The notes under the pieces: generated by a model
The model's input: the letters and a program-made list of their open reading frames with translations, nothing else
Told to the model about the DNA's origin: nothing
Databases searched by the model: none
Translations under genes and position numbers: made by a program
Assembly (NCBI GenBank): GCA_018606645.1
Contig: JAGVRI010000003.1
Location: forward strand, 27,322 to 91,321
Length of the DNA stretch: 64,000 bases
Direction of reading: 5' to 3'
Source: Chloroflexota bacterium
GTDB lineage: Bacteria > Chloroflexota > Anaerolineae > JAAYZQ01
In this document: piece by piece, positions 1 to 64,000 of the stretch
Layout of the letters: the number at the start of each line of letters is the position of its first letter
Numbering within the stretch: the first letter of the stretch is position 1

Positions 1-1
1 G

Positions 2-769
2 ATGGGCCTCTATGCCGGCCCACAACAATTGACTCACTGGCGGGTTGCCACCGACCATCAGAAGATGGCCGATGAGTATGCCATGCTGATCCTGGATCTG
101 TTTGACCGGTCCGGTCAGGATGCGGCGGCGGTGGACGGGATCATTATGGCCAGCGTCGTTCCTCCGCTGACCGGCGTCTTTGAGAAGCTGTGCCTTCGTT
201 ATTTCCGCCAGCCGCCTTTGGTCGTGGGCCCGGGGGTGCGCACCGGGGTGCGGATTCTGCTGGACAATCCATCCGAAGTTGGGGCGGATCGGATTGTCAA
301 CGCCGTGGCGGCCTACCGTCGCTATGGAGGGCCGACCTGTGTGGTGGACTTGGGGACCGCCACGACCTTTGATCTGGTTTCGGAGGAAGGAGACTATTTG
401 GGGGGAGCGATCGCGCCCGGGATCGGGATCGCTGCCGAAGCGTTGTTCCAACGCACGGCCAAGCTGCCGCGCATTGAGCTGGTCCGTCCGCCGTCTCCGA
501 TTGGCAAGAACACGGTGCAGGCGATGCAATCCGGTCTGCTTTTTGGCTATGTGGGGTTGGTGGAGGGGATGGTGGCCCGCTTCCGGGCCGAGCTGGGACC
601 GGCGATGAAGGTGGTCGCCACCGGGGGACTGGCGTCGCTGATTGCGGCCGAGACCGAAGTCATTGAGGCGGTAGACCCCTGGCTAACGCTGGAGGGCCTG
701 CAACAGATATGGGAGATGAATCGGTCGGGACCGATCGCCGAGACCTCGATGCCGGGCCGCAACGGGTGA
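2..769 (+). CDS. coaX: type III pantothenate kinase (5'-truncated at window edge)
   Basis: Translation matches CoaX/Bvg accessory factor fold (GGAIAPG, actin-like ATPase motifs); N-terminus missing because ORF runs off the window start. Confidence 0.8.
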   Translation: MGLYAGPQQLTHWRVATDHQKMADEYAMLILDLFDRSGQDAAAVDGIIMASVVPPLTGVFEKLCLRYFRQPPLVVGPGVRTGVRILLDNPSEVGADRIVNAVAAYRRYGGPTCVVDLGTATTFDLVSEEGDYLGGAIAPGIGIAAEALFQRTAKLPRIELVRPPSPIGKNTVQAMQSGLLFGYVGLVEGMVARFRAELGPAMKVVATGGLASLIAAETEVIEAVDPWLTLEGLQQIWEMNRSGPIAETSMPGRNG

Positions 770-803
770 TTTTGAACCGGGCCATTCAGAGAGGCACATC
801 ACG

Positions 804-2036
804 ATGGTCTTGAAGGACCGCTCTATCGTCCTGGGGGTGACCGGTGGGATCGCCGCCTACAAGGCGGCTGCATTGTGCAGCCATCTGGTTCAGGCGGGTG
901 CTGTGGTGGATGTGATCCTCACCGACGCGGCCCGCGAGTTTGTCGCGCCGCTTACGTTTCAGGCGCTCACCCACCGTCCGGTCATTACCGACATGTTTGC
1001 CTTGCTGGCGGAAACCGAGATCGGCCATGTGACCCTGGCGCGGCGGGCGGAACTGATTATCATCGCCCCGCTCACGGCCAATACCCTGGCCAAACTGGCG
1101 GTGGGACTGGCCGATAACATGCTGACCTGCACCGTGCTGGCGGCGACGGCTCCTCTCTTGCTGGCCCCGGCCATGGAGAGCCACATGTGGATCAACCCGT
1201 TGACGCAGGACAATCTGACGCGGCTGTGCGCCCAGCGCGATGTGACGGTCATCGGCCCGAAAGAAGGGCGACTGGCTTCTGGAGCCAGCGGTGTGGGCCG
1301 CATGGCCGAGCCGGAGGAGATCCTGGACGCGGCGCAGTGGGTGCTGGCCCGTCGTGGTCCCCTGGCCGAACGGCGGGTGGTGGTGACAGCCGGGGGGACG
1401 CGAGAGCCCCTGGATCCGATCCGTTTCCTGGGGAATCGATCCTCCGGCCAAATGGGCTATGCTCTGGCCCGGGCGGCCCGCGATCGGGGCGCACGGGTGA
1501 CGCTGATCACTACGACAGGGCAGCCGCCTCCCTTTGGCGTGGAGTGGGTCGCGGTGGAAACCGCTGAGGAAATGGGGGAAGCGGTCCTGGGTCGGTTGCC
1601 GGAGACCGACCTGCTGCTGATGGCCGCTGCGGTGGCCGACTACCGGCCGGCGGCTGTCGCCGAGCACAAGATCAAAAAGAGCGAAGCGGAACGGACGGTT
1701 ACCCTGGTGCGCACGATCGATATTCTATCGCAGGTCGCCGAGAGGCGCCGTGCCGATCAGGTGATCGTCGGTTTTGCGGCCGAGACCGAGGACCTGATCG
1801 TCCATGCGCAGGACAAGCTGCGCCGGAAGAAACTGGACCTGATCGTGGCCAATGATGCGCGGCAGGCGATGGGCGCGGCCGAGAATCAAGTGGTGCTCCT
1901 CAGCGCCGATGGACGAGTGGAGCAGCTGCCGCTTCTTCCCAAGGAGGAAGTGGCCCACCGCATCCTCGATCGGGTGATGGACCTCTTGCCGGGGCCGCCG
2001 GCGGACCCTGCTCCAGGAAAGAGACCGCTTGGCTGA
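804..2036 (+). CDS. coaBC: bifunctional phosphopantothenoylcysteine decarboxylase / phosphopantothenate-cysteine ligase
   Basis: N-terminal flavoprotein domain (VLGVTGGIAAYK) plus C-terminal DFP ligase domain; 410 aa, immediately after coaX. Confidence 0.9.
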   Translation: MVLKDRSIVLGVTGGIAAYKAAALCSHLVQAGAVVDVILTDAAREFVAPLTFQALTHRPVITDMFALLAETEIGHVTLARRAELIIIAPLTANTLAKLAVGLADNMLTCTVLAATAPLLLAPAMESHMWINPLTQDNLTRLCAQRDVTVIGPKEGRLASGASGVGRMAEPEEILDAAQWVLARRGPLAERRVVVTAGGTREPLDPIRFLGNRSSGQMGYALARAARDRGARVTLITTTGQPPPFGVEWVAVETAEEMGEAVLGRLPETDLLLMAAAVADYRPAAVAEHKIKKSEAERTVTLVRTIDILSQVAERRRADQVIVGFAAETEDLIVHAQDKLRRKKLDLIVANDARQAMGAAENQVVLLSADGRVEQLPLLPKEEVAHRILDRVMDLLPGPPADPAPGKRPLG

Positions 2037-2074
2037 GAACAATCCACTATCTTGGCTCATCGAGGCAAACCGGG

Positions 2075-3763
2075 ATGAACATACTGGGCATCAATTGGGG
2101 CGCTCACGACAGTGCGGCGGCGCTGGTGCAAGACGGTCGGGTGATCGCGGCGGCTGAGGAGGAGCGGTTCAATCGGATCAAACACGCGCCGTATGCCTAC
2201 CCTTTGCGGGCGGCGCGCTACTGCCTGCAGGAGGCAGGTCTTGACATAAAGGACCTCGACGAAATTGTCTTTTCCTTCCATCCCACGCTGGGATTGGGGG
2301 CTTCGCTGGGCCATGCGCTGCGCTTTTTTCCACGCGGTGCCTTTTTTATTCTGGCCGAGTCGGTGCGCCGGGCCTGGTACGCGGGCAGTGGTCTCTATTC
2401 GGAGTATATGCTCCATCTGGACCGGCGTACCCGTCGTCACTGGGTCGATCATCACCTGGCCCATGCGGCCAGCGCCTATTTTGCCTCTCCGTTTGACCGG
2501 GCGGCGATTCTGGTGGTGGATGGGGTGGGGGAGTGGCCGGTGACGACCTTCTATCGGGCCGAGGGATTCCAGATCAAACGGTTAAGGTCGTTTTCTCTGC
2601 CTCATTCCATCGGGTTTTGCTACTCGGCCTTTACCGAGTATATGGGCATGGAGCCGTTTGATGCCGAGTACAAGGTGATGGGGCTGGCGGCCTACGGCGA
2701 CCCGGCCCGCCATCGCGCCCTGTTCCGCCAGATCATCCAACTGGAACCAGAAGGCCGCTATCGGCTGGACCTTTCGTTCTTTAATTTTCAGTATGACTAT
2801 GGTCGCGAGCAATGGTACGGTCCGCGCATGGTCGAGGTTTTTGGGCCTCCCTGCCCACCTGACGAACTGCCGGGTCCGCGGTATGCGGACATTGCAGCCA
2901 GCCTGCAAGAACGGGTCGAAGAGGTGATCTTTCATATGGCCGACTGGCTGTACCAGACCACCGGTTTACCCAATTTGTGTATGGCCGGCGGCGTGGCCCT
3001 AAATAGCGTGGCCAACGGCAAGTTGTGGCGAAGAGGGCCGTTTCAGCGCCTCTACGTCCAGGGCGCGGCTCACGATGCGGGTTGTGCGTTGGGCGCGGCC
3101 CTCTATCGGGCCCATGCGGTTCATCGGTTCCCGCGGCAGGAGATGCGCCATCTCTACTACGGTCCAGGTTACAGCACGGACGAAGTGGAAAGGGTGCTGA
3201 AGGCCAGCCGGATGCCCTACCAGGTGGTGGACGATCCGGCCGAGATGGCGGCGCAGCGCCTGGCGGCGAATCAGATTGTGGGCTGGTTTCAGGGTCGGAT
3301 GGAGTTCGGCCCTCGGGCGCTGGGGAACCGCAGTATCCTGGCCGATCCCCGACAGCTAGATATGAAGGATCGGATCAATGCCGCCATCAAGTTTCGGGAG
3401 CCGTTTCGCCCTTTTGCCCCCTCGGTGCTGGCCGAGCGGAGCCGGGATTATTTTGTCGAGATTGACGATTCGCCGTTTATGATCCTGGTGACCGATGTGC
3501 GTCCGGAACGGCGCGCCCTGGTGCCCGCCATCACCCACGCGGATGGCACGGGCCGTCTGCATACGGTGGAACGCCAGGTCAATCCCCTCTACTGGCGGCT
3601 GATCCACCGCTTTGAGGAACTGACCGGCGTGCCGCTGGTGCTCAATACCTCATTCAATGTCCGTGGGCAGCCGATCGTCAACACTCCCAGCGAGGCGCTG
3701 GCGACCTTCTATACCTCTGGACTCGATGTACTGATCATGGATCGCTTCCTGGTCGAAAAGTGA
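2075..3763 (+). CDS. carbamoyltransferase, NodU/CmcH family
   Basis: N-terminal ILGINWGAHDSAAALV... and C-terminal carbamoyltransferase domain typical of NodU/CmcH/HypF-like O-carbamoyltransferases; 562 aa. Confidence 0.85.
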   Translation: MNILGINWGAHDSAAALVQDGRVIAAAEEERFNRIKHAPYAYPLRAARYCLQEAGLDIKDLDEIVFSFHPTLGLGASLGHALRFFPRGAFFILAESVRRAWYAGSGLYSEYMLHLDRRTRRHWVDHHLAHAASAYFASPFDRAAILVVDGVGEWPVTTFYRAEGFQIKRLRSFSLPHSIGFCYSAFTEYMGMEPFDAEYKVMGLAAYGDPARHRALFRQIIQLEPEGRYRLDLSFFNFQYDYGREQWYGPRMVEVFGPPCPPDELPGPRYADIAASLQERVEEVIFHMADWLYQTTGLPNLCMAGGVALNSVANGKLWRRGPFQRLYVQGAAHDAGCALGAALYRAHAVHRFPRQEMRHLYYGPGYSTDEVERVLKASRMPYQVVDDPAEMAAQRLAANQIVGWFQGRMEFGPRALGNRSILADPRQLDMKDRINAAIKFREPFRPFAPSVLAERSRDYFVEIDDSPFMILVTDVRPERRALVPAITHADGTGRLHTVERQVNPLYWRLIHRFEELTGVPLVLNTSFNVRGQPIVNTPSEALATFYTSGLDVLIMDRFLVEK

Positions 3764-3782
3764 TCTCGGAGGTGTCGAGGTC

Positions 3783-3826
3783 GGGAAGCGGAGCTTTTAG
3801 GGTGGACCGGATAAAGCCTCGACTCC
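3783..3826. repeat. degenerate copy of 44-bp palindromic element (family A)
   Basis: gggaagcggagcttttagggtggaccggataaagcctcgactcc; right arm identical to family consensus, left arm diverged. Confidence 0.6.
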
Positions 3827-3878
3827 CTGACGAGAGGAGGGGATGGGGCATGGGAGCGACCGGACCCCTCCCCCCGGC

Positions 3879-3917
3879 CCCCTCCCCGCGTGCGGGGAGG
3901 GGGTGCGGGGGTGGGGT
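3879..3917. repeat. C-rich perfect palindrome followed by G-run (G4-like) motif
   Basis: cccctccccgc-gt-gcggggagggg palindrome then gggggtgcgggggtggggtg; related motif seen at 19771-19836 and 21245-21294. Confidence 0.5.
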
Positions 3918-3936
3918 GAAGTGGTCTGTCGCAGAG

Positions 3937-3980
3937 GGAGTGGAGCCTTCAGGCGGTGGACCGGCAAAAGCCTCGACTCC
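3937..3980. repeat. 44-bp palindromic element, family A, compact copy 1
   Basis: ggagtggagccttcaggcggtggaccggcaaaagcctcgactcc; differs at 1 position from copies at 35282 and 53049. Confidence 0.8.
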
Positions 3981-4009
3981 CCCGCGAGAGCTGGCGAACC
4001 TGACCCGGG

Positions 4010-5296
4010 TTATGCCAGGACAAGGAACAGCAGCGCGCCGATCAGTCGGACTCCACCCGAAAGGAAAAAGGTAGGGCGGAGGCCGACCCAATTCGCCAGA
4101 CTGGCGCCCAGCAACGGACCGGCAAACGCGGTCACGTTGATCAACGAGGTATAGAGAGCGACATAGGTGGGCCGGTGATCGGCCGGACAGACATCCAGCA
4201 TCCGGTTGAAGAGGGCCAGGTTGCATCCCGCCCAGCTCAGACCTCCGAGGATGGAAACAGGGATCAACCAGGCGAGGCTGGGGGCCAGACCCGTCAGTGC
4301 GGTATATACCGCCGTCCCTATAGCGGTCACCACCAGTAGCTTGCGGTCTCCCCACCGGGTCTGGATCTTGCCCCAGAAGAAATAGCCGACGATGGTGGTG
4401 GCGTCAATGCACATGACCAGGAGACCCACCCACGAGTCGCTGGCCCCCAATTCCCGGATGCGCAGCACGGACCAGAGAGCCGCCGGCAGGTAGAGTCCCC
4501 AGTAGAAGATAAACGAGGCAATGGCAAAACGTACAAAGTTGCGCTGGGAAGAGATTTCGTGCACGCTCTGGCGCAGACCTTGCAGACTGTACCACTGCCC
4601 GGGCTGTCTGGCTCGCTGAGCGCGCACTGCTTCGGAGACCCGGATGCGGCGCAGGTAGATCAGGCCGATCATGGACAGAGCTGTTCCGACCCCAAAGAGG
4701 ACCTGATAGTTGAGGGGAACCGGCATGAGGTCCAGCAGCATGCCTCCCAGCAGAGCGGCAGCGGTGGCCACGGCGGACAGGATCAGCCAGCGGACACTGA
4801 CCACCTGTCCTCGATCCTCCACAGAGATCAGGTCTGGGATGAGAGACGTGATCGCCGTGTTGATGACTGCGGTCGGTAGGGTGACCACTGCGCTGAGAAC
4901 GATCAGCGCCTGCACACGGTACGCCTCCATGAGAAAGGGCATGGCGGCCATGGCCAGATAGCCCAGGCGTTGCAAGGCGCCCGTGAGCAGGATGATGGGC
5001 ATACGACGGCGTTGTCGTTCGATGATCCGGGCGGCGGGCACCAGCCAGACGATGTTGACCAGCGCCGGCAGGGCGGCGAGCCAGCCCAATTGGGCGGTCG
5101 TTGCTCCCAATCGTAGCGCATAGACGCTGACAAAGGTGTTCGCCAGGCCGTTCAGGATACCGAACCAGGCCGTCTCGATGTAGAGATTGCGGATGTTGCT
5201 CCCCTCAAAGGTATCGGCCGGGGTATACCAGGGCATCCGCTGCGCCAGGCGGCGCAGGGTCTGCGTGCCCCGGTTTCTCCAGTGAGCCATTCGCAT
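4010..5296 (-). CDS. MFS transporter
   Basis: 12-TM-like hydrophobic profile, MFS signature regions; start chosen at MRMAHW (ATG 5296) rather than the longer upstream-extended ORF. Confidence 0.75.
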   Translation of the reverse strand: MRMAHWRNRGTQTLRRLAQRMPWYTPADTFEGSNIRNLYIETAWFGILNGLANTFVSVYALRLGATTAQLGWLAALPALVNIVWLVPAARIIERQRRRMPIILLTGALQRLGYLAMAAMPFLMEAYRVQALIVLSAVVTLPTAVINTAITSLIPDLISVEDRGQVVSVRWLILSAVATAAALLGGMLLDLMPVPLNYQVLFGVGTALSMIGLIYLRRIRVSEAVRAQRARQPGQWYSLQGLRQSVHEISSQRNFVRFAIASFIFYWGLYLPAALWSVLRIRELGASDSWVGLLVMCIDATTIVGYFFWGKIQTRWGDRKLLVVTAIGTAVYTALTGLAPSLAWLIPVSILGGLSWAGCNLALFNRMLDVCPADHRPTYVALYTSLINVTAFAGPLLGASLANWVGLRPTFFLSGGVRLIGALLFLVLA

Positions 5297-5312
5297 CCGG
5301 AGTGATGGCAAT

Positions 5313-5811
5313 TTACGCCTCGGGCCGCGCCTGCTCTTCCAGCGCGGCCTTAAGTTGGTCGTAGGTTTGCAGCCAGGTCTGGGGGATGACCCGGACATCC
5401 CCGACAATAGGCATGAAATTGGTGTCGCCGGACCAGCGGGGCACGACATGGAGGTGGACGTGGTCCTCGATCCCGGCGCCGGCGGCGTGGCCCAGGTTCG
5501 CGCCGATGTTGAATCCGTCTGGCTGCATGGCGGTCCGCAGGGCAGCCAGACTGCGGTTGAGGAGCAGCATCAGTTCGGTCAAGGTGGGCGTATCCAGGTC
5601 CTCCAGGCTGGGGACGTGGGTGTACGGGACGACCATCAGATGCCCGTTGTTATAGGGGAAGCGGTTGAGGATGAGAAAGGCCCGCTCCCCTCGCCATAGG
5701 ACCAGGTTCTCTCGATCTTGATTGCTCTGGACGGCTTCACAAAAGATGCAACCATCCTTTTTGGGCGCCTTCAGGTATTCCAGGCGCCAGGGTGACCAGA
5801 GACGTTTCATT
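5313..5811 (-). CDS. HIT family hydrolase (histidine triad, Ap4A-hydrolase-like)
   Basis: HVHLHVVPR histidine-triad motif; start taken at MKRLWSPW. Confidence 0.8.
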
Positions 5812-5921
5812 CCTTGTTCTCCTTGCCAGCGCTGGGGCTCATTGTAGCCCAAAAGGGGTAGAAGAGCAAGGCAGAAAGGAGTGGAATGCAACGCGAGAAG
5901 CAGCCGGGATGGTATGCCGCG

Positions 5922-8897
5922 CTAGACCCTGCCATCCAATATATCGCGCACTCGCTGGAGCAGTTCCTCCACGTCAAAAGGTTTGGACAAAAAGTGCGCG
6001 CTGTCCTCCAGCACGCCGTGGTGGGCGATGCTGCGGCCGGTATATCCGGACATATAGAGCAGCCGTGTTTCCGGACGACTGAGGTGCAGGCGTTCGGCCA
6101 GCGCTCGACCGCCCAATCGCGGCATGACCACATCGGTCAGTAACAGATGGATGGGTCCCTCATGTTCCGCCGCCACCTGGAGCGCCTCGACCCCATCCTG
6201 CGCGGTCAGCACCAGGTAGCCATGGGTGGTCAGGATATCCCGGACCATCTGCCGCACCAGGACCTCATCTTCCACCACCAGCACGGTTTCCGTCCCCTGC
6301 ACGGCGGTCATGGTCGCCTCAGCCGGGCCGGCTGGCAGGGAGCCAATACTGGCTGCCGCTCGCGGCAGGTAGAGTTTGAAGGTGGTGCCCTGTCCGACCT
6401 CGCTTTCGACGCTGATGTGTCCTTGCCATTGGCGGACGATCCCGTACACAGTGGACAGGCCCAGGCCGCTGCCCTGACCGGGCCCCTTGGTGGTGAAGAA
6501 CGGCTCAAAGATGCGAGCCTTGACCTCTTCGCTCATTCCCACCCCGGTGTCACTCACCGACAGCAGGACATAATCGCCTGGCTCCAGTCCAAAGTACTGG
6601 TTGGTGTAGGACCGGTTGAGGAGGACGTTGGATGTCTCGATCCGCAGACGGCCGCCCTGGGGCATGGCGTCGCGGGCGTTGATCGCCAGGTTGAGCAGCA
6701 CCTGATCGAACTGGGTCGGGTTGATCTCGACCGGCCACAGGTCCTCGCTGAGCGACAGGACGAGCTCGATGTCCTCGCCGAGAAGGCGGGGCAGCATCCG
6801 GCTCATCTCGCGGATGCCCTCGTTCAAGTTCATCTGCTGGATCTGGATCGGCATGTGGCGGCTGAGGGTCAGCAGTTGGCGGCTGAGCTCGGCGGCCCGC
6901 TGGCGGGCTTCGTCGATGCGCTGCAATTGCAGGTGGAGGGGATCGGCCGGGTGGAGCTGCTGGCCCATCAGCCGGGTGCTGAGCTGGATGATGGTCAGCA
7001 GGTTGTTGAAATCGTGGGCCACCCCGCCGGCCAGGCGTCCGACCGCCTCCATCTTTTGCGCCTGATAGAACTGCTCCCGGAGCCGGTCTCGCTCCTCCTC
7101 CGCCCATCTGCGCTCGATGGCGAGCGCTACCTGGGATGCGACCGAAGCAAAGAACTCCTTGTCGCGCTCCGAGTACCGGTTCGGATCTTCATAGTTCTGG
7201 ACGGCCATCACGCCGAGGATCCCGTCGGGCGTCTTGAGGGGCGTCCCCAGCCACGAGGCCGAGTTGGCGCCCACCAGTTCCACTTCGCCGCGCGCCAGCA
7301 ACTCGTCAAACTGGGTCTGGTTGACCAGAACCGTCTGGCCGGTGCGATAGACGTACGAGGCCAGGCTCTTTTCGAGTCGAGAGGGAGGCATCGGCTCGTC
7401 GTATTGGTCCACCGTAAAGACTTCTTCGAACAGGCCGGTTCTCTTGTTGTACAGGACGACGAAAAAGTTCTCGGCGTCGATCACCCGGCCGATGAGCCGG
7501 TGGATGAGGGGGAAGAATTCCTGAAGGTCGGTGGCGGTGGCCACGCCTTGCAGGATCTCGAGCATGACCTGGCGCTCCTCCTCCGCCCGCTTGCGTTCGG
7601 TAATGTCGCGGGCAATGCCACCAAACCCGGCTATCCTCCCCTCTGCATCCCGGAGCAGCCAGGCCTTGGTCTGGACCCAGATCGTTCCTCCATCCCGTCT
7701 GGTCAGGCGGAATTCGATGGCTGGCCGAATCCCCCGGACCGTGTCCACAGGTTCCCCGTTCAGGGTGCTCTGGACGCGCGGCAGCAGGAAGGGAAGGTCT
7801 TCTTCATGCACATATTCGGAGAGATGGTGTCCCACAACTTCTTCAGGCTCGTAGCCGATGAAGGCTTTGATGGAGGGATTGGCAAACAGGACATTTCCCT
7901 CCCGGTCGATGGTAAAGACCAGGTCGGTGGTGGCGTTCAGCAGGTCCCGGTATCGCTGTTCACTTTGTCTCGTTTCCTCGTACAGGTGGGCGTTGGCTAC
8001 GGCTATCCCGATCTGTTGCCCTACGGCGATCAGCAGCGCCTTGTCCTCTTCAGACCAGGACCGGCGAGCCCGTGTGGCCACCGCCAAGATGCCCAGGACC
8101 TTCCCGGCGTGCAGCAGAGGGACCATGGCCGAGAGGGTAAACCCGACGGGCTTGATGGCGGGATTCACCCCGGGATCGTTGGAGGTGTCCTCGTGGAAGA
8201 TCGGTTCTCCGTGGAGCAGCAGACGTTCCCGGTTCCCGCCGGCCCGGACTCGACCGAGGAAAGCTTCCCCGACGCGGGGGTCCACCCCTCGTGTGACCAC
8301 CCGCTCCAGGCGCTGTTCCTGTTCCTTCCACAGGGTAATGCCCCCTGCCTCGAAGCCAATCGCCTGCAAGGCGGCGTCCAGCGCGGCGGCCAGGACCCCC
8401 TCCAGGTCCAGCGATCGGCTGACTGCGGCGGCGACGGCGTTGAGGGCAGCCAGATCACGGGTACGTCGTTCGATCTCTTCCCCAGCTTGTTTCTGTTCGG
8501 TGATATCCATGAGGGCAACCTGCAACGCTGGCCTCCCCTGGTAATCCATGATCCGGCCCATCGCCTGCACCCAGCGCACCCGACCGTCCTTGCACTGCAA
8601 GCGGAACTCCCGGCGATCCACCGCAGGCTCACCCGCCAGCCGCTTTGTCACGGCCCCCCAAACCTGTTCTTGATCCTGGGGATGGACCATGGCTTCGACC
8701 TGTGCTGGCGAGAGGGCAAGCAGTTCCTCCACGGAGTAGCCGCTCATCTCCGCCGTGGCTGCATTGGCAAAGATGATCCGACCATCCTGAAGGATGATCC
8801 AGCCCTGCCACGAATGCTCGACCAGGGCCCGGTAGACTTCGGTGGCCAGCCGCTCATTCTCTGGTCCTTGAAACCATTCTACTGCCTGGGTGTTCAT
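5922..8897 (-). CDS. hybrid sensor histidine kinase/response regulator with multiple PAS and GAF domains
   Basis: 991 aa; repeated PAS-like segments, GAF, HisKA (HDFNN), HATPase (GxGxG) and C-terminal receiver (VLVVEDE...LLLTDVVMP). Confidence 0.85.
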   Translation of the reverse strand: MNTQAVEWFQGPENERLATEVYRALVEHSWQGWIILQDGRIIFANAATAEMSGYSVEELLALSPAQVEAMVHPQDQEQVWGAVTKRLAGEPAVDRREFRLQCKDGRVRWVQAMGRIMDYQGRPALQVALMDITEQKQAGEEIERRTRDLAALNAVAAAVSRSLDLEGVLAAALDAALQAIGFEAGGITLWKEQEQRLERVVTRGVDPRVGEAFLGRVRAGGNRERLLLHGEPIFHEDTSNDPGVNPAIKPVGFTLSAMVPLLHAGKVLGILAVATRARRSWSEEDKALLIAVGQQIGIAVANAHLYEETRQSEQRYRDLLNATTDLVFTIDREGNVLFANPSIKAFIGYEPEEVVGHHLSEYVHEEDLPFLLPRVQSTLNGEPVDTVRGIRPAIEFRLTRRDGGTIWVQTKAWLLRDAEGRIAGFGGIARDITERKRAEEERQVMLEILQGVATATDLQEFFPLIHRLIGRVIDAENFFVVLYNKRTGLFEEVFTVDQYDEPMPPSRLEKSLASYVYRTGQTVLVNQTQFDELLARGEVELVGANSASWLGTPLKTPDGILGVMAVQNYEDPNRYSERDKEFFASVASQVALAIERRWAEEERDRLREQFYQAQKMEAVGRLAGGVAHDFNNLLTIIQLSTRLMGQQLHPADPLHLQLQRIDEARQRAAELSRQLLTLSRHMPIQIQQMNLNEGIREMSRMLPRLLGEDIELVLSLSEDLWPVEINPTQFDQVLLNLAINARDAMPQGGRLRIETSNVLLNRSYTNQYFGLEPGDYVLLSVSDTGVGMSEEVKARIFEPFFTTKGPGQGSGLGLSTVYGIVRQWQGHISVESEVGQGTTFKLYLPRAAASIGSLPAGPAEATMTAVQGTETVLVVEDEVLVRQMVRDILTTHGYLVLTAQDGVEALQVAAEHEGPIHLLLTDVVMPRLGGRALAERLHLSRPETRLLYMSGYTGRSIAHHGVLEDSAHFLSKPFDVEELLQRVRDILDGRV

Positions 8898-8958
8898 GGG
8901 ACTCTTGTCTCCTGCTGCACTGGTTGCCCCTCTGGGAGGGAGTCGCTGTGGTTCAGAT

Positions 8959-9192
8959 TCATCGTGTCTCTATCTGAACGTGTTCGCGCCGGGCTGCATC
9001 ACGACCCAGAGCTCTGACCCGACGCCAGAGGTTGATGACAAAGGGAATTGCTGCCACGCCGATCGCCAACTGGGTGATCCAGCCCACGGTGAGCAGATGT
9101 ACCTGCCCGAAGTAGACCGCCTTGAGCCAGCGGCCGAGCATCATCAGCGCATCCAGCGCAAAAGCAGCCACAAACAAATGCAGTTCAGACAT
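8959..9192 (-). CDS. hypothetical small membrane protein (77 aa)
   Basis: Two hydrophobic segments; same strand as flanking HK and ABC operon; no recognisable family. Confidence 0.3.
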   Translation of the reverse strand: MSELHLFVAAFALDALMMLGRWLKAVYFGQVHLLTVGWITQLAIGVAAIPFVINLWRRVRALGRDAARREHVQIETR

Positions 9193-9242
9193 AGAGTCTC
9201 GCCAGAGGGGGCATCGGGACCTCCTGAGCGGAGCAGGATCTC

Positions 9243-10463
9243 CTATTCAAATCGGAATCGCCATGCCGCCAGGGCGAATAACCCGACTGCATAGGCGGAC
9301 ATGATTGCCACCGGCTGTAACACCGACTCTATCCCCAGCCCACGGATGACGAGGTTCTCAAAGCCATCCATCGCCCAGGCGGTGGGCAGCAGGTGGCCAA
9401 TGGTTTGGAATGTCTGGCTGGTGAATTCAAGCGGCACCCAGGCTCCACCGACCCCGGACAAGACAAACATCGGAATGAGCGAATAGATGATCGTTTGCTC
9501 CTCCGTCTTGGCCAGCACACCGATGAGCAGTCCCAGCGCAGCCGTCCAGGCGGCCGTCGCCGCCATCACCAGGGCAACGGCCAAAGGCTGGCGCAAGTAG
9601 GGCACGCCGAGCAGTTGGCCGAAGGCGATCAGGATCACGAACTGAATGATGATCATGAGGAACATGGCCAGGTAATGACCCAAGATGATCTGGGGGCGGG
9701 AGATGGCCGTCGTCAGCAACCGCCGCAGCGCACGGGATTTGCGCTCCGAGACGAGGATAGTGGCCGCTCCGATCAACCCGGCGATGGAGAACTGAACCAT
9801 CATAGACGGTGAGGCGTGCGAGAAACCGCTCTGCATGATCGGATTGGCTTCCATTGCTTTCGATTCCGTCTTGAGCATGGTCAGCGGGGGTTCCTGCCAG
9901 GCCTGGATGGCGCGGTCCACGGCCTCTGCCAGGAACTGCCGTCGGGCAAGGCCGTCGGCGAAGCGGGCCTGGGCTTCATAGGCCTGGGCGCTCAGCCGGG
10001 CGATCTCGGCGGCGCCGGCCAGTCGCAGCGCTGCCGTCTGGATTTCGCGCCGGGCCGTCAACCCGGCAGGCTCGCTTTCATCGAGGAGAACCCGCAACGG
10101 GATCATCTCGCCGGCCAGCAGTCTGTCGCCGTAGCTGGCGGGCACGATCACCACGGCTGCCAGGTCCCCAGCCTGCACCTTTCTTTCTGCACGCTCCGGA
10201 TCGGCCTCCTGGCCTTCTAGCAGGACGGGACGAAGCGTGCCTGACTGGTCGAGCAGGCGCAACAGGCTGGCACTGGAGGAGCTGCGGTCCTGGTCAATGA
10301 ACCCCACCGGCAGCCGAGGGTCCTGCGCTCCGCCTCCGAAACCGCCGAAGGCAAAGCCAAACAGCAGGGTAAAGAGGATGGGCATGATGACCAGAAAGAG
10401 GGCCGTCTTCCAGTCACGGACGAGCTGCCTCAGGTCTTTGATGGTCAGGTCCAGGATGCGCAT
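9243..10463 (-). CDS. ABC-2 family transporter permease
   Basis: N-terminal MRILDLTIKDL...LFLVIMPILF and C-terminal 5-TM core typical of ABC-2 exporters; start chosen 10 nt after the upstream permease stop. Confidence 0.75.
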   Translation of the reverse strand: MRILDLTIKDLRQLVRDWKTALFLVIMPILFTLLFGFAFGGFGGGAQDPRLPVGFIDQDRSSSSASLLRLLDQSGTLRPVLLEGQEADPERAERKVQAGDLAAVVIVPASYGDRLLAGEMIPLRVLLDESEPAGLTARREIQTAALRLAGAAEIARLSAQAYEAQARFADGLARRQFLAEAVDRAIQAWQEPPLTMLKTESKAMEANPIMQSGFSHASPSMMVQFSIAGLIGAATILVSERKSRALRRLLTTAISRPQIILGHYLAMFLMIIIQFVILIAFGQLLGVPYLRQPLAVALVMAATAAWTAALGLLIGVLAKTEEQTIIYSLIPMFVLSGVGGAWVPLEFTSQTFQTIGHLLPTAWAMDGFENLVIRGLGIESVLQPVAIMSAYAVGLFALAAWRFRFE

Positions 10464-10473
10464 GGCAGTCCTC

Positions 10474-11742
10474 CTACGCGAACCGCTTCCGGAACCTGAG
10501 CAAGCCCGCTGCGAAAAAGACACCGGCCAGGCTGACCATGACCAACACGGTGACCAGCACGTCGCCTATCCCGCCGCCGGCCTGGAGGAGTTGCCAGCCG
10601 CGCACCGCCCAGCCCTGGGGTACCAGAAGGGAGAGGGTATCGAATATCTGCCGGGCCGGGCCGGCCACCTGAGCCGTGAAAATGTTGATCATCCCGAGGT
10701 TCCCCATCACGGTCAGCACTCCTCCGTAGACCAGCCCACCCTGCCGTCTATCTTTGAGGAGCGAAGTGAGGAACAGACCAAAACCGGCCGCCAGGAGGAT
10801 CATGCCGGCTGCCACTCCCATTGCCGGTGCAGGCGATCCCCAATGGACGTGGAAGAGCAATGCAGAGGCGGTGACCAACATGACGACCTGGAGGATCAAG
10901 GTGACCAAGGTGGCCACCATCCGGCCCGCCAGGATGGCGGAGATAGGGGTGGGCGTGGTGAACAACCGGGCCAGGGTCCCGGCTTCCTCTTCGGCGAGGA
11001 GATTCTCGGCGGAGGCTGCCCCGGTAAAGAATACGAAAAAGACCATCATCCCGGCCATGATCAGGCTGACGATGCGGGAACGGACGTCCTCACTCCCGGG
11101 CTCAACGGCAGGACGATGGATCTCAAGCAGGGCACTGGTCTCCTGCTGTTGATGTGCCCCCAGGGCTGCGGCCCAGCGGCCATATTCCACCGCTATCGCC
11201 TGCGATGTCGCTGCATCTATGGGGTGTCCGTATCGGGCCAACTGCGCGGTGACCACGTTGGCCGCGATGTTGCTTCCGATCAACCCATCTACGAACTGGC
11301 CGATGATCCCGCTGACGATGCCCGGCCCCAGAGTCAAGGTTGGATCCTGGTAGAGCTCCACGACGGCGCGCTCACCGGGTCGGACCAGAGCGGCGGTCAG
11401 GTCAGCCGGCAAGATGACGGCCAGCCCTGCCTGTTGTTGGTCCACCACACGGCGGGCGGTGACAGCGTCGGCCACCTCGCTCACCGCCAGGATTTCCTTA
11501 AAGTCCTCGGCCTTGAGGAAATTGAGCAGAAGCTGTCCGGCCGAAAAGCCATTCACCGGAGAGTCAAGATTTGCCACGACGACCTGGGTCACGGGCAGGT
11601 CAAAACCGCCATCACCCAACCCGCCGAAGGCAAAGAAAAAGATGCCGCTGGTCAGCAGCGGAACAGCCAGCCCAAAGACCCACACCGAGAAGCTGCGGGA
11701 AGAACGGAGCAGGTCCTTACGGGCAATATCCAGCGTCTTCAT
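10474..11742 (-). CDS. ABC-2 family transporter permease
   Basis: Paralog of the downstream permease (MKTLDIARKDLLRS...); large extracytoplasmic loop then TM core. Confidence 0.75.
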   Translation of the reverse strand: MKTLDIARKDLLRSSRSFSVWVFGLAVPLLTSGIFFFAFGGLGDGGFDLPVTQVVVANLDSPVNGFSAGQLLLNFLKAEDFKEILAVSEVADAVTARRVVDQQQAGLAVILPADLTAALVRPGERAVVELYQDPTLTLGPGIVSGIIGQFVDGLIGSNIAANVVTAQLARYGHPIDAATSQAIAVEYGRWAAALGAHQQQETSALLEIHRPAVEPGSEDVRSRIVSLIMAGMMVFFVFFTGAASAENLLAEEEAGTLARLFTTPTPISAILAGRMVATLVTLILQVVMLVTASALLFHVHWGSPAPAMGVAAGMILLAAGFGLFLTSLLKDRRQGGLVYGGVLTVMGNLGMINIFTAQVAGPARQIFDTLSLLVPQGWAVRGWQLLQAGGGIGDVLVTVLVMVSLAGVFFAAGLLRFRKRFA

Positions 11743-11752
11743 GGTGGCTGCC

Positions 11753-12730
11753 TTACTCATCCCGCAAGGCACGACCGGTGAGGTGGAGGAACACTGCCTC
11801 CAGGTTGGGCTCCTGGATGGTGACCGAGGTTATTCGCACCCCGGCCTGAGTCGCCGATTCGAACAGGCGGGGCAACACCAGGTTACTATCATCCACCAGC
11901 AAGGTGACGGTTCTCTCGCCATCAGTAGCCTGGGGGTGACTCGGGGCTCCAACGATCACCTTCTGCACTCCGGGAATCTGTTGCCACCGGTCGGTCACCC
12001 AGTCGGGCAGGGCGTTGAGCGTCAGGTCCACCCGGTCCAGTTCGCCCACGATCTGGACCAGATCCTGGTGGGTGCCCTGGGCGATGATCCGGCCCTGGTC
12101 CATGATGGCGATCTGGTCGGAAAGTTCCTGGGCCTCTTCCATGTAATGGGTTGTGTAGAGGACGGTCATCCCCTGGCGATTCAGTTCTTTGACACTGTCA
12201 AGGATGTTACGACGAGTCTGGGGATCAATCCCGACCGTCGGTTCGTCCATGATGATCACCTGGGGGCGGTGGAGCAGGGCGATGCCAATGTTCAACCGAC
12301 GCTTCATGCCGCCTGAGAACTTGGCCACACGGCCCTTCTGCCGGTCAGCCAGACCGATAATCTCCAGCACCTCATCCACCCGCTGCCGGAGTGCTGCTCC
12401 GCGCAAGCCAACCATCTTGCCCCAAAAATCGAGGTTCTCGCGGGCCGACAGGTCCTCATACAGCGCAATTTCCTGGGGGACGACACCGATGGCCGCTTTG
12501 ACGGCCATCGGTTCGCGCTGCACTGAGTGGCCCATCACCAGGGCATCCCCGCTGGTGGGTTGTAGCAGGCAGGAAAGGATCGAGATGGTGGTACTCTTGC
12601 CGGCGCCGTTGGGTCCCAGCAGGCTAAAGATCTGGCCAGCCGGGACCGTGAAACTGATCCCCTTTACGGCATGAAGATCGCCGAATCGTTTGTGCAGGTC
12701 GCGGACCTGGATGGCGGGTTGTCCGTTCAT
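11753..12730 (-). CDS. ABC transporter ATP-binding protein
   Basis: Walker A GPNGAGKST, signature LSGGMKRR, Walker B IIMDEPT; heads a 3-gene operon with the two permeases. Confidence 0.9.
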   Translation of the reverse strand: MNGQPAIQVRDLHKRFGDLHAVKGISFTVPAGQIFSLLGPNGAGKSTTISILSCLLQPTSGDALVMGHSVQREPMAVKAAIGVVPQEIALYEDLSARENLDFWGKMVGLRGAALRQRVDEVLEIIGLADRQKGRVAKFSGGMKRRLNIGIALLHRPQVIIMDEPTVGIDPQTRRNILDSVKELNRQGMTVLYTTHYMEEAQELSDQIAIMDQGRIIAQGTHQDLVQIVGELDRVDLTLNALPDWVTDRWQQIPGVQKVIVGAPSHPQATDGERTVTLLVDDSNLVLPRLFESATQAGVRITSVTIQEPNLEAVFLHLTGRALRDE

Positions 12731-12822
12731 GGTTGCTCCTTAGTGTCCCTCGATTATTATACTCACAAGGTCTGGAAAAGCAAGCGGGCAGTTGGGGCTG
12801 TTTCAGAGTTCGGCACCCGGTG

Positions 12823-12880
12823 GGAGTGGAGGCTTTAGCCGGAAGGGAATTGCGCAGAATCCAGCGAAAGCTTCCGCTCC
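12823..12880. repeat. family A palindromic element, long-loop degenerate copy
   Basis: ggagtggaggctttagccgg ...21 nt... gcgaaagcttccgctcc in the ABC/GerW intergenic region. Confidence 0.55.
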
Positions 12881-13067
12881 TGGGCCGTTCCGCAACCCCG
12901 CAGCCGGCTTGGCGACAGCCGCACACCCGGTGGTCCTCTCACACGGCTGAATGGGAAGGCTTCCCATGCCGGCATCAAATGCATCCGTTTTGACAGATAC
13001 AGGCTTTTCGTCTATAGTCTCTTTCGTTCATGGATGATGGTCTAGCAAGTCATGATCAGGAGGACTC

Positions 13068-13430
13068 GTGGCAGAGACAACTCGAAAGGCGGTCAGACCC
13101 AGGCCGTTCCGCAGTGAGATCGTCCGCGGCGAACCCACCCAGGTGGGCGAGCGAGCCTTGATCCCGGTGGCTCGTATCCGCTCATTCGGTCGCGCCAAGG
13201 GGATGGTGGGCGCTCACCGATTCGGGGGCTGGGGAGTGGGAGCCGCCCAGATCACACCGTTGGCCGTGATCGACACGAGCGAACGGGCTGAACGGACCAT
13301 CCCGATTGTGGATGGGACCGCACAGGCCTTGCGGTGGATGATTGCCTGGGCTGCGGCCATCACCCTATTACTGGCGGTGATCCGGCGACAGGTCCGGCAC
13401 CGGCGATCCCAAAGGGGAGGGCTCGCATGA
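13068..13430 (+). CDS. GerW/YtfJ-family protein
   Basis: GTG start with AGGAGG RBS 4 nt upstream; pattern ...IPVARI..FG.GGG..I.P.AVI and C-terminal TM; weaker match than its neighbour. Confidence 0.55.
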   Translation: MAETTRKAVRPRPFRSEIVRGEPTQVGERALIPVARIRSFGRAKGMVGAHRFGGWGVGAAQITPLAVIDTSERAERTIPIVDGTAQALRWMIAWAAAITLLLAVIRRQVRHRRSQRGGLA

Positions 13431-13452
13431 GACATCGGCGAAGGAGAGGCTC

Positions 13453-13848
13453 ATGATTCTGAATCAACTGTTCGACAAGATTGACCAGGTACGGGAAACG
13501 GCCAACTGGCAGGCCGCCTTTGGTCCACCGCAGGTTGTGGAGGGGAAGACGATCATCCCGGTAGCCCAGGTCAGCTATCTCTTTGGACTGGGGTTTGGCA
13601 GCGTGCTCGGCCCTGAAGCGGAAACCGAATCGGTTGGCGGCAGTCAGGGCGGCGGCGAGGGCGGAGGCGCCTCGACGAAACCGCTGGGAGCGATCGTCGT
13701 TACTCCGGATCGGGTCTATTTTGAACCGGTCCTGGATATGGGCAAGATCGCCTCGTTCGGGCTCGGTCTGGCGGCCCTGCTGCTGTTTCAACTGTCCCGG
13801 ACCATCCGCCTTGTCCTGGGACGGAAGGCAAGTCGGGCTGTTCGCTGA
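13453..13848 (+). CDS. GerW/YtfJ-family protein (Spore_YtfJ-like)
   Basis: ...GKTIIPVAQVSYLFGLGFG...GGGEGGGAS...GAIVVTP matches YtfJ/GerW signature; RBS AAGGAGAGG. Confidence 0.7.
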   Translation: MILNQLFDKIDQVRETANWQAAFGPPQVVEGKTIIPVAQVSYLFGLGFGSVLGPEAETESVGGSQGGGEGGGASTKPLGAIVVTPDRVYFEPVLDMGKIASFGLGLAALLLFQLSRTIRLVLGRKASRAVR

Positions 13849-13853
13849 CCAGA

Positions 13854-15170
13854 GTGTCAAGGGCCGCTATGGAGGGCTCCTGGTATCTGGGAGTGGCGCT
13901 GGCCCTGCTGGGGATCAGCATTGTCCTTGGAACCGGCCAGCTCGCCGTGCTTTATCCGCCAACTGGGGTCGAAACATCGAGACCATGGGGGACGGAAGGG
14001 TTGGAATTCTCATCCACGGTGCTGAACTCGGTCGGTCCATCCTGGCCGTTGACCCATTCGAACCAGGCCTTTCTGCCGCTGGTGGAGCGGGGGTTCAGGC
14101 TGACCCCGCCGGCGCATCTGGGGTATGGAGCCAACATTGCTGCTTCCGACCACGTCATCAGCCTGACGGCGATGGGGTTCGACTGGGCCAAGGGGTATGT
14201 CAAGTGGCAGGATGCAGGCTCCGGTCCCCAGTATGATTGGACGGCGGTGGATAACCAACTGCGTGAGTTTGTGCCCCGCGTCTCTCATGTCCTGTTGCGT
14301 TTGGATGGGCCTCCTCCGCCGGGTGTGGGCAACCCTCCGGTATCGGCCGGGGATCTGGCCGCTTTCCAGGCTTTCGCCCAGGCGTTGGCGGTCCATGTGG
14401 CCACCACCTGGCGCAGCCGGGGCCTGAGCACCATTGCCTACGAGATCTGGAACGAACCGAACCTCGGCGATGAATGGGGTGGAACGCCGAACGCCGCCCA
14501 ATATACCGCTCTCCTGCGCGCCGGCTATCAGGGCGTCAAGGCCGGCGACTCTCAGGCGATCGTGGTCAGCGCTGGCCTGGCTACGACCGGTGGTTCTCGC
14601 GCCGATCTTGCCCTGGCGCGGCGCCTCTACGGCGTGGATGCGGTTGTCCCTGATCTGACGTTTCTGCGGAATATGTACAAGAACGGGGCCAAGGGTTATT
14701 TCGACGCGTTGGGCAGCCATCCCTATGGCGGCCCGAATCCGCCCGACACTCCGCCGGGTTCCGCCACGGGGCCCATCTATTTCCGCCGCGCTGAAGAACA
14801 GCGCCAGGTGATGCTTGACTATGGGGACAGTTCACCGGTGTGGGCCACCGAATTTGGCTGGGTGTTGGAGACCGAATGCGACCTGGGAGAGCATGAGTGG
14901 ATGGAGGTGAGCGAGGCCCAACAGGCTGAGTACCTGGCGGCCGCCTATGCCTATGCCGATGAGCAGTGGCCGTGGATGGGGCCGATGTTCCTGTTCAACC
15001 TCGATTTCGCCACGGTTTACTGGTATCGCGAGTGCGATCCGATGCGATGGTATTCGATTACCTATCGCCAGAACCCATACGATCCGGGGAATTCTCCGGT
15101 GCTGCCCCGGCTGGCTTTTGAGACGCTGAAGGCCATGCCCAAGCGTTCGGCATGGACATCTTATGATTGA
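13854..15170 (+). CDS. membrane-anchored glycoside hydrolase, GH5-like (cellulase superfamily)
   Basis: N-terminal TM anchor; EIWNEPN acid/base motif and TEFGW nucleophile motif of clan GH-A; GTG start at 13854, alternative ATG at 13869. Confidence 0.6.
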   Translation: MSRAAMEGSWYLGVALALLGISIVLGTGQLAVLYPPTGVETSRPWGTEGLEFSSTVLNSVGPSWPLTHSNQAFLPLVERGFRLTPPAHLGYGANIAASDHVISLTAMGFDWAKGYVKWQDAGSGPQYDWTAVDNQLREFVPRVSHVLLRLDGPPPPGVGNPPVSAGDLAAFQAFAQALAVHVATTWRSRGLSTIAYEIWNEPNLGDEWGGTPNAAQYTALLRAGYQGVKAGDSQAIVVSAGLATTGGSRADLALARRLYGVDAVVPDLTFLRNMYKNGAKGYFDALGSHPYGGPNPPDTPPGSATGPIYFRRAEEQRQVMLDYGDSSPVWATEFGWVLETECDLGEHEWMEVSEAQQAEYLAAAYAYADEQWPWMGPMFLFNLDFATVYWYRECDPMRWYSITYRQNPYDPGNSPVLPRLAFETLKAMPKRSAWTSYD

Positions 15171-15185
15171 GGAAGATCGTCGCTG

Positions 15186-16907
15186 ATGTTGACGCAACTG
15201 ATCCATCGAGGCGTGGTTGTCCCTGAACCTCCTTCGCCCCGTGGCCTGAAGCTCATCATCCGGGGGGAGTGGGTGGAACTCACTCCCAAACAGGAGGAGA
15301 TGGCGCTGGCCTGGGCCAAGAAACAGGGCACTCCGTATGTCGAGGACCCAGTATTTGTCCGGAACTTCATGCAGGACTTTAGTCAGGCGCTGGGCATTCA
15401 TCCGCCCCTCCGGGTTGAGGAGGTAGATTGGAGCCCGGCCATCCAGATTGTGGAGGAGGAGCGACGGGCCAGGGAGCAGATGAGTCGGGAGGAACGCAAG
15501 GCGCTGGCCGCCGAGCGCAAGGCCAAGCGGGAGGCCCTTCGTGAGCAGTATGGGTATGCCATCGTGAATGGCGAGCGGGTAGAGCTGGGCAATTATCTGG
15601 TGGAGCCAAGCGGCATCTTTATGGGACGCGGCGAACATCCCCTCCGCGGTCGGTGGAAGGAAGGGGTGCGCCAGGAAGAGATTACGTTGAACCTCAGCCC
15701 CGACGCTCCCCGGCCGCCTGGCGAGTGGGGCGAGATCGTCTGGCAACCGGAATCGCTGTGGGTGGCCCGCTGGCAGGACAAGCTCTCGGGCAAGCTCAAA
15801 TATGTCTGGCTGAGCGACACCGCGCCGATCAAGCAACAGCGGGAGGCGCAAAAGTTTGACCGGGCGCATGCGTTGCACGCCCATCTGGATAAAGTCCGGG
15901 CGCAGATCCAGCGGGATCTGTCCGATCCGGACCCCAAGCGGCGCAAGCTGGCCACCGTGTGCGCCCTGATCGATCTGCTCTGTCTGCGAGTCGGTGACGA
16001 AAAGGACCCCGATGAGGCCGATACGGTCGGGGCGACTACGCTGCGACCGGAACATGTAAAGCTTCGGTCCGATGGGACGGCCGAGTTCCGGTTCCTGGGC
16101 AAAGATTCGGTCCTGTGGCACAAGACGGTGGCTCTGCCGGAAGAGGTACGCCGAAATCTGGAAGAGTTGATCCAGACCGCCCGTCCGCCCAACGTCAATG
16201 GCAAGAACAACCGGAACCGCAACGACGAAAAGCCGCAACTGTTTCCGGATATCAGCAGCCGCGACGTGAACGCCTATCTGTCGGGCATCCTGCCCGGCCT
16301 GACGGCCAAGGTGTTCCGCACCCATCATGCGACAATGACGGTGCGCGAGAGCCTGGAACGATCCGAGGTCAAACCGGACGATCCAGAGCATGTCAAATGG
16401 GAAGCGGCCAGCCGGGCCAACTACCAGGCGGCGGTGTTGTGCAACCACACCAAAAAGGCTCCAGCGACCTGGGACCGCAGTCGCCAGCGGTTTCAGGAGC
16501 GACGCCAGAAGGCCGAAGCGCGGGTCCAGGACTGCCGGGCGCGGGTCAAGCAGGAGCGCGAGACCCTGCTGGCGCTGCGACAGGAGGCGCGGGCCGCTCA
16601 GAACCCGCGGACCCAGGCCCGGCTGCGGAAGCAGATCGAGGCGGCCGAGCGCCGATTGAACCAGGCCAAAGAAGCGCTGGAGCGGGCGCGGTTGGCCCTG
16701 GATCGGATCAAAGCGCAGAGTTCGGTGGCGGCGATGAAGCGAACCTGGAATCTGGGCACCAGCCTGAAATCATACATTGACCCCCGGGTCTACTATGAGT
16801 GGGGGCAGCAGGTCGGCTATGATGTGCTGGAGCGCTACTATCCGGCCGCACTGCGGAACAAGTTTGCCTGGGTGCGAAACGACACCGAGGACCAGGAAGG
16901 GGAATGA
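15186..16907 (+). CDS. DNA topoisomerase IB, eukaryotic-type with N-terminal DNA-binding domain
   Basis: N-terminal segment aligns to eukaryotic Top1 core (VELTPKQEEMALAWAKK...FVRNFMQDF vs KLSPKAEEVATFFAKM...FRKNFFKDW); catalytic region RTHHATM and LGTSLKSYIDPRV (active-site Tyr in SKxxY). Confidence 0.85.
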   Translation: MLTQLIHRGVVVPEPPSPRGLKLIIRGEWVELTPKQEEMALAWAKKQGTPYVEDPVFVRNFMQDFSQALGIHPPLRVEEVDWSPAIQIVEEERRAREQMSREERKALAAERKAKREALREQYGYAIVNGERVELGNYLVEPSGIFMGRGEHPLRGRWKEGVRQEEITLNLSPDAPRPPGEWGEIVWQPESLWVARWQDKLSGKLKYVWLSDTAPIKQQREAQKFDRAHALHAHLDKVRAQIQRDLSDPDPKRRKLATVCALIDLLCLRVGDEKDPDEADTVGATTLRPEHVKLRSDGTAEFRFLGKDSVLWHKTVALPEEVRRNLEELIQTARPPNVNGKNNRNRNDEKPQLFPDISSRDVNAYLSGILPGLTAKVFRTHHATMTVRESLERSEVKPDDPEHVKWEAASRANYQAAVLCNHTKKAPATWDRSRQRFQERRQKAEARVQDCRARVKQERETLLALRQEARAAQNPRTQARLRKQIEAAERRLNQAKEALERARLALDRIKAQSSVAAMKRTWNLGTSLKSYIDPRVYYEWGQQVGYDVLERYYPAALRNKFAWVRNDTEDQEGE

Positions 16908-18259
16908 ATCGGCCCTATTCTCTCGGCCACTCGCCTCATGGCGAGACAGCGATGGCGCTGTTGCAGGCGGCGCTGGCCGCGGTTGAGCCAGGCCGGGCGG
17001 TCCACCGGTACGTCCGCCGCGAGGGAGATCGGCTGACGGTCGCCAACCAGGACTATGACCTGGCGGCTATCGAACGGGTGTGGGTGGTGGGAAGCGGGAA
17101 GGCGGCGACCGCGATGGCCGCCGCGCTGTACACTATCCTGGGCGAGCGGTTGACGGGCGGCCTGGTCGTAACCAAGTATGGCCATGCCGATCCTCGCCTC
17201 GCCACCGGTCCGGTGGAAGTGGTCGAAGGTGGACATCCCCTGCCGGACGAGGCGGGGTTGGCCGGGACCCAACGCCTGGTCCAACTCCTGGCTCAGGCGC
17301 AAGAGCACGATCTGGTGTTTGTGGTCCTTTCAGGAGGCGGATCGGCGTTGTTGACCTTGCCGGCCGAGGGCCTGAGCCTGGCCGACCTGCAACGGACGAC
17401 CGACCTCTTGCTGCGCAGCGGGGCGACCATTGGCGAACTGAACGCAGTGCGCAAGCATCTCTCACAGGTCAAGGGAGGTGAACTGGCCCGCCGCGCCGGT
17501 CAGGCTGAGGTGGTGGGCCTGATCCTCTCCGATGTCGTCGGCGACCCGCTGGATACCATCGCTTCGGGCCCTACCGCTCCGGACCCGACCACCTTTGCCG
17601 ACGCCTGGAGCGTGCTGGAGAGGTATGGGTTGACCGGGCAGGTGCCCGGGGCCGTGCGCGCCCGGCTCCAGGCCGGGTTAAGGGGTGAGGTGCCCGAGAC
17701 GCCCAAGCCCGGTGCGGCGCTCTTTGACCGGGTGCAGAATGTGATCGTCGGCAGCAACCGCCAGGCAGCCGAGGCTGCGGTCGAGACGGCGCGAGGCTGG
17801 GGGTATCATGCCCTGCTGCTTTCGACCTTTGTCGAGGGAGAAGCGCGCCAGGTGGCGCGGGTGGCGGCAGCGCTGGCCAAAGAGCTGGTGCACTATCATC
17901 GGCCGGTACCACGTCCCGCCTGTCTGGTGTGGGGTGGTGAGACGACGGTCACGGTGAGCGGACACGGCCTGGGTGGACGGAATCAGGAGCTGGCGCTGGC
18001 CGCGGCTCTGGCGATGGACGGCCTGCCCGACGTGCTGCTCATCGCCGTGGGCACGGATGGCACGGATGGCCCTACGGACGCTGCGGGGGCAGTCGCCACG
18101 GGCGAGACGGTGGCGCGGGCGCGAGCCATGGGGCTGGATGCCGCCGCCTACCTGGCCGACAACAACGCCTACCCCTTTTTTGACCAGTTGGGGGACCTGC
18201 TCCGGACTGGACCGACCGGGACCAACGTCAACGATCTGCTGTTCCTTCTGGCCGGGTAG
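16904..18259 (+). CDS. glycerate kinase (MOFRL family)
   Basis: MOFRL/glycerate-2-kinase-like; ATGA overlap with topoisomerase stop suggests translational coupling. Confidence 0.8.
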   Translation: MNRPYSLGHSPHGETAMALLQAALAAVEPGRAVHRYVRREGDRLTVANQDYDLAAIERVWVVGSGKAATAMAAALYTILGERLTGGLVVTKYGHADPRLATGPVEVVEGGHPLPDEAGLAGTQRLVQLLAQAQEHDLVFVVLSGGGSALLTLPAEGLSLADLQRTTDLLLRSGATIGELNAVRKHLSQVKGGELARRAGQAEVVGLILSDVVGDPLDTIASGPTAPDPTTFADAWSVLERYGLTGQVPGAVRARLQAGLRGEVPETPKPGAALFDRVQNVIVGSNRQAAEAAVETARGWGYHALLLSTFVEGEARQVARVAAALAKELVHYHRPVPRPACLVWGGETTVTVSGHGLGGRNQELALAAALAMDGLPDVLLIAVGTDGTDGPTDAAGAVATGETVARARAMGLDAAAYLADNNAYPFFDQLGDLLRTGPTGTNVNDLLFLLAG

Positions 18260-18306
18260 GAAGGCGCCGAATGCCACGCTGCTAAGAGAAAGGAAGGGAA
18301 AGGACG

Positions 18307-18690
18307 ATGCGCACGATCACGATCCGCATTGGCGAGGTAACCGCTCAGGCGGTGCTGTACGAGAACCCGACGGCCGAGGCCATCTGGGCCGCTTTGCCGT
18401 TCAGCGCGCGGGGAAACCGATGGGGCGACGAGATCTATTTCGAGGTCCCAGTCCGGTTGCCCCAGGCAGCGGATGCCCGCGACCTCCTGGAAGCGGGGGA
18501 ATTGGGCTATTGGCCGGTGGGCCACGCCTTTTGTATCTTCTGGGGACCTACCCCCGCCAGTCGCGGCGATGAGATCCGCGCCTACAGCCCGGTCAACGTC
18601 TTTGGCCGGCTGGAAGGCGATCCATGCGTTTTTGAGACGACGCCCGATGGGGCCGTGGTCATCGTCGAGCGCCAGGAGGGAGCGAAATGA
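18307..18690 (+). CDS. cyclophilin-like fold protein (DUF, PF04126-like)
   Basis: 127 aa, pattern consistent with the cyclophilin-like family of unknown function. Confidence 0.55.
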
Positions 18691-19703
18691 GCCGGAAACC
18701 GAACGTTTGGGTCACGCGCCTCATCCCCGAAGGCGGCCTGGAGCTGATCCGTGAGGCGTGCGAGGTGGAGGTCTGGACGGAGGAACTGCCGCCGCCTCGG
18801 GAAGTGCTCCTGGAGAAGGTGCGGGGCCGGGATGGTTTGCTCTGTCTGCTCACCGATCGGATCGACGCAGCGGTGATGGACGCGGCCGGTCCAAGCCTGA
18901 AGGTGATCAGCAACCTGGCGGTGGGCTATGACAACGTGGATGTGGCGGCGGCGACGGCGCGGGGCATCCCGGTGGGCAATACGCCGGGGGTGCTGACCGA
19001 GACGACGGCCGACATGGCCTTTGCCTTGCTCATGGCTGCGGCGCGGCGCATTGTGGAAGGGGTTGACTATGTGCGGGCCGGCCGGTGGCGGACCTGGGGA
19101 CCGATGCTGCTGCTGGGCTACGACGTGCATGGGGCTACGCTGGGGATCGTGGGCATGGGCCGCATCGGTCAGGCGGTCGCGCGGCGGGCCGCCGGCTTTG
19201 AGATGCGCATTCTCTATTTTGATCCCTACTGCGACCCTGGCAAGATTCCACCGGGGATCGAGGCGACGTGCTGCACCCTGGAAGAACTCCTGGCCGAGGC
19301 CGATTTCGTCAGTCTGCATGTTCCTCTCACCCCAGAAACCTATCGCCTGATCAACGCCGAGAGACTGGCCCAAATGAAGCCTACGGCGGTGTTGGTCAAC
19401 ACCTCGCGCGGACCGGTGGTGGATACCGAGGCGCTCTATCAGGCGCTGGCCTCGGGTCAGATCGCGTACGCCGCGCTGGATGTGACCGATCCGGAACCGT
19501 TGCCGGCGGACCACAAGCTGCTGACGCTGCCCAACTGCCTGGTGGTGCCGCACATTGCCAGTGCGAGCTGGGCGACGCGGACGCGGATGGCGCAGATGGC
19601 GGCGGAGAATCTGATGGCCGGGCTGCGGGGAGAGCGGCTGCCCCATTGCGTGAACCCTGAGGTGTACGGTTCCCAGCCGGGGCAATCGGAACCTGAGCGG
19701 TAG
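18687..19703 (+). CDS. D-isomer specific 2-hydroxyacid dehydrogenase (glyoxylate/hydroxypyruvate reductase-like)
   Basis: NAD-binding GxGxxG (GIVGMGRIG), catalytic R/E/H arrangement; 4-nt overlap with upstream gene. Confidence 0.85.
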
Positions 19704-19704
19704 C

Positions 19705-20007
19705 GGCGGAAGCCTCGACTATCTGGCCTGCGGCCGTGCGTCCCCCGGCAGAGACTTGACCCCCACCTAACCTCCCCCGTCAAGGGGGAGGGACTCGGAT
19801 CCCCCCTCCCCTGGTGGGAGGGGTGGGGGGAGGGGGCCGGTGGAAACGCGTCCGCAGCGGTCTATTTTCGGAGAAGTAGCCAGGCCCGGCTGGGCGCCAC
19901 GAGGGATGAGACTCGGGGCCTGTCAACGAATGGGAAACGAATCAACGAATGGACGCAGCTCCGGGTGGGGGAGTGGAGGCTCTAGGCGGCTGACCGGCTA
20001 AAGGGGG
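19705..20007. repeat. composite intergenic repeat region (family A half copy, G4/C-rich palindrome motif, degenerate family A copy)
   Basis: 19705-19723 ggcggaagcctcgactatc; 19771-19791 cctccccc-gtcaa-gggggagg hairpin; 19815-19836 gggaggggtggggggaggggg; 19970-20007 ggagtggaggctctaggcggctgaccggctaaaggggg. Confidence 0.6.
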
Positions 20008-20070
20008 CGACCGGGCCGGTCGCCCCTACGCTCCCCGCGCGGGGGGAGCGCTCGATTTTCGGGGGAACTG

Positions 20071-20916
20071 TCATCCCGGCTGACCGGGGAGCTGCCACCG
20101 CAGGCGTTCCATGAGGGTCCGGTAGAAGTAGGTTCGGTCCTGGAAGCGCACAAACCGGCCCAGGTGGGGACTGGCCTGGACCGTGACCCAGTCGCCGTCC
20201 AGAAGCTCATATTCAAACTGACCGTCCACGGTAAGAATGGCCTGATGGTCGGTCCGGACCAGGACCTTGACCGTGGCTCCCTGCGAGAGGACGATCGCCC
20301 GGTCCATGCTCAGATGGGCGGCGATGGGCAACAGCAAAATGTTCTTGAGTTGGGGCGGCAGGATGGGACCGCCTACCGCCAGGGCGTAGGCGGTAGAGCC
20401 GGTTGCCGTGGAGACGATCAACCCATCGGCGGCATAGGTGGTCAGGTAACTGCCGTCAATGTAGGTCTCCAGGCGGACGATGCGAGCCAGGCTGCCGCGG
20501 CTGATGACGACATCGTTCAGCGCTTCGTATTGGCCCCGGCAGACTTCACCGCGGTGGTACTCGGCATAGAGCATCATCCGCTCTTCGATCCAGTAATCTC
20601 CGGCCAGCAGGCGAGGCAGAATGGAGGGCCACTGCCCGGGTTCCAGCTCGGTCAGAAAGCCAAGCCGTCCCATTTTGACCCCCAACACCGGCACGCCATG
20701 GTGGCTGGCCATGCGGGCGGCGCGGAGGAGCGATCCATCGCCTCCCAGCGTCACCAGCAGGTCCAGCGTGGCGATCTCCTGGGCGACGGCGGCTTCGTCC
20801 CATGTCGAGCCGATCCAGGTGGCCAGGCCGTGTTTCTCCAGGTCGCGGGCCATGGCCTCGGCCACGGCGGGGGTGGCGGGGAGCTTGGGGTGGTGCAGCA
20901 GGCCGATTCGTTTCAT
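20071..20916 (-). CDS. nadK: NAD kinase
   Basis: GGDGS motif (LVVTLGGDGSLL), NADK fold; start at MKRIGLLHH. Confidence 0.85.
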   Translation of the reverse strand: MKRIGLLHHPKLPATPAVAEAMARDLEKHGLATWIGSTWDEAAVAQEIATLDLLVTLGGDGSLLRAARMASHHGVPVLGVKMGRLGFLTELEPGQWPSILPRLLAGDYWIEERMMLYAEYHRGEVCRGQYEALNDVVISRGSLARIVRLETYIDGSYLTTYAADGLIVSTATGSTAYALAVGGPILPPQLKNILLLPIAAHLSMDRAIVLSQGATVKVLVRTDHQAILTVDGQFEYELLDGDWVTVQASPHLGRFVRFQDRTYFYRTLMERLRWQLPGQPG

Positions 20917-20983
20917 CGTCATCATCTCGCTCGTCAGTGAATCCGAGACCATTATAGCCGATTTGAGGCAAACTGTCCATTGG

Positions 20984-21012
20984 TTGACAGGCGTTCTCGG
21001 CGGTGGTAGAAT
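20984..21012 (+). promoter_or_regulatory. sigma70-like promoter TTGACA-N17-TAGAAT
   Basis: ttgaca (20984-20989), 17-nt spacer, tagaat (21007-21012); faces the peptidase/xseAB genes, leaving a ~320-nt leader. Confidence 0.5.
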
Positions 21013-21244
21013 ACGCTGCAGTGCAATGGAACCGATTGATGCGGACATGCTCAGGACAAGCCCGAAGATCGGTCTGTCCTCCGGCGCGCTCGCCTGTCGC
21101 TCGAAGCGGCGGGCTCAGCCAGCGAAGCCCCTTTCGGGGCTGGGAAACCGGCTTTCACGGGACTTGACATGCGTGGTGGGGGCGGCGCGAGGGATGGAAA
21201 TATCGAGGAGTTGGCACGGCCAGACCTCTCCTCATCCCCCCGGC

Positions 21245-21280
21245 CCCCTTCCCCTCTCCGCCGGCGGAGAGGGGAAGGGG
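21245..21280. repeat. perfect 36-bp palindrome, followed by G-run motif
   Basis: ccccttcccctctccgcc|ggcggagaggggaagggg is a perfect inverted repeat centred on ccgg; followed by gggggtgcagggggcaggggtgagg (21271-21294). Confidence 0.7.
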
Positions 21281-21338
21281 GTGCAGGGGGCAGGGGTGAG
21301 GTGAGGACCCTTATTTTCGAAGGATGAGGGGATCGTCC

Positions 21339-22289
21339 ATGAGAGCCTGGCACAACGCGATCACCGATGTACCCGGAATCCGGGTGGGCCATGCGACCCA
21401 CCGCGAGGCGATGACCGGTTGTACGGTGGTGCTCTGCCCGCCGGAAGGAGCAGTCGGCGGGGTTGACCAGCGCGGCGGGGCGCCCGGTACCCGCGAGACC
21501 GATCTGCTCCGTCCGATGCACCTGGTCGAGCGGGTCCACGCCGTATTGTTGGCGGGGGGGAGCGCCTTCGGCCTGGACGCTGCCGGAGGGGTGGTGCGCT
21601 GGCTGGAGGAGCGGGGCATCGGCTTTGAGACCCGAGTCGCCCGGGTACCGATCGTACCGGCCGCTATCCTGTTCGACCTGGAGGTGGGCCGCGCCGACAT
21701 CCGGCCAGACGCGGCCATGGGCTATGCCGCCTGCGAGGCGGCGCGCGACGGAGCGGTGAAGGAGGGCAGCGTCGGCGCCGGCACGGGCTGCGCGGTGGGA
21801 TGGATCCTGGGGGCAAGCCGCACCTCGAAATCGGGCCTGGGCACGGCCAGCGTGGACCTGGGAGGAGGGCTTGTCGTGGGCGCTGTGGTGGCGGTGAATG
21901 CCTTTGGCGACGTGGTGGACCCGCACACGGGCGAGATCCTGGCCGGGGCGCGGGCGCTGACTGGCGACGGCTTTGCCGACACGTTGAAGGTCATGAGGGG
22001 GATGGTGGGCAAGGCTGCCTTGCACCTGGCCCACCGCGGGCAGACGGTCATCGGCGTGGTGGCCAGCAACGCCCGCCTGACCAAGGAAGAGACCAACAAA
22101 GTGGCCCAGATGGCCCACGATGGACTGGCCCGCGCGGTCCGCCCGGCGCATACCCTGTTCGACGGCGATACCCTCTTTGCCCTGGCCACCGGCCAGAAAC
22201 GGGCCGATGTCAACCTGGTGGGCGCCTATGCCGCCGAGGTAGTCGCGGATGCCATTGTCCGGGCAGTAAAGGCGGCGCGGGAAGAATGA
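21339..22289 (+). CDS. P1 family peptidase (DmpA/L-aminopeptidase D-Ala-esterase/amidase family, S58)
   Basis: DmpA/ArgJ-like fold motifs (GTTNIGVVATNA-like VIGVVASNARLT). Confidence 0.75.
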   Translation: MRAWHNAITDVPGIRVGHATHREAMTGCTVVLCPPEGAVGGVDQRGGAPGTRETDLLRPMHLVERVHAVLLAGGSAFGLDAAGGVVRWLEERGIGFETRVARVPIVPAAILFDLEVGRADIRPDAAMGYAACEAARDGAVKEGSVGAGTGCAVGWILGASRTSKSGLGTASVDLGGGLVVGAVVAVNAFGDVVDPHTGEILAGARALTGDGFADTLKVMRGMVGKAALHLAHRGQTVIGVVASNARLTKEETNKVAQMAHDGLARAVRPAHTLFDGDTLFALATGQKRADVNLVGAYAAEVVADAIVRAVKAAREE

Positions 22290-23548
22290 GCAAGAGCGCA
22301 GGGTCCCGGGCGAACCTCTCCCGGTCGCTGCCAACCTCCTCTCCGCCTCAAGCCTGGACGGTGAGTGGACTGACCCGATATCTCCAGGGGCGGCTGGATT
22401 CTGATCCTTCGTTGCAGGACCTGTGGTTGAGCGGGGAGGCGTCGAACGTCAGCCGCTCGGCGGCGGGACACCTCTATTTCACCCTGAAGGACGCGGAAGC
22501 GGCACTCCATTGTGTCATGTGGCAGGAGGCGGCGGCGCGGCTGACCTGGCGGCTGGAGCAGGGAGCCGCGGTGCTGGTCCATGGCCGCCTGTCGATCTAT
22601 CCGGCGCAGGGACGCTACCAGCTCTATGTGGATCAGGTACGCCCGGCCGGCCAGGGCGACCTGTATGCCCGCTTTATCGAGTTGCGCGATCGGCTTCGCG
22701 CTGAAGGGCTGTTCGAGGCCGAGCGCAAGCGGCCCGTGCCGTCCTTTCCGCGCACGCTGGGAGTGGTGACCTCGCCTCAGGCGGCTGCTCTACGCGATGT
22801 GCTCCAAATCCTGCGCCGCCGGTATCCCCTGGTGCGGGTCATCCTGGCCCCTACCCTGGTCCAGGGCGAGCAGGCGCCAGCCCAGATTGTGGCCGCGTTG
22901 CAGGCGGTGGATTCGCTGGACGATGTCGATGTGATCTTGCTGGTGCGCGGAGGAGGCTCACTCGAGGAACTGTGGGCCTTTAATGATGAGCGGGTGGCGA
23001 GAGCCATCGCTGCCTGCCGGCATCCGGTGGTCTGCGGGGTGGGCCACGAGACCGATTTTACGATTGCCGACATGGTGGCCGACCTCCGGGCGCCGACCCC
23101 CTCGGCGGCGGCGGAACAGGCGGTCCCGGATCAGGCTGCCCTGCGGACCCAGATTGCGACCCGGCGCCGTCAGTTAGATCAACTCCTGGCCCATCGCTTG
23201 AAGCAGGCCCGCCAATCGCTCTCCCAACAGCAAGGGGCGCTGCGCCGTCTCTCCCCCCTCAACCGGATCCAGATCTATCGCCAGCAGGTGGACGATTTCA
23301 GCCGACGGGCGAGCCGCGCCCTCGGCCACCGGATGAGCCTGGCTCGCTCGACGCTGGTCGGGTACCAGGAACGCCTGGCGGCGCTGAATCCGTTGGCCAT
23401 TCTGGAGCGGGGGTATGCCATTGTCCGCCGCACCGATACCCGACAGATCGTGTCCCATGTGGACCAGGTCGGCGAGGGGGACCGGATCGGCATCCGGGTG
23501 GCAGACGGGGAGTTTGGGGCGGTGGTCCGGATGGACAGCGAGAGATAA
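22286..23548 (+). CDS. xseA: exodeoxyribonuclease VII large subunit
   Basis: N-terminal OB fold (LYFTLKDAEAAL) and ExoVII-L catalytic domain; ATGA overlap with upstream stop. Confidence 0.85.
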   Translation: MSKSAGSRANLSRSLPTSSPPQAWTVSGLTRYLQGRLDSDPSLQDLWLSGEASNVSRSAAGHLYFTLKDAEAALHCVMWQEAAARLTWRLEQGAAVLVHGRLSIYPAQGRYQLYVDQVRPAGQGDLYARFIELRDRLRAEGLFEAERKRPVPSFPRTLGVVTSPQAAALRDVLQILRRRYPLVRVILAPTLVQGEQAPAQIVAALQAVDSLDDVDVILLVRGGGSLEELWAFNDERVARAIAACRHPVVCGVGHETDFTIADMVADLRAPTPSAAAEQAVPDQAALRTQIATRRRQLDQLLAHRLKQARQSLSQQQGALRRLSPLNRIQIYRQQVDDFSRRASRALGHRMSLARSTLVGYQERLAALNPLAILERGYAIVRRTDTRQIVSHVDQVGEGDRIGIRVADGEFGAVVRMDSER

Positions 23549-23606
23549 TGGCCGCTCTTGACCGGGGCGGGAACCCGGATGGTCCATCGCCAGAAAGGGG
23601 AAAGAA

Positions 23607-23861
23607 ATGAACGAGCCAGACACGATGACCTTTGAAGAGGCGCTCCGCGAGCTGGAAGCCACCGTCCAGCGCCTGGAGGAGGGGGGCCTGACCCTGGAAG
23701 AAGCCATATCGTTGTATGAGCGGGGAGTGAGTCTGGCCCAACGCTGTCAGGAGATACTGAACAACGCCGAACTCCAGGTGCAGCAACTGACGTTGGGCAG
23801 CAATCAGCAACAGATGGGGATGTTCCTGGCCGAAGCGCCGGAGGGATTCGATCTGGCGTGA
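23607..23861 (+). CDS. xseB: exodeoxyribonuclease VII small subunit
   Basis: 84 aa, FEEALxELExIVxxLExG signature. Confidence 0.85.
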   Translation: MNEPDTMTFEEALRELEATVQRLEEGGLTLEEAISLYERGVSLAQRCQEILNNAELQVQQLTLGSNQQQMGMFLAEAPEGFDLA

Positions 23862-23865
23862 GCGG

Positions 23866-25215
23866 TCAGGTCATCTGCCGCAGGCGAGGATAGCGCCAGG
23901 CGACGATGAGGCCATAGACCAGACAGACCGCCGCGCCGATGCCGACTGCCAGCGGCGCGCCGAGAGCATCCCCCATCAATCCGGCCTGCATGCCTCCCAG
24001 ACGCATCATGCCCTGAAAGGACATGGAGTAGAAACTCATCACCCGGCCGCGTAACCGGTCGGGGACGAGGATTTGGATGAGGGTGTTGGCCAGGGCGTTT
24101 TGCGTGACAAAGCTAAACCCGATCCCCACCAGCAGACCCAAGGAGAGGAAAAAGGAACGCGAGAGCGACAGGCCGATGACCAGGGCGGGAAACCCCAGGT
24201 TCCCGAAGGTCAGGAGTCGGCCGCGCCGCGCGGTAGCAGGGAGCGAAGCGACGACCAGCGCCCCGGTCACGGCTCCCAGCCCGGTGGCGGCCATCAACAG
24301 ACCATAGGTCAGGGCCTCGGGCGACTGGCAGGAAGTGCCCAGGGCGCTGGCCTGACGGCAGGCGTAATCGAGCAGAGGCTGAGCGCTCTCGTTCAACACC
24401 TCTTTGGCAAACACCGGCATCAGGGTGGAGTAGGGCATGGAGAGGAACGCCGAGACGGCCACCAGGCTGATGAGGACCATAATGATCTGCTGGCTCCACA
24501 CATAGCCCACTGCTTCCCGCAGATGAGAGGCGATCGCTGCCCGGCTGGAGGGGAGAGGCTGCTGCGCCAGGCGCATCATCAGCAGGCTGCTAATCACGGC
24601 CAGGAATGACAACCCGTTGATGAAAAAGGCGCCGGCTTCGCCGGTGGTGGCTACGGCGGCACCGGCCAGGGCCGGACCGACAGCCCGCGCGCCGTTGAAC
24701 AGGGCGGAATTGAGACCAATGGCGTTGGTCAGGTCCTCTTTGCCCTCGACCATCTCGATCAGGAACGCCTGGCGGGCGGGAATGTCCAGCGCGTTGGCCG
24801 AGGCGTGCAACAGGGCCAGCAACAGGACGTGCCAGACCTGCACGACCCCGGTCCAGGTCAGGACGGCCAGGAGAAATGCCTGGAGCATCATGACCGATTG
24901 GGTGATGACGACGATGGTTCGTCGGGGGAAGCGATCGGCCAGGGAACCGCCCCACAGCGAAAGGGGGATGAGCGGCAGCGCCGAGATCAGATTGATCACC
25001 CCCAGCATGGTTGCCGAGCCGGTCAGACGGTAGACCAGCCATTGGAGGGCAATATGCTGCATCCAGGTCCCGACCAGGGAGATCATCTGGCCAAAGAAGA
25101 ACAGGCGGAAATTGCGATGGCGCAGGGCGCGGAAGGTAGAAGGGATTCGCCGGGCAGGGACAGATGCCTCGCCGGCCGACAGGTTGCTGGACGAGGGATG
25201 GATCGATCGAGACAC
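23866..25215 (-). CDS. MFS transporter (enterobactin-exporter EntS-like)
   Basis: 449 aa, 12 TM-like segments, MFS motifs. Confidence 0.8.
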   Translation of the reverse strand: MSRSIHPSSSNLSAGEASVPARRIPSTFRALRHRNFRLFFFGQMISLVGTWMQHIALQWLVYRLTGSATMLGVINLISALPLIPLSLWGGSLADRFPRRTIVVITQSVMMLQAFLLAVLTWTGVVQVWHVLLLALLHASANALDIPARQAFLIEMVEGKEDLTNAIGLNSALFNGARAVGPALAGAAVATTGEAGAFFINGLSFLAVISSLLMMRLAQQPLPSSRAAIASHLREAVGYVWSQQIIMVLISLVAVSAFLSMPYSTLMPVFAKEVLNESAQPLLDYACRQASALGTSCQSPEALTYGLLMAATGLGAVTGALVVASLPATARRGRLLTFGNLGFPALVIGLSLSRSFFLSLGLLVGIGFSFVTQNALANTLIQILVPDRLRGRVMSFYSMSFQGMMRLGGMQAGLMGDALGAPLAVGIGAAVCLVYGLIVAWRYPRLRQMT

Positions 25216-25330
25216 GAGATCCTCATTCTTGAATGATCGGTCCCCGCTGCGGGGGCGTGCGCTCGATTATACCTGCTTTGGTCGGACCTGTCCAGTTTTC
25301 TACCGTTAACGGAGAGGCACCCGACAGCGC

Positions 25331-25556
25331 GGGTTCTAGGCGATTCCACTCCGGCTAAAGCCTCGACTCCCATCGGGTGGCGGACTTGGCCCAGGAGTGG
25401 AAGCTTTAGCCGGGTTCTGTACGGTTCCGTTCCGGCTAAAGCCTCGACTCCCACCGGGTGCTGGACCCTGCCGCCGAGGAGTGGAGGCTTTAGCCGGGTT
25501 CTGTACGATTCCGGTCCGGCTAAAGCCTCCACCCCCACCGGGCGCCGGACCTGCCC
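25331..25556. repeat. tandem array (~2.7 units of 82-84 bp) of long-loop family A palindromic element
   Basis: Unit gggttctgtacgattccggtccggctaaagcctcgactccca-(24 nt)-ggagtggaggctttagcc repeated at 25331, 25412, 25496; each unit contains a ~20-bp inverted repeat. Confidence 0.8.
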
Positions 25557-25617
25557 TACAGCCCCAACCTGATGGCTTGCGCGCTGACCGAATTCGAGTT
25601 ACAATGAGGGCCATCGC

Positions 25618-26376
25618 GTGGCTGGAGAGTTCATCTTGGATACTCATGCGATCATTATCCCCACCTATAATGAGCGGGAAAATATCGGCCTGTTGATCCG
25701 GGAGCTTCTGGCGCTGGAGCTGGGCTCGCGGGTCATTATTGTGGACGACAACTCCCCAGACGGTACCGGCCAACTGGCGGACGAGTTGGCGAAGGATCAT
25801 CCGGGCATCCGGGTCATCCACCGTCCGGGCAAACTCGGTCTGGGGACGGCTCACATCGCCGGGATGAAAGCAGCGCTGGCCGATGGGGCGGCCCACATTG
25901 TGACCATGGATGCCGATCTATCGCATTCTCCGCGCTATCTGCCTGATCTGCTGGCGGCTCTGGACCGCTTCGATGTGGTGATCGGCTCCCGCTACGTGCC
26001 GGGAGGCGGGACGCTGTATTGCACGGTACCTCGCCGCGTCCTCAGCCGCGGGGCCAATCTCTTTGCCCGCGCCGTGCTGAGCCTGCCCGCCGGCGATGCC
26101 ACGGCCGGTTTCCGGGGCTACCGCCGGGCGGTGCTGGAGAGCATCGCTCTGGATGAGATCCGGTCCGATGGGTACTCGTTTCTGATCGAGATGCTGTACC
26201 ATTGTCAACAGCAGGGATGGCGCATTGGCGAGGTCCCCATTGTCTTTGAGAACCGACAGCGGGGCGCGTCCAAAATCTCCAAAGCCGAGATCCTGAAAGC
26301 CCTGCAGACGGTCGGACGGCTGGGTTGGGACCGCCTGGGGAACCACCAGCCCCCCCGCCATCGCACCGAGCCATGA
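25618..26376 (+). CDS. polyprenol-phosphate mannosyltransferase (Dpm1/Ppm1-like GT2)
   Basis: IIPTYNEREN...VDDNSPDGT...DAD..H... GT2 DPM1-like motifs; GTG start. Confidence 0.85.
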   Translation: MAGEFILDTHAIIIPTYNERENIGLLIRELLALELGSRVIIVDDNSPDGTGQLADELAKDHPGIRVIHRPGKLGLGTAHIAGMKAALADGAAHIVTMDADLSHSPRYLPDLLAALDRFDVVIGSRYVPGGGTLYCTVPRRVLSRGANLFARAVLSLPAGDATAGFRGYRRAVLESIALDEIRSDGYSFLIEMLYHCQQQGWRIGEVPIVFENRQRGASKISKAEILKALQTVGRLGWDRLGNHQPPRHRTEP

Positions 26377-27932
26377 TGAGCCACGCGGTCGGACGGGCCA
26401 GGGCCGGTCTTTCGATGCAGCGGTTGGTCGAACTGGTCTTGTGGGCCGCGATCTTGGCCTTGGCCGTCCGTCCGCCGGCGGATACCGATACCTGGTGGCA
26501 CCTGAAGAGCGGCCAACTGATGTGGGATACGGGCCGCATCCTGCGCACCGATCCCTTTTCCCACACCGTTGGCGGCCGGCCGTGGATTGACCACGGCTGG
26601 CTGGTGCAGGTCCTTCTCTGGCCCGTGTACCGGGTATTGGGCCTGGGCGGGCTGGCTCTGCTGTTGGCGGGGCTGGTGACGGCTTCCTTCTGGCTGGTCC
26701 ATCGTCAGTGCGCGGGCCGACCTTTTGTGGCTGCCTTTGCCGTCCTGTTGGCAGCGGTCGTCTCGTCGGTCATCTGGAGCGTCCGGCCGCAGATGGTGTC
26801 CTTTCTGCTGGCAGCCGGCGTCGCGTTCCTCCTCGATCGCTACAAGCGCAGCGGCAACCCTCGCTGGCTGTGGGCGCTTCCGGCTCTGGTGCTGGTGTGG
26901 GTCAATTGCCATGGCGGCTTTGTCGTGGCGTTTATCCTGATGGGTTGCTATCTGGTGGGTGAGACGCTCAACCGGCTGACTGCACCTGTGGTCCCGATAG
27001 GCGCCAAACCCGGGTGTCAGACCGAGCGTGCGCCAGCGGCGAGGCTCGGGCCGCTCCTTCTGGTCGCCCTGGCCTGTCTGCCGGTCGTGCTCCTCAACCC
27101 CCACACGGTCAAGATGGTGCCCTATGCCTTTCAAACGGTGCGCATCGGCCCGCTCCAGGAGTTTATCCAGGAATGGGCTGCCCCGGACTTTCACCGTTTG
27201 CAGTTTCACCCCTTCCTGTGGCTGCTGTTATGGACCATGGCAGCGATGGCCCTCTCGCGCCAGCGCGCTGATTGGACCGAGTTGAGTCTGGTGGTGGTGT
27301 TTGGCTACATGGGGTTTCTGGCGGTGCGGAACACGGCCCTTTTCGCCCTGGTGGCCCCGCCGGTCCTCACCCGCCACGCCGTGGCCGCTCTGGACGACCT
27401 GGCGACGACCACGCCGCGGCTGTCGTGGCTGACGGTGCTGGGCCGCCCTCGGTCAGAGCGTCCCTCGCGGCGGCAAGTTGTGGCGAACGGGGTCCTGCTG
27501 GGGCTGGTGATCGCGGCGGCGGGGATCAAGGTCGGTCTGGAGCTGGTCCGTCTGCGCGACCCGGCGGTGTGGGGCCGGGGGCTGCCGTTGGGCGCGGTGG
27601 AGTACCTGCGCAGCCACGATCTGCCGGGAGCGATGTTCAATAGTTACAATTGGGGCGGTTATTTGATCTGGAGCCTGTATCCCGATATGCCGGTCTTTAT
27701 TGATGGGCGGACCGACCTGTACGCGCTGAATGGTTCGGTGTTGGACGATTATACGCGGGTGCACTGGCTGCGGCCGGGCTGGCAGCAGGTGCTGGACCGG
27801 TACCGGGTCGGCTTTGTGCTGACCGAGCGCACCGGTTTGCTGGACATGGCGCTGGCCGAGGCCGAGGGCTGGGAAGCGGTGTACCGGGACGACCTGGCGG
27901 TGATTTATGGTCGGACCCATGAAGCAAGATAA
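26373..27932 (+). CDS. GT-C fold polytopic membrane glycosyltransferase-like protein (PMT_2/ArnT-like)
   Basis: Multi-TM N-terminal domain with extracytoplasmic loop DTDTWWHLKSG and soluble C-terminal domain; ATGA overlap with the GT2 gene. Confidence 0.6.
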   Translation: MMSHAVGRARAGLSMQRLVELVLWAAILALAVRPPADTDTWWHLKSGQLMWDTGRILRTDPFSHTVGGRPWIDHGWLVQVLLWPVYRVLGLGGLALLLAGLVTASFWLVHRQCAGRPFVAAFAVLLAAVVSSVIWSVRPQMVSFLLAAGVAFLLDRYKRSGNPRWLWALPALVLVWVNCHGGFVVAFILMGCYLVGETLNRLTAPVVPIGAKPGCQTERAPAARLGPLLLVALACLPVVLLNPHTVKMVPYAFQTVRIGPLQEFIQEWAAPDFHRLQFHPFLWLLLWTMAAMALSRQRADWTELSLVVVFGYMGFLAVRNTALFALVAPPVLTRHAVAALDDLATTTPRLSWLTVLGRPRSERPSRRQVVANGVLLGLVIAAAGIKVGLELVRLRDPAVWGRGLPLGAVEYLRSHDLPGAMFNSYNWGGYLIWSLYPDMPVFIDGRTDLYALNGSVLDDYTRVHWLRPGWQQVLDRYRVGFVLTERTGLLDMALAEAEGWEAVYRDDLAVIYGRTHEAR

Positions 27933-30030
27933 CCTGACCCAACGTGCTCCCATTCCATGGGGGCTGACGGTCAGCGGGGTTCTGCTGTGGCTGGTGGCGG
28001 TCCTTCCTGCGTATTATGTGGTGCATAAGCCTTTTGCCGGCGAGTCTGCCCTGGTTTCGCCGACTATTTCCTTTAACTTTTCTGCCATGGCTCTCGCGAT
28101 CGGGAGCAGGCTGGCTGCTCTTGGTTTGCTGACGGCGACCGTCGTCATGGCGGCCGCCTGGGGCGGCCGTCTCGGCAGGTGGTTAGGCATTCCGTTCGAG
28201 TCCGATCTGGAACGATGGGCTCTGGGGGCCACGCTGGGCCTGGGCCTGCTGGGCAGTGTCGTGTTTGGACTGGGGGCCGTGGGTGGACTCTATCCCGCTG
28301 TCGCCTATCTTCTTCTCGGGGTCCTCGGAGTTGCCGGTGGACCAGAGGTCCGTACTCTGGTGCGAGGGTTGCGCCCTCGGCTGCATCCGATGCCAGGGAA
28401 CCGAATTCGCTGGCTCTGGCTTTACGCCGGCCTGGTGGGCCTGCTATCCCTGGGCGCTGCCCTCTTGCCCCCGACCGCCTGGGATGCATTGGTTTACCAT
28501 CTGCAAGGTCCTCGCCTCCATGTGGAGGCCCATCGCCTGATCGCTGTCCCGGAGAACTTTTATCTGAATTCGCCCGCCCAGGTGGAGATGCTCTTTACCT
28601 GGGGATTGCTGCTCCAGGGGGATCTGTTGGCCCAACTGCTCCATTGGGTCTTTTGGCCGTTGACGGCGATATTGCTGTACGCCCTGGTTCGACGGAACGG
28701 GAACCCTGAGGTTGGGGGGTGGGCTGTCGCTCTGTGGGCCTCGGTGCCCTTTGCCGGCGAACTGGCCGGGGTCGCCTATGTGGATGTCGGCCTGACCGCC
28801 TTTGTCCTGGGCAGCGCCTATGCCTTCCTGAAATGGACCGAATCGCAAAATGCGCGTTGGCTGACGCTGGCAGCCCTGTTCCTGGGGCTGGCTATGGCCA
28901 CCAAGTACACGGCGGTAACATGGCTGGGCCTTTTGGCTCTGCTGGTTGTGTACCATGGCGCACGGGACCAGAAGCGGCCTGTGGGTTGGGTCGTGAGCCA
29001 GGCGACCAAGATGGGAATGATCGCTGCCCTCCCCGTCCTCCCATGGCTGGTCAAGAACTGGATCGTGACCGGCAATCCGGTCTATCCGTTCCTGTGGGGC
29101 GGGGTGGGATGGAACGAGACACGGGCGGCATGGCTCCTCTGGCCCGGCCACGGCTACAGCCGCAACTTGCTGGACTATCTGGCGCTGCCCTGGACCATGA
29201 CCGTCACCGGGGTCAGCCGCACCGCTGCCTTTGACGCGACGACCGGCCCACTGCTGCTGTGCCTCGCGCCGTGGGTGGTTCTATTCCGGGGATTGCCCAA
29301 GGCGGTCCGCTATGCGCTGATCCTGATCGGCGGACAATGGGTCCTGTTTGCTCTCCTGATCGGGCGGTATGTGTATCTGGCCGAGACGCGCCTGTTGTTG
29401 CCCGCTTTTCCATTGCTCTGTCTGGTGGCTGCCTTTGTCCTGGATCACCTGTCTCTCTGGGATCGAGCGGGGTTGCGCCTGTCCCGGGTCGTCAGGGGGA
29501 TCGTGGTCATGGTGCTGGTGCTGACGCTGGCGACTGAAGCATGGGCGTTCCTGGGATCTCGACCGTTGCCGGCGTTGCTGGGTTTGGAGCCGCGCCAGAA
29601 CTACCTGGCGCGGCGACTGGGCGCTTTTTGGGACGCGATGAGCTATGTAAATGAACAATTGCCTGACCATGTCCGACTCTTCTTTCTGTGGGAACCCCGA
29701 GGCTACTACTGTGACCGTCCGGCGCAGGCCGATGTCACACTCGACAACCTGGCTCAGCTCCGCGTGCGCTATGGGGACGCCGATAGGGCGGTGGCGGCGT
29801 TGCAGGCGGGAGGTTTTACGCATCTTCTTTTCCATAAAACGGGCTTGGAGTTCCTGCAACAGCCGTCTATCCCTCCTCCGACGCTCGGTCGCTTGTTCAG
29901 ACCCGTGCTCCCGACCGAATCGTATTACCCGATCACCGCAACCGATCTCGATTTTCTGGCTACGATTCTCGAAAAATGCCAGAAAATCAAAGACATCGCT
30001 GCAACCTATGAGGTTTACCAAATCCCTTGA
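27907..30030 (+). CDS. GT-C fold polytopic membrane glycosyltransferase-like protein
   Basis: ~15 TM-like segments, C-terminal soluble domain; overlaps upstream stop; alternative ATG at 27919. Confidence 0.6.
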   Translation: MVGPMKQDNLTQRAPIPWGLTVSGVLLWLVAVLPAYYVVHKPFAGESALVSPTISFNFSAMALAIGSRLAALGLLTATVVMAAAWGGRLGRWLGIPFESDLERWALGATLGLGLLGSVVFGLGAVGGLYPAVAYLLLGVLGVAGGPEVRTLVRGLRPRLHPMPGNRIRWLWLYAGLVGLLSLGAALLPPTAWDALVYHLQGPRLHVEAHRLIAVPENFYLNSPAQVEMLFTWGLLLQGDLLAQLLHWVFWPLTAILLYALVRRNGNPEVGGWAVALWASVPFAGELAGVAYVDVGLTAFVLGSAYAFLKWTESQNARWLTLAALFLGLAMATKYTAVTWLGLLALLVVYHGARDQKRPVGWVVSQATKMGMIAALPVLPWLVKNWIVTGNPVYPFLWGGVGWNETRAAWLLWPGHGYSRNLLDYLALPWTMTVTGVSRTAAFDATTGPLLLCLAPWVVLFRGLPKAVRYALILIGGQWVLFALLIGRYVYLAETRLLLPAFPLLCLVAAFVLDHLSLWDRAGLRLSRVVRGIVVMVLVLTLATEAWAFLGSRPLPALLGLEPRQNYLARRLGAFWDAMSYVNEQLPDHVRLFFLWEPRGYYCDRPAQADVTLDNLAQLRVRYGDADRAVAALQAGGFTHLLFHKTGLEFLQQPSIPPPTLGRLFRPVLPTESYYPITATDLDFLATILEKCQKIKDIAATYEVYQIP

Positions 30031-30131
30031 CGGTACAATCGAACTATTGGCAACATGGGCCATTTCTGCTATACTTGCACTGGAGCAAGTTCGTCTTCGG
30101 GAAGCCGGTTTCGTGGAAAAGATGGCCAGAG

Positions 30132-31796
30132 ATGCAGAAGACAAGACCCCAGTTGTTGTCCCGTGCTAGGTCTGAAGATGGCTCTATCCTGACCTGGTCC
30201 GTCCTCTTGATCTTCTTCCTTGCCCTGGCTCTCCGCTGGCTGTACGTCCAGGTGGTGGTCTTTCCTCCCCTGGATGATCCCGCGTTCTACCTGACCACGG
30301 CCCAAAACCTGGTGGCCGGACGCGGCCTGGAAATAGATGCTCTATGGAGCTATCAGGTCCCGTTTGAGGGGGTCACCCATCCCAGCCACGAGCACTGGAT
30401 GCCGCTGACCACCGGGTTGATGGCGGTCGCTCTCGCGATCCAGCGGTTGCTGGGGGGAGCATCCCAGAGCCCCTTGCGCGCCGGTCAGATGCCGGGGTGG
30501 ATCATGGGCGCCCTGCTGGTGCCGCTGACCTATTGGGTGGGCCGGTGGGCTCTTCCGGCAAGAGCGGGCAGCCGCCAGGTTGCGCTGGGCGCGGCCCTCC
30601 TGGTCGCGGCGAACGCGACCTTGAGTTACCAGGCGGCCAGCGCGGATAGCAGCGCGCCCTTTGCCCTGCTGGGGGCTGGGGTGCTGGCCGCCGCCGGGCG
30701 GAAATCCGGGACAGGAGGGGGGTTTTTGAGCATCGGCCTGCTGATCGGCCTTGCCTACCTGACCCGCGCCGACGGCCTGCTATTCCTTCTGGCCGTACCG
30801 CTGGCTTGGTGGCTTGGACCCCGGCCGGCCTGGAACGGTCGGCCTGGGGAAAGCTCGCCGGAGGTCGGCCAAGGCAGACGCAGACCCGGTCTGGTCGGCA
30901 TGGTGGATATGGGAGCAGGCTTTTTCCTGGTCGTCATCCCGTGGTTGGTGCGGAATTACCTGGCTTTTGGCACGCCGCTCCCCAGCTCGGTGCTCCACCA
31001 GGCATGGTTAACCGACTATCTGGACACCTTTAACTATCTCACCCACCCGACCTGGCGGAGCTGGATGGCTCAGGGCTGGGTCGAGAGCCTGGCCCAGCGG
31101 GGCCAGGCTCTTCTCCACAACGGGAAGGTGTTTCTGGTCAGCACGTTCCCGTGGGGGGTGCTGGCTCTACCGGGCTTGTGGTGGCTCCGCCGGGAGCCGG
31201 CCTTCTTCCCTTCTCTGGTCTACAGCCTGCTCCTGTACCTGGTGATGGCGCTTGCCTTTCCTGTATCCTCGATGTCCGGGACGTTCTACCATTCCTTGGG
31301 AGCGGTGACTCCCTTTTGGGCCTTGAGTGCGGTTTATGCGGTACAGGTGGCTGCTGAGCGGTTCGGGAAGAGCCGCGATCCGCGCTTGATCGGCCCGACC
31401 CGGACGGCACTGGTGGTGGGGTTGGCGGTGCTGAGCGGGGCGCAGGCGGCCCTGGCCTTGCCCACGGTCGCAGCTCGCCATCGGGCGGAAAAGGAGCAGT
31501 ATGAAGCGATAGCCCGGTGGCTGGCCGATCATGCCGCTCCGGGCGACGTGGTGATGACCACACAGCCCTACACCCTGCATTACGCCAGCGGCCATCCGTG
31601 TATCGTTCTGCCGGGCAATGAATCGCCTGAGGCCGCATGGCAGGCCGCGCAACGGTATGGCGCCCGGTACCTGGTCATCACCCAGACCTTCGGACAGTAT
31701 CCTCGCATCCTGCACGATCGGCCGGATCCGCGTTTTCTGCCGCTTGTTGCCACCGACGACGCCGAGATCTATGCCATCCAGGGAGAGACCCCGTGA
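30132..31796 (+). CDS. GT-C fold polytopic membrane glycosyltransferase-like protein
   Basis: Paralog of 31793-33406 gene (shared motifs HPxxEHWMPL, VRNYLAFGTPLP, ARYLVI); ATG 30132 chosen, TTG at 30027 possible. Confidence 0.6.
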   Translation: MQKTRPQLLSRARSEDGSILTWSVLLIFFLALALRWLYVQVVVFPPLDDPAFYLTTAQNLVAGRGLEIDALWSYQVPFEGVTHPSHEHWMPLTTGLMAVALAIQRLLGGASQSPLRAGQMPGWIMGALLVPLTYWVGRWALPARAGSRQVALGAALLVAANATLSYQAASADSSAPFALLGAGVLAAAGRKSGTGGGFLSIGLLIGLAYLTRADGLLFLLAVPLAWWLGPRPAWNGRPGESSPEVGQGRRRPGLVGMVDMGAGFFLVVIPWLVRNYLAFGTPLPSSVLHQAWLTDYLDTFNYLTHPTWRSWMAQGWVESLAQRGQALLHNGKVFLVSTFPWGVLALPGLWWLRREPAFFPSLVYSLLLYLVMALAFPVSSMSGTFYHSLGAVTPFWALSAVYAVQVAAERFGKSRDPRLIGPTRTALVVGLAVLSGAQAALALPTVAARHRAEKEQYEAIARWLADHAAPGDVVMTTQPYTLHYASGHPCIVLPGNESPEAAWQAAQRYGARYLVITQTFGQYPRILHDRPDPRFLPLVATDDAEIYAIQGETP

Positions 31797-33406
31797 AGTG
31801 GCCGCCTCCCCTTCGCCCTGATCTCAAACACCTGGCATGGCCACTGGCTGTGCTGATCCTGTCCCTTGTGGTTCGTCTGCTCACGGCCTGGCCGCTGGGC
31901 CAGCCCGGCTATACCGATGCCTATTACTATGCCGTCGGGGCGCGACAACTATATGGCGGTCAGGGGTTCAGCGAGCCGTTTGTCTGGAACTACCTCAGCC
32001 CGCCCGAGCGCGTCCCCCACCCCGGCTACGAGTACTGGATGCCGCTGGCCGCCATGCTGGGCTGGCTGGGGCTGGCCCTGGGCGGCGATTCCTTCCGCGC
32101 CCTCCAGGCGCCGTTCCTCGTGCTGGCTGCTGTGCTGCCGGTCATCGCCTATGGGGTGGCCTGGGACCTGACCGGCAAGCGAAAGCATGCGCTGCTGGCG
32201 GGAGGGCTGGCGGTTTTCCCCGGCTTCTATGCCCACGTCCTGGTCCTGCCCGACACCTTTGCCCCGTTTGCGGTGGTCGGCAGCGCCTGCCTGTGGGCCA
32301 CGGGTCGAGGTCTGCGCAGCGGTCGGGCGCGGTGGTTCGGGGCAGCCGGGCTGGCCGCCGGGCTGGCCCATCTAGCACGGGCCGATGGGATGCTGTTGGC
32401 CGGGGTGGTCCTGCTGGCGGCAGTGGCTCAGCGTCCCCGGTCTGGCAGCCGGTGGGGCGGAGGCTGGTGGACTCGAGCGGTCAGCCTGGCGATGACCGTG
32501 GCCGGCTATCTGGCGGTGATGGGCCCGTGGTTCCTCCGCAACTGGCGGACCTTTGGCACGCCGCTGCCTGGGTCCGGGATGTCCACGCTCTTCCTGACGT
32601 CGTATGACGACATGTTCGCCTATGGCCGGCGCCTGACATGGTCCACCTACCTGAGCTGGGGCTGGGAGCCGGTCCTGCGGTCCAAGGCGGAGGCGCTGTG
32701 GATCAACCTGCAGCGCCTGTGGGTGGAGAACCTGCTCGTCTTTCTGCTGCCGTTCGCTGCCCTGGGGCTGTGGCGGCTGCGCCGGGACCGCCGGCTGTGG
32801 CCCTTCCTTCTCTATCTGCCGCTCTTGTTTGGGGCGATGACCATCGCCTTCACGTTTCCAGGGATGCGAGGCGGACTCTACCATTCGGGCGGGGCGCTGC
32901 TGCCCTTCTTTTTTGCGGCAGCGGGACCGGGATTGGAGGCGGCGCTCCAGGCGGCGGCGCGGCGGTTCCGGGGATGGCAGACAAAGACGGCATGGACGGT
33001 GTTTGCCGTCGGGTTCGTGGGGTTGGCGGCGCTGGTGACGCTCCTGGCGCTGGCGCGGGCGGGAGTGCTGACCGGGGAGTGGAACGAGCGGGACCGCGGC
33101 TATGCGGAGATTGGGGATTGGCTGGCGGGGCAGGGGGCAACCGGCGCGGTGGTGATGGTCGGCGACGCGCCGGGTTTTAGCTGGCACACCGGTCATCCGG
33201 CGGTTGCCGTGCCGAACGAGCCGCTGGAGGTCATCCTGGCGGTGGCAGACCGATACAGCGCGCGCTATCTGGTCCTGGATGCCAAACGTCCCCGCACGAC
33301 CGATGCCCTGTACGAAGGGCGGGCCGGGCATTCGCGGCTGGTGCTGCGGTGCACGGTGAGTCGCCAAGATCAGCGTTGGCAAGTGTATGAGGTCCGGGAG
33401 CCCTGA
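31793..33406 (+). CDS. GT-C fold polytopic membrane glycosyltransferase-like protein
   Basis: GTG start overlapping upstream stop (gtga); motifs HPGYEYWMPL, LRNWRTFGTPLP, ARYLVL shared with upstream paralog. Confidence 0.6.
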   Translation: MKWPPPLRPDLKHLAWPLAVLILSLVVRLLTAWPLGQPGYTDAYYYAVGARQLYGGQGFSEPFVWNYLSPPERVPHPGYEYWMPLAAMLGWLGLALGGDSFRALQAPFLVLAAVLPVIAYGVAWDLTGKRKHALLAGGLAVFPGFYAHVLVLPDTFAPFAVVGSACLWATGRGLRSGRARWFGAAGLAAGLAHLARADGMLLAGVVLLAAVAQRPRSGSRWGGGWWTRAVSLAMTVAGYLAVMGPWFLRNWRTFGTPLPGSGMSTLFLTSYDDMFAYGRRLTWSTYLSWGWEPVLRSKAEALWINLQRLWVENLLVFLLPFAALGLWRLRRDRRLWPFLLYLPLLFGAMTIAFTFPGMRGGLYHSGGALLPFFFAAAGPGLEAALQAAARRFRGWQTKTAWTVFAVGFVGLAALVTLLALARAGVLTGEWNERDRGYAEIGDWLAGQGATGAVVMVGDAPGFSWHTGHPAVAVPNEPLEVILAVADRYSARYLVLDAKRPRTTDALYEGRAGHSRLVLRCTVSRQDQRWQVYEVREP

Positions 33407-33430
33407 CAGGGGCACTGCACGGAGGGCCCA

Positions 33431-35038
33431 GTGAAACAGGCTGAGAAGGGTTGGACGCATCAGTGGCTGGTGATGGGGATGGTGGCCCTGTTGAGCACGG
33501 GTCTCTACCCGCTCTACTCCTATCTCGGCGGCCATCTCGGCTTTCCGCTGGACGACGCCTGGATCCACCAGACCTACGCCCGCAATCTGGCCCAGACCGG
33601 ACAGCTTGCCTATCGGCCCGGTCAGCCTAGCGCCGGGTCCACCTCGCCAGCGTGGAGTTTCCTTCTTTCCCTGGCCTACCTGGTCGGTCTGGACTACCGC
33701 TTATGGGCCTACCTATTGGGCGGGCTGGCGTTGGCCGCCAGCGCCTGGCTCACCCGCCGCCTCTTTCTGCGTCTGGCTCCCCGGCGCCCCCAGGCCGCCC
33801 TGTGGACCGGGCTCCTGGTTGCCACGGAGTGGCACCTGGTCTGGGCTGCGGCGTCGGGCATGGAAACGATGCTCTTTACCGCGCTGTCGCTGGCGCTCCT
33901 GGATTATTTCTGGGGCTACGCGGCCGGGCCGTCCGCCGCTACCGGACCGGTCAGTCTCCAGACGGAGCGGACGATGGTCAGCGCCGTCGGCATCGGCTTG
34001 CTGGGCGGGCTGCTGGTGGTCACCCGACCGGAAGGACTGGGATTGGCGGCGTTGGTGGCCGTCGCATTTCTGGTGGTTCCAGGTCCTACCGGCCGCAAGA
34101 TGACCAGGACGCGCTTCCTGGCGGCCGGGGCGTTGCTGGCGGCCTTTGGGCTGATTGCGGGGCCCTATGTGGCCTTTAACCTGAGGACGGCGGGAGCGGT
34201 CTTTCCCACGACCTTCTATGCGAAACAGACCGAATATCAGATCTCCCTTGCGCTGCCGGTCCGTTTCTGGCAGGTACTGAGCCCCACCTTGGTCGGCGCT
34301 CAGGTGCTGCTCCTGCCCGGCCTGGGCTATGGGCTCTATCGGCTGCTGCGCCACATCCTTTCTCATCGGAACGCTGCTCATGGTGAGCCCAAGCGCTTGG
34401 AAATCGTGCCGGCGCTCTTGCCGCTGGGATGGTGGGCGGCGCTGCTCGTCGTCTACACCCTGCGTTTGCCGGTCGCGTACCAGCATGGCCGCTATGTCAT
34501 GCCCACCATCCCGCTGCTCCTCCTCTACGGTTCCTGGGGCACGGCCGAGTTGCTGCGCCCACGCTCTTCTCAGCCGTGGCAGCGCGTGCTCAGTCGAAGC
34601 GTGCTTGCGGCCCTGATCCTGCTGGTGGGGTGGTTCTGGGGACGGGGGGCGATCGCCTACCGCGATGAAGTGGGCTTTATTGAGGGGGAGATGGTGGCCG
34701 TTGCCGAATGGCTGAATGAGCATACAGACCCCGGAGACTGGATCGCGGTGCATGACATTGGCGCCATCGGATATTTTGCCGATCGCCCGCTTCTGGACCT
34801 GGCCGGATTGATCAGTCCGGAGGTGATCCCGTTCATGACCGATGCAGAGAGGCTGATGAACTGGATCGCCGAGCGGGGGGCCAGGTATCTCGTCTTTTTC
34901 CCTGACTTTTCGACCACCTATCGCCGGCTTTCGACGGATCCCAGGCTCCAGGTGGTCTATTGCACCGACCATGCCTGGACGCGGCAGCAGGGACATGAGA
35001 ATATGTGCGTGTACCGCCTTACGAGTATCGTTCCGTGA
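33431..35038 (+). CDS. GT-C fold polytopic membrane glycosyltransferase-like protein
   Basis: Loop motif FPLDDAWIHQTYARN, many TM segments, C-terminal soluble domain ending ARYLVFFPD shared with paralogs. Confidence 0.6.
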   Translation: MKQAEKGWTHQWLVMGMVALLSTGLYPLYSYLGGHLGFPLDDAWIHQTYARNLAQTGQLAYRPGQPSAGSTSPAWSFLLSLAYLVGLDYRLWAYLLGGLALAASAWLTRRLFLRLAPRRPQAALWTGLLVATEWHLVWAAASGMETMLFTALSLALLDYFWGYAAGPSAATGPVSLQTERTMVSAVGIGLLGGLLVVTRPEGLGLAALVAVAFLVVPGPTGRKMTRTRFLAAGALLAAFGLIAGPYVAFNLRTAGAVFPTTFYAKQTEYQISLALPVRFWQVLSPTLVGAQVLLLPGLGYGLYRLLRHILSHRNAAHGEPKRLEIVPALLPLGWWAALLVVYTLRLPVAYQHGRYVMPTIPLLLLYGSWGTAELLRPRSSQPWQRVLSRSVLAALILLVGWFWGRGAIAYRDEVGFIEGEMVAVAEWLNEHTDPGDWIAVHDIGAIGYFADRPLLDLAGLISPEVIPFMTDAERLMNWIAERGARYLVFFPDFSTTYRRLSTDPRLQVVYCTDHAWTRQQGHENMCVYRLTSIVP

Positions 35039-35227
35039 CCGCCTGACGGTTCACTCCAGGGTTGTCGCATGAAAATAGCCGGCGGCTGAAGCCGCGCCTG
35101 TCAGGCCGGCGGCCGAACGTCCCCCGGCGGGGACGCGTTCCGTCGGCGCAGGCCGACGGCCAGCCGAAGGTTCTTGAGGGGCGATTTCAATCGCGGTCTA
35201 TTATCGAGGAGCCTTTCGGCGGGTTGT

Positions 35228-35325
35228 CCGGCTGAAGCCTCGACTCCCGGATGCGGGGAGCGGTCTGTTTCGAAGGGAGGTGGAGTGGAGCCTTCAGGCG
35301 GTGGACCGGCTAAAGCCTCGACTCC
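35228..35325. repeat. family A palindromic elements: half copy (35228-35247) plus compact 44-bp copy 2 (35282-35325)
   Basis: ccggctgaagcctcgactcc then ggagtggagccttcaggcggtggaccggctaaagcctcgactcc. Confidence 0.8.
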
Positions 35326-35330
35326 TGGAT

Positions 35331-35455
35331 GCGAGGAGCGGCATTCCCGGCAACAGCGCATGAGGCCAGGGAGTTCTGGCCAATGGCGGCGATTCAAGCG
35401 GCAGGTGATCAGCGGGAATGCCTCGCCGCTACGACGTGGATGGAGAATGCACAGC
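35331..35455 (+). repeat. ~120-bp repeat family B, copy 1
   Basis: gcgaggagcggcattcccgg...ttctggccaatggcggcgattcaagcggcagg...cgggaatgcctcgccgctac...gagaatgcacagc; internal inverted repeat ggcattcc/ggaatgcc; aligns at ~75-80% with 37980-38101. Confidence 0.7.
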
Positions 35456-35479
35456 TCTATGAAGAGGATAGCACTCGAG

Positions 35480-35508
35480 TTGTAATCAAATGAATTCTGT
35501 GCTATACT
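35480..35508 (+). promoter_or_regulatory. sigma70-like promoter TTGTAA-N17-TATACT
   Basis: AT-rich island 80 nt upstream of the response-regulator gene. Confidence 0.5.
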
Positions 35509-35587
35509 AATAGCTGTCAGCGGTGCATCGGACGAGTCTCGGCAGGTTCTCGCTGAAAGCCGAGAAGGCAGGGCGGGGGTAAAGCCT

Positions 35588-36277
35588 ATGCACAGAATCA
35601 CGGTCATGTTGGTGGACGATCATCCTGTTTTCCGCCAGGGCTTGCGTCGAGTACTGGAGAGCGAAGATGACCTGGAAGTGATCGCCGAGGTGGACGATGG
35701 CCTGGAAGCCCTGCGTCTGGCCAAGGAGATGGTCCCCGATGTGATGCTGCTGGATATTAACCTACCGGGCATGAACGGCCTCCAGGTGGCCCGCGCCCTG
35801 AAAGACACCCTGCTGGAGATCAACATCATCATGTTGACCGCCTATCATGATGATCAACAGGTGTTCCATTCGATCCAGGCCGGCGCCTCGGCCTACTTTC
35901 CCAAGGATGTCAGCCCACGACGGTTGATCGAGGCGATCCGATTGGTACACCAGGGGTGTTATGTGGTCGAAGATCGGGTGCTGGAAAAGCCTCAGGTGGG
36001 CCAGTGGCTTCTCGAGCAATTTGAGCGGATCTCGCCGAACGCAGACGGGGATCTGGGCGGGCTGTTGTTGCCGTTGTCTCCGCGCGAGATGGAGATCCTG
36101 CTCTTTATCGCCCAGGGCAAGAGCAACAAGGAAATTGCGTACGAGCTGGGCATCAGTCGCCAGACGGTCAAGAACCACATGACCAGCATCCTGCGCAAGC
36201 TGGCGGTGAACGATCGCACCCAGGCGGCCATCTATGCGCTGCGCCGGGGTTGGATCCGTCTCCAGGATATTGGCTGA
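35588..36277 (+). CDS. LuxR/NarL-family response regulator (DegU-like)
   Basis: Receiver (VMLVDDHP...LLDINLPGMNG) plus C-terminal LuxR HTH (LSPREMEILLFIAQGKSNKEIAYELGISRQTVKNH). Confidence 0.9.
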   Translation: MHRITVMLVDDHPVFRQGLRRVLESEDDLEVIAEVDDGLEALRLAKEMVPDVMLLDINLPGMNGLQVARALKDTLLEINIIMLTAYHDDQQVFHSIQAGASAYFPKDVSPRRLIEAIRLVHQGCYVVEDRVLEKPQVGQWLLEQFERISPNADGDLGGLLLPLSPREMEILLFIAQGKSNKEIAYELGISRQTVKNHMTSILRKLAVNDRTQAAIYALRRGWIRLQDIG

Positions 36278-36350
36278 GGGAATGACAGATCGTCCTGTCG
36301 AGAGGGATTCATCTCTTGCCTCGGATCCTGAACCAGAAGGTTCTGAAATC

Positions 36351-37442
36351 ATGAATGTCTCGAATGAGGTGAGGTGGATGGCGGAAGAACAGGCTCAGAC
36401 CGGCATGGAACTGCTCACCGCTCTGATTCAGGAGAGCCAGAGCGACTATGAGCAGCTTCAGAAGGAACTCAAAGAGATCGATGTCCTCATCCGACAAAGC
36501 GCCACCGAGGTGGAGAAGCTGACCCAGCGCAACTCGCAGATGGGCAACCGGGTGCGCCAGATGGAGATGAACCTCGACACCTACCCCCGCAACGATATCC
36601 GCGAGATCTATCTCGCCGCCCACGAGATCCAGATGCGCCTGTTCATGATGCGCGGGCAACTGGAGCAACTGCAGAATCGCCAGCAAAGCCTGGAGCAGCA
36701 GAGCCAATACCTGGCGCGGCTGATTGACATCCTGAGCCAGATCGCGCCCTCTGACCTTGTTCGAGACGTGAACCGCGCCCATCCGGCGGTGCATAGCGAC
36801 GTGGTGCGCGTCATCGAAGCCCAGGAGAATGAACGCCAGCGGCTGGCGCGGCAGATCCATGACGGGCCGGCGCAATCGCTCACCAATCTGATCCTGCAGG
36901 CCGAGATCTGCGAGCGGCTCTTTGACACCGATCCGGTCCAGGCCCGCGTTGAACTGGGCAATCTCAAGAACTCGGTGAATGCCACCTTCCAGAAGATCCG
37001 CGAGTTTATCCTGATGTTGCGCCCGATGATGCTCGATGACCTGGGCCTCATGCCGACGCTGAAGCAGTACGTCCAGGATTTTGAGGAAAAGACGCGACTT
37101 TCCACCAGTTTGACGATCATGGGGCGTGAGAGCCGGCTTCCTTCCTACACCGAGGTGACCATCTTTCGCATGATCCAGGAATTGCTGAACAATGTGCGCA
37201 TTCATGCCCATGCCAGCCATGCCCAGGTGACCCTCGATTTTCAGGATACAATGGTCGTGGTCAGCGTCGAAGATGACGGTAGCGGCTTTGATGTGGAAGA
37301 GGTGCAGAAGGCGATCCAACAGCGGAAGGGGTTGGGGCTGCACACCATCCAGGAACGGGCCGAAATGCTGGGCGGCCGCGTCCAGTTGGACAGCCGCATT
37401 GGGCGTGGGACCCGGGTTCGGATTGAAATTCCAATAGAATAG
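36351..37442 (+). CDS. cytoplasmic sensor histidine kinase, HisKA_3 family (DegS-like)
   Basis: No TM segments; N-terminal coiled-coil region, H-box ERQRLARQIHDGPAQSL, HATPase_c; RBS GAAGG upstream of ATG 36351. Confidence 0.85.
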   Translation: MNVSNEVRWMAEEQAQTGMELLTALIQESQSDYEQLQKELKEIDVLIRQSATEVEKLTQRNSQMGNRVRQMEMNLDTYPRNDIREIYLAAHEIQMRLFMMRGQLEQLQNRQQSLEQQSQYLARLIDILSQIAPSDLVRDVNRAHPAVHSDVVRVIEAQENERQRLARQIHDGPAQSLTNLILQAEICERLFDTDPVQARVELGNLKNSVNATFQKIREFILMLRPMMLDDLGLMPTLKQYVQDFEEKTRLSTSLTIMGRESRLPSYTEVTIFRMIQELLNNVRIHAHASHAQVTLDFQDTMVVVSVEDDGSGFDVEEVQKAIQQRKGLGLHTIQERAEMLGGRVQLDSRIGRGTRVRIEIPIE

Positions 37443-37455
37443 TACTTCTGTACTA

Positions 37456-37484
37456 TTGAAAATTAGAACTAGATCAGTTATAAT
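37456..37484 (+). promoter_or_regulatory. consensus sigma70-type promoter TTGAAA-N17-TATAAT
   Basis: ttgaaa 37456-37461, 17-nt spacer, tataat 37479-37484, in a strongly AT-rich island; ~65 nt upstream of flp. Confidence 0.6.
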
Positions 37485-37551
37485 AGAAGCATCCTGGAGA
37501 TATCTGTACGTTGATACCCCGAGAATTATTAAAGAAAGGAGGTGTACCGAA

Positions 37552-37698
37552 ATGCTGTTTCTACCGCGCGAGGAAGGACAGGGGCTCGTTGAATATGCGT
37601 TGATTCTTGTTCTGGTGGCGATTGTGGTCATTGCCATTCTGCTCCTGGTCGGTCCGGCCGTGGGCAACGTCTTTAGCACCATCGTCAACGCCATCTAA
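37552..37698 (+). CDS. flp: Flp family type IVb pilin (48 aa)
   Basis: MLFLPREEGQGLVEYALILVLVAIVVIAILLLVGPAVGNVFSTIVNAI: Flp motif G/(E/Q)GxVEYALIL, hydrophobic stretch, Gly cleavage site; strong RBS AAAGGAGG. Confidence 0.85.
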   Translation: MLFLPREEGQGLVEYALILVLVAIVVIAILLLVGPAVGNVFSTIVNAI

Positions 37699-37730
37699 CG
37701 ACCGAGCGACAGCGACCCTGTCAACGAACG

Positions 37731-37770
37731 GAAGAGCCTCACCCCTCAGGTGGGGCTCTTCCCCTTTTTG
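37731..37770 (+). terminator. intrinsic terminator downstream of flp
   Basis: gaagagccucaccccucagguggggcucuuc: 8 bp + U:G + 4 bp stem, 5-nt loop, followed by CCCCUUUUUG. Confidence 0.7.
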
Positions 37771-37979
37771 CGCTAGTACCAAGAGGCTATTGTCAACCGG
37801 GTAAATTCACCGTATACTAGAAACCGATGGCAGACAGAAGGTGGACGGCGAAGCGATTTGGAATGTCGGAGCAGGAATTGCGCCCTTGCCTGGCGCAGAG
37901 GTTGAGCGGGATGGCCCGTAGCCTCCCAGGATGTCCAGCCGTGGCTCGTGGTGGGCAGGGCCGTTGGAAGGTCGGGCCT

Positions 37980-38101
37980 GGGGCGAGGCATTCCGGGGAA
38001 CGGCGTATAAGGGCAGGTGGTTCTGGCCCATCCGCGGCGATTCAAACGGTAGGCGGCCACTGGGAATGCCTCGCCCCTACAATGTCAGAGAATGCAACAG
38101 C
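37980..38101 (+). repeat. ~120-bp repeat family B, copy 2
   Basis: ggggcgaggcattccgggg...ttctggcccatccgcggcgattcaaacggtagg...gggaatgcctcgcccctac...gagaatgcaacagc; same orientation as copy 1. Confidence 0.7.
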
Positions 38102-38567
38102 CCTACCTGGTGGGAAGAGGCCCTGGCGTGAGCATCCGCTTTGGGAGGAGGGGCAGAGCCTGCTGGAAATGTCGGTGGGTCTGGTGTTCCTGCTGGGGAT
38201 CGTGCTGGTCCTGTTTGAGGGAGCATTGCTGTTTCACTCCTACATTGCCTTGCTGAATGCAGCGCGAGAAGGGGCAGTGTATGCCTCTCTCCATCCGACC
38301 ATGAGTCCGGGGACATCCGAGTATGCGCAATATGAATCGGTCACGCGCACCGAAGCAACAGCCGCCGGGTTGCTGACCGATCCGGCGTACTTTCAGATCG
38401 ACCCGCCCCAGACGCCGGAGGGCACCGACCCGTTGGATCCGATTATCGTGACGGTCCATTATCAGTTGATCAATCCGATGCAAGGCCTTATCCTTCCTTT
38501 CTTTGGACGGATGGGCTTGTTCGATAGTGTATGGATGACGGCGGCTACGGAGATGCCGATCCGGTGA
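38082..38567 (+). CDS. TadE-like pilus assembly protein (pseudopilin)
   Basis: N-terminus EEGQSLLEMSVGLVFLLGIVLVLFEG matches TadE/TadF GQxxVEFAL motif; long ORF extension back to 37827 runs through repeat B and is rejected. Confidence 0.65.
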   Translation: MSENATALPGGKRPWREHPLWEEGQSLLEMSVGLVFLLGIVLVLFEGALLFHSYIALLNAAREGAVYASLHPTMSPGTSEYAQYESVTRTEATAAGLLTDPAYFQIDPPQTPEGTDPLDPIIVTVHYQLINPMQGLILPFFGRMGLFDSVWMTAATEMPIR

Positions 38568-38625
38568 ACGGCCGGGGAGTAGAGAGTAGATGCGAATTCT
38601 TGTCTTGAGGCAGCGCGACAGCCGG

Positions 38626-39063
38626 ATGGTTGGCCAGGAAGGCCAGGCGATGACCGAATTTGCGCTTTCGATGACGTTGTTGGTCGCCCTGCTGGTGGGG
38701 ATTATCGCCCTGGCCTGGGTCGGCTTTTGTTATGTGAGCATCACCAGCGCGGCGCGCATGGGAACGCGGCACATGATCACCTATCCGACCAGCCCCCAGG
38801 ATCCGCACCGCTTTGCCAATGTGGATGCGGAGATCACCTATGTGGTCACCAGTTCGATGCCGATGCTGGACTGGCGCCAGGCGACGATCATCATCCTGCC
38901 CCAACCGCCGGCCAGTCGGCTCTCAGGCACCCAGGTCTCGGTCCAGATCGTGTATCCGATGAATACGCCGACGATCCGAATCCCGTATGGGTTGAGGGAG
39001 GGATCTTTCGTGCTGTTACCGCCGATTACGCTGAATGCCACATCGCGGATGCGGCTGGATTGA
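38626..39063 (+). CDS. TadE-like pilus assembly protein (pseudopilin)
   Basis: GQEGQAMTEFALSMTLLVALLVGIIAL; alternative start 38590. Confidence 0.65.
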   Translation: MVGQEGQAMTEFALSMTLLVALLVGIIALAWVGFCYVSITSAARMGTRHMITYPTSPQDPHRFANVDAEITYVVTSSMPMLDWRQATIIILPQPPASRLSGTQVSVQIVYPMNTPTIRIPYGLREGSFVLLPPITLNATSRMRLD

Positions 39064-39126
39064 GGAGGGCCGGCCCCAATGGGCAGGCCTGACTCGGACT
39101 CGTATGGACAGAAGAGGAGGTGAACG

Positions 39127-40200
39127 ATGTCTCATCGAGAAAAAGAAAGTGGTCAGTCAATTGTAATCATTGCGTTTGCCATCATGATGCTTTTGGCGCT
39201 GGTGGCGATCGTCGTGGATGTGGGCAATGCCTATGCCCACCGCCGGATGGTGCAAAATGCGGTGGACGCGGCTGCCCTGGCCGGGGCGCGGAAACTGGCC
39301 GACCGGATGGTGGCGAGTAACCCGGACAGCGTGAAACATATCCACGTGTCCTATCAGATCAGGCGCTATGCGCAAGAGAACGGCCTGCCGGTGAGCGAAC
39401 CCGGCATCCTCCAGGCGTGGTTCATTGACAAGAACGGGAATCGGCTCGAACAGGTGCGGCCCAGCCCGGATTTCATCAATCCCCAGGCCAGAGGGGTTGA
39501 GGTCATTGGCAAGCTGCCCTTTACGACCTATTTTGCCCACCTGCTTGGTTTCTCGACGATGGAGGCGGCTACCTCCGCCCGCGCCTGGGTGCTGCGCGGT
39601 CCCTGCAATGGGGATAGTCTGTTCCCGGTAGGGATCGCTCAGAGTATCTTTGGAGGCGGTGGCGTTCCTCAACCTGGGACAACCTACACCATGTGGGACA
39701 AGACCAAGGAGGCGCCCGGTCAATTCGGCTGGCTGTACTGGAAGGACGGGAACGGTGTGGTGCGGGGAACCGAGCCGCCGCAGCAGAACTCGAACACGAC
39801 CAATCTGGCGGCAAACATCCTGGACACCTCACGCAGCGGTGCGTGGCGGGTGAATGATTGGGTGCACGGCAGCAGCGGCGTCAGCTTCCAGCCGGTCCTG
39901 GATGAGCTGGAACAGAGGATGGGTTCTTCCCACACCGTCATCGTCCCGATCTACGATCAGGTTTCGGGAACGGGGGACAACGCCGTGTACCGAATCGTGG
40001 GCTTTGGCGCCTTTCAGATGACCTGCGCCTATAGCTCAAAGAGCCATTATGTGGAAAATCCGAGTGGGTCGTGCGCTCCTTGTCGGGAGGAAGACAAACC
40101 GTGCATCCGAGGGACGTTCGTGCGGATGATCGAACCGAGCGGCGACGATGGGTGCCTGGACACCGGCGTCGTCATCCCTTCGTTCCGGATGCCCAAATAG
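39127..40200 (+). CDS. TadG-like / Tad_N-domain pilus assembly protein
   Basis: N-terminus ESGQSIVIIAFAIMMLLALVAIVVDVGNAYAHRRMVQNAVDAAALAGA typical of putative Tad-like Flp pilus-assembly (PF13400); RBS GGAGGTG. Confidence 0.7.
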   Translation: MSHREKESGQSIVIIAFAIMMLLALVAIVVDVGNAYAHRRMVQNAVDAAALAGARKLADRMVASNPDSVKHIHVSYQIRRYAQENGLPVSEPGILQAWFIDKNGNRLEQVRPSPDFINPQARGVEVIGKLPFTTYFAHLLGFSTMEAATSARAWVLRGPCNGDSLFPVGIAQSIFGGGGVPQPGTTYTMWDKTKEAPGQFGWLYWKDGNGVVRGTEPPQQNSNTTNLAANILDTSRSGAWRVNDWVHGSSGVSFQPVLDELEQRMGSSHTVIVPIYDQVSGTGDNAVYRIVGFGAFQMTCAYSSKSHYVENPSGSCAPCREEDKPCIRGTFVRMIEPSGDDGCLDTGVVIPSFRMPK

Positions 40201-40215
40201 CCCTTTCTCGATGAT

Positions 40216-40251
40216 CCTGAGCGAGGGCGGGCGTTCCCCCCCTCGCTCAGG
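40216..40251. repeat. perfect 12-bp stem / 12-nt loop hairpin after TadG-like gene
   Basis: cctgagcgaggg-cgggcgttcccc-ccctcgctcagg; no downstream T-run. Confidence 0.5.
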
Positions 40252-40420
40252 ACCTGGGCCAACCGGCCGCGGGCATGAATCCGCATCCTCATGCTCCCGC
40301 GGTCAAATCACAAACCAGGCAATGGCCAGGAAAAGTGTTCCGCCGTACCCCCTGGCGCGATCAGGAAGGAAGCTGAAACCCATGCAAGCGACTGTCAACT
40401 GCCCGAGGAGAAGAAACCCG

Positions 40421-43400
40421 ATGTTCCGGTCTCTGCTGCTCGCCGTGCCCCTGGGACTTCTGGGAGTGCTTGTCTTTGTCCTCTCCTCCAACGCGTACGT
40501 CACCCAGAAGGGCGAGACCACGCTGGTGGATTTCGATAGCGGCACCTTTATCTACACCGGGTTGCTGGATATCCCCGAGCAGGGGATCGATAGTGTGCAG
40601 TTGCTGCCCATCGGATTGACCGGGGACTGGGAGGTGGCCAATCGGTCGTTGCCGCTTCGGCTGACGGACCATGCCGTGGTTGCGCACGGGGACGCCATCT
40701 ATGTGGTCGGTGGCACTGACGAGGAGTATGCCGTCCATGATGAGGTATTCATGACCCAAATGTCCCTGGACGGACAGCTCTCCCCCTGGCAATCCCAGAA
40801 CCCACTGCCGGACCCTCGCTCTGCCGCCGCGATCGCGACCTACCGATTGGACGCGGACAATTCATTCCTGTATGTGCTCGGAGGAATCGGATCTGACTTT
40901 GGTGCCACCGACACGGTATACTATGCGCCCATCAATGATGAGACGGGAGAGCTCGGGGCCTGGCAACTGGACAGTCAAAGCCTCCCCAATCCGGTCTACT
41001 ATGCGGCTGCGGTCGAGCATGATGGCGCCCTGTATGTCATCGGCGGGGCGGGTGATACCGTCTTTGATCAGGTGTACTATGCGACGGTCCAGGAGGATGG
41101 TTCATTGGGTTCGTTCATCGCCACCTCCTCGCTTCCCGAACCGCTGTACGACGGTCTGGCCATCGTCTATGAGGGGGAGCCGGTCGATACGCTGTACTAT
41201 ATCGGCGGTCGGAACGCCATTACCTCTACTTTCAAGGTCTATTTTGCCGACTTTGTGCCCGGTGGAGGCTTGAGCGCCTGGCAACTTTCTCAAGGCAATC
41301 TGCCGGGTCACCTCTTTGGCCACGACGGCACCTTGCTGAGCGGGGAGATCATCCTCACTGGGGGGATTGTGGATTCCATCAATCCATACGTCGGCATTTC
41401 CAACACCGTGGAAGCGGCTCTGGTGGATCCTGGCAACCCGGCATTTCGCCTGTACGACTGGTGCCTGGGGGTGCCGCCTCCGACCTGTACCATCGGCGCC
41501 TGGCAAACCGGGAGTCTACTCCCGGACGTGCGCGCCCGTCATGGCATGGCCTCCGGCCACGGGCATCTCTACGTCCTGGGTGGAGTGGATTCCACCCAAT
41601 ACCCACGAGATACCATCTATGTGGGTTCTGTCACCGGCTTTGGCGCGCGCTACTCGCCGGAGGGGTATTACATTTCTGACCCGATTGACCTGGGGCCGGG
41701 GGTGGCCCTTCGGCGGCTGAGTTGGGGGACGACCATTCACGATCCTGCTCACATGGGGCTGGAGATGCAGTTCCGCCACACCAGCGACGGTCAAATCTGG
41801 TCCGAGTGGTCCACACCCATTCCTTCCATCAGCGGCACGAACCAGATTGACCTGGATCCGCCACTGACCGGGGTCCACTATCTCCAGTATCGGGCCCACC
41901 TGACCACGACTGTCTCCCATGCGTCTCCGCTCCTGGATTGGGTGGAGATCTACTATGAGGTTCCGGATCCAGAGGTTGCGGTGTATAAGGACACCGGTGG
42001 GGTGATGACCGTGACTCTGGGCGACCACCTGGAATATACCATCTACTACACCAACTATGGCGGGTGGACGGCCGAGAATGTGGTCCTCACCGAGACCCTG
42101 CCGGCGCACACGAGCTACGTAGGAGGGTCAGGTTGGCATCAGGTGGCCGGTACCAATATGTATACCTATGACGTCGGCAACCTGGCGCCCGGAGCGAGCG
42201 GCAGCGTTCCCTTCCCGATCAAGGTGAATGACGACGTGCCTCTCGAGACCCGGTATCTCACCAATACCATCGAAATCGCCTACCCTCCCATGCTCGACGC
42301 GCTGGCGGAGTGGGTGACCGATCCGGAACCGGGCAATAATACCTTTGCGCTGGCGACCCGCTTTAGCCCGTATGCGATCACCGTTGCCAAAGACTCGGAG
42401 CCACCGCCGGGCGAACCGGTCGCTCCCGGCGAGATCATCACCTATATCCTGACCTACTCCAACCCGGTGGGAGCGGTCAGCGTTCCGCAGGCCTACCTCC
42501 TCGATGCGCTCCCGGAGCATGTCAGCTATATTCCGGGCTCCATCTTTGGGCCCGGGGCGGACGCCAGCAACCCACGAGAGCTCCGCTGGGACCTCGGCGT
42601 CGTCGGACCTGGGGAGACGTATCAGGTGGGCTATGCGGTCCAGGTGGATTCCTCGACTCCGTTGGGAACTGTCCTGTCGAATACGGCCACCCTGTACAGC
42701 GATATCGGTCCTCCCAGGACGAGCAATTGCGTCGAGACTCTGGTCGTGGACAAGACGTACCGGGTAGAGGTCAACAAGGAGGCGGTGCCCTCTCCGGGGA
42801 GCACCGTGGCTCCTGGCTCGCTGATCCACTACACTCTGTATTACACCAACGCCGGCTTTATCGCGGCCAGCCAGGCGGTGTTGACCGAGGTCTTTGATCT
42901 GAACCAGAGCTACTCGCTGGTGTCGGCCGATCCGCCGCCGGACGTGATGCCCAATGTCTGGCACCTGGGCGCGCTGGGACCTGGCCAGAAGGGGGCGATT
43001 GACCTGGTGGTCCAGCTCGACGACGTGTTGCCCAGTCACTGGATCGTCAGCAACCAGGCCGTGATCGATAGCCCGGAAGGGGTGCCATCGTATACTCCGG
43101 TCATCACGCACCTGGTCATGAATCCACCGGAGGTCCCCCTGGTTGATCTGGTGGTGGGGAAGGTGCGCATGGAGCCTGCTGAACCCAAGCCGGGCGAACC
43201 GGTGGCGTTCTACGTAACGATCTCCAACACAGGCAACCTGAACGCCAGCGGCTATTTCTGGGTGGAGTTGTACGTCAAGTCTGCGCCCTCGGAACCTCCC
43301 CGTGGGCCCTCTGACCATGATCAGGGGTACTGCCTGAACGGGTGCTCGATCGTGCGCCCGTACCATCTGGTGCTGGTCAACAGTCTGGGGAAGGGGGCGA

Positions 43401-43621
43401 AGAAGGAGATCAAGTTCGCAAACGAGAAGTTGTTCTTCCCCACGGAGGGCGCCTATGATGTGTATGTGCAGGTGGACGTGGCCTTTGACGATCCACGTTA
43501 CAGCCCATATTGGGGCTTTTATCCGGAACACCATGAAGGCAACAACATCGTCCACGAAACGGTGTTCATTGGCGGGGTACCGCGATACTATTTGCCCGCG
43601 GTGTACAAGCGGTGGCCATAG
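40421..43621 (+). CDS. large secreted/anchored protein with Kelch-like beta-propeller and multiple DUF11 domains (candidate pilus-associated adhesin)
   Basis: 1066 aa; signal/anchor MFRSLLLAVPLGLLGVLVFVL; repeated ...YVxGG... blades (AIYVVGG, FLYVLGG, ALYVIGG, LYYIGG, LYVLGG), then several DUF11-type repeats (GDxLEYTIYYTNxG..., GEIITYILTYSN, GSLIHYTLYYTNAG); RBS GAGGAG. Confidence 0.7.
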   Translation: MFRSLLLAVPLGLLGVLVFVLSSNAYVTQKGETTLVDFDSGTFIYTGLLDIPEQGIDSVQLLPIGLTGDWEVANRSLPLRLTDHAVVAHGDAIYVVGGTDEEYAVHDEVFMTQMSLDGQLSPWQSQNPLPDPRSAAAIATYRLDADNSFLYVLGGIGSDFGATDTVYYAPINDETGELGAWQLDSQSLPNPVYYAAAVEHDGALYVIGGAGDTVFDQVYYATVQEDGSLGSFIATSSLPEPLYDGLAIVYEGEPVDTLYYIGGRNAITSTFKVYFADFVPGGGLSAWQLSQGNLPGHLFGHDGTLLSGEIILTGGIVDSINPYVGISNTVEAALVDPGNPAFRLYDWCLGVPPPTCTIGAWQTGSLLPDVRARHGMASGHGHLYVLGGVDSTQYPRDTIYVGSVTGFGARYSPEGYYISDPIDLGPGVALRRLSWGTTIHDPAHMGLEMQFRHTSDGQIWSEWSTPIPSISGTNQIDLDPPLTGVHYLQYRAHLTTTVSHASPLLDWVEIYYEVPDPEVAVYKDTGGVMTVTLGDHLEYTIYYTNYGGWTAENVVLTETLPAHTSYVGGSGWHQVAGTNMYTYDVGNLAPGASGSVPFPIKVNDDVPLETRYLTNTIEIAYPPMLDALAEWVTDPEPGNNTFALATRFSPYAITVAKDSEPPPGEPVAPGEIITYILTYSNPVGAVSVPQAYLLDALPEHVSYIPGSIFGPGADASNPRELRWDLGVVGPGETYQVGYAVQVDSSTPLGTVLSNTATLYSDIGPPRTSNCVETLVVDKTYRVEVNKEAVPSPGSTVAPGSLIHYTLYYTNAGFIAASQAVLTEVFDLNQSYSLVSADPPPDVMPNVWHLGALGPGQKGAIDLVVQLDDVLPSHWIVSNQAVIDSPEGVPSYTPVITHLVMNPPEVPLVDLVVGKVRMEPAEPKPGEPVAFYVTISNTGNLNASGYFWVELYVKSAPSEPPRGPSDHDQGYCLNGCSIVRPYHLVLVNSLGKGAKKEIKFANEKLFFPTEGAYDVYVQVDVAFDDPRYSPYWGFYPEHHEGNNIVHETVFIGGVPRYYLPAVYKRWP

Positions 43622-43651
43622 TGACCGGCTCAATTCGGGTTGAGGAGAAAA

Positions 43652-43680
43652 TTGCCATTCACGCAATTTTCTGGTAGAAT
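43652..43680 (+). promoter_or_regulatory. candidate promoter TTGCCA-N17-TAGAAT with overlapping inverted repeat
   Basis: Inverted repeat gaaaattgc-cattcac-gcaattttc (43648-43672) overlaps the spacer; ~240-nt leader to cpaB. Confidence 0.4.
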
Positions 43681-43918
43681 AGAATCTAGTGCTCACCAAT
43701 GCGGCTTCAGGCAAATGAGATTCCTCGATGATCGGTTCCTGGCCGGAAGGGCGAGCGACTGGATGCTTTCGCAGGCGGTCCGAGGGTAGCGCGGTTCCGC
43801 CCGAGTGGCGGTCACTGCTGGCCATGGAGGAGATCATACACGGAGACAGGCCGATCCGATGGTTGATGGGGGGACGACCAGACCTGTCTAGCGCAGAGCA
43901 AAACATGGAGGAGAACCG

Positions 43919-44842
43919 ATGCGTCGTGGTAGAATCCTGATCTTGTTGGGCCTGATCCTGGCGATTGGCACCGCTGCGATCGTGTTCATCATGCTCCAGG
44001 GGGCAGCCGGCAGCAAGGGAACGGTAGAGGTAGAGCGGGAAGAGGTGGTGGTCGCCATTCAACCCATCCCCGAGGACGAGCCGGTGGAAGGGCGGATCGA
44101 GATTCGGGCCATGCCCAAAGAATCGATACCGGTGAACGCCCTCCGTTCTCTGGACGAAGCAACGGGAATGCTGGCCGCCGGGCCGATTCCGCAGGGCACC
44201 ATACTCCAACCCGATCTCTTGATCAGCCCGGCGGAGCTGATGCAGCAGGGCAAGTTGGGGAAATTGATCGAACCTGGGTTTGTCGCCGTGGCCTTTCCGA
44301 TCGATGAGCTTTCCAGCGTATCGTACGGAATCCAGCCTGGCGATCATGTGGATGTACTGATGAGCTTCTGGTTCATCGACCTTGACGCGGAAACTCAGAG
44401 CAAGGCGCCGATCTGTCCGCCCAGATGTGAGGCCGGGGCGGAGCAGACCCAGGCCGTTGTGGAGCAGCGTCCGCGGCTGGCTGCGCAACTGACGCTCCAG
44501 GATGCTGCTGTGCTTGGGGTTGGACGATGGAGCACCCAACCCGCAGTTACGGAAGCGGCTGCCACGCCGGAACCGCGAGAAGGTGAGGAAGCGGCTGTCG
44601 AACTACCTGAGTATATTACGCTCATGCTCACCCCTCAGGATGCCCTGGTCTTAAAGTTCGCCCGGGAATCGGGGGCCAGGATCGACCTGGCCGTCCGCGC
44701 CAAGGATGATCACCAGCAGTTCGTCACCCAGCAAGTCACCCTGGACTATATCCTGGCCCGCTTTGGCGTCTCCCTGCCGGCCCGGCAGCCCTACACCATC
44801 GAAGGGCTCGGGCAGGCGCCGCCGACCAGCCCGGAGGAGTGA
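43919..44842 (+). CDS. cpaB: Flp pilus assembly protein CpaB/RcpC
   Basis: N-terminal TM anchor then SAF domain (IPQGTIL...) and RcpC-like C-terminus. Confidence 0.8.
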   Translation: MRRGRILILLGLILAIGTAAIVFIMLQGAAGSKGTVEVEREEVVVAIQPIPEDEPVEGRIEIRAMPKESIPVNALRSLDEATGMLAAGPIPQGTILQPDLLISPAELMQQGKLGKLIEPGFVAVAFPIDELSSVSYGIQPGDHVDVLMSFWFIDLDAETQSKAPICPPRCEAGAEQTQAVVEQRPRLAAQLTLQDAAVLGVGRWSTQPAVTEAAATPEPREGEEAAVELPEYITLMLTPQDALVLKFARESGARIDLAVRAKDDHQQFVTQQVTLDYILARFGVSLPARQPYTIEGLGQAPPTSPEE

Positions 44843-44926
44843 TACCTGGTTTGCATGGTTGGGCGATGGAATCAGCCGGGGACGGACCGATGGTTGATGA
44901 TATCGGGGAAAGTGACTTGAGCAAGC

Positions 44927-46234
44927 GTGAGCGGGAAAATGGCGTCTACACCGACTGAAAAGATCCGTCTGCTCATCGTTGACGATATCCCAGAGACGCG
45001 GGAGAATCTGCGTAAGTTGCTCTATTTTGAGCCGGACATCGAGATCGTGGGCATGGCTTCGGATGGACGGTCGGCCATTGAGGAAGCCAAGAGGCTGCAA
45101 CCTCACATCGTGCTGATGGACATCAACATGCCGGACATGGATGGGATTACGGCCAGTCAGAAGATCAGCCAGGTAGCACCCATGTGCCAGGTGATCATGA
45201 TGTCGGTTCAGAGTGAGGCCGATTACCTGCGCCGTTCGATGCTGGCCGGTGCGACGGATTTCCTGACCAAGCCGTTCACCAGCGAAGAACTGACGAGCAG
45301 CATTCGCCGGGTCTATGAGATGGGGGCCAGTCGCCGCCTGGCCATGCCGGTCGTTCAGGAAGTCGAAGAAGGCGCTCCTGGATTGACTCCATCCGCCCGA
45401 CGCCCCCGAAAGGGAGGGAAGCTCTTGCTGGTGTACAGCCCGAAGGGAGGGACAGGCTGCAGCACGGTGGCGACCAATCTGGCCATCGCCCTGCACCAGG
45501 TGACAGCCCAGAAGGTTGCCCTGGTGGACGCCAGTTTCCAATTTGGCGACGTTGATGCGCTCCTGAACCTGCAGAGCAACCGTTCTATCGCGGATGCGGT
45601 CAGTCAGATCAAGACCCTGGATACGATGCTCCTCAGCGCTGTGCTCTCTGCCCACTCTTCGGGCATTCGGGTGCTGGCTGCGCCTCCCGGACCGGAGATG
45701 GCGGAGGCGATCAAAGCCGAGGATGTGAAAACGATTCTGACGCTGATGATCCAGGAATTTGACTTGATTGTGGTGGATTCGTGGAGCAATCTTGATGACA
45801 TGGTCCTGACGCTGATGGACCTGGCCGACCGCATCCTGGTGGTGATGACGCCCGAAATCCCTTCGATCAAGGACACCAAGTTGTTCCTTGAGATCGCCGA
45901 TGCGTTGCAATTCCCGCAGGAGTGCATTGACCTGATTCTCAACAAGGTCGTCCTGCGGGATGGCATTCGCGCGGATCAAATTGAGAGCAATTTGAAGCAC
46001 AAGATCCTGATCCAGTTGGACTTTGAACCCAAGGGCGTGCGACAGGCCATTAACCAGGGCCTGCCCTTGATCCTGGCCGAGCCCAAGCACCCTCTTTCGC
46101 AAAAGTTCCTGGCTCTGGCCCGGGAAGAGGTAGCGGTTCTGGAACCTCAGCCGCGAGGTGAAGCAGAGAAAGAGATCCATGAGGCAAAATCGGAACGTAA
46201 ACCGAGGCCCAGATTGTTTGGTCGGATGAAGTGA
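44927..46234 (+). CDS. cpaE: pilus assembly protein CpaE/TadZ (receiver domain + ParA/MinD-like ATPase)
   Basis: N-terminal receiver-like domain (RLLIVDDIPETRE), deviant Walker A KGGTGCSTVATNLA. Confidence 0.85.
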   Translation: MSGKMASTPTEKIRLLIVDDIPETRENLRKLLYFEPDIEIVGMASDGRSAIEEAKRLQPHIVLMDINMPDMDGITASQKISQVAPMCQVIMMSVQSEADYLRRSMLAGATDFLTKPFTSEELTSSIRRVYEMGASRRLAMPVVQEVEEGAPGLTPSARRPRKGGKLLLVYSPKGGTGCSTVATNLAIALHQVTAQKVALVDASFQFGDVDALLNLQSNRSIADAVSQIKTLDTMLLSAVLSAHSSGIRVLAAPPGPEMAEAIKAEDVKTILTLMIQEFDLIVVDSWSNLDDMVLTLMDLADRILVVMTPEIPSIKDTKLFLEIADALQFPQECIDLILNKVVLRDGIRADQIESNLKHKILIQLDFEPKGVRQAINQGLPLILAEPKHPLSQKFLALAREEVAVLEPQPRGEAEKEIHEAKSERKPRPRLFGRMK

Positions 46235-46255
46235 TGTTCAGAAAAGAGGTGGAAT

Positions 46256-47644
46256 ATGTCGTTATTAAGACGGATTGAGAGGAACCAGCAGGTGGCGGTG
46301 GATCAACTGACACCCGTGGCAGAGCATTCCACCCGGTTGGAGGAATTGCGCATTCGTCGTGCACCGGCTGCGCCGGCGCGGGATGCCTTTCAGGACTTGA
46401 AGAGTCGGATCCATAACAAGCTGCTGGCTGAACTCGACCCCAAAATGGATGTCTCCAAGACGGATGAAGTGCGCCAGACGATCGAAGAGATGTATGATGC
46501 GATGCTGGCGCAGGAGAATCTGATCCTGGGTCGAGCGGACCGCCAGCGTCTGTTAGAGCAGATTGTGGCCGAGATCCTGGGCTATGGTCCCATCGAGCCG
46601 TTGCTGGCCGATGATACGATCACTGAGATCATGGTGAACGGACCCAACGCCGTCTATATTGAACGAGCCGGACGGATCGAGCCCACCGACATCCGATTCG
46701 AAAACGATGAGCATGTGTTGCGGATCATTGACCGGATTGTCTCACCGTTGGGACGCCGGATTGATGAAAGCCAGCCGTATGTGGATGCGCGTCTGCCGGA
46801 TGGTTCGCGGGTCAATGCGGTCATTCCACCTCTATCGCTGATCGGCCCGGTGTTGACCATCCGCAAATTTGCTCGGATCCCGATCACGGCCCAGACGCTG
46901 ATTGAGCTGGGGACGATTACCCCGGAGGCCCTCGAGTTCTGCAAGGCTTGCGTCCAGGCCAAGCTCAATATGGTGATCTCCGGAGGCACTGGCTCCGGAA
47001 AGACGACCACGCTGAACGTCTTTTCTGCCTTTATTCCTAATGACGAACGGATCATCACCATCGAAAATGCGGCGGAGCTTCAGCTCCAGCAAGATCACGT
47101 CATCCCGCTGGAAACGCGGCCGCCCAACGTCGAAGGCAAGGGTGAGATCACCATGCGGCAGCTCGTGATTAACAGTCTGCGGATGCGCCCGGATCGGATC
47201 ATTGTCGGGGAATGCCGGGGGGCGGAGGCCCTGGACATGTTGCAGGCCATGAATACGGGCCACGACGGGAGCATGACCACAGCTCACTCGAACAGTCCAC
47301 GCGATACGCTGGCCCGTCTGGAAACGATGGTGTTGATGGCCGGCATGGACCTGCCGTTGCGAGCGATCCGCGAACAGATCGCTTCCGCGCTGCACCTGGT
47401 TGTGCATCAGGAGCGGATGCGCGATGGAAGCCGCAAGATCACCAAGATCACCGAGGTCCAGGGGATGGAAGGCGACGTGATCGTCATGCAGGACATTTTC
47501 ACCTTTGAGCAGCAAGGGATCGAGGGGGGGAAGGTGATCGGCCGGCTCAAGCCCACCGGAATTCGCCCCAAATTTATGGAGATCATCGAGGCGGCCAATA
47601 TCCACCTGCCGCCTACGATCTTTGGCATGGGAAGACGGTACTAA
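46256..47644 (+). CDS. cpaF: Tad secretion ATPase CpaF/TadA
   Basis: Walker [11 protein letters not shown]2SS/T4SS ATPase motifs ([18 protein letters not shown]). Confidence 0.9.
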
Positions 47645-47659
47645 CAGGGTAATCCGAGG

Positions 47660-48634
47660 ATGGGGTCCTTACAACCTTTGATGAATCCGGTCGTATTGGC
47701 CCTACTGGCGGCAGTCGCTGTGTTCCTGCTCTTCGCCGGCCTCCACTGGATTGGAATGGCCCGCGAGCAGGCGGTTGAGGAGCGGCTGGATCGGTACGGC
47801 GGTCGCGCGGAGGAGGAGAAGAAAAAGCCCAAGCGGGAAAAGCGGCGGGCTGCTGTCGAGGGCATCGAGGAGATTGTATCGCGCCGGAGCTTTGCCGCCG
47901 GTGTGCGGGAGGACCTGGCCCAGGCCGATCTGAAACTGCGCGTGGCCGAATATCTGGGACTGATCGCGCTGAGCACGTTCGTTTTCTTTTTGGTGGCTCG
48001 CTGGATCTTTGACTCGGTCCTGCTGGGCCTGGTGTTCGGCGTCGTCGGCTTTTTCGCGCCGCGCTTTTATGTGGACCTGCGCAAGAGACGTCGTCTAAAC
48101 GCCTTCAATGACCAGTTGGGAGACTGTATCACCCTGTTGGCCAATTCCCTCCGTTCGGGCTTTAGCATCGTCCAGTCCATGGATACGGTGGCTCAGCAGT
48201 TGCCCAATCCGATCGCGGCCGAGTTCCGCCGCGTCACCCAGGAAATCGGACTCGGACTCCACTACGAAGAGGCCCTCAACAACATGCTGCGGCGCGTTCC
48301 CAGTGAAGACCTGGACCTGATGATCACCGCCATCAACATTCAGGGCAAGGTGGGCGGCAACCTGGCCGAGATCCTGGACACCATCGGACATACCATCCGC
48401 GAGCGGGTGCGGATCAAGGGGGAGATCCGGGTCCTTACCGCCCAACAGATGATTTCGGGGTACATTCTCACCGGCTTGCCGGTTGCTCTGGGGTTGGTGT
48501 TATATCTGATCAACAAGACCTACATCAGCCGCATGTTCAGTGAGCCGTGTGGATGGATCATGCTCGGTGTGGCGTTCAGCATGCTGGTCTTTGGCTTTCT
48601 GGCCATCCGCAAGATCGTCAGCATCGAGGTGTAG
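47660..48634 (+). CDS. tadB: Tad inner-membrane platform protein TadB
   Basis: T2SSF domain, TM segments N- and C-terminal. Confidence 0.8.
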   Translation: MGSLQPLMNPVVLALLAAVAVFLLFAGLHWIGMAREQAVEERLDRYGGRAEEEKKKPKREKRRAAVEGIEEIVSRRSFAAGVREDLAQADLKLRVAEYLGLIALSTFVFFLVARWIFDSVLLGLVFGVVGFFAPRFYVDLRKRRRLNAFNDQLGDCITLLANSLRSGFSIVQSMDTVAQQLPNPIAAEFRRVTQEIGLGLHYEEALNNMLRRVPSEDLDLMITAINIQGKVGGNLAEILDTIGHTIRERVRIKGEIRVLTAQQMISGYILTGLPVALGLVLYLINKTYISRMFSEPCGWIMLGVAFSMLVFGFLAIRKIVSIEV

Positions 48635-48697
48635 CATGAGGTCCACCAATGGGCGGCTGGAAGGGATTGAGCCTGTGACGAGATTGGGAGAGAACTG

Positions 48698-49630
48698 ATG
48701 CCCCCAGTCATAATGTTCGGCATTGCCTTTATGGTGTTCCTGTCTCTCATGCTCATCATCGTGGGCATTGCTTCTCCACGGCCCGCCGATCAGGTGGAAA
48801 GCCGGTTGATGGAGTACGGGAGCCGGCCGATGACGCTGGAAGAGATCGAGCTGGCTCAACCGTTCAGCCAACGGGTCCTTATCCCGATGGTCCGGGCCAG
48901 CGCAGAATTTGTGTCTCGTTTCACTCCGCAACACAGCCTGGAAGCGACGCGCCACAAGCTGGATCTGGCCGGCAACCCCAACAATTGGAGCGCCACCGAT
49001 TTCTTGGGCATTCGCGGCCTGGCTGCGTTTGTGTTAGGGGCCCTTACCTTTGTGTTGACGATGCTGGCCAACACGGCATTTACCCAGCGCCTGCTGTTCA
49101 CGGGGGTCATGGGGCTGCTGGGCTTTTTTCTACCCGTGATCTGGTTGGGGCGACGGATCCGAAGCCGTCAAGCGGAGATTGTCAAGACTCTGCCGGATGC
49201 GCTGGACCTGCTCACCATCAGTGTGGAGGCGGGTCTGCCGTTCGATGGGGCGATGCAACGGGTTGCCGAGAAATGGGATAATGAGATCAGCAAAGCGTTT
49301 CGGCGCCTGCTCGCCGAGATGCGCATGGGCAAGTCCCGCCGTGAGGCCCTCCGGGATATGGCCGACCGGATGGACGTGCCGGATGTGACCAGCTTTGTGG
49401 CCGCGTTGATTCAGGCCGATCAACTGGGTATCAGTATTGCCAAGATCCTGCGCATCCAGTCCGAGCAGATGCGGATCAAGCGCCGTCAGCGGGCTGAGGA
49501 AAAGGCGCAGCAGGCGCCGATCAAGATGCTCATCCCGATGACGTTTCTGATCTTTCCGACCATTCTGATCGTCATCCTGGGACCAGCGATCCTGATTCTC
49601 AAGAATTCGCCTATCTTCCGGGTGATGTGA
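48698..49630 (+). CDS. tadC: Tad inner-membrane platform protein TadC
   Basis: T2SSF domain; paralogous to TadB. Confidence 0.8.
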   Translation: MPPVIMFGIAFMVFLSLMLIIVGIASPRPADQVESRLMEYGSRPMTLEEIELAQPFSQRVLIPMVRASAEFVSRFTPQHSLEATRHKLDLAGNPNNWSATDFLGIRGLAAFVLGALTFVLTMLANTAFTQRLLFTGVMGLLGFFLPVIWLGRRIRSRQAEIVKTLPDALDLLTISVEAGLPFDGAMQRVAEKWDNEISKAFRRLLAEMRMGKSRREALRDMADRMDVPDVTSFVAALIQADQLGISIAKILRIQSEQMRIKRRQRAEEKAQQAPIKMLIPMTFLIFPTILIVILGPAILILKNSPIFRVM

Positions 49631-49693
49631 TCTGCCAGACCAACGACGCTTTGCCTCTGTGCCTGTCTGGCCTATCAGGTTGAGAACTGCACA

Positions 49694-50467
49694 GTGACGA
49701 TCTGCGCAACCAAGAAGTCACTGGTTCAGACCAGACACAGGCAGCTTGCCGTGTGGAAGGATGCCATCCTTGATCTGCTGTTTCCTCCCCATTGTGTCGT
49801 CTGCCGCCGTCTGGGGAGCTGGCTATGCCAGGCGTGCCAGGACAAGATTGAGCTGATTGTGCCGCCGTTATGTCTGCGGTGTGGGCTGCCTCTGAAGGGG
49901 GCCGCCGGCCCACTCCGTTCGTGGGTGGTTTGTATGCACTGCCAGGGGAGAACGACAGAACTCGACGGATTGCTGGCCTATGCATTCCACACCGATCCGT
50001 TACGGCAGATCATTCACGAATTCAAGTACCGCGATCTCCAGAGTCTGGCCAGACCGCTGGGCCAGATGATGGCCCAGGGATGGAGGGTGTTGGCTCCGTC
50101 TGAGTGGGAAGTGGATGTCATCGTCCCTGTGCCTCTGCACCCGACACGGCAACGGCAACGCGGCTACAATCAGGCGGCGCTCCTGGCACGCGAACTCGGC
50201 GTCCACATCCAGCGCCCGGTTGTGGAAGATGTCCTGGTGAGGTCCAGACCAACGGTACCCCAGGTTGAGCTGAGCTTCCAGGAGCGAATGGCCAACATTC
50301 AGGGCGCTTTTCAGTGTAACGATTCAGCGCTGGCTGGTCAACGGGTGTTGCTGGTGGACGACGTATGTACGACCGGCGCCACGTTGGAGGCGGCCGGAGC
50401 TGCATTACGGCGAGGGAAGGTTGCCGCGATATGGGGCTATACCCTGGCCCGCGCCAAACCTGAGTGA
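49694..50467 (+). CDS. ComF family protein (phosphoribosyltransferase domain, ComFC-like)
   Basis: N-terminal 4-Cys zinc finger (CxxC...CxxC) and C-terminal PRTase motif VLLVDDVCTTGAT. Confidence 0.8.
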   Translation: MTICATKKSLVQTRHRQLAVWKDAILDLLFPPHCVVCRRLGSWLCQACQDKIELIVPPLCLRCGLPLKGAAGPLRSWVVCMHCQGRTTELDGLLAYAFHTDPLRQIIHEFKYRDLQSLARPLGQMMAQGWRVLAPSEWEVDVIVPVPLHPTRQRQRGYNQAALLARELGVHIQRPVVEDVLVRSRPTVPQVELSFQERMANIQGAFQCNDSALAGQRVLLVDDVCTTGATLEAAGAALRRGKVAAIWGYTLARAKPE

Positions 50468-50502
50468 AACAGGAAGCTATATTGTCAGTAAGGAGAGTGG
50501 AA

Positions 50503-51063
50503 ATGGAACTGATCATCAAGGGCAAGAACGTAGAAGTCACGGATCGGCTTCGCGATTATGTCCGGAAAAAGGTCGGCAAGCTCGACCGCTATCTGCCGTC
50601 CATTACCGAAGCGTGGGTGGAGCTGTCGGTGGAAGGCACCAGAGCGGCCCAAGATCGGCAGGTGTGTCAGCTTACCGTACGGTCCAACGGCACAATCTTG
50701 CGGGCGGAAGAGCGCTCGGAGGACATTTTCAACTGCATTGACAACGTTCTGGACAAGATGTATCGCCAAATCGCCCGTTACAAGGGCAAACGGAAGAACC
50801 GCTGGCGAGGAGCAGGGACCACGATTGAGCCTCTTCCCCCGGAATATGAGGAACTCGAAGAGGAACTTGAAGAGGAGACCAGCAGCATCGTCCGGGTCAA
50901 GCGGTTCCCCATGACGCCCATGAGCCCGAGTGAAGCGATTGAGCAGATGGAGCTGTTGGGTCACGACTTTTTTGTCTTTTTCAATGCCGATGAAGGGCAG
51001 ATCAACGTTCTGTATCGGCGCAAAGATGGCAACTATGGGTTGATCCAACCCGAACTTGCCTAG
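50503..51063 (+). CDS. hpf: ribosome hibernation promoting factor, long form
   Basis: MELIIKGKNVEVTDRLRDYV... RaiA/HPF N-domain plus C-terminal dimerisation domain. Confidence 0.9.
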   Translation: MELIIKGKNVEVTDRLRDYVRKKVGKLDRYLPSITEAWVELSVEGTRAAQDRQVCQLTVRSNGTILRAEERSEDIFNCIDNVLDKMYRQIARYKGKRKNRWRGAGTTIEPLPPEYEELEEELEEETSSIVRVKRFPMTPMSPSEAIEQMELLGHDFFVFFNADEGQINVLYRRKDGNYGLIQPELA

Positions 51064-51137
51064 CCGGGTTGACTGGGAAAGGGGCCAGGGCCGGATAGCT
51101 CTGACCCCTTTTGTTGTCTCTGGCGGTTGGTGCGGGA

Positions 51138-52490
51138 CTAGACCGGATCGCGCGGCGGCAGGGGCTGACCCTGTCGCGCCAGCCAGGCCTCGCGGGCTTC
51201 GGCGGCCACAAATACCGAGCCGGTGCAGCAGATGAGATCGGTGCTGTCGGCCTGCGCCAGAGCCAGGTTCAGGGCTTCCGCCACCGTCTCGCTTGGATGC
51301 AGATGGAATCCCAGTTCGCCGGCCCGCGCCTGGAGCTGTGCAGGTTGGGCGGCACGCGGATGCCGGGAGCGGGTGGCGATGGCCAGATCGGCTTCGGCCA
51401 GCAGGGCGGTGAGCAATTCGGGCGTCACATGGTCGAGGGAAGCGCCAAGGATCACAATCAGGCGCCGGAACGGAAAGTAGGTTTTCAGTGCGGCCATCAG
51501 TTTCTGGGCCGAGTCGCCGTTGTGGGCGCTGTCGGCGATGACGAAAGGGGCGCGCCCCAGGATCTCGAGGCGTCCGGGCCAGTGGACGGAACGCAGGCCG
51601 GCACGGATCGCTTCCTCTCCCACTTGCGTTCCGGCTCCGGTGAGAGCGGTCACCAGCGCGATGGCCGTGGTTGCGTTCACGACCTGATATTCCCCTAACA
51701 GGGGGATCCACAGACCGGGAAGGAGATGATCGCCATGGATCACACTGAATGCCTGGCCGGCGAGGGTCGCCTGCTCCAGACGCCATGTCCAATCCCGTCC
51801 GACCAGGGTGAGAGGTGCTCCCTGCTGCTGGCATGTAGCCTGAATGACCGACAGCGCCTCATCGGACTGGGGGGCGCTGATCACCGGAACGCCGGGCTTG
51901 ATGATGCCTGCTTTCTCGGCAGCGATTTTGGCGTGGGTGTCGCCCAGGATGGCGGTGTGGTCGAGGCTGATGGAGGTAATGCTCACCACGGCAGGCTTCA
52001 GGACATTGGTCGCATCTAACCGTCCGCCCAGCCCCACTTCGACCACGGCCCACTCGACTCGCTGCGCGGCAAACCAGGCGAAGGCCAGGGCAGTCATGAC
52101 CTCAAAGGTGGTGATCTCTGGCACCTGGGAAACCAGAGGCTGTATCCTCTCCACCCAGTCTACCACGTCGGACTCGGCGATGAGGCGGCCATCTACCTGG
52201 ATCCGTTCGCGGAAGGTGTGGAGATGGGGGGAGGTGTACAGTCCGGTCCGGTAACCGGCAGAGCGCAGGATCGCTTCGGTCATGGCTGCGGTCGAGCCCT
52301 TGCCCTTCGTCCCGGCAATGTGCACGCTCTGAAAAGAGCGGTGGGGGTCGCCGAGCAACGCCAGGAGATGGTGCACTCTGGCCAGGTTGTAGAACTGAGG
52401 AGCATAGGCCGCCAGTCCCCTCTTCTCATAATCGGTAAAGTGGTACAGATAGTCGAGTGCCTGCTGATAGGTCATCGTTGACATCATCAA
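51138..52490 (-). CDS. folC: bifunctional folylpolyglutamate synthase / dihydrofolate synthase
   Basis: Mur ligase family, GTKGKGST P-loop. Confidence 0.85.
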   Translation of the reverse strand: MMMSTMTYQQALDYLYHFTDYEKRGLAAYAPQFYNLARVHHLLALLGDPHRSFQSVHIAGTKGKGSTAAMTEAILRSAGYRTGLYTSPHLHTFRERIQVDGRLIAESDVVDWVERIQPLVSQVPEITTFEVMTALAFAWFAAQRVEWAVVEVGLGGRLDATNVLKPAVVSITSISLDHTAILGDTHAKIAAEKAGIIKPGVPVISAPQSDEALSVIQATCQQQGAPLTLVGRDWTWRLEQATLAGQAFSVIHGDHLLPGLWIPLLGEYQVVNATTAIALVTALTGAGTQVGEEAIRAGLRSVHWPGRLEILGRAPFVIADSAHNGDSAQKLMAALKTYFPFRRLIVILGASLDHVTPELLTALLAEADLAIATRSRHPRAAQPAQLQARAGELGFHLHPSETVAEALNLALAQADSTDLICCTGSVFVAAEAREAWLARQGQPLPPRDPV

Positions 52491-52601
52491 ATCCGTTGCC
52501 TTTGATAGGAATCATATTCTATCCCAATTGGCTCTGCTTGTAAAGTTGCCGAAATCGGGCAGGGATGGTAAGATGCGAGGGGAGGCGATGGACGCAGGCC
52601 G

Positions 52602-55430
52602 ATGGCTCATAGTTCCTGGCGGCGGCAATTCCTGACCGTTCTGGTCTACAGCATCCTGGCGCTGGCTCTCACCTGGCCGCTTGTCAGCCGGTTCACCGAT
52701 CATGTGCCGGGTAACGGGGTGGACGATCCGCCGCTGACCTGGAACCTGTGGTGGGTTCGTCATGCCCTGCTGGAGTTGGGCGTTGATCCGTTTGACTGCG
52801 CCTACCTGTTCTATCCGATCGGCATCAACCTGGCGTTTTACACCCTCACCATTCTGAACAGCTTGCTCTCCATTCCCTGGCAGGCGGTTTGGGGCCTGGT
52901 GCCGGCCAGCAATCTGTTACTTCTGTCTTCCTTTGTGCTGAGTGGGTATGGAGCCTTTCTTCTGGGATGGTATTGTTTAGGAAGAGGCAGGGCACAGGCC
53001 CCGGACGAACCCCTCACGCCTTTGAAAATAGACCGCGCCCCTCGCGCAGGAGTCGAGGCTTCAGCCGGTCCACCGCCTGAAGGCTCCACTCCCCCAGCCG
53101 GAGTCGAGGCCTCCGCCGCCAACCTCGATATTTTCATCCGTCGTGGCGCCCCACCGGGCATGGCTACTCCCTCCAGAATGTTTCTGGCGGCGTTTGTGGC
53201 CGGTCTTCTCTATGCCTTTGCCTCATGCAAAATGGCCTATGCGGCGCTGGGGCAATGGAATATCGCCAGTTCTCAATGGATCCCGTTTTATGTGCTCTAT
53301 TTGTTCAGAATGGGGGAATGCCCAGGCCGATGGCGCTATCTCCTTCTGGCGGCGCTCTTTTTATGGTTTCAGGCCTATGCGGAGCTGACCTATGCTTCGT
53401 TCCTGGTGCTCTTTACCGCAGGATGGGGGCTGTGGCGACTGCTCATTTGCCTTCGAGAGCGGAACGTACGACAGGCCAAGCGTCTAATCGGCAAGCTGGC
53501 TGTTCTTGCACTGTTGACTGTCGGAGGGCTGATCCCGGTCCTGGTCCGGATGATCCCGGACATGGTGCAGGAAGGGCGGTTTCTGGTCGAAGGCGAAGGC
53601 TTTGCCGACGTCTTCTCTGCGGACCTGTTGGGGTTCTGGGTGCCGACCATGTATCACCCGGTGCTGGGGTCATGGGTGGAGCGGTTCCGTTTTGATTACA
53701 GTGTGGGGCAACATATCTATGTGGGGTATGCGGTGCTGGCGCTGGTTCTGGTGGCCGGCGTCCGCTGTTGGCGCAGGCCCGGAGTGCGCTTTTGGTTTGC
53801 GTCGGCGTGTGTGTTCTGGGTGTTGACGTTCGGTCCTTCGCTCCGGATCAATGGTCAGAGCACCGGGCTGCCGATGCCGTTTGTCTGGATTGCGCGGCTG
53901 CCCTTCTTTGAGGGGAATCGGTATCCAAGCCGTTACAGCGTGCTCTTGATGCTCAGCCTGGCTATGTTGGTGGCTTTTGGGTTGAGTGAGCTTCTTCGCC
54001 GTCGGGGTGGGCGCTTTCGCGCCGTCCCTTGGACCGTCTCCTGGTTGTTGATCCTGCTGCTTCTGGGCGAGCACCTCTCGATTCCACTTCCGTTGTCCGA
54101 TATGCGGGTGCCGGCCGTGTATGACAAGATCGCCGGGGAGTACCCTGGCGACTGGGCGCTGTTGGACCTGCCGGTGGCCTGGCGGAATGGTTTTCGCGTG
54201 ACCGGGACGCAGCATCCGGTGATCATGTTTGAACAGTACTATCAATCCGCCCACGGCAAACGGCTCCTGGGAGGCAATACGTCGCGCAATCCCCCTTTCA
54301 AATTCCAGTATTTTACGGAAGCGCCGGTGATCAACACCCTGATCGCCCTGGAAACCGGGCATGAGGTGGACCCTGAGGTCGTGAAGCGTGACCGATCTCT
54401 GGCTCCGGAGGTGCTGCGATTTTTCAATATCGAGGCGGTGGTAGTTCATACGGATCAGACCGGACCGGATGTCATCCCGTACATTCAGGCGACCCTGCCC
54501 GTTCGGGCCATCTACGAGCAAGCGGGGATCGTCGCGTACCGGGCCGAGCTGCCGCCATGGCCCTCGACCTGGGATATCCGGCCGGGCGATGCGTTGTCAC
54601 GATTGAGCCTCGGCGAAGGTTGGGGGGCGCCGACCGACGATCTGGTCTGGGCCCAACGGCGCACGGTTCGACTGCTCGTGCCGCTGCGGGGTGGGCGCCA
54701 ACGGATGACCTTCCGCATGTATAGCCCGGAAGGTGGATCCTATCTCCGGGTGGAGGCGAATGGACAATTGGTGGTCCGCCTTCCCTTGAAGTCAGGGTGG
54801 GCTGACTATGAGTTGGAGATCCCGGGCGATCGAGTCGATGCCGGATTGAATGAGTTTCGGCTCCGCTTTGAGAAACTCTATCCCACGGAGGAGATCCGGC
54901 TCTCACCACGCTCGGTTGGCGCAACCGGGGTCGAGTCGCCGGTCAACCTGGTGGTGCAAAGCGCCGGGCAAGAGGTGGGGGATTTGGCTTATCTGTACGT
55001 CAACGGCAGACAGGTTTCGCCCAACCAGCGGGGGTACAACCTGGTGGTGGTGAATGCGGAGAATGGTACGGTGGAACAGGTAGTCAGCTTTGACACCCAT
55101 CTCAACGAAAGGGCCAGCGCAGAGCTGGCTGCTGTTCTGAACCAGGTGTCGCCTGGCCGGATCGTGGCGGTCGCGGTCGCTGATGAGGCGTCACGGCTGC
55201 TGGGTGAGGAGGCAGTGAACGCCCTGCGCCGTATCGGAGCGACGGAGGACCTGCGAGGCCGATTCCGGTGGGGGCAGGCGATCATCGGGGTACAGGGCGC
55301 AGCGCCCGGTACGGCTCTGGAAGCGGCGGATTGGATGCGCCCAGTCACACTGGTGGTGGGCGAGGGGGCCACCGAACCGCAGCTCGCGGCCGCTTTTGCC
55401 TGGATCCGGTTCACGGCGGTTCCAGAGTAG
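52602..55430 (+). CDS. large polytopic membrane protein (GT-C/YfhO-like N-domain) with C-terminal ILEI/PANDER-like domain
   Basis: 942 aa; many TM segments; C-terminal GYNLVVVNAENGTVEQVVSFDTH...GRIVAVAVADEAS...IGATEDLRGRFRWGQ matches FAM3/ILEI pattern; contains an in-frame family A repeat at 53049-53092. Confidence 0.6.
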   Translation: MAHSSWRRQFLTVLVYSILALALTWPLVSRFTDHVPGNGVDDPPLTWNLWWVRHALLELGVDPFDCAYLFYPIGINLAFYTLTILNSLLSIPWQAVWGLVPASNLLLLSSFVLSGYGAFLLGWYCLGRGRAQAPDEPLTPLKIDRAPRAGVEASAGPPPEGSTPPAGVEASAANLDIFIRRGAPPGMATPSRMFLAAFVAGLLYAFASCKMAYAALGQWNIASSQWIPFYVLYLFRMGECPGRWRYLLLAALFLWFQAYAELTYASFLVLFTAGWGLWRLLICLRERNVRQAKRLIGKLAVLALLTVGGLIPVLVRMIPDMVQEGRFLVEGEGFADVFSADLLGFWVPTMYHPVLGSWVERFRFDYSVGQHIYVGYAVLALVLVAGVRCWRRPGVRFWFASACVFWVLTFGPSLRINGQSTGLPMPFVWIARLPFFEGNRYPSRYSVLLMLSLAMLVAFGLSELLRRRGGRFRAVPWTVSWLLILLLLGEHLSIPLPLSDMRVPAVYDKIAGEYPGDWALLDLPVAWRNGFRVTGTQHPVIMFEQYYQSAHGKRLLGGNTSRNPPFKFQYFTEAPVINTLIALETGHEVDPEVVKRDRSLAPEVLRFFNIEAVVVHTDQTGPDVIPYIQATLPVRAIYEQAGIVAYRAELPPWPSTWDIRPGDALSRLSLGEGWGAPTDDLVWAQRRTVRLLVPLRGGRQRMTFRMYSPEGGSYLRVEANGQLVVRLPLKSGWADYELEIPGDRVDAGLNEFRLRFEKLYPTEEIRLSPRSVGATGVESPVNLVVQSAGQEVGDLAYLYVNGRQVSPNQRGYNLVVVNAENGTVEQVVSFDTHLNERASAELAAVLNQVSPGRIVAVAVADEASRLLGEEAVNALRRIGATEDLRGRFRWGQAIIGVQGAAPGTALEAADWMRPVTLVVGEGATEPQLAAAFAWIRFTAVPE
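53049..53117. repeat. family A 44-bp palindromic element (compact copy 3, reverse orientation) plus adjacent half copy, inside CDS
   Basis: ggagtcgaggcttcagccggtccaccgcctgaaggctccactcc = reverse complement of copies 1/2 with 1 substitution; translated in frame as AGVEASAGPPPEGSTPPAGVEASA. Confidence 0.8.
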
Positions 55431-55547
55431 ACATCCCTTCGATCTGTCAGATTTGACACGGTCGGACCAAGCGTCTATAATCGGCGTGGAAATGTGGAGC
55501 CTCCGACAGGTGGTGGACGACTCGGGGGCTTGAGGAGAAGATGGTGT

Positions 55548-56105
55548 ATGATCGATGTGAATGAACTGCGCAAGGGAGTTACCTTCACCCTCGACGGGGA
55601 GCTGTATCGGGTGCTCCAATACCAGCACTATAAACCCGGCCGGGGAAATGCGGTGATCCGAACCAAGCTGCGCAATTTGCGCACCGGAGCGACTCTGGAA
55701 AAGAACTTTATCTCCGGGGACCGGGTGCAGGATATCCGTCTGGATCACCAGACCGTCCAGTATCTGTACAACGACGGGGACCTGTACTATTTTATGGATA
55801 CCAAGACGTTCGAGCAGTTTCCACTGCCCGAGGCGTTGCTGGAGGACGTAAAGCCGTACCTGGTGGAGAATATGGAACTCGAGCTATCGAGTTACCAAGG
55901 CGAGCCACTGGGGGTGGAGTTGCCCATCACCGTGGATCTGCGGGTTGTTGAGGCGCCGCCGGGCTTTGCTGGCGATACCGCTTCCAGTCCTTCCAAAGAA
56001 GTGGTCCTGGAGACCGGGCTGAAGGTCCAGGTTCCGCTCTTTATTGAGGTGGGCGACGTCGTGCGGATTGACACCCGCGACGGTCGCTATGTAACCCGAG
56101 TGTAG
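55548..56105 (+). CDS. efp: elongation factor P
   Basis: 185 aa, KPGKG loop region (YKPGRGNAVIRTKLRN). Confidence 0.9.
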   Translation: MIDVNELRKGVTFTLDGELYRVLQYQHYKPGRGNAVIRTKLRNLRTGATLEKNFISGDRVQDIRLDHQTVQYLYNDGDLYYFMDTKTFEQFPLPEALLEDVKPYLVENMELELSSYQGEPLGVELPITVDLRVVEAPPGFAGDTASSPSKEVVLETGLKVQVPLFIEVGDVVRIDTRDGRYVTRV

Positions 56106-56114
56106 GCACCTCCT

Positions 56115-57431
56115 CTACACCACCTGCCGAATCTGAATTCGTTCGATCTTGGGCCCCTTCATCTGGGAGACACCAAGTTCCAGGTCTCCCAGACGAAGGG
56201 TGTCCCCCACCTCCGGGATTCGCTGGAGATGGAAGAGGATCAGGCCAGCGACCGTCTCGTATTCCTCGCCTTCCGGTAGGTTGAGGTGGAGTTGATCGTT
56301 GACTTCATCTACCCGAAGTTGAGCATCGATTTCCACCGTGTGCTCGTTGATCCGGACGACGGGTTCTTCTCCGACGAATAGTTCATCGCTTAGCCGTCCG
56401 ACAATCTCCTCCACTAGCTCCTCCAGGGTCACGATCCCTGCTGTGCCGCCATATTCGTCAATGACAATCGCCATCTGGTTGTGGCTGGCTCGCATGTCGG
56501 CCAACAGGTCGCTCACCGCTACCGTCTCGGGGACAAAGTGGGCTGGCCTGGCCAAGGACCGGATGGGGGTGTCCATGTGGACGGGGTCTTGAGCCAGAGC
56601 GCGCAGCACATCTTTGATGGCTACGATGCCCACGATGTTGTCCAGGTTCTCCTCATATACCGGAAACCGGGCATGGCTGGATTCGGCGAACAGACTGAGA
56701 AGGTCGCGGATGGTAGCGTTGGCCTCTACCCCGATGACATCGGGGCGGGGGATCATGACTTCGTAAACCTGTCGTTCGCCAAATTCAAACACCTTTTGGA
56801 GCATCTCCTCCTGCTGAGCCTCGAGAGCCCCGAACTGTTGGGCTTCGCGCATCAGGATTTTCAGTTCCTCGACGGAATGGACCTGCTGATGCCCCCTCAC
56901 CGTCTGCAGTCCTAATAACTTCAGCAGTCCGTTGCCGGTGCCATTGAGCAGCCAGATGGCGGGGCGGAACAACGTTTCAGCCAGGAGGATAGGCCGGGAG
57001 ACAGCCAGGCTGGCCTGCTCCGGGTACTGCAGGGCCACCGACTTGGGAGCCAGTTCTCCCAATACGACGTGCAGGAAAGTGATCAGGGCAAAGGCTGCAC
57101 CAGCCGCGACCGAGTGTACGAGCGCCTCGTCCCATGGAGCCGGGATGGCCTTGAGCAAGGGCGCGAGCAGGCCGGCAAACGTCGGCTCCCCCACCCATCC
57201 CAGGCCGAGGCTGGCCAGGGTGATGCCCAGTTGGGTGGCGGCGATGAATCGGTCTGGGTCGCTGATGGCTTTTCGGACGGTTCGCGCCCCGGGGTGACCT
57301 TGGGCGATCAGTTCGTCGATCCGACTGCGGCGCACGCTGACCAGCGCGAATTCGGCCACGACAAAAAAGCCGTTCAGCGCCACCAGGGCGAAAGCGATCG
57401 CAAGTCGCAGAAGCGCCAAACTTATGGGCAT
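56115..57431 (-). CDS. HlyC/CorC (CNNM) family transporter
   Basis: DUF21 TM domain, tandem CBS and CorC_HlyC C-terminal domain. Confidence 0.85.
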   Translation of the reverse strand: MPISLALLRLAIAFALVALNGFFVVAEFALVSVRRSRIDELIAQGHPGARTVRKAISDPDRFIAATQLGITLASLGLGWVGEPTFAGLLAPLLKAIPAPWDEALVHSVAAGAAFALITFLHVVLGELAPKSVALQYPEQASLAVSRPILLAETLFRPAIWLLNGTGNGLLKLLGLQTVRGHQQVHSVEELKILMREAQQFGALEAQQEEMLQKVFEFGERQVYEVMIPRPDVIGVEANATIRDLLSLFAESSHARFPVYEENLDNIVGIVAIKDVLRALAQDPVHMDTPIRSLARPAHFVPETVAVSDLLADMRASHNQMAIVIDEYGGTAGIVTLEELVEEIVGRLSDELFVGEEPVVRINEHTVEIDAQLRVDEVNDQLHLNLPEGEEYETVAGLILFHLQRIPEVGDTLRLGDLELGVSQMKGPKIERIQIRQVV

Positions 57432-57449
57432 TGGCCTCGTTCCTCACTT

Positions 57450-58007
57450 TCAATTGGCAACGGTTCGCTGAGCCATGATCCGCTGCAACGCCTGGACATA
57501 GATGGCGTACGCCCGTTGTCCATACAGCACAAATCGCACCAGTTGGATGCCGTCCTGTTGATGCTCAAGGAAGTTGATCACCGTCTGCAGAGCGATGGGT
57601 GCGGCTTCTTCCATCGGATAGCCGTACGCTCCGGTGCTGATCGAGGGGAAGGCGATACTTTTCACGCCGTGCTCGGTCGCCACCTCAAGGCTGCGACGAT
57701 AGGCGCTGGCCAACAACTGCGCGGCTTTGGTTGGGCCTTCCCGTCTGTAGACCGGCCCGACGGCATGGATGACATACCTGGCGCGGAGCCGGCCTCCGGT
57801 GGTGATCTTGGCATCGCCAGTAGCGCACCCTCCCAGCTTGCGACATTCCTCCAGGATGGCCGGGCCTCCCGCGCGGTGGATGGCGCCGTCCACTCCTCCG
57901 CCACCCAACAGCGAGGGGTTGGCTGCATTGACGATGGCTTCCGTATCCTGTTGGGTGATGTCGCCTTCTACCAATTCTAAGGTGGCCTGTCCGATCTGAA
58001 TCTGCAT
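57450..58007 (-). CDS. macro domain protein (O-acetyl-ADP-ribose deacetylase-like)
   Basis: IVNAANPSLLGGGGVDGAIHRAGG macro-domain motif. Confidence 0.85.
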   Translation of the reverse strand: MQIQIGQATLELVEGDITQQDTEAIVNAANPSLLGGGGVDGAIHRAGGPAILEECRKLGGCATGDAKITTGGRLRARYVIHAVGPVYRREGPTKAAQLLASAYRRSLEVATEHGVKSIAFPSISTGAYGYPMEEAAPIALQTVINFLEHQQDGIQLVRFVLYGQRAYAIYVQALQRIMAQRTVAN

Positions 58008-58128
58008 CGCTGATCTCCTTCTCCCCGTGTTCTAGCCTACACAACTATGCTCCAAGAAGGTTATGTGGAAGTAAACCTGGGCGTGGTTTGAATTTGCCTC
58101 CTCTCGGAATCCAAGGTATAGTGGGGGT

Positions 58129-59241
58129 ATGGCAGCGCTGCAGAATATCATCCACCCGGACCATCTGGCGGCCATGGGCATGCGTCTTCTGGATTGGTAT
58201 GTGAGCCATGCCCGTGATCTCCCCTGGCGATCCACTCGGGACCCCTATGCCATTTGGGTGGCCGAGGTCATGTTGCAGCAAACTCGATCCGGTCTGGTTG
58301 TAGATCGCTTCCGGCAGTTTCTGCACCGTTTCCCCACTTTGCAGTCTCTGGCAGCGGCCTCCCTGGACGATGTGCTGAAAGCGTGGGAGGGATTGGGCTA
58401 CTACTCCCGCGCCCGAAACCTCCACGCTGCAGCGCGCCAGGTGGTCCAGGAGCTGGATGGACGGATACCGGAGACGCCTGAAGCGCTGATCCGTCTGCCG
58501 GGAGTGGGGCCCTACATCGCCGCAGCGATTGCCAGCATTGCGTTTGGACATGATGTCATCGCTCTGGACGGGAATCTCATCCGGGTTCTGTGTCGGCTCC
58601 TGGCCATTGACGAGGATCCCAGCCGGCCCAGGATCCAACGGTTTCTTCGCGAATGCGCCCTGGCCATGGTACCGCCTGGCCGGGCAGGGGATCTGAATCA
58701 GGCGATGATGGACCTGGGGGCCACTCTTTGCCTTCCGGCGCGTCCCCGCTGCCTGGTATGTCCGCTGTTCGATGGGTGTCTGGCCCAGCGACAAGGGATC
58801 CAGAACGAATTGCCGATTATCGCCACGCGGACTCGACAGGCGCATCGGGATGTAACGGCCGGGGTGATCTGGGATGGAAATGGCCGGTTCCTGATCACGC
58901 AGCGGCCGGCTGACGCCATGCTGGGTGGTCTGTGGGAGTTCCCGGGTGGCAAACGCTGTCCTGGGGAAGCGTTGCCGGCCTGTTTGCTCCGGGAGATCCG
59001 CGAGGAGTTGGGCATCGAGATCGAAGTCGGCGAGTTGCTGTGCACGATTGAGCATAGCTTTACCCATTTTCACATGACGCTCTATGCGTTCCAATGCCGA
59101 TGGTTGAGCGGCGAACCCCAGTGTCTGGGATGTGCTGCCTTGCGATGGGTCCGGCTTGATGAACTGGATGCGTTTGCCTTCCCTGTGGCTGACCAAAAGA
59201 TCATCAGTCACCTGCGAGCTCTGACGGGTGCGAGTGAATAA
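58129..59241 (+). CDS. mutY: A/G-specific adenine DNA glycosylase
   Basis: HhH-GPD, 4Fe-4S Cys cluster (CLPARPRCLVCPLFDGC), C-terminal NUDIX-like domain. Confidence 0.85.
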   Translation: MAALQNIIHPDHLAAMGMRLLDWYVSHARDLPWRSTRDPYAIWVAEVMLQQTRSGLVVDRFRQFLHRFPTLQSLAAASLDDVLKAWEGLGYYSRARNLHAAARQVVQELDGRIPETPEALIRLPGVGPYIAAAIASIAFGHDVIALDGNLIRVLCRLLAIDEDPSRPRIQRFLRECALAMVPPGRAGDLNQAMMDLGATLCLPARPRCLVCPLFDGCLAQRQGIQNELPIIATRTRQAHRDVTAGVIWDGNGRFLITQRPADAMLGGLWEFPGGKRCPGEALPACLLREIREELGIEIEVGELLCTIEHSFTHFHMTLYAFQCRWLSGEPQCLGCAALRWVRLDELDAFAFPVADQKIISHLRALTGASE

Positions 59242-59383
59242 GCTCAAGTCCCCCGGCAAGGTGCGGGTTCCCTCCCGATTGAGCCTGCGACTATTATACC
59301 AGTTTATGGCCGTGAATTCAAAAAGAATTCGGGCATTTTGGGCTGCTGGAGAGTGGCGGCAGCGGGTTCGCAACCTGGTGCGG

Positions 59384-60721
59384 ATGCCGAAAAGCGAGGC
59401 GTCGGTTCCTTTGGACGTCCTGCGTCTGGCCTTGCCGGCGACGGCCGAGCAGATGCTGAGCATGATGGTCGGCATCGTGGACACGTTTCTGGTCGGCCAT
59501 CTCGGCGCGGCCTCGTTGGCGGCAGTCGGTTTGGCCAGTCAGTGGATCTTTCTTGCCTATACCTTATTGGGCGCGACGGCCACTGGCTCCACCGCTCTGA
59601 TCGCCCGTTTCACCGGCGCCAAAGAGCGAGACCAGGCGAACCGGGTGGTGCGCCAGTCGGTGTGGTTGGGGGCTCTCATTGGGCTGGGATGCAGCTTGTT
59701 GGGTGTGGTGTTGGCCCGGCCGGCCGTGCTCCTTCTCGGAGCGGAAGCCGAAGTGGTGAGCCTGAGCACGTCGTATTTGAGGATCGTGGCCGGATTTTTG
59801 TTCTTCTCTTCGCTCATGTTCATTGGCAATGCCTGTCTGCGGGGGGCAGGTGACACCCGGACGCCACTCTATGTCATGCTGGTGGTGAACCTGGTGAACA
59901 TCTCGGTGGCGTGGACCACGATCAATGGTTTGTTGGGCCTGCCCAAATTGGGGGTTGTCGGCTCAGCCTTGGGTGCGGCTTCGGGACAACTGGTGGGAGG
60001 GCTCCTGGTTCTGCTCAGTCTGTGGAAAGGGCGATCCGGCATCGGGTTGAACCTGACTGGTTTCCGACCTGACTGGGGTTTGATCCGCCGCGTGTTGCGC
60101 ATTGGGTTGCCAACCGGGGTGGAACAGGTCTTTTTTCGCACGGGGAATATGGCCTATGTCCGTATCCTGGCTACCCTGGGGATTGCGGCCTATGCAGCCA
60201 ATCAGGTCGCCATCAACAGTTGGTCGTTGTCGTTCATGCCGGGCTTTGGCTTTGCCATCGCCGCCACGACACTGGTGGGCCAAAGCCTGGGGGCTCGGGA
60301 GCCGGATGAGGCGCAACGACGCGGATTCACCACGTACTGGATGGGCGCAGGGTTGATGGCACTGGTGGGTCTGAGCTTTGTCTTCTTTCCGACCCAGATC
60401 ATGGGGTTCTTTACGAACGACCACGAAGTGATCGACCTGGGAGCGCTCCCGCTGCGGATTATGGGCGTGTTTCAACCGATTCTCGCGGCGAGTATGATCT
60501 TCACTGGAGGGTTGCGCGGTGCCGGGGACACCCGCTATCCGATGGTGGTGACGGCCGGCGGTATCTGGTTGGTGCGCCTGCCGCTGGCGTATCTATTCGC
60601 CATCGGGTTAGGTTGGGGGTTGACCGGGGCCTGGAGCGCCATGGCCATCGATCTCACGATTCGCGCCGTCCTCAATTTTCTGCGCTTCCGCAGCGGAAAG
60701 TGGAAGGCGATCGCGGTTTGA
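59384..60721 (+). CDS. MATE family efflux transporter
   Basis: 12 TM, MatE repeats; start chosen at MPKSEAS. Confidence 0.8.
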   Translation: MPKSEASVPLDVLRLALPATAEQMLSMMVGIVDTFLVGHLGAASLAAVGLASQWIFLAYTLLGATATGSTALIARFTGAKERDQANRVVRQSVWLGALIGLGCSLLGVVLARPAVLLLGAEAEVVSLSTSYLRIVAGFLFFSSLMFIGNACLRGAGDTRTPLYVMLVVNLVNISVAWTTINGLLGLPKLGVVGSALGAASGQLVGGLLVLLSLWKGRSGIGLNLTGFRPDWGLIRRVLRIGLPTGVEQVFFRTGNMAYVRILATLGIAAYAANQVAINSWSLSFMPGFGFAIAATTLVGQSLGAREPDEAQRRGFTTYWMGAGLMALVGLSFVFFPTQIMGFFTNDHEVIDLGALPLRIMGVFQPILAASMIFTGGLRGAGDTRYPMVVTAGGIWLVRLPLAYLFAIGLGWGLTGAWSAMAIDLTIRAVLNFLRFRSGKWKAIAV

Positions 60722-60755
60722 CCGTTTTCAGGTGGTTTTCACGCCAAGGGAATTC

Positions 60756-61790
60756 TTACATGCCGATGCCATCAATGACGGTTCCACAAAAGGCGCAATG
60801 ACCGTTTTGCGTGTGGCGTTGGGTCACCTGGAATCCCCATCGGCCAATCACTGTCTGATGACAATTGGGACATCGGGTATCCTCCAGGCGGGCGCTGGGC
60901 AGGTTCCCGACGTAGACATACCGAAGGCCGGCTTCGCACCCCAGTTCGTAAGCGCGGCGCAGGGTCTCTGGCGGCGTTGGTCCTCGATCAAGCATCTGAT
61001 AATCGGGATGGAAGCGGCTGACATGCCATGGTGTTTCGACGCCTAACTCGGTGGCGATAAAGGTAGCAATGTCCCGCAGTTCCTTCTCCGAATCGTTCAT
61101 GCCAGGCACCACGAGAGTGGTCACCTCGACCCACACCCCCAGTTCTTTCATCGCCTTGAGAGAATCCAGGACCGGTTGCAGGCGGGCCTTGCACACCTGG
61201 CGGTACGTCTCGTCGCGGAATGCTTTGAGGTCCACGTTCGCTGCGTCCAGCCATGGCTCATGGCCATCGCTCAGGCCTTGGAACAGCTCCAGCATTTCGC
61301 GGGTCATATAGCCGTTCGTCACATACACATTGCCAATCCCGACCTGGTGGGCCAGTCGAGAGATGTCGTAGCTATATTCGAAAAAGATGGTAGGTTCGGT
61401 GTAGGTGTAAGAGATGGACCGGCAGTGATAGCGCTGAGCGGTACGGACGACCTCCTCCGGCGCAACGGACCGGCCCAGAATCTGGCCCCGGTCGCGCGGC
61501 ATTTGGGAGATGTCGGCGTTCTGACAAAAGGCACAGCGAAAGTTGCAGCCTGCGGTAGCGATGGAAAAGGCCGAGCTGCCCGGATAAAAGTGGAACAGAG
61601 GTTTCTTCTCGATGGGGTCCACTGCCTGGGAGAGAGGCAGGCCGTAGACCAGGGAGTAGAGAACGCCGTCGCGATTCTCGCGAACCAGGCATACCCCCTT
61701 GTGTCCAGGCGCAATGAGACAGCGATGAGCGCACAGGTTGCAGCGCACCCGTTGGTTGTCCAGCTTTTCATACAACAGGGCTTCCTTCAT
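60756..61790 (-). CDS. AmmeMemoRadiSam-system-type radical SAM enzyme (AmrS-like)
   Basis: N-terminal Cys/His ribbon CNLCAHRC...GVC, radical SAM CNFRCAFCQN, C-terminal CPNC...CAFC; PFL-activase-related. Confidence 0.7.
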   Translation of the reverse strand: MKEALLYEKLDNQRVRCNLCAHRCLIAPGHKGVCLVRENRDGVLYSLVYGLPLSQAVDPIEKKPLFHFYPGSSAFSIATAGCNFRCAFCQNADISQMPRDRGQILGRSVAPEEVVRTAQRYHCRSISYTYTEPTIFFEYSYDISRLAHQVGIGNVYVTNGYMTREMLELFQGLSDGHEPWLDAANVDLKAFRDETYRQVCKARLQPVLDSLKAMKELGVWVEVTTLVVPGMNDSEKELRDIATFIATELGVETPWHVSRFHPDYQMLDRGPTPPETLRRAYELGCEAGLRYVYVGNLPSARLEDTRCPNCHQTVIGRWGFQVTQRHTQNGHCAFCGTVIDGIGM

Positions 61791-61803
61791 CTTGTGGTCC
61801 CTT

Positions 61804-62577
61804 CTAGTGGCCATCCAGCTTTAGGGAGGCAAGGATCGCCTCCAGCGAACGGCGGAATGGTGCCTCGGCAGGTAGTTGGACGATCGGCTTGCCCTCAGCG
61901 TCAAATTCGCCCACCGTGGGGTCGAAGGGGAGCACGCCGAGCAGTTGAAGTCGGTGTTCCTCTATCGTACGCAGCACGGTGTCGGGCAGGGTTTGGCCAT
62001 TGACGCGATTGACGATGAGGTAGACAGCTCCCACCGCGGTCCTGAGTTCGTTCACCAACTCGGCCACGCGGCTGGCGGCGAGGATGCCCCGCAAGGTCGG
62101 ATCCGAAACGACCAACAAAATATCCACATCGCGGGTGGTGCGCCGGCTGAGATGCTCCAATCCGGCTTCGTTGTCAATGACTACCCAGTCGTACGCATTG
62201 GAGAGTCGATCGATCGATGAACGAAGGATGTTGTTGGCCGCGCAATAGCAGCCGGGGCCTTCCGGCCGGCCCATGGCCAGCAGATCAAAGCCAGGTTGCT
62301 CGACGAGGGCTTCATTGATGCGCAAATCGAGATAATCCCACTTGCTCATGCCCCCCAAGGGGCGGCCCGAGCTGGCGATGGTGGCGGTTTCCTCGCGCAC
62401 ATCGCCTATCGTTTCTGTGAGAGGTACACCGAGCGCCAGGTTCAGGTTGGTGCTGGGATCGGCATCGATGGCGAGCACGGTCCCCTTTTTGTTTCTCACC
62501 AGATAGTCAATGGTGAGGGCTGCGATGCTTGTTTTTCCTGTCCCTCCCTTGCCGGCCACCGCGATTGTTTTGGTCAC
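61804..62577 (-). CDS. CooC-like P-loop ATPase (MinD/ParA superfamily)
   Basis: IAVAGKGGTGKTS Walker A, DADP motif, CxC (GCYCAAN) typical of CooC-type metal-insertion ATPases. Confidence 0.65.
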   Translation of the reverse strand: MTKTIAVAGKGGTGKTSIAALTIDYLVRNKKGTVLAIDADPSTNLNLALGVPLTETIGDVREETATIASSGRPLGGMSKWDYLDLRINEALVEQPGFDLLAMGRPEGPGCYCAANNILRSSIDRLSNAYDWVVIDNEAGLEHLSRRTTRDVDILLVVSDPTLRGILAASRVAELVNELRTAVGAVYLIVNRVNGQTLPDTVLRTIEEHRLQLLGVLPFDPTVGEFDAEGKPIVQLPAEAPFRRSLEAILASLKLDGH

Positions 62578-62822
62578 GACTCACTCCCGGTTTTGAACTA
62601 ATCCTACCAAAAGAAATGGTAACATAGAGGATGGTCCCTGTCAAATAGGTTTGTTGCCGGGGCAGACAACTCTTCAGAAGGCTTGACTGTCAAGAAATTT
62701 GGTTGGCCTCTTTTTGCGTGGTATAATGTAAGCTGGTGTGAGTGGATTCGGCTGGATCAAGGGATGTGAAAGAGATAGGGCGATCATCGTCTGGAAGAAA
62801 ACGGGATTCAGGACAGGTTTCA

Positions 62823-64000
62823 ATGCTGAAGGGTTTGCTTAGCAAGGTAGTGGGTGATCCGAACGAGCGGGAGATCCAGAAGCTTCGGCCTCTGGTGGAG
62901 GCGATCAATGCGCTGGAGCCAGAGATGGAGCGGCGCACAGATGCGCAGCTCCGGAGCCTGACCGATCAGTTCCGCCGGCGGTTGGCTTCGGGAGAGACGT
63001 TGGATCAGCTCCTGGTGGAAGCCTTTGCCGCGGTGCGCGAGGCCGCCAAACGGACGGTGGATATGCGGCCGTTTGATGTTCAGTTGATCGGCGGCATCGT
63101 GCTCCACCAGGGCAAAGTGGCCGAGATGAAGACGGGAGAAGGCAAGACCCTGGTCGCCACCATGCCGGTGTATCTGAATGCGTTGCTGGGGCGCGGTGTG
63201 CATCTGGTGACGGTGAATGACTACCTGGCTCGCCGCGACGCCCTGTGGATGGGGCCCATCTACCATTTGCTGGGACTGACGGTGGGCTTGCTTCAGTCGG
63301 GCGAGGATCAACCCGCCTATCTGTACGATCCGGAATATCAGCGCGATCCCTATCCGGGGTTGCGTCCGGTGCCTCGTCGGGTGGCCTATGCGGCCGACGT
63401 CACGTATGGAACGAACAACGAGTTCGGTTTCGACTACCTGCGCGACAATCTGGCCCTCTCGCTGGAGCAGCGGGTCCAGCGTTCGCTCTATTACGCCATT
63501 GTGGATGAGGTAGACAATATCTTTATTGACGAGGCCCGCACGCCGCTGATCATTTCGGGCCCTTCCAGTGAACCGGTCGAAGAGTATAGCCGATTTGCAG
63601 CCATTGCCCGCAAGTTGGAAGCTGGCGTCCACTATGAACTGGATGAGAAAGAGCGGACCGTCTTTCTGACTGACGAAGGCCTGGCGGTGGTAGAGCAAGA
63701 GACCGGGATCGAGAACATCTACGATGAGGCCAACTACCGCTATGTTCACTTTATGGAACAGGCGCTCAAGGCCCAGGTCCTCTTCCAGGAAGGCCGGGAC
63801 TATATCCGGCAACGCAAGCAGATCATCCTGATCGATCCCCACACCGGACGCCTCATGCCCGATCGACGCCTCAGCGAAGGACTCCACCAGGCGATTGAGG
63901 CCAAGGAGGGGGTGCCGATTCGGCCTCGTGATGTGACGTCGGCGACCATTACCATCCAGAACTATTTCCGGATGTACGAGAAACTGGCCGGGATGAGCGG
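62823..64000 (+). CDS. secA: preprotein translocase ATPase SecA (3'-truncated at window end)
   Basis: MLKGLLSKV..., Walker [13 protein letters not shown]-like motor; runs off the window end. Confidence 0.9.

Follow-up and report, generated by a model that had tools for sequence, protein, structure and literature searches.

In the Tad (Flp) pilus locus of a bacterium of the class Anaerolineae (phylum Chloroflexota), a gene located between tadG and cpaB encodes a large exported protein composed of a Kelch β-propeller head, a stalk of Ig-like domains and a CARDB domain with a short basic tail. Because the gene is always found inside the Anaerolineae Tad cluster, its product very probably serves as a pilus-linked adhesin; on balance, we lean toward the view that it is a dedicated non-pilin accessory adhesin of the secretin-less Tad system of these bacteria, displayed by means of a C-terminal attachment signal that is general in Chloroflexota. 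Filamentous Chloroflexota, which lack a secretin and have an unusual envelope, occur in large numbers in activated sludge and in sediments. The Kelch protein would offer a handle on how these bacteria adhere to surfaces and to one another. The adhesive functions of Tad pili are thought to be borne by TadE, TadF and TadG/CpaL, without a PilY1-type partner (PMC13533445, PMC12075869); a propeller-headed non-pilin conserved between tadG and cpaB across a class would be a new kind of Tad component. The features discussed below are found in a window of 64,000 nucleotides, i.e., the whole stretch of DNA that was analysed, and are listed in Table 1.

Table 1. Features of the Tad locus and of the Kelch protein gene (positions in the window; a slash between residues marks a cleavage site)
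Feature	Position	Strand	Remarks
LuxR-type response regulator and HisKA_3 (DegS-like) histidine kinase	35588..37442	+	conserved; they precede the pilin genes of related loci as well
Promoter-like site near the Flp gene	37456-37484		
Flp major pilin	37552..37698	+	EEG/QGLVEYAL..., prepilin site
Terminator near the Flp gene	37730-37762		
TadE-like minor pilin 1	38082..38567	+	EEG/QSLLEM, Glu5 present
TadE-like minor pilin 2	38590..39063	+	QEG/QAMTEF, Glu5 present
TadG-like minor pilin	39127..40200	+	ESG/QSIVII, no Glu5, ends ...GVVIPSFRMPK
GC-rich hairpin just after the tadG stop	40215..40252	+	17-nt arms, conserved structure
Kelch-CLIPPER-CARDB protein gene	40382..43621	+	ORF, homologs, dN/dS 0.09
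Signal peptide	40421..40495	+	h-region, then S-N-A/Y; AlphaFold2 helix 2-20
N-terminal strand segment of the mature protein	40496..40645	+	IDSVQLLPIGLTGxW; constraint, AlphaFold2
Six-bladed Kelch β-propeller	40646..41635	+	GG doublets at residues 97, 154, 208, 262, 314, 387
β-sandwich after the propeller	41636..41965	+	W435, W460, QYR motif
Stalk, three CLIPPER/DUF11 Ig-like domains	41966..43120	+	residues 516-645, 646-775, 776-900
C-terminal CARDB domain (PF07705)	43121..43570	+	insertion GPSDHDxGYCLxxC, E..E.NN motif
Basic C-terminal peptide	43571..43618	+	...VPRYYLPAVYKRWP; motif [YF][LIM]Pxxx[KR]xxP
Promoter-like site before cpaB	43652..43680	+	TTGCCA-17-TAGAAT with TG
CpaB/RcpC, CpaE/TadZ (N-terminal receiver domain), CpaF ATPase, TadB, TadC	43919..49630	+	

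The open reading frame of the Kelch protein is a real gene, for which dN/dS is 0.09 relative to L008, a relative with 84% identity. On the plus strand it ends with a stop at 43621, and from the ATG at 40421, which is preceded by GAGGAG 10 nt to the 5' side, it encodes 1066 residues, the length given in a first, sequence-only reading of this DNA. An in-frame ATG at 40382 yields 1079 residues with the N-terminus MQATVNCPRRRNPMFRS... (upstream sequence, GGAAGGAAG). We regard the ATG at 40382 as the more likely start because the N-terminus that it predicts agrees with that of the homolog P0002 (84% identical) and because it adds a basic n-region, i.e., the shorter length is correct for the downstream codon but probably not for the protein. 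Residues are numbered from the ATG at 40421. A longer frame starting at 40148 overlaps tadG and lacks support from homologs, and an 803-residue frame on the minus strand (42128-44539) is a shadow ORF. The exported protein is acidic and has a mass of ~112 kDa.

From the N-terminus, the parts are an AxA signal peptide, a constrained N-terminal segment, the Kelch propeller, the β-sandwich, three CLIPPER/DUF11 domains, CARDB and the basic tail. The signal is predicted to be of the cleavable Sec/SPase I type: the consensus at the cleavage site across the family is TANA/YV, and Ala25 (position -1 of the AxA site) is invariant in 74 sequences. Of the "signal/anchor" N-terminus suggested earlier, the secretion signal is thus retained, while a mere anchor is not. 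Neither a pilin nor a pseudopilin identity is compatible with the sequence, which lacks the prepilin G/xxxxE site and has SNA/YV instead, with β-strands after the signal, whereas Flp, both TadE-like proteins and TadG all have G/Q. The strand segment that opens the mature protein is its most constrained part, with a dN/dS of 0.02 and a family mean identity of 61-68%.

The propeller had been described as having at least five Kelch-like blades; six were found, of the four-stranded type with a GG doublet and conserved W/R. The Pfam matches (PF24681 at 61.6 bits; Kelch_1, PF01344, in three stretches) exceed the gathering threshold and place the protein among the Kelch proteins, and a disulfide loop of the propeller, DWCxGVPPPxCTIGAWQ (C348-C356), is conserved. 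The β-sandwich that follows has no match in Pfam. Strong purifying selection acts on the head (ω 0.02-0.06), which is present, together with the C-terminal module, throughout the family (occupancy at least 0.97). With a PMT_2 membrane glycosyltransferase gene cluster conserved upstream in the window and in loci L010 and L028, one may consider an extracellular glycan-acting enzyme or lectin, e.g., a mutarotase-like or oxidase-like Kelch protein acting on pilin glycans or exopolysaccharide. We regard this role as very improbable: the score is 21 bits vs a family cut-off of 243, the fold is that of a generic six-blade Kelch domain with an equally strong resemblance to protein-binding Kelch domains, the invariant residues of the head are the structural Kelch set GG/W/R-x-x-H, and an enzyme would need neither a variable stalk nor an attachment module. 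Generic Kelch relatives are not located in tad loci. Judged from the sequences, the Kelch head is the Tad-specific part of the protein and the attachment end is the generic part.

In the stalk, the "at least three" DUF11 repeats noted earlier correspond to three CLIPPER domains, identified with PF01345 (DUF11/CLIPPER; 85.3 bits vs a cut-off of 24.6, in four stretches) and TIGR01451 (73.3 bits, in three stretches); DUF7927 and DUF7507 of Pfam also match. The three Ig-like domains are modeled by AlphaFold2 at a pLDDT of ~90. CLIPPER domains are load-bearing, isopeptide-bonded stalk units in fibrillar adhesins, even though the bond is missing from some DUF11 domains (PMC12617251). Here, a candidate isopeptide triad in domain 1, K523/E558/N640, is at least 90% conserved, and candidate residues are also found in domain 2 (K657/D695) and domain 3 (K786/E823); the stalk is probably cross-linked by such bonds. 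The number of repeats ranges from 0 to ~5 among orthologs, i.e., some of them have no stalk at all.

Fibrillar adhesins combine a binding head, a tandem stalk of variable length and a defined means of surface attachment; the Kelch protein has such a head and stalk, with the conserved CARDB and YLP peptide as a putative attachment end. For example, B9T28_05395 of Acinetobacter silvestris (PDB 9IFR) has an N-terminal head, a tandem CLIPPER stalk with Lys/Asp-Glu/Asn residues and a C-terminal attachment region (PMC12617251). The Kelch protein differs from these adhesins in having a Kelch-plus-sandwich head, in a putative anchor composed of CARDB and YLP rather than an OmpA-like, LPXTG or T1SS/T5SS element, and in a gene that is fixed in a pilus operon. 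Signal peptide, Kelch head and CLIPPER stalk together agree with the cell-surface adhesin architecture proposed in the sequence-only reading, while no sign was seen of the substrate-recognition module that it offered as another function. Within Chloroflexota, GhlA of Litorilinea aerophila is likewise a DUF11-rich appendage protein with an N-terminal hydrophobic stretch, but it is composed of 6,596 residues with 49 DUF11 domains, forms trimeric "grappling hook" filaments, is not encoded in a tad locus and has no Kelch head (bioRxiv 10.1101/2025.08.19.671072). A Foldseek search with the whole model returned integrin α chains at the top (E ~1e-20) with a TM-score of ~0.2, so only the order of domains, i.e., a β-propeller head on an Ig-like leg as in the integrin α-chain ectodomain, is shared and no homology is implied; integrins have an FG-GAP propeller with seven blades as head, as opposed to the six Kelch blades here.

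The gene lies, as first described, between the pseudopilin genes and cpaB, with the TadE/TadE/TadG genes at 38082-40200 and the CpaB gene at 43919-44842. TadG is assigned as the apical subunit because it lacks Glu5 (rule from PMC13533445). We found ~77 orthologs, all from Anaerolineae/Chloroflexota, and the gene is co-located with tadE/G, cpaB, cpaE, cpaF and tadB/C across divergent genomes. In every informative, non-duplicate locus the gene directly follows that of TadG (18/18) and is followed by that of CpaB (12/12), and the order tadG-Kelch-cpaB is kept down to 29-32% identity, i.e., the homologs are associated with pilus genes rather than scattered. Since all homologs are from one class, shared ancestry could explain part of this synteny, and the protein might then be an unrelated surface adhesin that is found in the locus by inheritance in one lineage, with no functional tie to the pilus. 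However, flanking regulators, a sortase-substrate gene and VWA forms of TadG come and go while the Kelch gene stays in position as identity falls to 29%, and no copy was found outside tad loci, which makes this explanation highly unlikely.

Neither the window nor any of the related loci contains a secretin gene. The protein could in principle be a structural part of the secretin-less machine, i.e., an envelope-spanning tether or bushing that stands in for the secretin, where the stalk would span the wall zone, with the Kelch head in contact with the CpaB ring or the pilus at one end and the C-terminal module fixed in an outer layer at the other. Such a role would agree with the conserved, strongly constrained head, with the invariant position beside cpaB and with a stalk of variable length, which could follow envelope thickness. 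We nevertheless consider it improbable. Descriptions of Tad pili and tad operons in other Chloroflexota include no gene of this kind (bioRxiv 10.1101/2025.08.19.671072), so a tether is not a general need of secretin-less Tad systems. Furthermore, the cleavable-looking signal leaves no membrane anchor near the machine, orthologs without a stalk exist, and the rate of change of the protein (ω 0.09) is like that of the minor pilins (TadG, 0.10) and far above that of machine parts (CpaF, 0.02).

The domain that follows the stalk scores above the HMM threshold for CARDB and has the CARDB fold. In the tail peptide, YYLPAVYKRWP, Pro1059 is invariant, and the peptide is conserved down to 29% identity (ω 0.04). 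In two AlphaFold2 models, one of the full-length protein and one of the module alone, the tail is a coil (pLDDT 46-67), which gives no support to a strand folding back on CARDB in cis. A chance motif is ruled out by its presence in 101 of the 112 module-bearing sequences and its recurrence in a second family at 51% identity. The CARDB-plus-tail module also terminates P0201 (an FG-GAP/VWA/DUF11 protein), P0203 and P0244, of which P0201 and P0244 are encoded outside tad loci, and the tail without CARDB terminates a family of small secreted proteins; a word-index search with the C-terminal domain gave only 17 candidates. As far as sequence comparison can tell, the YLP peptide has the look of a signal, so far undescribed, by which surface proteins of Chloroflexota are attached. 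A literature search on the tail motif and on Kelch proteins in Chloroflexota Tad loci returned nothing relevant. The reader of the peptide, be it an enzyme or a strand acceptor, would be findable by phylogenetic profiling.

A search of the C-terminus for sortase signals, suggested at the outset, gave a negative answer: the end of the protein (...RYYLPAVYKRWP) has no LPXTG-like sortase motif, hydrophobic stretch or C-terminal transmembrane helix, which rules out a sortase substrate. True sortase signals (MPQTG/MPATG/LPSTG, followed by a transmembrane helix and Arg residues) are found on neighboring genes in loci L029, L010 and L005. Because sortase substrates are thus already encoded next to the Kelch gene in related loci, a second, undescribed means of envelope anchoring is an extra assumption of the accessory-adhesin reading. 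The mature protein has a pI of 4.4 (head, 4.1) and its only basic part is the 16-residue tail; a DNA receptor of a competence pilus, an idea prompted by a comFC-like gene that is kept after tadC, is rejected for this reason.

The gene order and the tail recall PilC/PilY1 of type IVa pili (Neisseria, Pseudomonas, Acinetobacter, Myxococcus). Like the Kelch protein, PilC/PilY1 is a large non-pilin with a Sec/SPase I signal and a β-propeller, encoded directly after an apical minor pilin without Glu5, and it has a short conserved peptide at its extreme C-terminus, which is a strand that docks onto a PilK-type pilin (PMC13533445). The main alternative, possible if rather unlikely, is that the Kelch protein is a tip adhesin docked on TadG of the Tad pilus via a C-terminal strand. 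After Sec export, it would join a TadE-TadE-TadG priming complex, where TadG (or a TadE) would receive its last ~10 residues as an additional β-strand of the pilin-like domain. The growing pilus would then bring the protein out on its tip, where the Kelch head would do the adhering; further proteins that share the tail would be cargoes of the tip in its place. This model is consistent with a position 3' of tadG that mirrors the pilX-pilY1 order, with the conserved tail being unfolded in cis, and with an isopeptide-type stalk, which would be suited to the loads of retraction (PMC12617251). TadG has a pilin-like domain with the end ..(V/I)IPSFRxP[KR], which loosely resembles the tail; TadG is not a clear mimic, because the likeness is loose and long forms of TadG have the motif in their interior.

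Several observations speak against a docked tip adhesin. The Kelch protein is not a PilY1 homolog in sequence or fold: its propeller is N-terminal with six blades, while that of PilY1 is C-terminal. It belongs to a Tad (type IVc) system with no known PilY1-type partner, and conservation is centered on its head, not on the end by which it would attach, whereas in PilY1 it is the other way round. The putative docking module is common to non-pilus proteins encoded outside tad loci, and the tail is found in the small CARDB-less family. In the Tad systems studied, the strand is provided in cis by TadG/CpaL (PMC13533445), and TadG of the window has retained the C-terminal motif. The TadG proteins of many related loci already bear a VWA adhesin domain, and a conserved hairpin separates tadG from the Kelch gene. 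The VWA-bearing TadG of Anaerolineae resembles CpaL (PMC11870444), and TadG/CpaL of Aggregatibacter and Caulobacter bears the adhesin associated with the Tad tip complex, a role to which that of the Kelch protein may be compared. However, TadG/CpaL is pilin-like, with a prepilin site and its own C-terminal strand, while the Kelch protein has no pilin module and is the product of an extra gene.

A broader conjecture, which we hold to be doubtful, is that [V/I]YLPxxx[K/R]xxP is a Chloroflexota sorting or attachment signal, with or without CARDB and without a transmembrane helix, that is read in trans by a strand acceptor, the boldest form being that the acceptor is the TadG-led tip complex. If the latter were true, Sec-exported non-pilin tip adhesins would be interchangeable, the Kelch protein being the operon-encoded default and the FG-GAP/VWA/DUF11 proteins, whose genes lie elsewhere, alternatives, and this would be the first PilY1-type strand addition in trans in a Tad (type IVc) system.

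In the accessory-adhesin reading that we prefer, the protein would be exported and its signal cleaved, after which CARDB and the YLPxxx[K/R] peptide, a putative general attachment module of Chloroflexota surface proteins, would fix the C-terminus to a carrier, for which one of the layers of the cell envelope is the most likely candidate. The acidic Kelch head would be held at a distance from the cell by the stalk, and the head would bind a conserved ligand; the usual Kelch ligands are glycans or peptides. The adhesin and the extension and retraction of the pilus would cooperate in attachment. Envelopes of Chloroflexota are multilayered and devoid of outer-membrane markers (bioRxiv 10.1101/2025.08.19.671072). 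There are also points against the accessory-adhesin reading. Adjacency to the gene of an apical TadG is what would be expected of a tip-complex partner, and a tail that is unstructured on its own resembles the strand-donating C-termini of PilC/PilY1 (PMC13533445). In an adhesin exposed to the surroundings of the cell, so strong a constraint on the head is uncommon, and the head could instead bind a component of the machine or of the pilus.

Upstream of the Kelch gene, the region 40201-40381 is a strongly structured RNA (folding z = -4.17). It includes the hairpin after tadG, which is kept in structure but not in sequence in nearly all related loci; its candidate roles are attenuation, terminator-like action and stabilisation of the mRNA. 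A strong structured leader and a promoter had instead been proposed to separate the Kelch gene from cpaB. The segment before cpaB (43622-43918) has a folding z of -0.35 and no Rfam match, so a structured leader or riboswitch is rejected there; the promoter fared better, in that a promoter-like site is present, overlapped by a 10-bp palindrome at 43646-43672.

A search of 5.8 billion proteins yielded about 77 full-length relatives of the Kelch protein, i.e., the product of the gene between tadG and cpaB, at 29-84% identity. All named relatives belong to Anaerolineae or Chloroflexota metagenome bins, and past them only generic Kelch proteins were found. Gene tables of four divergent relatives, together with tblastn searches of 29 fetched loci using the Tad proteins of the window, revealed a common order of response regulator, histidine kinase, Flp, TadE, TadE, TadG and Kelch gene, followed, in some loci after an intervening sortase-anchored Ig protein, by CpaB, a CpaE that carries a receiver domain, CpaF, TadB, TadC, a ComF-like protein and HPF. 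Among non-duplicate loci whose flanks are long enough, TadG is found upstream of the Kelch gene in 18 of 18 and CpaB downstream in 12 of 12. Because of this constancy the homologues are not scattered away from pilus genes, which was the outcome that the sequence-only reading had named as contrary to its proposal; two generic Kelch relatives reside in neighborhoods unrelated to tad. That the synteny with tad genes arose by chance is highly improbable.

No comparable component of Tad systems was described in the literature searched. A secretin gene was found neither in the window locus nor in the four related loci with gene tables, which fits the view that Chloroflexota are without a classical outer membrane (bioRxiv 10.1101/2025.08.19.671072). 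The Kelch protein could, in principle, be a machine part that stands in for the secretin, but tad operons without such a gene have been described in other Chloroflexota (bioRxiv 10.1101/2025.08.19.671072), and we consider this role improbable.

The 1066-residue reading frame reported from the sequence was confirmed, with GAGGAG 10 nt before its start at 40421. An in-frame ATG at 40382 (MQATVNCPRRRNPMFRS...), with GGAAGGAAG 9 nt before it, appears the likelier start because the N-terminus of P0002, a homologue of 84% identity, agrees with it and because it adds a basic n-region; the mature protein is identical with either start. An extension to 40148 was rejected, as it overlaps tadG and has no support from homologues. 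The dN/dS ratio of 0.09 relative to L008, the locus of a close relative, indicates purifying selection, and an 803-residue opposite-strand reading frame (42128-44539) was therefore dismissed as a shadow of the Kelch gene. In the same comparison, the lowest omega values are those of the N-terminal segment (0.02), tail (0.04) and propeller (0.06), and the highest, about 0.15, those of the CARDB body and second CLIPPER domain. Overall, the protein evolves at the rate of the minor pilins, far above that of CpaF.

The Pfam and NCBIfam cut-offs are exceeded for Kelch, for DUF11/CLIPPER (together with DUF7927 and DUF7507) and for CARDB; the Kelch and DUF11 assignments made from the sequence alone stand. 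An AlphaFold2 model based on an alignment of 74 family members (mean pLDDT 90.4) defines the segments listed in the table, including a beta-sandwich for which there is no Pfam match. The 16-residue C-terminal tail (43571-43618) is a coil with a pLDDT of 46-62, and it is again unstructured when the module composed of the CARDB domain and the tail (residues 901-1066) is modeled separately from 32 sequences (pLDDT 92). CLIPPER domains are Ig-like stalk units of fibrillar adhesins that are stabilized by isopeptide bonds (PMC12617251); here, a candidate isopeptide triad, K523/E558/N640, is at least 90% conserved in the family alignment. The mature protein, of about 112 kDa, is very acidic (pI 4.4), and the tail is its sole basic part. 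With the whole model as query, Foldseek placed integrin alpha ectodomains on top (TM about 0.2), a likeness limited to the overall arrangement, with a propeller mounted on Ig legs. An enzymatic role, for which the sole indication is a sub-threshold similarity to NanM, is very unlikely.

The constant parts of the family, with an occupancy of at least 0.94, are the N-terminal segment, propeller, sandwich, first CLIPPER domain, CARDB domain and tail, while the middle repeats vary and the protein length ranges from 817 to 1337 residues. A distant subgroup (L005-L007; 31% identity, 760 residues) has zero CLIPPER repeats and is composed of the head, a Pro/Thr linker, the CARDB domain and a tail with the sequence NYLPYIRKSP. 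Because the number of repeats varies and this subgroup is without any, the stalk amounts to an adjustable spacer.

When 1.84 billion representative proteins were scanned in full with residues 901-1066, the module was seen to terminate also large proteins that are otherwise unrelated to the Kelch protein. The genes of two of these, P0201 and P0244, are located among housekeeping genes outside tad loci. The tail motif forms the C-terminal end in 101 of 112 module-bearing sequences, with Pro1059 invariant, and a few proteins have a similar motif directly before a CARDB-like domain. The tail also terminates a small secreted family without CARDB (P0265, P0266 and a gene of L029). Its consensus, [V/I]YLPxxx[K/R]xx(P), without a transmembrane helix after it, recurs in several unrelated secreted Chloroflexota families (P0201, P0203, P0244, P0235, P0265, P0266 and L029). 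Because the tail is carried by unrelated proteins, with or without CARDB, it appears to be an autonomous signal that is general in Chloroflexota. No mention of the motif was found in the literature searched and no sorting-signal model was among the NCBIfam matches of the Kelch protein; the peptide may be a new sorting or attachment signal.

Features of the Kelch locus, related loci and module-bearing proteins (residues numbered from ATG 40421)
Feature	Locus or protein	Position or length	Strand	Remarks
Flp pilin gene	window	37552-37698		own promoter-like site (37456-37484) TTGAAA-17-TATAAT, 11/12 match
Flp terminator	window	37730-37762		14-bp stem
Second promoter-like site	window	37790-37818		ahead of TadE genes
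GC-rich hairpin	window	40215-40252		17-nt arms; directly after tadG stop
Post-tadG hairpin	L008	9837-9874		compensatory changes
Kelch gene	window	40421-43621 (ATG to stop)	+	1066 residues; ATG 40382 in frame
Signal helix	Kelch protein	residues 2-20		AlphaFold2 model
Strand segment	Kelch protein	residues 26-72		AlphaFold2 model
Beta-sandwich	Kelch protein	residues 406-515		AlphaFold2 model
Three Ig-like CLIPPER domains	Kelch protein	residues 516-900		AlphaFold2 model
Small gene	L029	14331-15020		signal peptide, Pro/Thr linker, CarboxypepD_reg Ig domain, sortase signal
Small gene	L010	13368-14219		signal peptide, Pro/Thr linker, CarboxypepD_reg Ig domain, sortase signal
Small gene	L028	13333-14094		same CarboxypepD_reg Ig domain as L029 and L010 products
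Pro/Thr-rich ORF	L005	12228-12767	- (opposite)	ends LPSTG, transmembrane helix, Arg
Module-bearing protein	P0201	1556 aa		FG-GAP, VWA and DUF11 domains; C-terminus ...KLYLPLIIKSLP
Module-bearing protein	P0203	1514 aa		many DUF11 domains; C-terminus ...QVYLPVVLKNFYEE
Module-bearing protein	P0244	1545 aa		C-terminus ...QVFLPLVLRNR
Module-bearing protein	P0235	402 aa		C-terminus ...AYLPIIRRK
CARDB-less tail protein	L029	2734-3105	-	C-terminus ...PIRRIYLPLVTKQ
CARDB-less tail protein	P0266			51% identity; C-terminus ...PIRRVYLPLVLK

The N-terminal signal or anchor noted from the sequence is a predicted signal peptidase I site with the family consensus TANA↓YV and with an Ala25 (position -1) that does not vary among 74 sequences. 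In contrast, all four pilin-type proteins of the locus have prepilin sites (Flp, EEG↓QGLVEY; TadE1, EEG↓QSLLEM; TadE2, QEG↓QAMTEF; TadG, ESG↓QSIVII). The TadG of the window is without Glu5, the absence of which marks the apical subunit in type IV filaments (PMC13533445). The main rival explanation, a PilY1-like tip adhesin, draws on parallels with PilC/PilY1 in the gene order after a TadG that lacks Glu5, the export by signal peptidase I, the propeller and the conserved, unfolded C-terminal peptide; in PilC/PilY1 the last ~10 residues add a strand to a PilK-type pilin (PMC13533445). However, the tail is found on non-Tad proteins as well, the Tad systems examined to date have a TadG/CpaL that provides its own strand (PMC13533445), many related TadG proteins already carry a VWA adhesin domain (cf. 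PMC11870444), and neither Pfam nor Foldseek indicated homology to PilY1. We regard a tip adhesin as unlikely, though worth serious consideration, and a pilus-tip location as a minority possibility.

The head is confined to tad loci and the attachment end is generic. We favor, with modest confidence, a dedicated accessory adhesin of the Tad locus that is displayed by a general signal. In this simplest interpretation, the Kelch head would carry out a pilus-related job, the module would attach the protein to a common structure, most likely one of the envelope layers, and the stalk would set the reach of the head. The sequence-only reading, whose observations were right in all central points, had proposed a pilus-associated adhesin among other functions, and this proposal is supported by the architecture and the strict synteny. 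The Kelch protein would be an adhesin of the fibrillar kind that was recruited into the Tad locus as one of its fixed components, with a C-terminal signal so far undescribed.

The suggested search for a sortase motif at the C-terminus revealed neither LPXTG nor a hydrophobic helix. In related loci, on the other hand, small genes located between the Kelch gene and cpaB encode C-termini in which MPQTG, MPATG or LPSTG precedes a transmembrane helix and arginines (MPQTG or MPATG in L029 and L010). Such a gene is absent from the window, where a 297-nt gap is found in its place, and from L008. Because these neighboring genes end in sortase signals, sortase is used in the host organisms, though not for the Kelch protein.

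The 181-nt spacer after tadG (40201-40381) folds much more strongly than shuffled controls (z = -4.17). Its strong hairpin, conserved as a structure but differing in sequence each time, recurs at this position in nearly all related loci (L003, L004, L006, L007, L013, L014, L018, L023 and L028, besides L008). It is without a T-run and probably tunes expression of the Kelch gene relative to the minor pilins, by termination or mRNA stabilization. Before cpaB, where a promoter and a structured leader had been claimed, a promoter-like site was found (43652-43680), but the leader was not borne out, i.e., RNA folding of the spacer was ordinary and there was no Rfam match. A perfect 10-bp palindrome, AGAAAATTGC/GCAATTTTCT (43646-43680 region), overlaps the -35 hexamer of this site and is a candidate operator. 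The CpaE/TadZ ATPase (44927-46234) has an N-terminal receiver domain, and a LuxR-type response regulator and a DegS-like HisKA_3 kinase (35588-37442) are kept upstream of the pilin genes; together these suggest phosphorelay control of this Tad system.

Comparison of the window with reading frames of L003, L004, L005, L013, L014 and L018 revealed two forms of TadG, a short one of about 357 residues (window, 39127-40200) ending in ...IPSFRxP[KR] and a long one of 720-800 residues that extends past the pilin-like module. As in CpaL of Caulobacter, the extension, examined in L005 and L014/L029, bears VWA and CarboxypepD_reg/SdrD_B domains. A ComF-like phosphoribosyltransferase (double zinc ribbon and PRTase) and HPF always follow tadC (window, 49694-51063; also L002, L004-L008, L010, L012, L014 and L028). 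The ComF neighbor hints at DNA uptake; DNA binding by the Kelch protein itself was ruled out, as the protein is too acidic.

Upstream of the two-component system, a run of membrane glycosyltransferases (GT2, PMT_2-type) and Pfam-less genes (25618-35038) is also found in the distant loci L010 (240-3418) and L028 (1-4648, with DUF2079), and could serve glycosylation of pilins or the envelope. A full-length, eukaryote-type topoisomerase IB of 573 residues is encoded at 15186-16907 (+), with Pfam scores of 180 bits (Topoisom_I_N), 209 bits (catalytic core) and 46 bits (Topo_C_assoc). Because bacterial topoisomerase IB is usually of a short, poxvirus-like form, this long form is unusual in an Anaerolineae genome. 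Finally, a 942-residue protein (52602-55430, +) has a C-terminal ILEI (interleukin-like EMT inducer) domain (62 bits), and an ILEI-domain protein also follows the tad locus in L008.

Follow-up and report, generated by a model that had tools for sequence, protein, structure and literature searches.

An open reading frame at positions 52602-55430 of the stretch of DNA analysed here (64 kb in all, hereafter the window) reads without a stop through a palindrome at 53049-53092 and a half copy of it at 53100-53119, translating them as ...RAPRAGVEASAGPPPEGSTPPAGVEASAANL... This raises the question of whether a mobile repeat has become part of a protein and, if so, what kind of repeat it is and what has become of the gene that received it. 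The segment at about 53018-53167 is very probably a recent insertion of a BIME-like REP cluster, of a family that is cognate to a clade of Chloroflexota RAYT proteins (HUH/Y1) and is built on the unit GGAGTCGAGGCTTYAGCCGG.

The inserted segment and its host gene

The extent of the insertion was defined by its absence from orthologs. Both the closest ortholog (P0001/L001; 95% amino acid identity) and the next one (P0002/L002; 80% amino acid identity) were syntenic with the window and showed a clean gap exactly at this site, and the DNA on either side of the insert was collinear with L001 for 10 kb at ~95.5% identity. The segment specific to the window comprised 150 nt and added 50 residues rich in Gly, Pro, Ala and Ser, corresponding approximately to residues 141-190 of the 942-aa product. 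The preliminary description of this locus, which had already noted the uninterrupted reading frame, proposed an alignment with orthologs as a check and expected an indel of ~96 nt (~25 aa); the segment was missing from both orthologs at the place named, as predicted, but it proved to be larger than had been thought. The start of the insertion could be moved within 53016-53023, giving eight junction placements of equal quality. When the window was compared with L001 by megablast, the alignment stopped at 53017 and restarted at 53180, and the 15 nt after the insert (53166-53180) contained 6 differences from L001, an unusually high divergence. The length of the insert is divisible by three, and the frame in use is among the two of six that are open. 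An imperfect repeat was present at the junctions (ACGCC on the left, ACTCC on the right), with the right copy doubling as the end of a decayed arm; it could represent an imperfect 5-bp duplication, microhomology of arm ends, or chance. The ends of the insert are not inverted repeats, the arms being internal to the 150 nt.

The insertion is younger than dS 0.13. When 121 homologs were compared, peptide motifs derived from the REP were found in the window protein only (0 of the 120 others), a result that goes against the ancestral linker that had been named earlier as an alternative. A phmmer search with the 50-aa insert against 1.84 billion representative proteins returned nothing significant, the matches being three weak ones of low complexity.

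The 942-aa product was examined by structure prediction and structure comparison. Its Foldseek matches (PglB, AftD, DPY19, AftA and ArnT, plus the POMGnT1 stem and FAM3) supported a GT-C fold and gave no topology, and Pfam PF15711 was assigned to residues 810-900. In the AlphaFold model (mean pLDDT 85.5), residues 135-185 formed the sole long run with pLDDT below 50, flanked by helices 99-132 and 190-205. According to this model, the insertion is predicted to occupy a disordered loop that joins two membrane helices, in agreement with the initial placement of the linker between hydrophobic segments of the N-terminal region; helices 73-97 and 99-132 can be read in the model as one or two membrane passes. 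Among the 121 homologs, the length of the loop ranged from 6 to 75 aa, with a median of 22. The dN/dS ratio against the sister gene of L001, a figure in which both lineages since their split are summed, was 0.20 overall and 0.23, 0.17, and 0.22 for the three segments flanking the insert. Because of this overall ratio, the host gene looks intact, with no decay visible in its sequence, and the suspicion that the frame might really be two genes or a pseudogene was not borne out, as it was neither split nor decayed. Since the ratio sums both lineages, a very recent loss of function would also be compatible with it.

Composition of the insert and related copies in the window

The insert is a mosaic in which a leader is followed by a 44-nt hairpin made up of a pair of 20-nt arms, then by a third, degenerate arm and the right-hand module; every one of these pieces was also present in intergenic regions of the window (Table 1). 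In the hairpin, arm 1 pairs with arm 2 over a loop of 4 nt, TCCA, except at arm positions 6, 10, and 17, which are mismatched; the hairpin was seen in both RNA and DNA folds, and it joins two inverted REPs with a short spacer in one hairpin, as does a REPIN. Intergenic copies matched the inserted hairpin at 45 of 46 nt (35282-35327) and at 43 of 45 nt (3936-3980). Variants of the leader adjoin REP units at 35190-35275. Together with 53037-53048, the leader forms a terminator-like GC hairpin with a T-run on the minus strand; a terminator scan gave this lone terminator-like minus-strand site, inside the leader, and a count for the region that was no higher than chance. The third arm, formerly regarded as the half copy, matched 17 of 18 nt of 19703-19720 on the minus strand. 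The right-hand module also matched on the minus strand, at 26 of 30 nt of 21179-21208 and 31 of 35 nt of 19875-19909, and in its final 20 nt it resembles an inverted arm that has decayed, with ACTCC at the end. Moreover, the order of the pieces from the hairpin to the right-hand module (53059-53168) recurred at 19875-20003 with 79.6% identity over ungapped columns; the score of this alignment was 63, compared with a maximum of 28 in 300 shuffles. In the cluster at 19703-20013, the composite runs from the hairpin half through the spacer and the right-hand module to the leader.

Table 1. Positions of the host gene, the insertion, its parts, and the related intergenic repeats in the window.
Feature	Position	Strand	Remarks
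Host gene, 942-aa membrane protein	52602-55430	+	N-terminal module with predicted GT-C glycosyltransferase fold; C-terminal ILEI/PANDER-like domain
Net in-frame insertion	~53018-53167	+	Basis: missing from L001 and L002
Leader motif	53024-53036	+	GAAAATAGACCGC; exact copy at 19857-19869, minus strand
REP arm 1	53049-53068	+	GGAGTCGAGGCTTCAGCCGG; read as GVEASAG; matches the Chloroflexota-wide pattern exactly
REP arm 2	53073-53092	-	GGAGTGGAGCCTTCAGGCGG on the minus strand
Degenerate third arm	53100-53119	+	GGAGTCGAGGCCTCCGCCGC; 4 mismatches to the arm
Right-hand module	about 53123-53170	+	CCTCGATATTTTCATCCGTCGTGGCGCCCCACCGGGCATGGCTACTCC; intergenic copies on the minus strand
Tryptic peptide of the inserted allele	residues 149-180		AGVEASAGPPPEGSTPPAGVEASAANLDIFIR
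Two REP units	3783-3980		Between convergent genes
Single REP unit	12804-12886		18-nt-loop subfamily; intergenic
Intergenic cluster	19703-20013		Between convergent genes; second copy of the composite
Three tandem REP units of 81-84 nt	25308-25551		18-nt-loop subfamily; between divergent genes
Intergenic REP cluster	35082-35341		Nearest copy of the inserted hairpin

When a 14-nt arm pattern was searched with up to 2 mismatches, 15 matches were found in the 64-kb window, whereas 1.7 were expected and no more than 5 arose in any of 100 shuffles. All copies in the window except the insert fall between ORFs that have a coding-like pattern of GC by codon position, and several are located where two genes converge or extend over a stop codon. 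A search of the whole window against Rfam returned no family at the gathering score; below threshold, generic hairpin or miRNA-like matches were obtained at 25250-25620 and nothing at 52980-53220.

The 20-nt arm across Chloroflexota and its association with RAYT genes

The 20-nt arm was found to be present across the classes of Chloroflexota, and 117 of 118 pattern-match loci, among the matches listed, carried Chloroflexota labels. Among these matches (at least 118 loci), arms pair into hairpins whose loops measure from -4 to ~40 nt, and the one case in which arms bracketed a long insert was that of a RAYT gene. Arm positions 4-7, which follow GGA, read GTCG in most copies and GTGG or GTAG in others; the canonical tag of REPs is GTAG, and degenerate tags GTMG and GTGG have been reported in some REP families (PMC3733652). 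Positions 10 and 17 of the arm pair in 509 of 524 arms, 71 of which showed the double change from G:C to C:G (counts of sequences rather than of independent events). This covariation suggests that each arm is itself a small stem-loop.

The gene bracketed by arms was identified in locus L097, where the ORF at 843-1373 matched NF047646, "REP-associated tyrosine transposase", at 107 bits (cutoff, 80) and also PF01797. Its sole match in the PDB was E. coli TnpA-REP (4ER8; E = 7e-10), which aligned across the HUH and Y motifs. This RAYT gene is flanked by two plus two inverted arms, and RAYT homologs adjoin arms in loci L092 and L020 as well. Metagenomic RAYT loci were then retrieved by protein alone. 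Of the 56 loci whose RAYT was at least 45% identical to that of L097, 55 had arms no farther than 400 nt from the gene; of the 24 loci below 45% identity, none did. Because the arm flanks RAYT genes at nearly all loci of this clade and is lacking at the distant ones, the element is, judged by its sequence, a RAYT-type REP/BIME cluster. It has several attributes of this class: it is a multi-copy, short, imperfect palindrome, found mostly in extragenic clusters at gene ends, with a RAYT gene flanked by its inverted repeats (a REPtron). The 64-kb window, which was the part of the genome covered, contains no RAYT gene, so that a RAYT resident in the source organism is a putative agent of mobilization. 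The repeat is apparently undescribed, as far as the literature searched shows; when the arm was looked up there as plain text, the one result was a primer that has nothing to do with it.

The element was compared with several known systems. REPs tagged GTAG or CGTC are mostly extragenic but occasionally lie, as singles, dimers, or clusters, wholly within ORFs for known proteins, where they encode 20-82 aa (Di Nocera et al. 2013, PMC3733652); these intragenic copies were proposed to be neutral because they are placed in linkers or loops, and the GTAG class was tied to RAYT genes flanked by repeats (REPtrons). The Chloroflexota element is likewise short, palindromic, mostly extragenic, and RAYT-associated, and lies inside an ORF here. 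It differs in its own sequence, in a tag of GTCG or GTGG after GGA instead of a terminal GTAG, in a two-arm hairpin with a 20-bp stem and conserved mismatches, and in its Anaerolineae-like Chloroflexota host. The Chloroflexota with GTAG repeats in that study were Chloroflexus aggregans and Thermomicrobium roseum only, and their repeats were set beside ours by description rather than by sequence.

The element had been called RPE-like, after the palindromic elements of Rickettsia, and by analogy of behaviour the name holds: both are palindromic repeats of ~100-150 nt that enter in frame, leave the gene open, and add a peptide, with copies within and between genes. As to family, it does not. RPE-4 and RPE-6 are REPs that carry the CGTC tag and lack a transposase of their own (PMC3733652), whereas our family, from another phylum, has a RAYT, and, in a comparison made by tag rather than by alignment with RPE consensus sequences, its arm consensus contained neither CGTC nor GACG; there is no reason to assume kinship of sequence. 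The REPIN-RAYT systems of Pseudomonas and Enterobacteria (Bertels and Rainey 2011, PMC3116915; Bertels et al. 2017, PMC5581495) share with it the hairpin of inverted REPs, the RAYT gene flanked by its own repeats, and repeats that far outnumber the transposase gene. In Chloroflexota, however, the spacers are much shorter (0-40 nt), and the 20-nt unit is common to several classes of the phylum rather than lineage-specific. The REP/BIME elements of E. coli with TnpA-REP (4ER8) also occur as mosaic clusters where genes have their 3' ends, and the RAYT proteins align over the HUH and Y motifs; the REP sequence is another one, the proteins are ~25-30% identical (in an alignment judged by eye), and the Chloroflexota RAYT is known from sequence.

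ORFs that read through arms were also found in other Chloroflexota MAGs. In at least five other genes, including those encoding an ArsA ATPase, a P-type ATPase, a histidine kinase, a GT4 glycosyltransferase, and a shikimate dehydrogenase, in-frame copies lay at domain boundaries or within a Pfam domain, and the ORFs stayed open. The earlier statement that the element is elsewhere translated only in spurious frames thus holds for the window but not for other Chloroflexota, in which real genes read through it.

Origin and persistence of the insertion

In-frame insertion of a REP is a known kind of event, encountered here in a new bacterial group. Besides the leader, the inserted cluster would comprise two REPs: one still an intact hairpin, the other decayed and accompanied by its spacer. 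It may have arrived by cleavage and joining of single strands of the RAYT type or, alternatively, by recombination or template switching with another REP cluster. We infer that near-neutrality explains why the insert persists. An insertion that put the gene out of frame, introduced a stop, or struck a structured region would be purged, and because of this filter the surviving ones would pile up in linkers and loops.

Other origins of the segment were weighed against this REP insertion. An ancestral linker that disappeared twice, independently and precisely, from the L001 and L002 lineages is scarcely credible as the source of the 50 residues: loop length does change frequently in this protein family, but two identical precise deletions would be required, no homolog carries related residues, and the DNA of the segment is 96-98% identical to intergenic repeats, as against an identity of 95% between the flanking gene and its ortholog. 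Short-read assemblies are broken by REPs, and a misjoining induced by the repeat, or a minority variant of the population collapsed into the contig, could in principle mimic an insertion. Most RAYT contigs are only ~1 kb, and the exact 942-aa protein is on record from one contig only; yet that contig spans 337,735 nt, both flanks of the insert keep their collinearity with L001, and a chimera would need two crossovers with the frame exactly kept, which makes an artefact very unlikely. It is equally improbable that a DDE-type insertion sequence gave rise to the element as a MITE, with the 20-nt arms as terminal inverted repeats and ACNCC as a 5-bp target-site duplication. Inverted arms, a possible imperfect 5-bp repeat at the junctions, and a size of ~150 nt would suit such an element, but the arms are closely spaced and lie inside the insert rather than at its ends, the sole gene that they consistently bracket is a Y1/HUH RAYT, and a DDE transposase lay between arms in none of the 118 loci listed. 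The insert has no terminal inverted repeats, and no DDE parent insertion sequence with the same termini was found among the loci listed.

Two further readings accept the insertion and differ as to its consequences. The protein might have been inactivated, leaving a very young pseudogene in which frameshifts and stops have yet to accumulate. The single mismatch in 46 nt between the inserted hairpin and another copy is compatible with a very recent event, and the dN/dS ratio cannot separate the period after the insertion. Nevertheless, the insert keeps the frame and contains no stop, it falls in the one region left disordered by the AlphaFold model, the homologs tolerate anything from 6 to 75 aa in this loop, and five comparable read-through ORFs stay open in other genomes; we therefore consider inactivation unlikely. 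Conversely, the insert might have been kept as useful, either because its hairpin modulates expression at the mRNA level or because the added residues serve as a flexible, functional linker. Stabilization of mRNA has been credited to REPs elsewhere (PMC3733652), and the inserted RNA folded more stably than shuffled sequences (z = -2.2). This z value is modest, however, the loop is not conserved in the family, and the insert occurs in a single lineage, with the sister genome managing without it, all of which renders a benefit quite improbable. The nearly neutral REP insertion is thus retained as the preferred reading.

More tentatively, a single REP-RAYT system, with a 20-nt repeat near-invariant in at least five classes (Anaerolineae, Caldilineae, Ardenticatenia, Chloroflexia, and Dehalococcoidia), might repeatedly seed in-frame linkers or loops in conserved Chloroflexota proteins, a generalization that we regard as possible but doubtful. 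If it is true, "exonization" of REPs would be a recurrent source of protein length variation in Chloroflexota, and the family would be among the most widely shared REP families known. At the present locus, the empty site kept in a sister genome at 95% identity provides an unusually clean before/after pair and therefore a direct view of a selfish palindromic repeat becoming part of a protein; it indicates that such events survive in loops already tolerant of length change. The repeat is now linked to a specific RAYT clade across Chloroflexota, and the conserved 20-nt unit and its transposase make a tractable pair for RAYT biochemistry beyond Proteobacteria. Chloroflexota are known mainly from metagenome bins, and REPs in this phylum fragment assemblies and can yield odd "low-complexity" inserts that may be misread as errors or pseudogenes.

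Turnover of the repeats was also observed at intergenic sites of the window. The interval 35064-35462 corresponded to 32 nt in L123, a difference of ~366 extra nt of REP cluster, and the three tandem units at 25.3-25.5 kb were missing from the orthologous site in L122.

Insertion in a membrane-protein gene

The preliminary description had noted a palindromic element with an adjacent half copy lying in frame within the ORF at 52602-55430 (+), which encodes a 942-aa membrane protein. Both proved to be real: a 44-nt palindrome, in which the loop TCCA joins the 20-nt REP arm GGAGTCGAGGCTTCAGCCGG to an inverted arm mismatched at 3 positions, is followed by a degenerate third arm, and the ORF translates both (peptide ...RAPRAGVEASAGPPPEGSTPPAGVEASAANL...) without a stop codon. 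A database search returned 120 close homologs of the host protein, the two best being P0001 and P0002 (892 and 891 aa; 95% and 80% identical over aligned columns), encoded on contigs L001 and L002, respectively. Gene order was common to the window, L001 and L002: a folC-like gene precedes the host gene, and efp and a CNNM gene follow it. When the DNA was compared, exactly 150 nt were absent from both L001 and L002; by megablast, identity between the window and L001 was 95.5% until 53017 and picked up again at 53180, and the gap could be placed equally well at any start from 53016 to 53023. An indel thus lies where it had been anticipated, although it measures 150 nt (50 aa) rather than about 25 aa, and the earlier interpretation was essentially right. 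With L002 as outgroup to the pair formed by the window and L001, a single gain in the window's lineage is the parsimonious reading. The alternative that the insert is a protein module lost by other lineages was rejected, because REP-derived motifs (e.g. GVEASAG, EGSTP) occurred only in the window protein among 121 aligned sequences, and no significant relative of the 50-aa inserted peptide was found among 1.84 billion representative proteins.

The host protein carries an ILEI domain at its C-terminus, and its AlphaFold model (mean pLDDT 85.5, pTM 0.82) matched GT-C glycosyltransferases (PglB, AftD, DPY19, AftA, ArnT), plus the POMGnT1 stem and FAM3. Residues 135-178 and 180-185, the only long stretch with pLDDT <50, correspond to the insert, which is flanked by helices 99-132 and 190-205. 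The length of this loop ranged from 6 to 75 aa among 121 homologs (median 22), the window protein having the second longest (71 aa). The gene appears intact; dN/dS against L001 was 0.20 at a dS of 0.13 (residues 1-130, 0.23; 190-500, 0.17; 500-942, 0.22), close to the value of 0.15 obtained against L002. The exact 942-aa protein is also recorded from a 337,735-nt NCBI contig. The equivalent loop (window residues 127-197) was also expanded independently in other lineages (P0010, P0012, P0026, P0040, P0042, P0051, P0083; P0022; P0056, P0072). One group of homologs had in common a 42-aa variant (..HTRS..QRRSRN..HASRI.QYILYPAQRA..), one expansion contained SPGTAGKD tandem repeats, and two others were Ser/Ala-rich (62-75 aa).

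Composition of the insert and copies in the window

A search of the window with this region by short-word BLAST, together with a multiple and a pairwise alignment, resolved the insert as a mosaic, as listed in the table. The final 20 nt of its right-hand module (CCACCGGGCATGGCTACTCC) resemble an inverted arm that has decayed, in which case the insert would comprise a leader, one intact REP hairpin and one decayed hairpin. Positions 53059-53168 were collinear with the reverse strand of 19875-20003 (79.6% identity over ungapped columns; score 63, compared with a highest score of 28 in 300 shuffles), and with the parts in the same order the composite is therefore a recurring unit in its own right. 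Two of the six frames of the insert are open, one per strand. On the strand opposite the host gene, the leader (53049-53033, minus strand) reads as a GC hairpin with TCTATTTTC after it, resembling a terminator; terminator-like sites were no more numerous than expected by chance in the scanned region. The leader motif GCGGTCTATTTTC recurred at 19857 and 35190, in each case beside intergenic REP units.

Features of the insert and repeats in the window
Feature	Position	Matches or setting
Insert (150 nt, 50 aa)	~53018-53167	
Leader, GAAAATAGACCGC	53024-53036	exact copy at 19857-19869, opposite strand
Hairpin (44-nt palindrome)	53049-53092	45/46 nt match 35282-35327; 43/45 match 3936-3980
Decayed third arm	53100-53119	17/18 nt match 19703-19720
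Right-hand module	53123-53168	26/30 nt match 21179-21208; 31/35 match 19875-19909
Further REP copies	3783-3980, 12804-12886, 19703-20013, 25308-25551, 35082-35341	all between coding-like ORFs
Second repeat type	3859-3917, 19803-19841, 21222-21300	adjoins REP clusters; C-run/G-run palindromes, e.g. CCCCTCCCCCCGGCCCCCTCCCCGC / GCGGGGAGGGGGTGCGGGGGTGGGG; sequence unrelated to REP arms
53-nt repeat, GCGGCNGAAGCC...GTCCCCCGGCNGNGAC	19703-19755, 35082-35134	81% identical; starts at or just past stop codons of two genes; beginning similar to a decayed arm
52-nt direct repeat	35386-35437, 38034-38085	81% identical, ~2.6 kb apart; not REP family; first copy upstream of a response-regulator gene
589-aa paralogs, adjacent	30027-31796, 31637-33406	69-nt stretch in common, 74% identity
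Next gene	33431-35038	homologs named arabinofuranosyltransferase; PMT/PMT_2 called there in L122

The arm pattern (14 nt, up to 2 mismatches) matched 15 times in the window, compared with 1.7 expected and a shuffle maximum of 5; the repeat is therefore not a product of chance. The ORFs flanking the further copies were judged coding-like by their codon-position GC pattern, and gene boundaries matched the gene calls of syntenic contigs in the overlapping parts. At 35064-35462 the window holds a REP cluster of 398 nt versus 32 nt in the sister contig (L123, the contig of L001); one arm, located at the stop codon, is common to both. No arms were found in the more distant relative (L002 and L122, 36.7 kb), including the L122 site orthologous to three tandem units at 25.3-25.5 kb of the window. 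Elsewhere, ~3.1 kb of L123 (1614-4717) correspond to 148 nt of the window (33350-33498); the extra DNA comprises three genes (GT87, Mannosyl_trans2 and a 150-aa ORF) within a GT-C/PMT-like glycosyltransferase gene cluster. The 589-aa paralogs lie in a series of membrane glycosyltransferase genes that extends from ~25.6 to 35 kb.

The repeat family in Chloroflexota and its transposase

No Rfam model was found for the REP repeat, and a literature text search for its sequence string gave no occurrence in the papers covered. An exact-pattern scan with GGAGTCGAGGCTTYAGCCGG, using one genome per species, returned at least 118 loci, and 117 of the 118 among the matches listed carried a Chloroflexota label (Anaerolineae, Caldilineae, Ardenticatenia, Chloroflexia/Oscillochloris, Thermoflexales and Dehalococcoidales being represented). 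The sole other exact-arm locus among them, L099, lies on a contig labelled Roseobacter sp. MAG, and its arm may be a binning error, a chance copy or a transferred copy. Among the matches listed, an arm was usually followed by an inverted partner, the two overlapping by 4 nt at one extreme and lying ~40 nt apart at the other, and the flanks were lineage-specific. Arm positions 10 and 17 formed a standard pair in 509 of 524 arms, 71 of those through a double change from G:C to C:G (counted as sequences, not independent events), a pattern that fits a small stem-loop within each arm. The locus L063 (2702-2915; Chloroflexota bacterium USDE_maxbin.019) held six exact arms in one orientation, five at 34-nt spacing, as tandem single arms and not hairpins.

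Copies were read through by open ORFs in five genes among the matches listed (118 loci), with Pfam matches on either side of the copy or spanning it. The copy occupied an inter-domain linker in an ArsA ATPase and a GT4 glycosyltransferase, and lay between the two domains of a shikimate dehydrogenase; a heavy-metal P-type ATPase carried three tandem units within its HAD domain, and the fifth gene encoded a histidine kinase. A sixth ORF, with three GVEASAG repeats, had no Pfam match.

In the sole long-spacer case among the matches listed, L097, the arms enclosed a 176-aa ORF that matched NCBIfam NF047646 'REP-associated tyrosine transposase' (RAYT; 107 bits, cutoff 80) and Pfam Y1_Tnp; its sole PDB match was E. 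coli TnpA-REP (4ER8), spanning the HUH and tyrosine motifs. Inverted arms, two per side, surrounded this gene, and arms also lay next to RAYT homologs in loci L092 and L020. As an independent test, 80 metagenomic loci were retrieved by RAYT protein alone, and arms were counted with up to 3 mismatches. Of the 56 loci with a RAYT at least 45% identical, 55 had arms ≤400 nt from the gene, compared with none of 24 whose RAYT was more distant; by our own estimate, the chance expectation is ~1e-4 per locus. The usual arrangement was an inward-pointing arm at 15-27 nt upstream with a second arm at 10-25 nt downstream. The RAYT clade comprised at least 405 protein clusters, the few named ones being from Anaerolineae and Thermoflexales, and one cluster is already called 'REP-associated tyrosine transposase' by NCBI. 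Taken together, these results indicate that the element is a REP that belongs to a Chloroflexota RAYT clade and occurs in REPIN/BIME arrangements. Contigs with this RAYT (homologs P0247-P0365) were mostly ~1-2 kb, which suggests that flanking REP arrays routinely break metagenome assemblies.

Manner of insertion and relation to known elements

RAYTs belong to the HUH/Y1 enzymes and are relatives of the IS200/IS605 transposases; enzymes of this kind use single-stranded hairpins as substrates, and their action produces no target duplication (PMC6006769, PMC3733652). The junctions of the insert read ...CTCACGCC/TTTG... on the left and ...GGCT/ACTCC... on the right (slash, junction), compared with CACACC and CACTCC at the empty sites of L001 and L002, respectively. 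The shared motif ACNCC may have arisen by a short duplication, by microhomology with the terminal bases of the arm (...ACTCC) or by chance. We infer that the insert may have entered by RAYT-mediated integration, or by template switching or recombination with another cluster; either fits. Its survival is best explained as a filter, in which an insert would be kept only if its length were a multiple of three, its frame open and the loop tolerant. Classification as a MITE was rejected, because the arms lie inside the insert, a clean duplication is lacking and no DDE parent was seen among the 118 loci listed.

The likeness to Rickettsia palindromic elements (RPEs) drawn in the preliminary description holds for behaviour; however, the element is not an RPE, since it lacks the CGTC tag, belongs to a different phylum and has a RAYT. 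REPs wholly within ORFs, including clusters encoding 43-82 aa, are known from several species (Di Nocera et al. 2013, PMC3733652) and were proposed to occupy linkers or loops; RPE-4 and RPE-6 were equated there with CGTC-tagged REPs. The present element behaves like these intragenic REPs and like RPEs. The finding is a real intragenic REP cluster of a kind already known, and the case offers a good empty-site comparison and a newly delineated REP-RAYT pairing across Chloroflexota. GTAG repeats were reported for Chloroflexus aggregans and Thermomicrobium roseum (PMC3733652); the tag of the present element is GTCG/GTGG, whereas the canonical REP tag is GTAG.

Follow-up and report, generated by a model that had tools for sequence, protein, structure and literature searches.

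The gene considered here lies in a window of 64,000 nucleotides (the whole stretch of DNA that was analysed) from an uncultured member of the Anaerolineae. It encodes a protein which consists, from the N- to the C-terminus, of a GT-C membrane body, a soluble alpha/beta domain, a CBM35-like sandwich and an ILEI domain (Table 1). At its own locus and in the main clade of its relatives the gene stands between folC and efp, in this order and with conserved synteny; in another clade it follows the shikimate operon.

Table 1. Features of the gene and of its product, with positions in the window
Feature	Position	Strand	Remarks and basis
Complete gene	52602..55430	+	942 codons plus TAG stop (ORF list)
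Polytopic membrane domain, aa 1-496, GT-C fold	52602..54089	+	11 TM helices, N-terminus inside, C-terminus outside (proposed)
D41-D42, candidate "modified DxD" motif in the first extracytoplasmic loop	52722..52727	+	Motif H-V-P-G-N-G-V-D-D-P-P-L-T-W-N-L-W-W
Lineage-specific in-frame insertion, 150 nt, 50 aa, Pro/Ala/Gly-rich	53022..53171	+	Protein alignment; DNA alignment with L001 (a relative's locus)
Imperfect direct repeat inside the insertion, 22 nt, 86% identical, 51 nt apart, AGVEASA encoded twice	53046..53118	+	Repeat search
Soluble alpha/beta domain, aa ~497-650, after the last TM helix	54090..54551	+	Secondary structure of the model; conservation list
Beta-sandwich, aa ~651-770, like the carbohydrate-binding modules CBM35/CBM6/CBM36	54552..54911	+	
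ILEI/PANDER (FAM3, GG-type lectin) domain	54924..55427	+	Structural extent aa ~775-942; Pfam match aa 810-900, nt 55029-55301
R810, aligned with sugar-binding R129 of POMGnT1	55029..55031	+	phmmer alignment to 5ggj; 53/53 sequences
D861, aligned with sugar-binding D179 of POMGnT1	55182..55184	+	phmmer alignment to 5ggj; 53/53 sequences
R889, aligned with sugar-binding R207 of POMGnT1	55266..55268	+	phmmer alignment to 5ggj; 53/53 sequences

The joining of a GT-C body to an ILEI domain, which had been noticed in a sequence-only reading of this DNA, is real and characterizes a conserved gene. More than 1000 homologs were found; the best 120 are all 848–973 amino acids long, and each of them matches the ILEI family PF15711. 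A gene-fusion or assembly artefact is ruled out because the same architecture is found again in 44 divergent representatives and in 31 genomes. The AlphaFold model of the 942-residue protein has a pLDDT of 79.5 and a pTM of 0.74, with low confidence in part of loop 1 (residues 67–81) and in residues 528–567. Databases already mark the ILEI domain in these proteins, and an NCBIfam scan of the query protein gave zero matches. The family is large, and its membrane body is covered by no model in Pfam or NCBIfam.

In the predicted structure the membrane body has the polytopic fold common to STT3/PglB, PMT, ArnT and Aft/Emb, so that the GT-C character proposed earlier holds at the level of the fold, the only level at which the relationship is visible. 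It should be noted that the label "YfhO-like" given at the same time does not hold: the membrane body of the query matched no Pfam family even at E ≤ 10, YfhO included, and in the bodies of 53 relatives only sub-threshold matches to YfhO and DUF6541 were seen. YfhO (PF09586) is the Pfam family most often touched by the relatives, always below threshold (7 of 53, best E = 0.0029). A profile of the family, when run against the PDB sequences, retrieved ILEI proteins but no solved GT-C enzyme. Thus neither Pfam nor NCBIfam nor the family profile ties the sequence to any characterised GT-C family, and a catalytic function is therefore argued from fold and motif conservation. The window's other GT-C-like membrane proteins (26325–35038) show no detectable paralogy with the query.

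The topology of the body is predicted to place the C-terminal tail outside, in agreement with the positive-inside rule, which is satisfied across the family. For example, loop 1 and loop 319–367, both proposed to lie on the outer face, have net charges of −3.6 and −6.2, respectively. The proposed outer loop 409–446 is net positive; it could carry phosphate-binding arginines, or the topology could be wrong there.

An extracellular loop of GT-C enzymes usually contains a DxD motif or a modified form of it (PMC8035078). A conserved acidic pair, D41-D42, is found in the first extracytoplasmic loop of the query, directly after TM1 and in net-acidic surroundings, and both aspartates are present in all 52 sequences that cover the position. 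The first of them is also kept in ILEI-less relatives of other lineages (VDE, FDA, GDS). Further invariant residues on the body and its outer loops are D341, H352, H371, N439-R440-Y441 and R444. Because D41, D42 and many other charged or polar residues are invariant although the sequences are only about 60% identical overall, the membrane body looks like an active enzyme, as predicted from this pattern of conservation, in which D41-D42 would have a catalytic role.

Among the invariant residues of the alpha/beta domain are W527, R528, R532, H551, N559, R562, N563 and E584; by analogy, this domain may function like the periplasmic domains of GT-C enzymes. The CBM35-like sandwich that follows is a second lectin-like module, which had been overlooked in the earlier reading. 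Together with the ILEI domain it forms much of the extracellular part of the protein.

The assignment of the C-terminal domain to ILEI/PANDER, for which the earlier reading had named a missing profile match as the refutation, is borne out by a match of the query to PF15711 over profile positions 1–90 of 90 with 62 bits (gathering cutoff 27) and E = 7.8e-17; all 53 aligned relatives match as well. The domain also has the three-layer beta-beta-alpha fold of FAM3B, FAM3C and the POMGnT1 stem. Carbohydrate binding by this domain, which the earlier reading had stated for POMGNT1, TMEM2 and CEMIP and thus somewhat too broadly, is documented for POMGnT1 and for FAM3C/FAM3A (PMC9802357). A glycan-binding role is plausible here because the arginine–aspartate–arginine triad aligned with R129, D179 and R207 of POMGnT1, whose sugar-binding role is known (PMC9802357), is invariant (Table 1). 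This does not mean that every such tail would bind sugar: about 20% of the divergent GT-C-linked ILEI domains have lost at least one residue of the triad, and sugar binding is therefore not a property of the whole family.

Within a much larger family of GT-C bodies, the presence of the ILEI domain is optional. Among the 150 best representatives, 44 have the domain, and 29 others come to a natural end after a complete body, with no ILEI domain. Two proteins encoded next to ILEI-less relatives (one of 752 amino acids at L034 and a PA14 protein at L036) were considered as lectin-swapped paralogs and are not family members. The ILEI fold is also present in receptor-binding and tail-fibre proteins of phages, and free-standing tandem-ILEI proteins exist in bacteria, cyanobacteria among them. 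Both the optional nature of the domain and its wide spread in bacteria and phages had escaped the sequence-only reading.

The in-frame repeat insertion noted in the gene is present as well, without a visible link to lectin or catalytic function. It sits in a hypervariable, disordered and probably cytoplasmic loop between TM2 and TM3, which has 67 residues in the query versus a mean of 22.8 in the family and which contributes to a stretch of the AlphaFold model (residues 135–188) with a pLDDT below 50. Its edges can be placed only to within about 6 nt, since it has Thr-Pro codons on either side. Tandem Repeats Finder reported no array in the gene, nor the direct repeat listed in Table 1. Most likely the insertion is a neutral gain of low-complexity sequence in a cytoplasmic loop that tolerates it.

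The genomic context gives few hints of function, and none come from the folC/efp synteny or from the shikimate operon. A functional tie to the adjoining gene for EF-P is ruled out because EF-P is modified in the cytoplasm while the conserved face of the enzyme and its tail are predicted to be extracellular. In only two loci, both of distant relatives (L017 and L023), does a GT2 gene adjoin, with the gene following it in the same direction; at L017 a sugar epimerase/dehydratase gene is part of the same run. The window itself has a GT2 gene (25618–26376) which most resembles polyprenyl-phosphate sugar synthases, and no GtrA-type flippase was detected among its small ORFs. Indirectly, these GT2 genes speak for a supply of polyprenyl-phosphate-linked donor sugar. 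The genetic linkage of a three-component system (GT2, GtrA flippase and GT-C) is thus not found at the gene's own locus; partners elsewhere in the genome are possible.

The product is most likely a glycosyltransferase of the cell envelope that belongs to the GT-C superfamily and has two predicted outward-facing sugar-binding modules. We consider it probable that these C-terminal modules bind the acceptor or the product of the enzyme. A polyprenyl-phosphate-linked sugar would be bound by the 11-helix body at the outer leaflet of the membrane and would be transferred, with participation of D41-D42 and of the outer-face residues D341, H352, N439-R440-Y441 and R444, to an acceptor located beyond the cytoplasmic membrane, which may be a wall polysaccharide, a lipoglycan or a surface protein. 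The CBM35-like sandwich and the ILEI domain with its intact triad would then bind either the glycan of the acceptor or what the enzyme itself has made and hold the enzyme on its substrate, favouring repeated or clustered glycosylation. A mode of action of this kind is assumed for the stem domain of POMGnT1 and, in mycobacteria, for the CBMs of AftD and Emb, and the ILEI domain may in this sense be a processivity module, as had been suggested earlier.

If the acceptor were a secreted or S-layer protein, the enzyme would be a protein glycosyltransferase, either a PMT-type O-glycosyltransferase or an STT3/PglB/AglB-type N-oligosaccharyltransferase, and its ILEI domain would recognise glycans that the protein already carries, with clustering of modifications along the protein as the result. 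We regard this as unlikely. The query has no WWD and none of the 53 relatives has the oligosaccharyltransferase signature WWDxG; neither the query nor the 53 relatives match PMT, PMT_2 or MIR in Pfam, and polysaccharides are the more typical targets of a CBM35-like module. In the fold search the polysaccharide-acting AftA (19.4) and AftD (18.4) score about as well as the protein-modifying enzymes, and this search therefore cannot separate the acceptor classes.

It is very unlikely that the body is an inactive GT-C-like scaffold and that the protein, a lectin or sensor anchored in the membrane, holds or arranges glycans at the surface (for example those of a sheath, an S-layer or an exopolysaccharide) but transfers no sugar. 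Such a reading would agree with the lack of a sequence match to any active GT-C enzyme, with the share of the extracellular part taken up by lectin-type modules and with the free-standing tandem-ILEI proteins of bacteria, from which it follows that ILEI domains can work without an enzyme. But the strongest conservation in the family is in the body and the outer loops (D41-D42, D341, H352, H371, N439-R444), which is unexpected of a mere anchor, and the 29 ILEI-less relatives keep the whole body, which argues that the core function sits there. Likewise very unlikely is that the ILEI domain serves protein–protein contact in place of sugar binding, recruiting an envelope enzyme as the POMGnT1 stem binds fukutin (FKTN; PMC8478517) or oligomerising like the FAM3C dimer of PDB entry 5lc4, since the invariant residues are exactly those of the sugar-binding triad and the ILEI fold of phage receptor-binding proteins has been interpreted as a carbohydrate-binding module (PMC9437275). 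The domain could also serve both purposes.

To return to the envelope glycosyltransferase with acceptor- or product-binding modules, a bolder version, which we put forward only tentatively and think rather unlikely, is that a bacterial GT-C enzyme independently recruited an ILEI domain of the animal POMGnT1 type to read its own beta-linked sugar product and so to spread or cluster glycosylation along a surface polymer or protein. If this were true, two unrelated glycosyltransferase folds would have arrived at product reading by convergence. Seen next to cyanobacterial tandem-ILEI proteins and the ILEI modules of phage receptor-binding proteins, it would suggest that the "cytokine-like" FAM3/ILEI domain of animals began as a prokaryotic binder of surface glycans.

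Sludge, sediments and soils harbour abundant Anaerolineae, whose cell envelopes are almost unstudied. From its one syntenic position in the main clade and from a family of thousands without a named model for the body, the gene likely encodes a core envelope-glycosylation enzyme of these bacteria. Its ILEI domain, which has an intact triad and can probably be expressed alone, could help to define what ILEI/FAM3 domains recognise, and the natural occurrence of enzymes with and without ILEI offers a way to ask whether a lectin tail gives a GT-C enzyme processivity. A literature search for bacterial or Chloroflexi ILEI proteins found no paper.

With POMGnT1 and the other FAM3/ILEI/PANDER proteins the query ILEI domain shares only 26–29% sequence identity. 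The enzyme joined to ILEI in POMGnT1 is soluble, UDP-sugar-dependent and located in the Golgi, with ILEI on its N-terminal side, whereas in the query the partner is a polytopic GT-C body and ILEI is C-terminal; indeed, the two pairings look independent of each other. The ILEI-like CBMs of phage receptor-binding and tail-fibre proteins and the bacterial tandem-ILEI proteins have the same fold and the same conserved Arg/Asp sugar-binding residues as the query but lack a membrane enzyme; their ILEI domains are lined up in tandem or placed at the tips of fibres. From these proteins it is evident that, among prokaryotes and their viruses, ILEI is well established as a module for binding surface glycans.

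On the side of the enzymes, YfhO and the three-component systems share with the query a predicted logic: a sugar is linked to a lipid phosphate on the cytoplasmic side and flipped across the membrane, where a GT-C enzyme transfers it. Extracellular domains that bind carbohydrate may be present in large YfhO proteins, too (PMC8035078). They differ in that the query family reaches YfhO only below threshold and that a GT2/GtrA pairing is absent from its own locus. In PMT1/2/4 (GT39), to which neither PMT nor PMT_2 connects the query, a MIR domain is inserted in a luminal loop, whereas the query has its CBM35-like and ILEI modules at the C-terminus. Also close in design are mycobacterial AftD, AftA and EmbA/B/C, in which a GT-C body with an acidic motif in loop 1 precedes soluble extracytoplasmic domains, among them CBM-type beta-sandwiches believed to keep hold of the acceptor polysaccharide. 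In the structural search AftD and AftA rank among the top matches to the query. AftD has 16 TM helices compared with about 11 in the query. None of these mycobacterial enzymes has an ILEI domain or detectable sequence similarity to the query, and their arabinan chemistry is not expected in Anaerolineae. The combination of a GT-C body with an ILEI tail is unstudied, but the design of an enzyme with a glycan-binding tail is familiar. Nothing is overturned by the present enzyme, as GT-C enzymes with carbohydrate-binding tails are already established.

The GT-C-ILEI gene is a real, conserved gene: the ORF listing of the window holds an unbroken frame of 942 codons, both ends of which agree exactly with those that the sequence-only reading had given. 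Over 1000 significant homologs came from a search of a large protein collection. The 120 best are 848–973 aa long, align over 71–100% of the query and without exception carry a precomputed match to PF15711, the Pfam profile of the ILEI/PANDER (FAM3) domain; some already bear the NCBI name "interleukin-like EMT inducer domain-containing protein". Wherever the source organism of a homolog is named, it belongs to the Anaerolineae or Chloroflexota, and a scan of species-representative genomes yielded 31 loci, every one from metagenome-assembled genomes of uncultured members of these groups.

The C-terminal ILEI/PANDER-like domain proposed earlier, which would have been refuted had profile methods given no significant match, was recovered by them: PF15711, the sole Pfam match of the protein, is covered over its whole length by residues 810–900 (E = 7.8e-17; 62 bits vs. 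a cutoff of 27). Among PDB sequences the target matches the POMGnT1 stem domain and TMEM2 already in a plain phmmer search; a profile built from 53 members of the family strengthens both (E = 2e-9 and 3e-9, respectively) and gives FAM3B at 1e-8. In the phmmer alignment with chain 5ggj_A the residues R810, D861 and R889 pair with the sugar-binding triad of POMGnT1 (R129, D179, R207), a mapping in which chain position 40 is set equal to E126 on the basis of the 5ggj and 5ggf chain lengths. Each of the three is invariant in the aligned relatives (53/53). In the much more divergent representatives at 50% identity they are retained in 60, 63 and 59, respectively, out of 75 ILEI domains linked to GT-C, and in bacterial proteins with tandem ILEI domains in 28, 27 and 23 out of 32 domains. 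Because of this conservation in relatives and tandem-ILEI proteins there is good indirect evidence that the domain is a putative lectin.

The polytopic N-terminal part (residues 1–496) is matched by no Pfam or NCBIfam model, and the 53-member profile detected no solved GT-C enzyme among PDB sequences. At the fold level the assignment of the modelled body is clear: all significant membrane-protein matches are GT-C glycosyltransferases (AftD, AftA, PglB, DPY19, AglB, ArnT and Pmt4 in Foldseek), as the sequence-only reading had proposed. That the body has the GT-C fold and the C-terminal domain is ILEI, taken together, is very probably correct. The observation itself stood, as did most of its interpretation; the label "YfhO-like" was not supported, since PF09586 does not match the query and is found in only 7 of 53 relatives, always below threshold (best E = 0.0029). 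The oligosaccharyltransferase signature WWDxG is absent, and neither PMT nor MIR matched.

Immediately after TM1 lies the motif HVPGNGVDDPPLTWNLWW, whose pair D41-D42 is present in 52/52 sequences covering that position; D41 is retained even in ILEI-less relatives of other lineages. In GT-C enzymes an extracellular loop usually bears a DxD motif or a modified form of it (PMC8035078), and the pair corresponds to the modified form. Among the many further charged residues of the body that are invariant are K210, E261, D341, H352, H371, N439-R440-Y441 and R444, which speaks for an active enzyme and against a mere scaffold. A topology of 11 TM helices that keeps the N-terminus inside and the C-terminus outside obeys the positive-inside rule in all proposed cytoplasmic loops throughout the family, and is proposed to put loop 1, the strongly acidic loop 319–367 and the entire soluble tail outside. 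Its weakest point is loop 409–446, which is placed outside and has a net positive charge, possibly from phosphate-binding arginines. The tail also contains a module that the sequence-only reading had not noticed, a CBM35-like beta-sandwich.

The in-frame repeat insertion noticed earlier was confirmed. Relative to P0001 (the protein of locus L001, about 95% identical elsewhere), the protein has 50 extra residues, absent also from the other 51 aligned relatives. The corresponding 150 nt carry Thr-Pro codons at both junctions and hold an imperfect 22-nt direct repeat with copies 51 nt apart, which Tandem Repeats Finder did not call. The inserted residues are Pro-, Ala- and Gly-rich, modelled with pLDDT <50, and sit in the most length-variable loop of the family (67 aa here vs. 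a mean of 23 aa), which the proposed topology makes cytoplasmic. No connection to catalysis or to the lectin tail was seen, and the insertion is taken to be a neutral expansion of this loop.

When 1.84 billion representatives were searched exhaustively with a profile, 14,859 matched at E ≤ 1e-3 and 2,371 at the stricter E ≤ 1e-30. When the best 150 of the 14,859 were sorted with separate body and ILEI profiles, 44 had a complete body with ILEI, 29 a complete body without it, ending 1–70 residues past the CBM35-like sandwich (687–826 aa), and 6 had no body and 5–6 tandem ILEI domains; 71 were fragments. From these architectures, ILEI is therefore an optional C-terminal accessory within a much larger GT-C family. 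Two ILEI-less relatives are paired with proteins (at L034 and L036, see table) that do not match the GT-C-ILEI family profile.

ILEI is an established domain in bacteria. The tandem-ILEI proteins (P0226, P0230, P0231, P0252, P0265 and P0267; 900–2400 aa) are bacterial and reach Pfam scores of 400–450 bits; one, WP_333377365.1 from the cyanobacterium Microcoleus, is annotated by NCBI as an ILEI-domain protein, and P0265 shows an additional weak PI-PLC-X match. The fold also occurs among viruses: phages of Bacillus, Lactobacillus and Dickeya carry it in receptor-binding and tail-fibre proteins, and giant viruses in proteins that include an annotated glycosyltransferase. Streptococcal phage Tal proteins contain a POMGnT1-stem-like CBM with conserved Arg and Asp (PMC9437275).

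Features of the window and of the loci of relatives (L numbers)
Sequence	Position	Strand	Feature
Window	5922-8897	-	991-aa hybrid sensor kinase: several PAS/GAF domains, HisKA/HATPase core, C-terminal receiver domain
Window	25618-35038	+	Glycosylation-type cluster apart from the target, starting with a soluble 252-aa GT2
Window	26325-27932	+	535-aa membrane protein, no family match (cluster)
Window	27907-30030	+	707-aa PMT_2 GT-C protein (cluster)
Window	30027-31796	+	589-aa membrane protein (cluster)
Window	31837-33180	+	ORFs of 256 and 180 aa, both of unusually low third-position GC (inside cluster)
Window	33431-35038	+	535-aa membrane protein, 'PLDDAW' past TM1 (cluster, further on)
Window	37827-39063		TadE-like genes
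Window	40148-43621	+	1157-aa protein: Kelch beta-propeller, DUF11, DUF7927, CARDB domains
Window	~46256-49630		Tad/T2SS-type pilus genes, by synteny with L001
Window	52602-55430	+	GT-C-ILEI gene
Window	about 53022-53171	+	Insertion in the GT-C-ILEI gene
L017	4875-6014		379-aa protein
L034	3801-6059		752-aa membrane protein, 'HSDDE' past TM1
L036	3731-5899		722-aa protein, PA14 lectin-type domain, Gly-rich non-membrane-like N-terminus

In the window and in all relatives of at least 50% identity with enough flank, the gene is preceded by a divergently oriented folC (folylpolyglutamate synthase) and, in most of these loci, followed by a co-directional efp. This context is conserved; folC and efp are housekeeping neighbours, uninformative on glycan chemistry. 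Relatives at 41–46% identity are located elsewhere: in one clade the gene follows an aroK-aroB shikimate operon, in another it directly follows a highly conserved 379-aa protein (L017, with equivalents in L020, L021, L023, L024 and L030; 86–88% identical among loci). This protein, which could be a functional partner, overlaps the start of the GT-C-ILEI gene; beyond a weak GNAT match, Pfam gives no family signal for it, and NCBIfam gives none at all. Upstream and co-directional in L017 and L023 is a GT2 glycosyltransferase gene, joined in L017 by an NAD-dependent sugar epimerase/dehydratase gene in the same direction, an arrangement that in these only two loci recalls ArnC/ArnT or GtrB/Gtr logic.

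The window's own GT2 has its best matches among polyprenyl-phosphate sugar synthases (PpgS, AglJ, Dol-P-hexose transferase, ArnC) and its cluster contains a PMT_2 GT-C protein, so that the organism can, as predicted from these genes, make lipid-linked sugar donors. A GtrA-type flippase was not found within the window. No protein of the cluster could be recognised as a paralog of the target, and its membrane proteins match no Pfam or NCBIfam family except PMT_2 and the LIC_10190 family. The two short ORFs inside it have third-position GC of 0.53–0.56 vs. about 0.75 in neighbouring genes (0.69 overall GC of the stretch), and the 256-aa one has no Pfam match; either another frame or the opposite strand may carry the true gene there. 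The 1157-aa protein, probably a large surface protein, has the TadE-like genes upstream and the pilus genes downstream, and the sensor kinase is ordinary and unrelated to the GT-C-ILEI gene.

The best-supported reading, which we consider reasonably probable, is that the GT-C enzyme would take a polyprenyl-phosphate sugar at the outer leaflet and transfer it to an envelope acceptor via the loop-1 acidic motif, while the CBM35-like and ILEI tail would hold the acceptor or product glycan. The main rival, that the target is a protein-glycosylating GT-C enzyme, is rather unlikely; the fold search does not tell GT-C enzymes that act on polysaccharides from those that act on proteins.

The new element is the combination: a GT-C family, as yet unnamed, in which ILEI makes up one of two lectin-type modules, with the triad conserved and natural versions both with and without ILEI; literature searches found no paper describing the combination of GT-C and ILEI. 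Already known are the public flagging of ILEI in proteins like the target, its commonness in bacteria and phages, and the design that gives a GT-C enzyme a tail for binding glycans. The glycan-holding role suggested here for the tail resembles those of the POMGnT1 stem and of the CBMs of AftD, which are likewise proposals.
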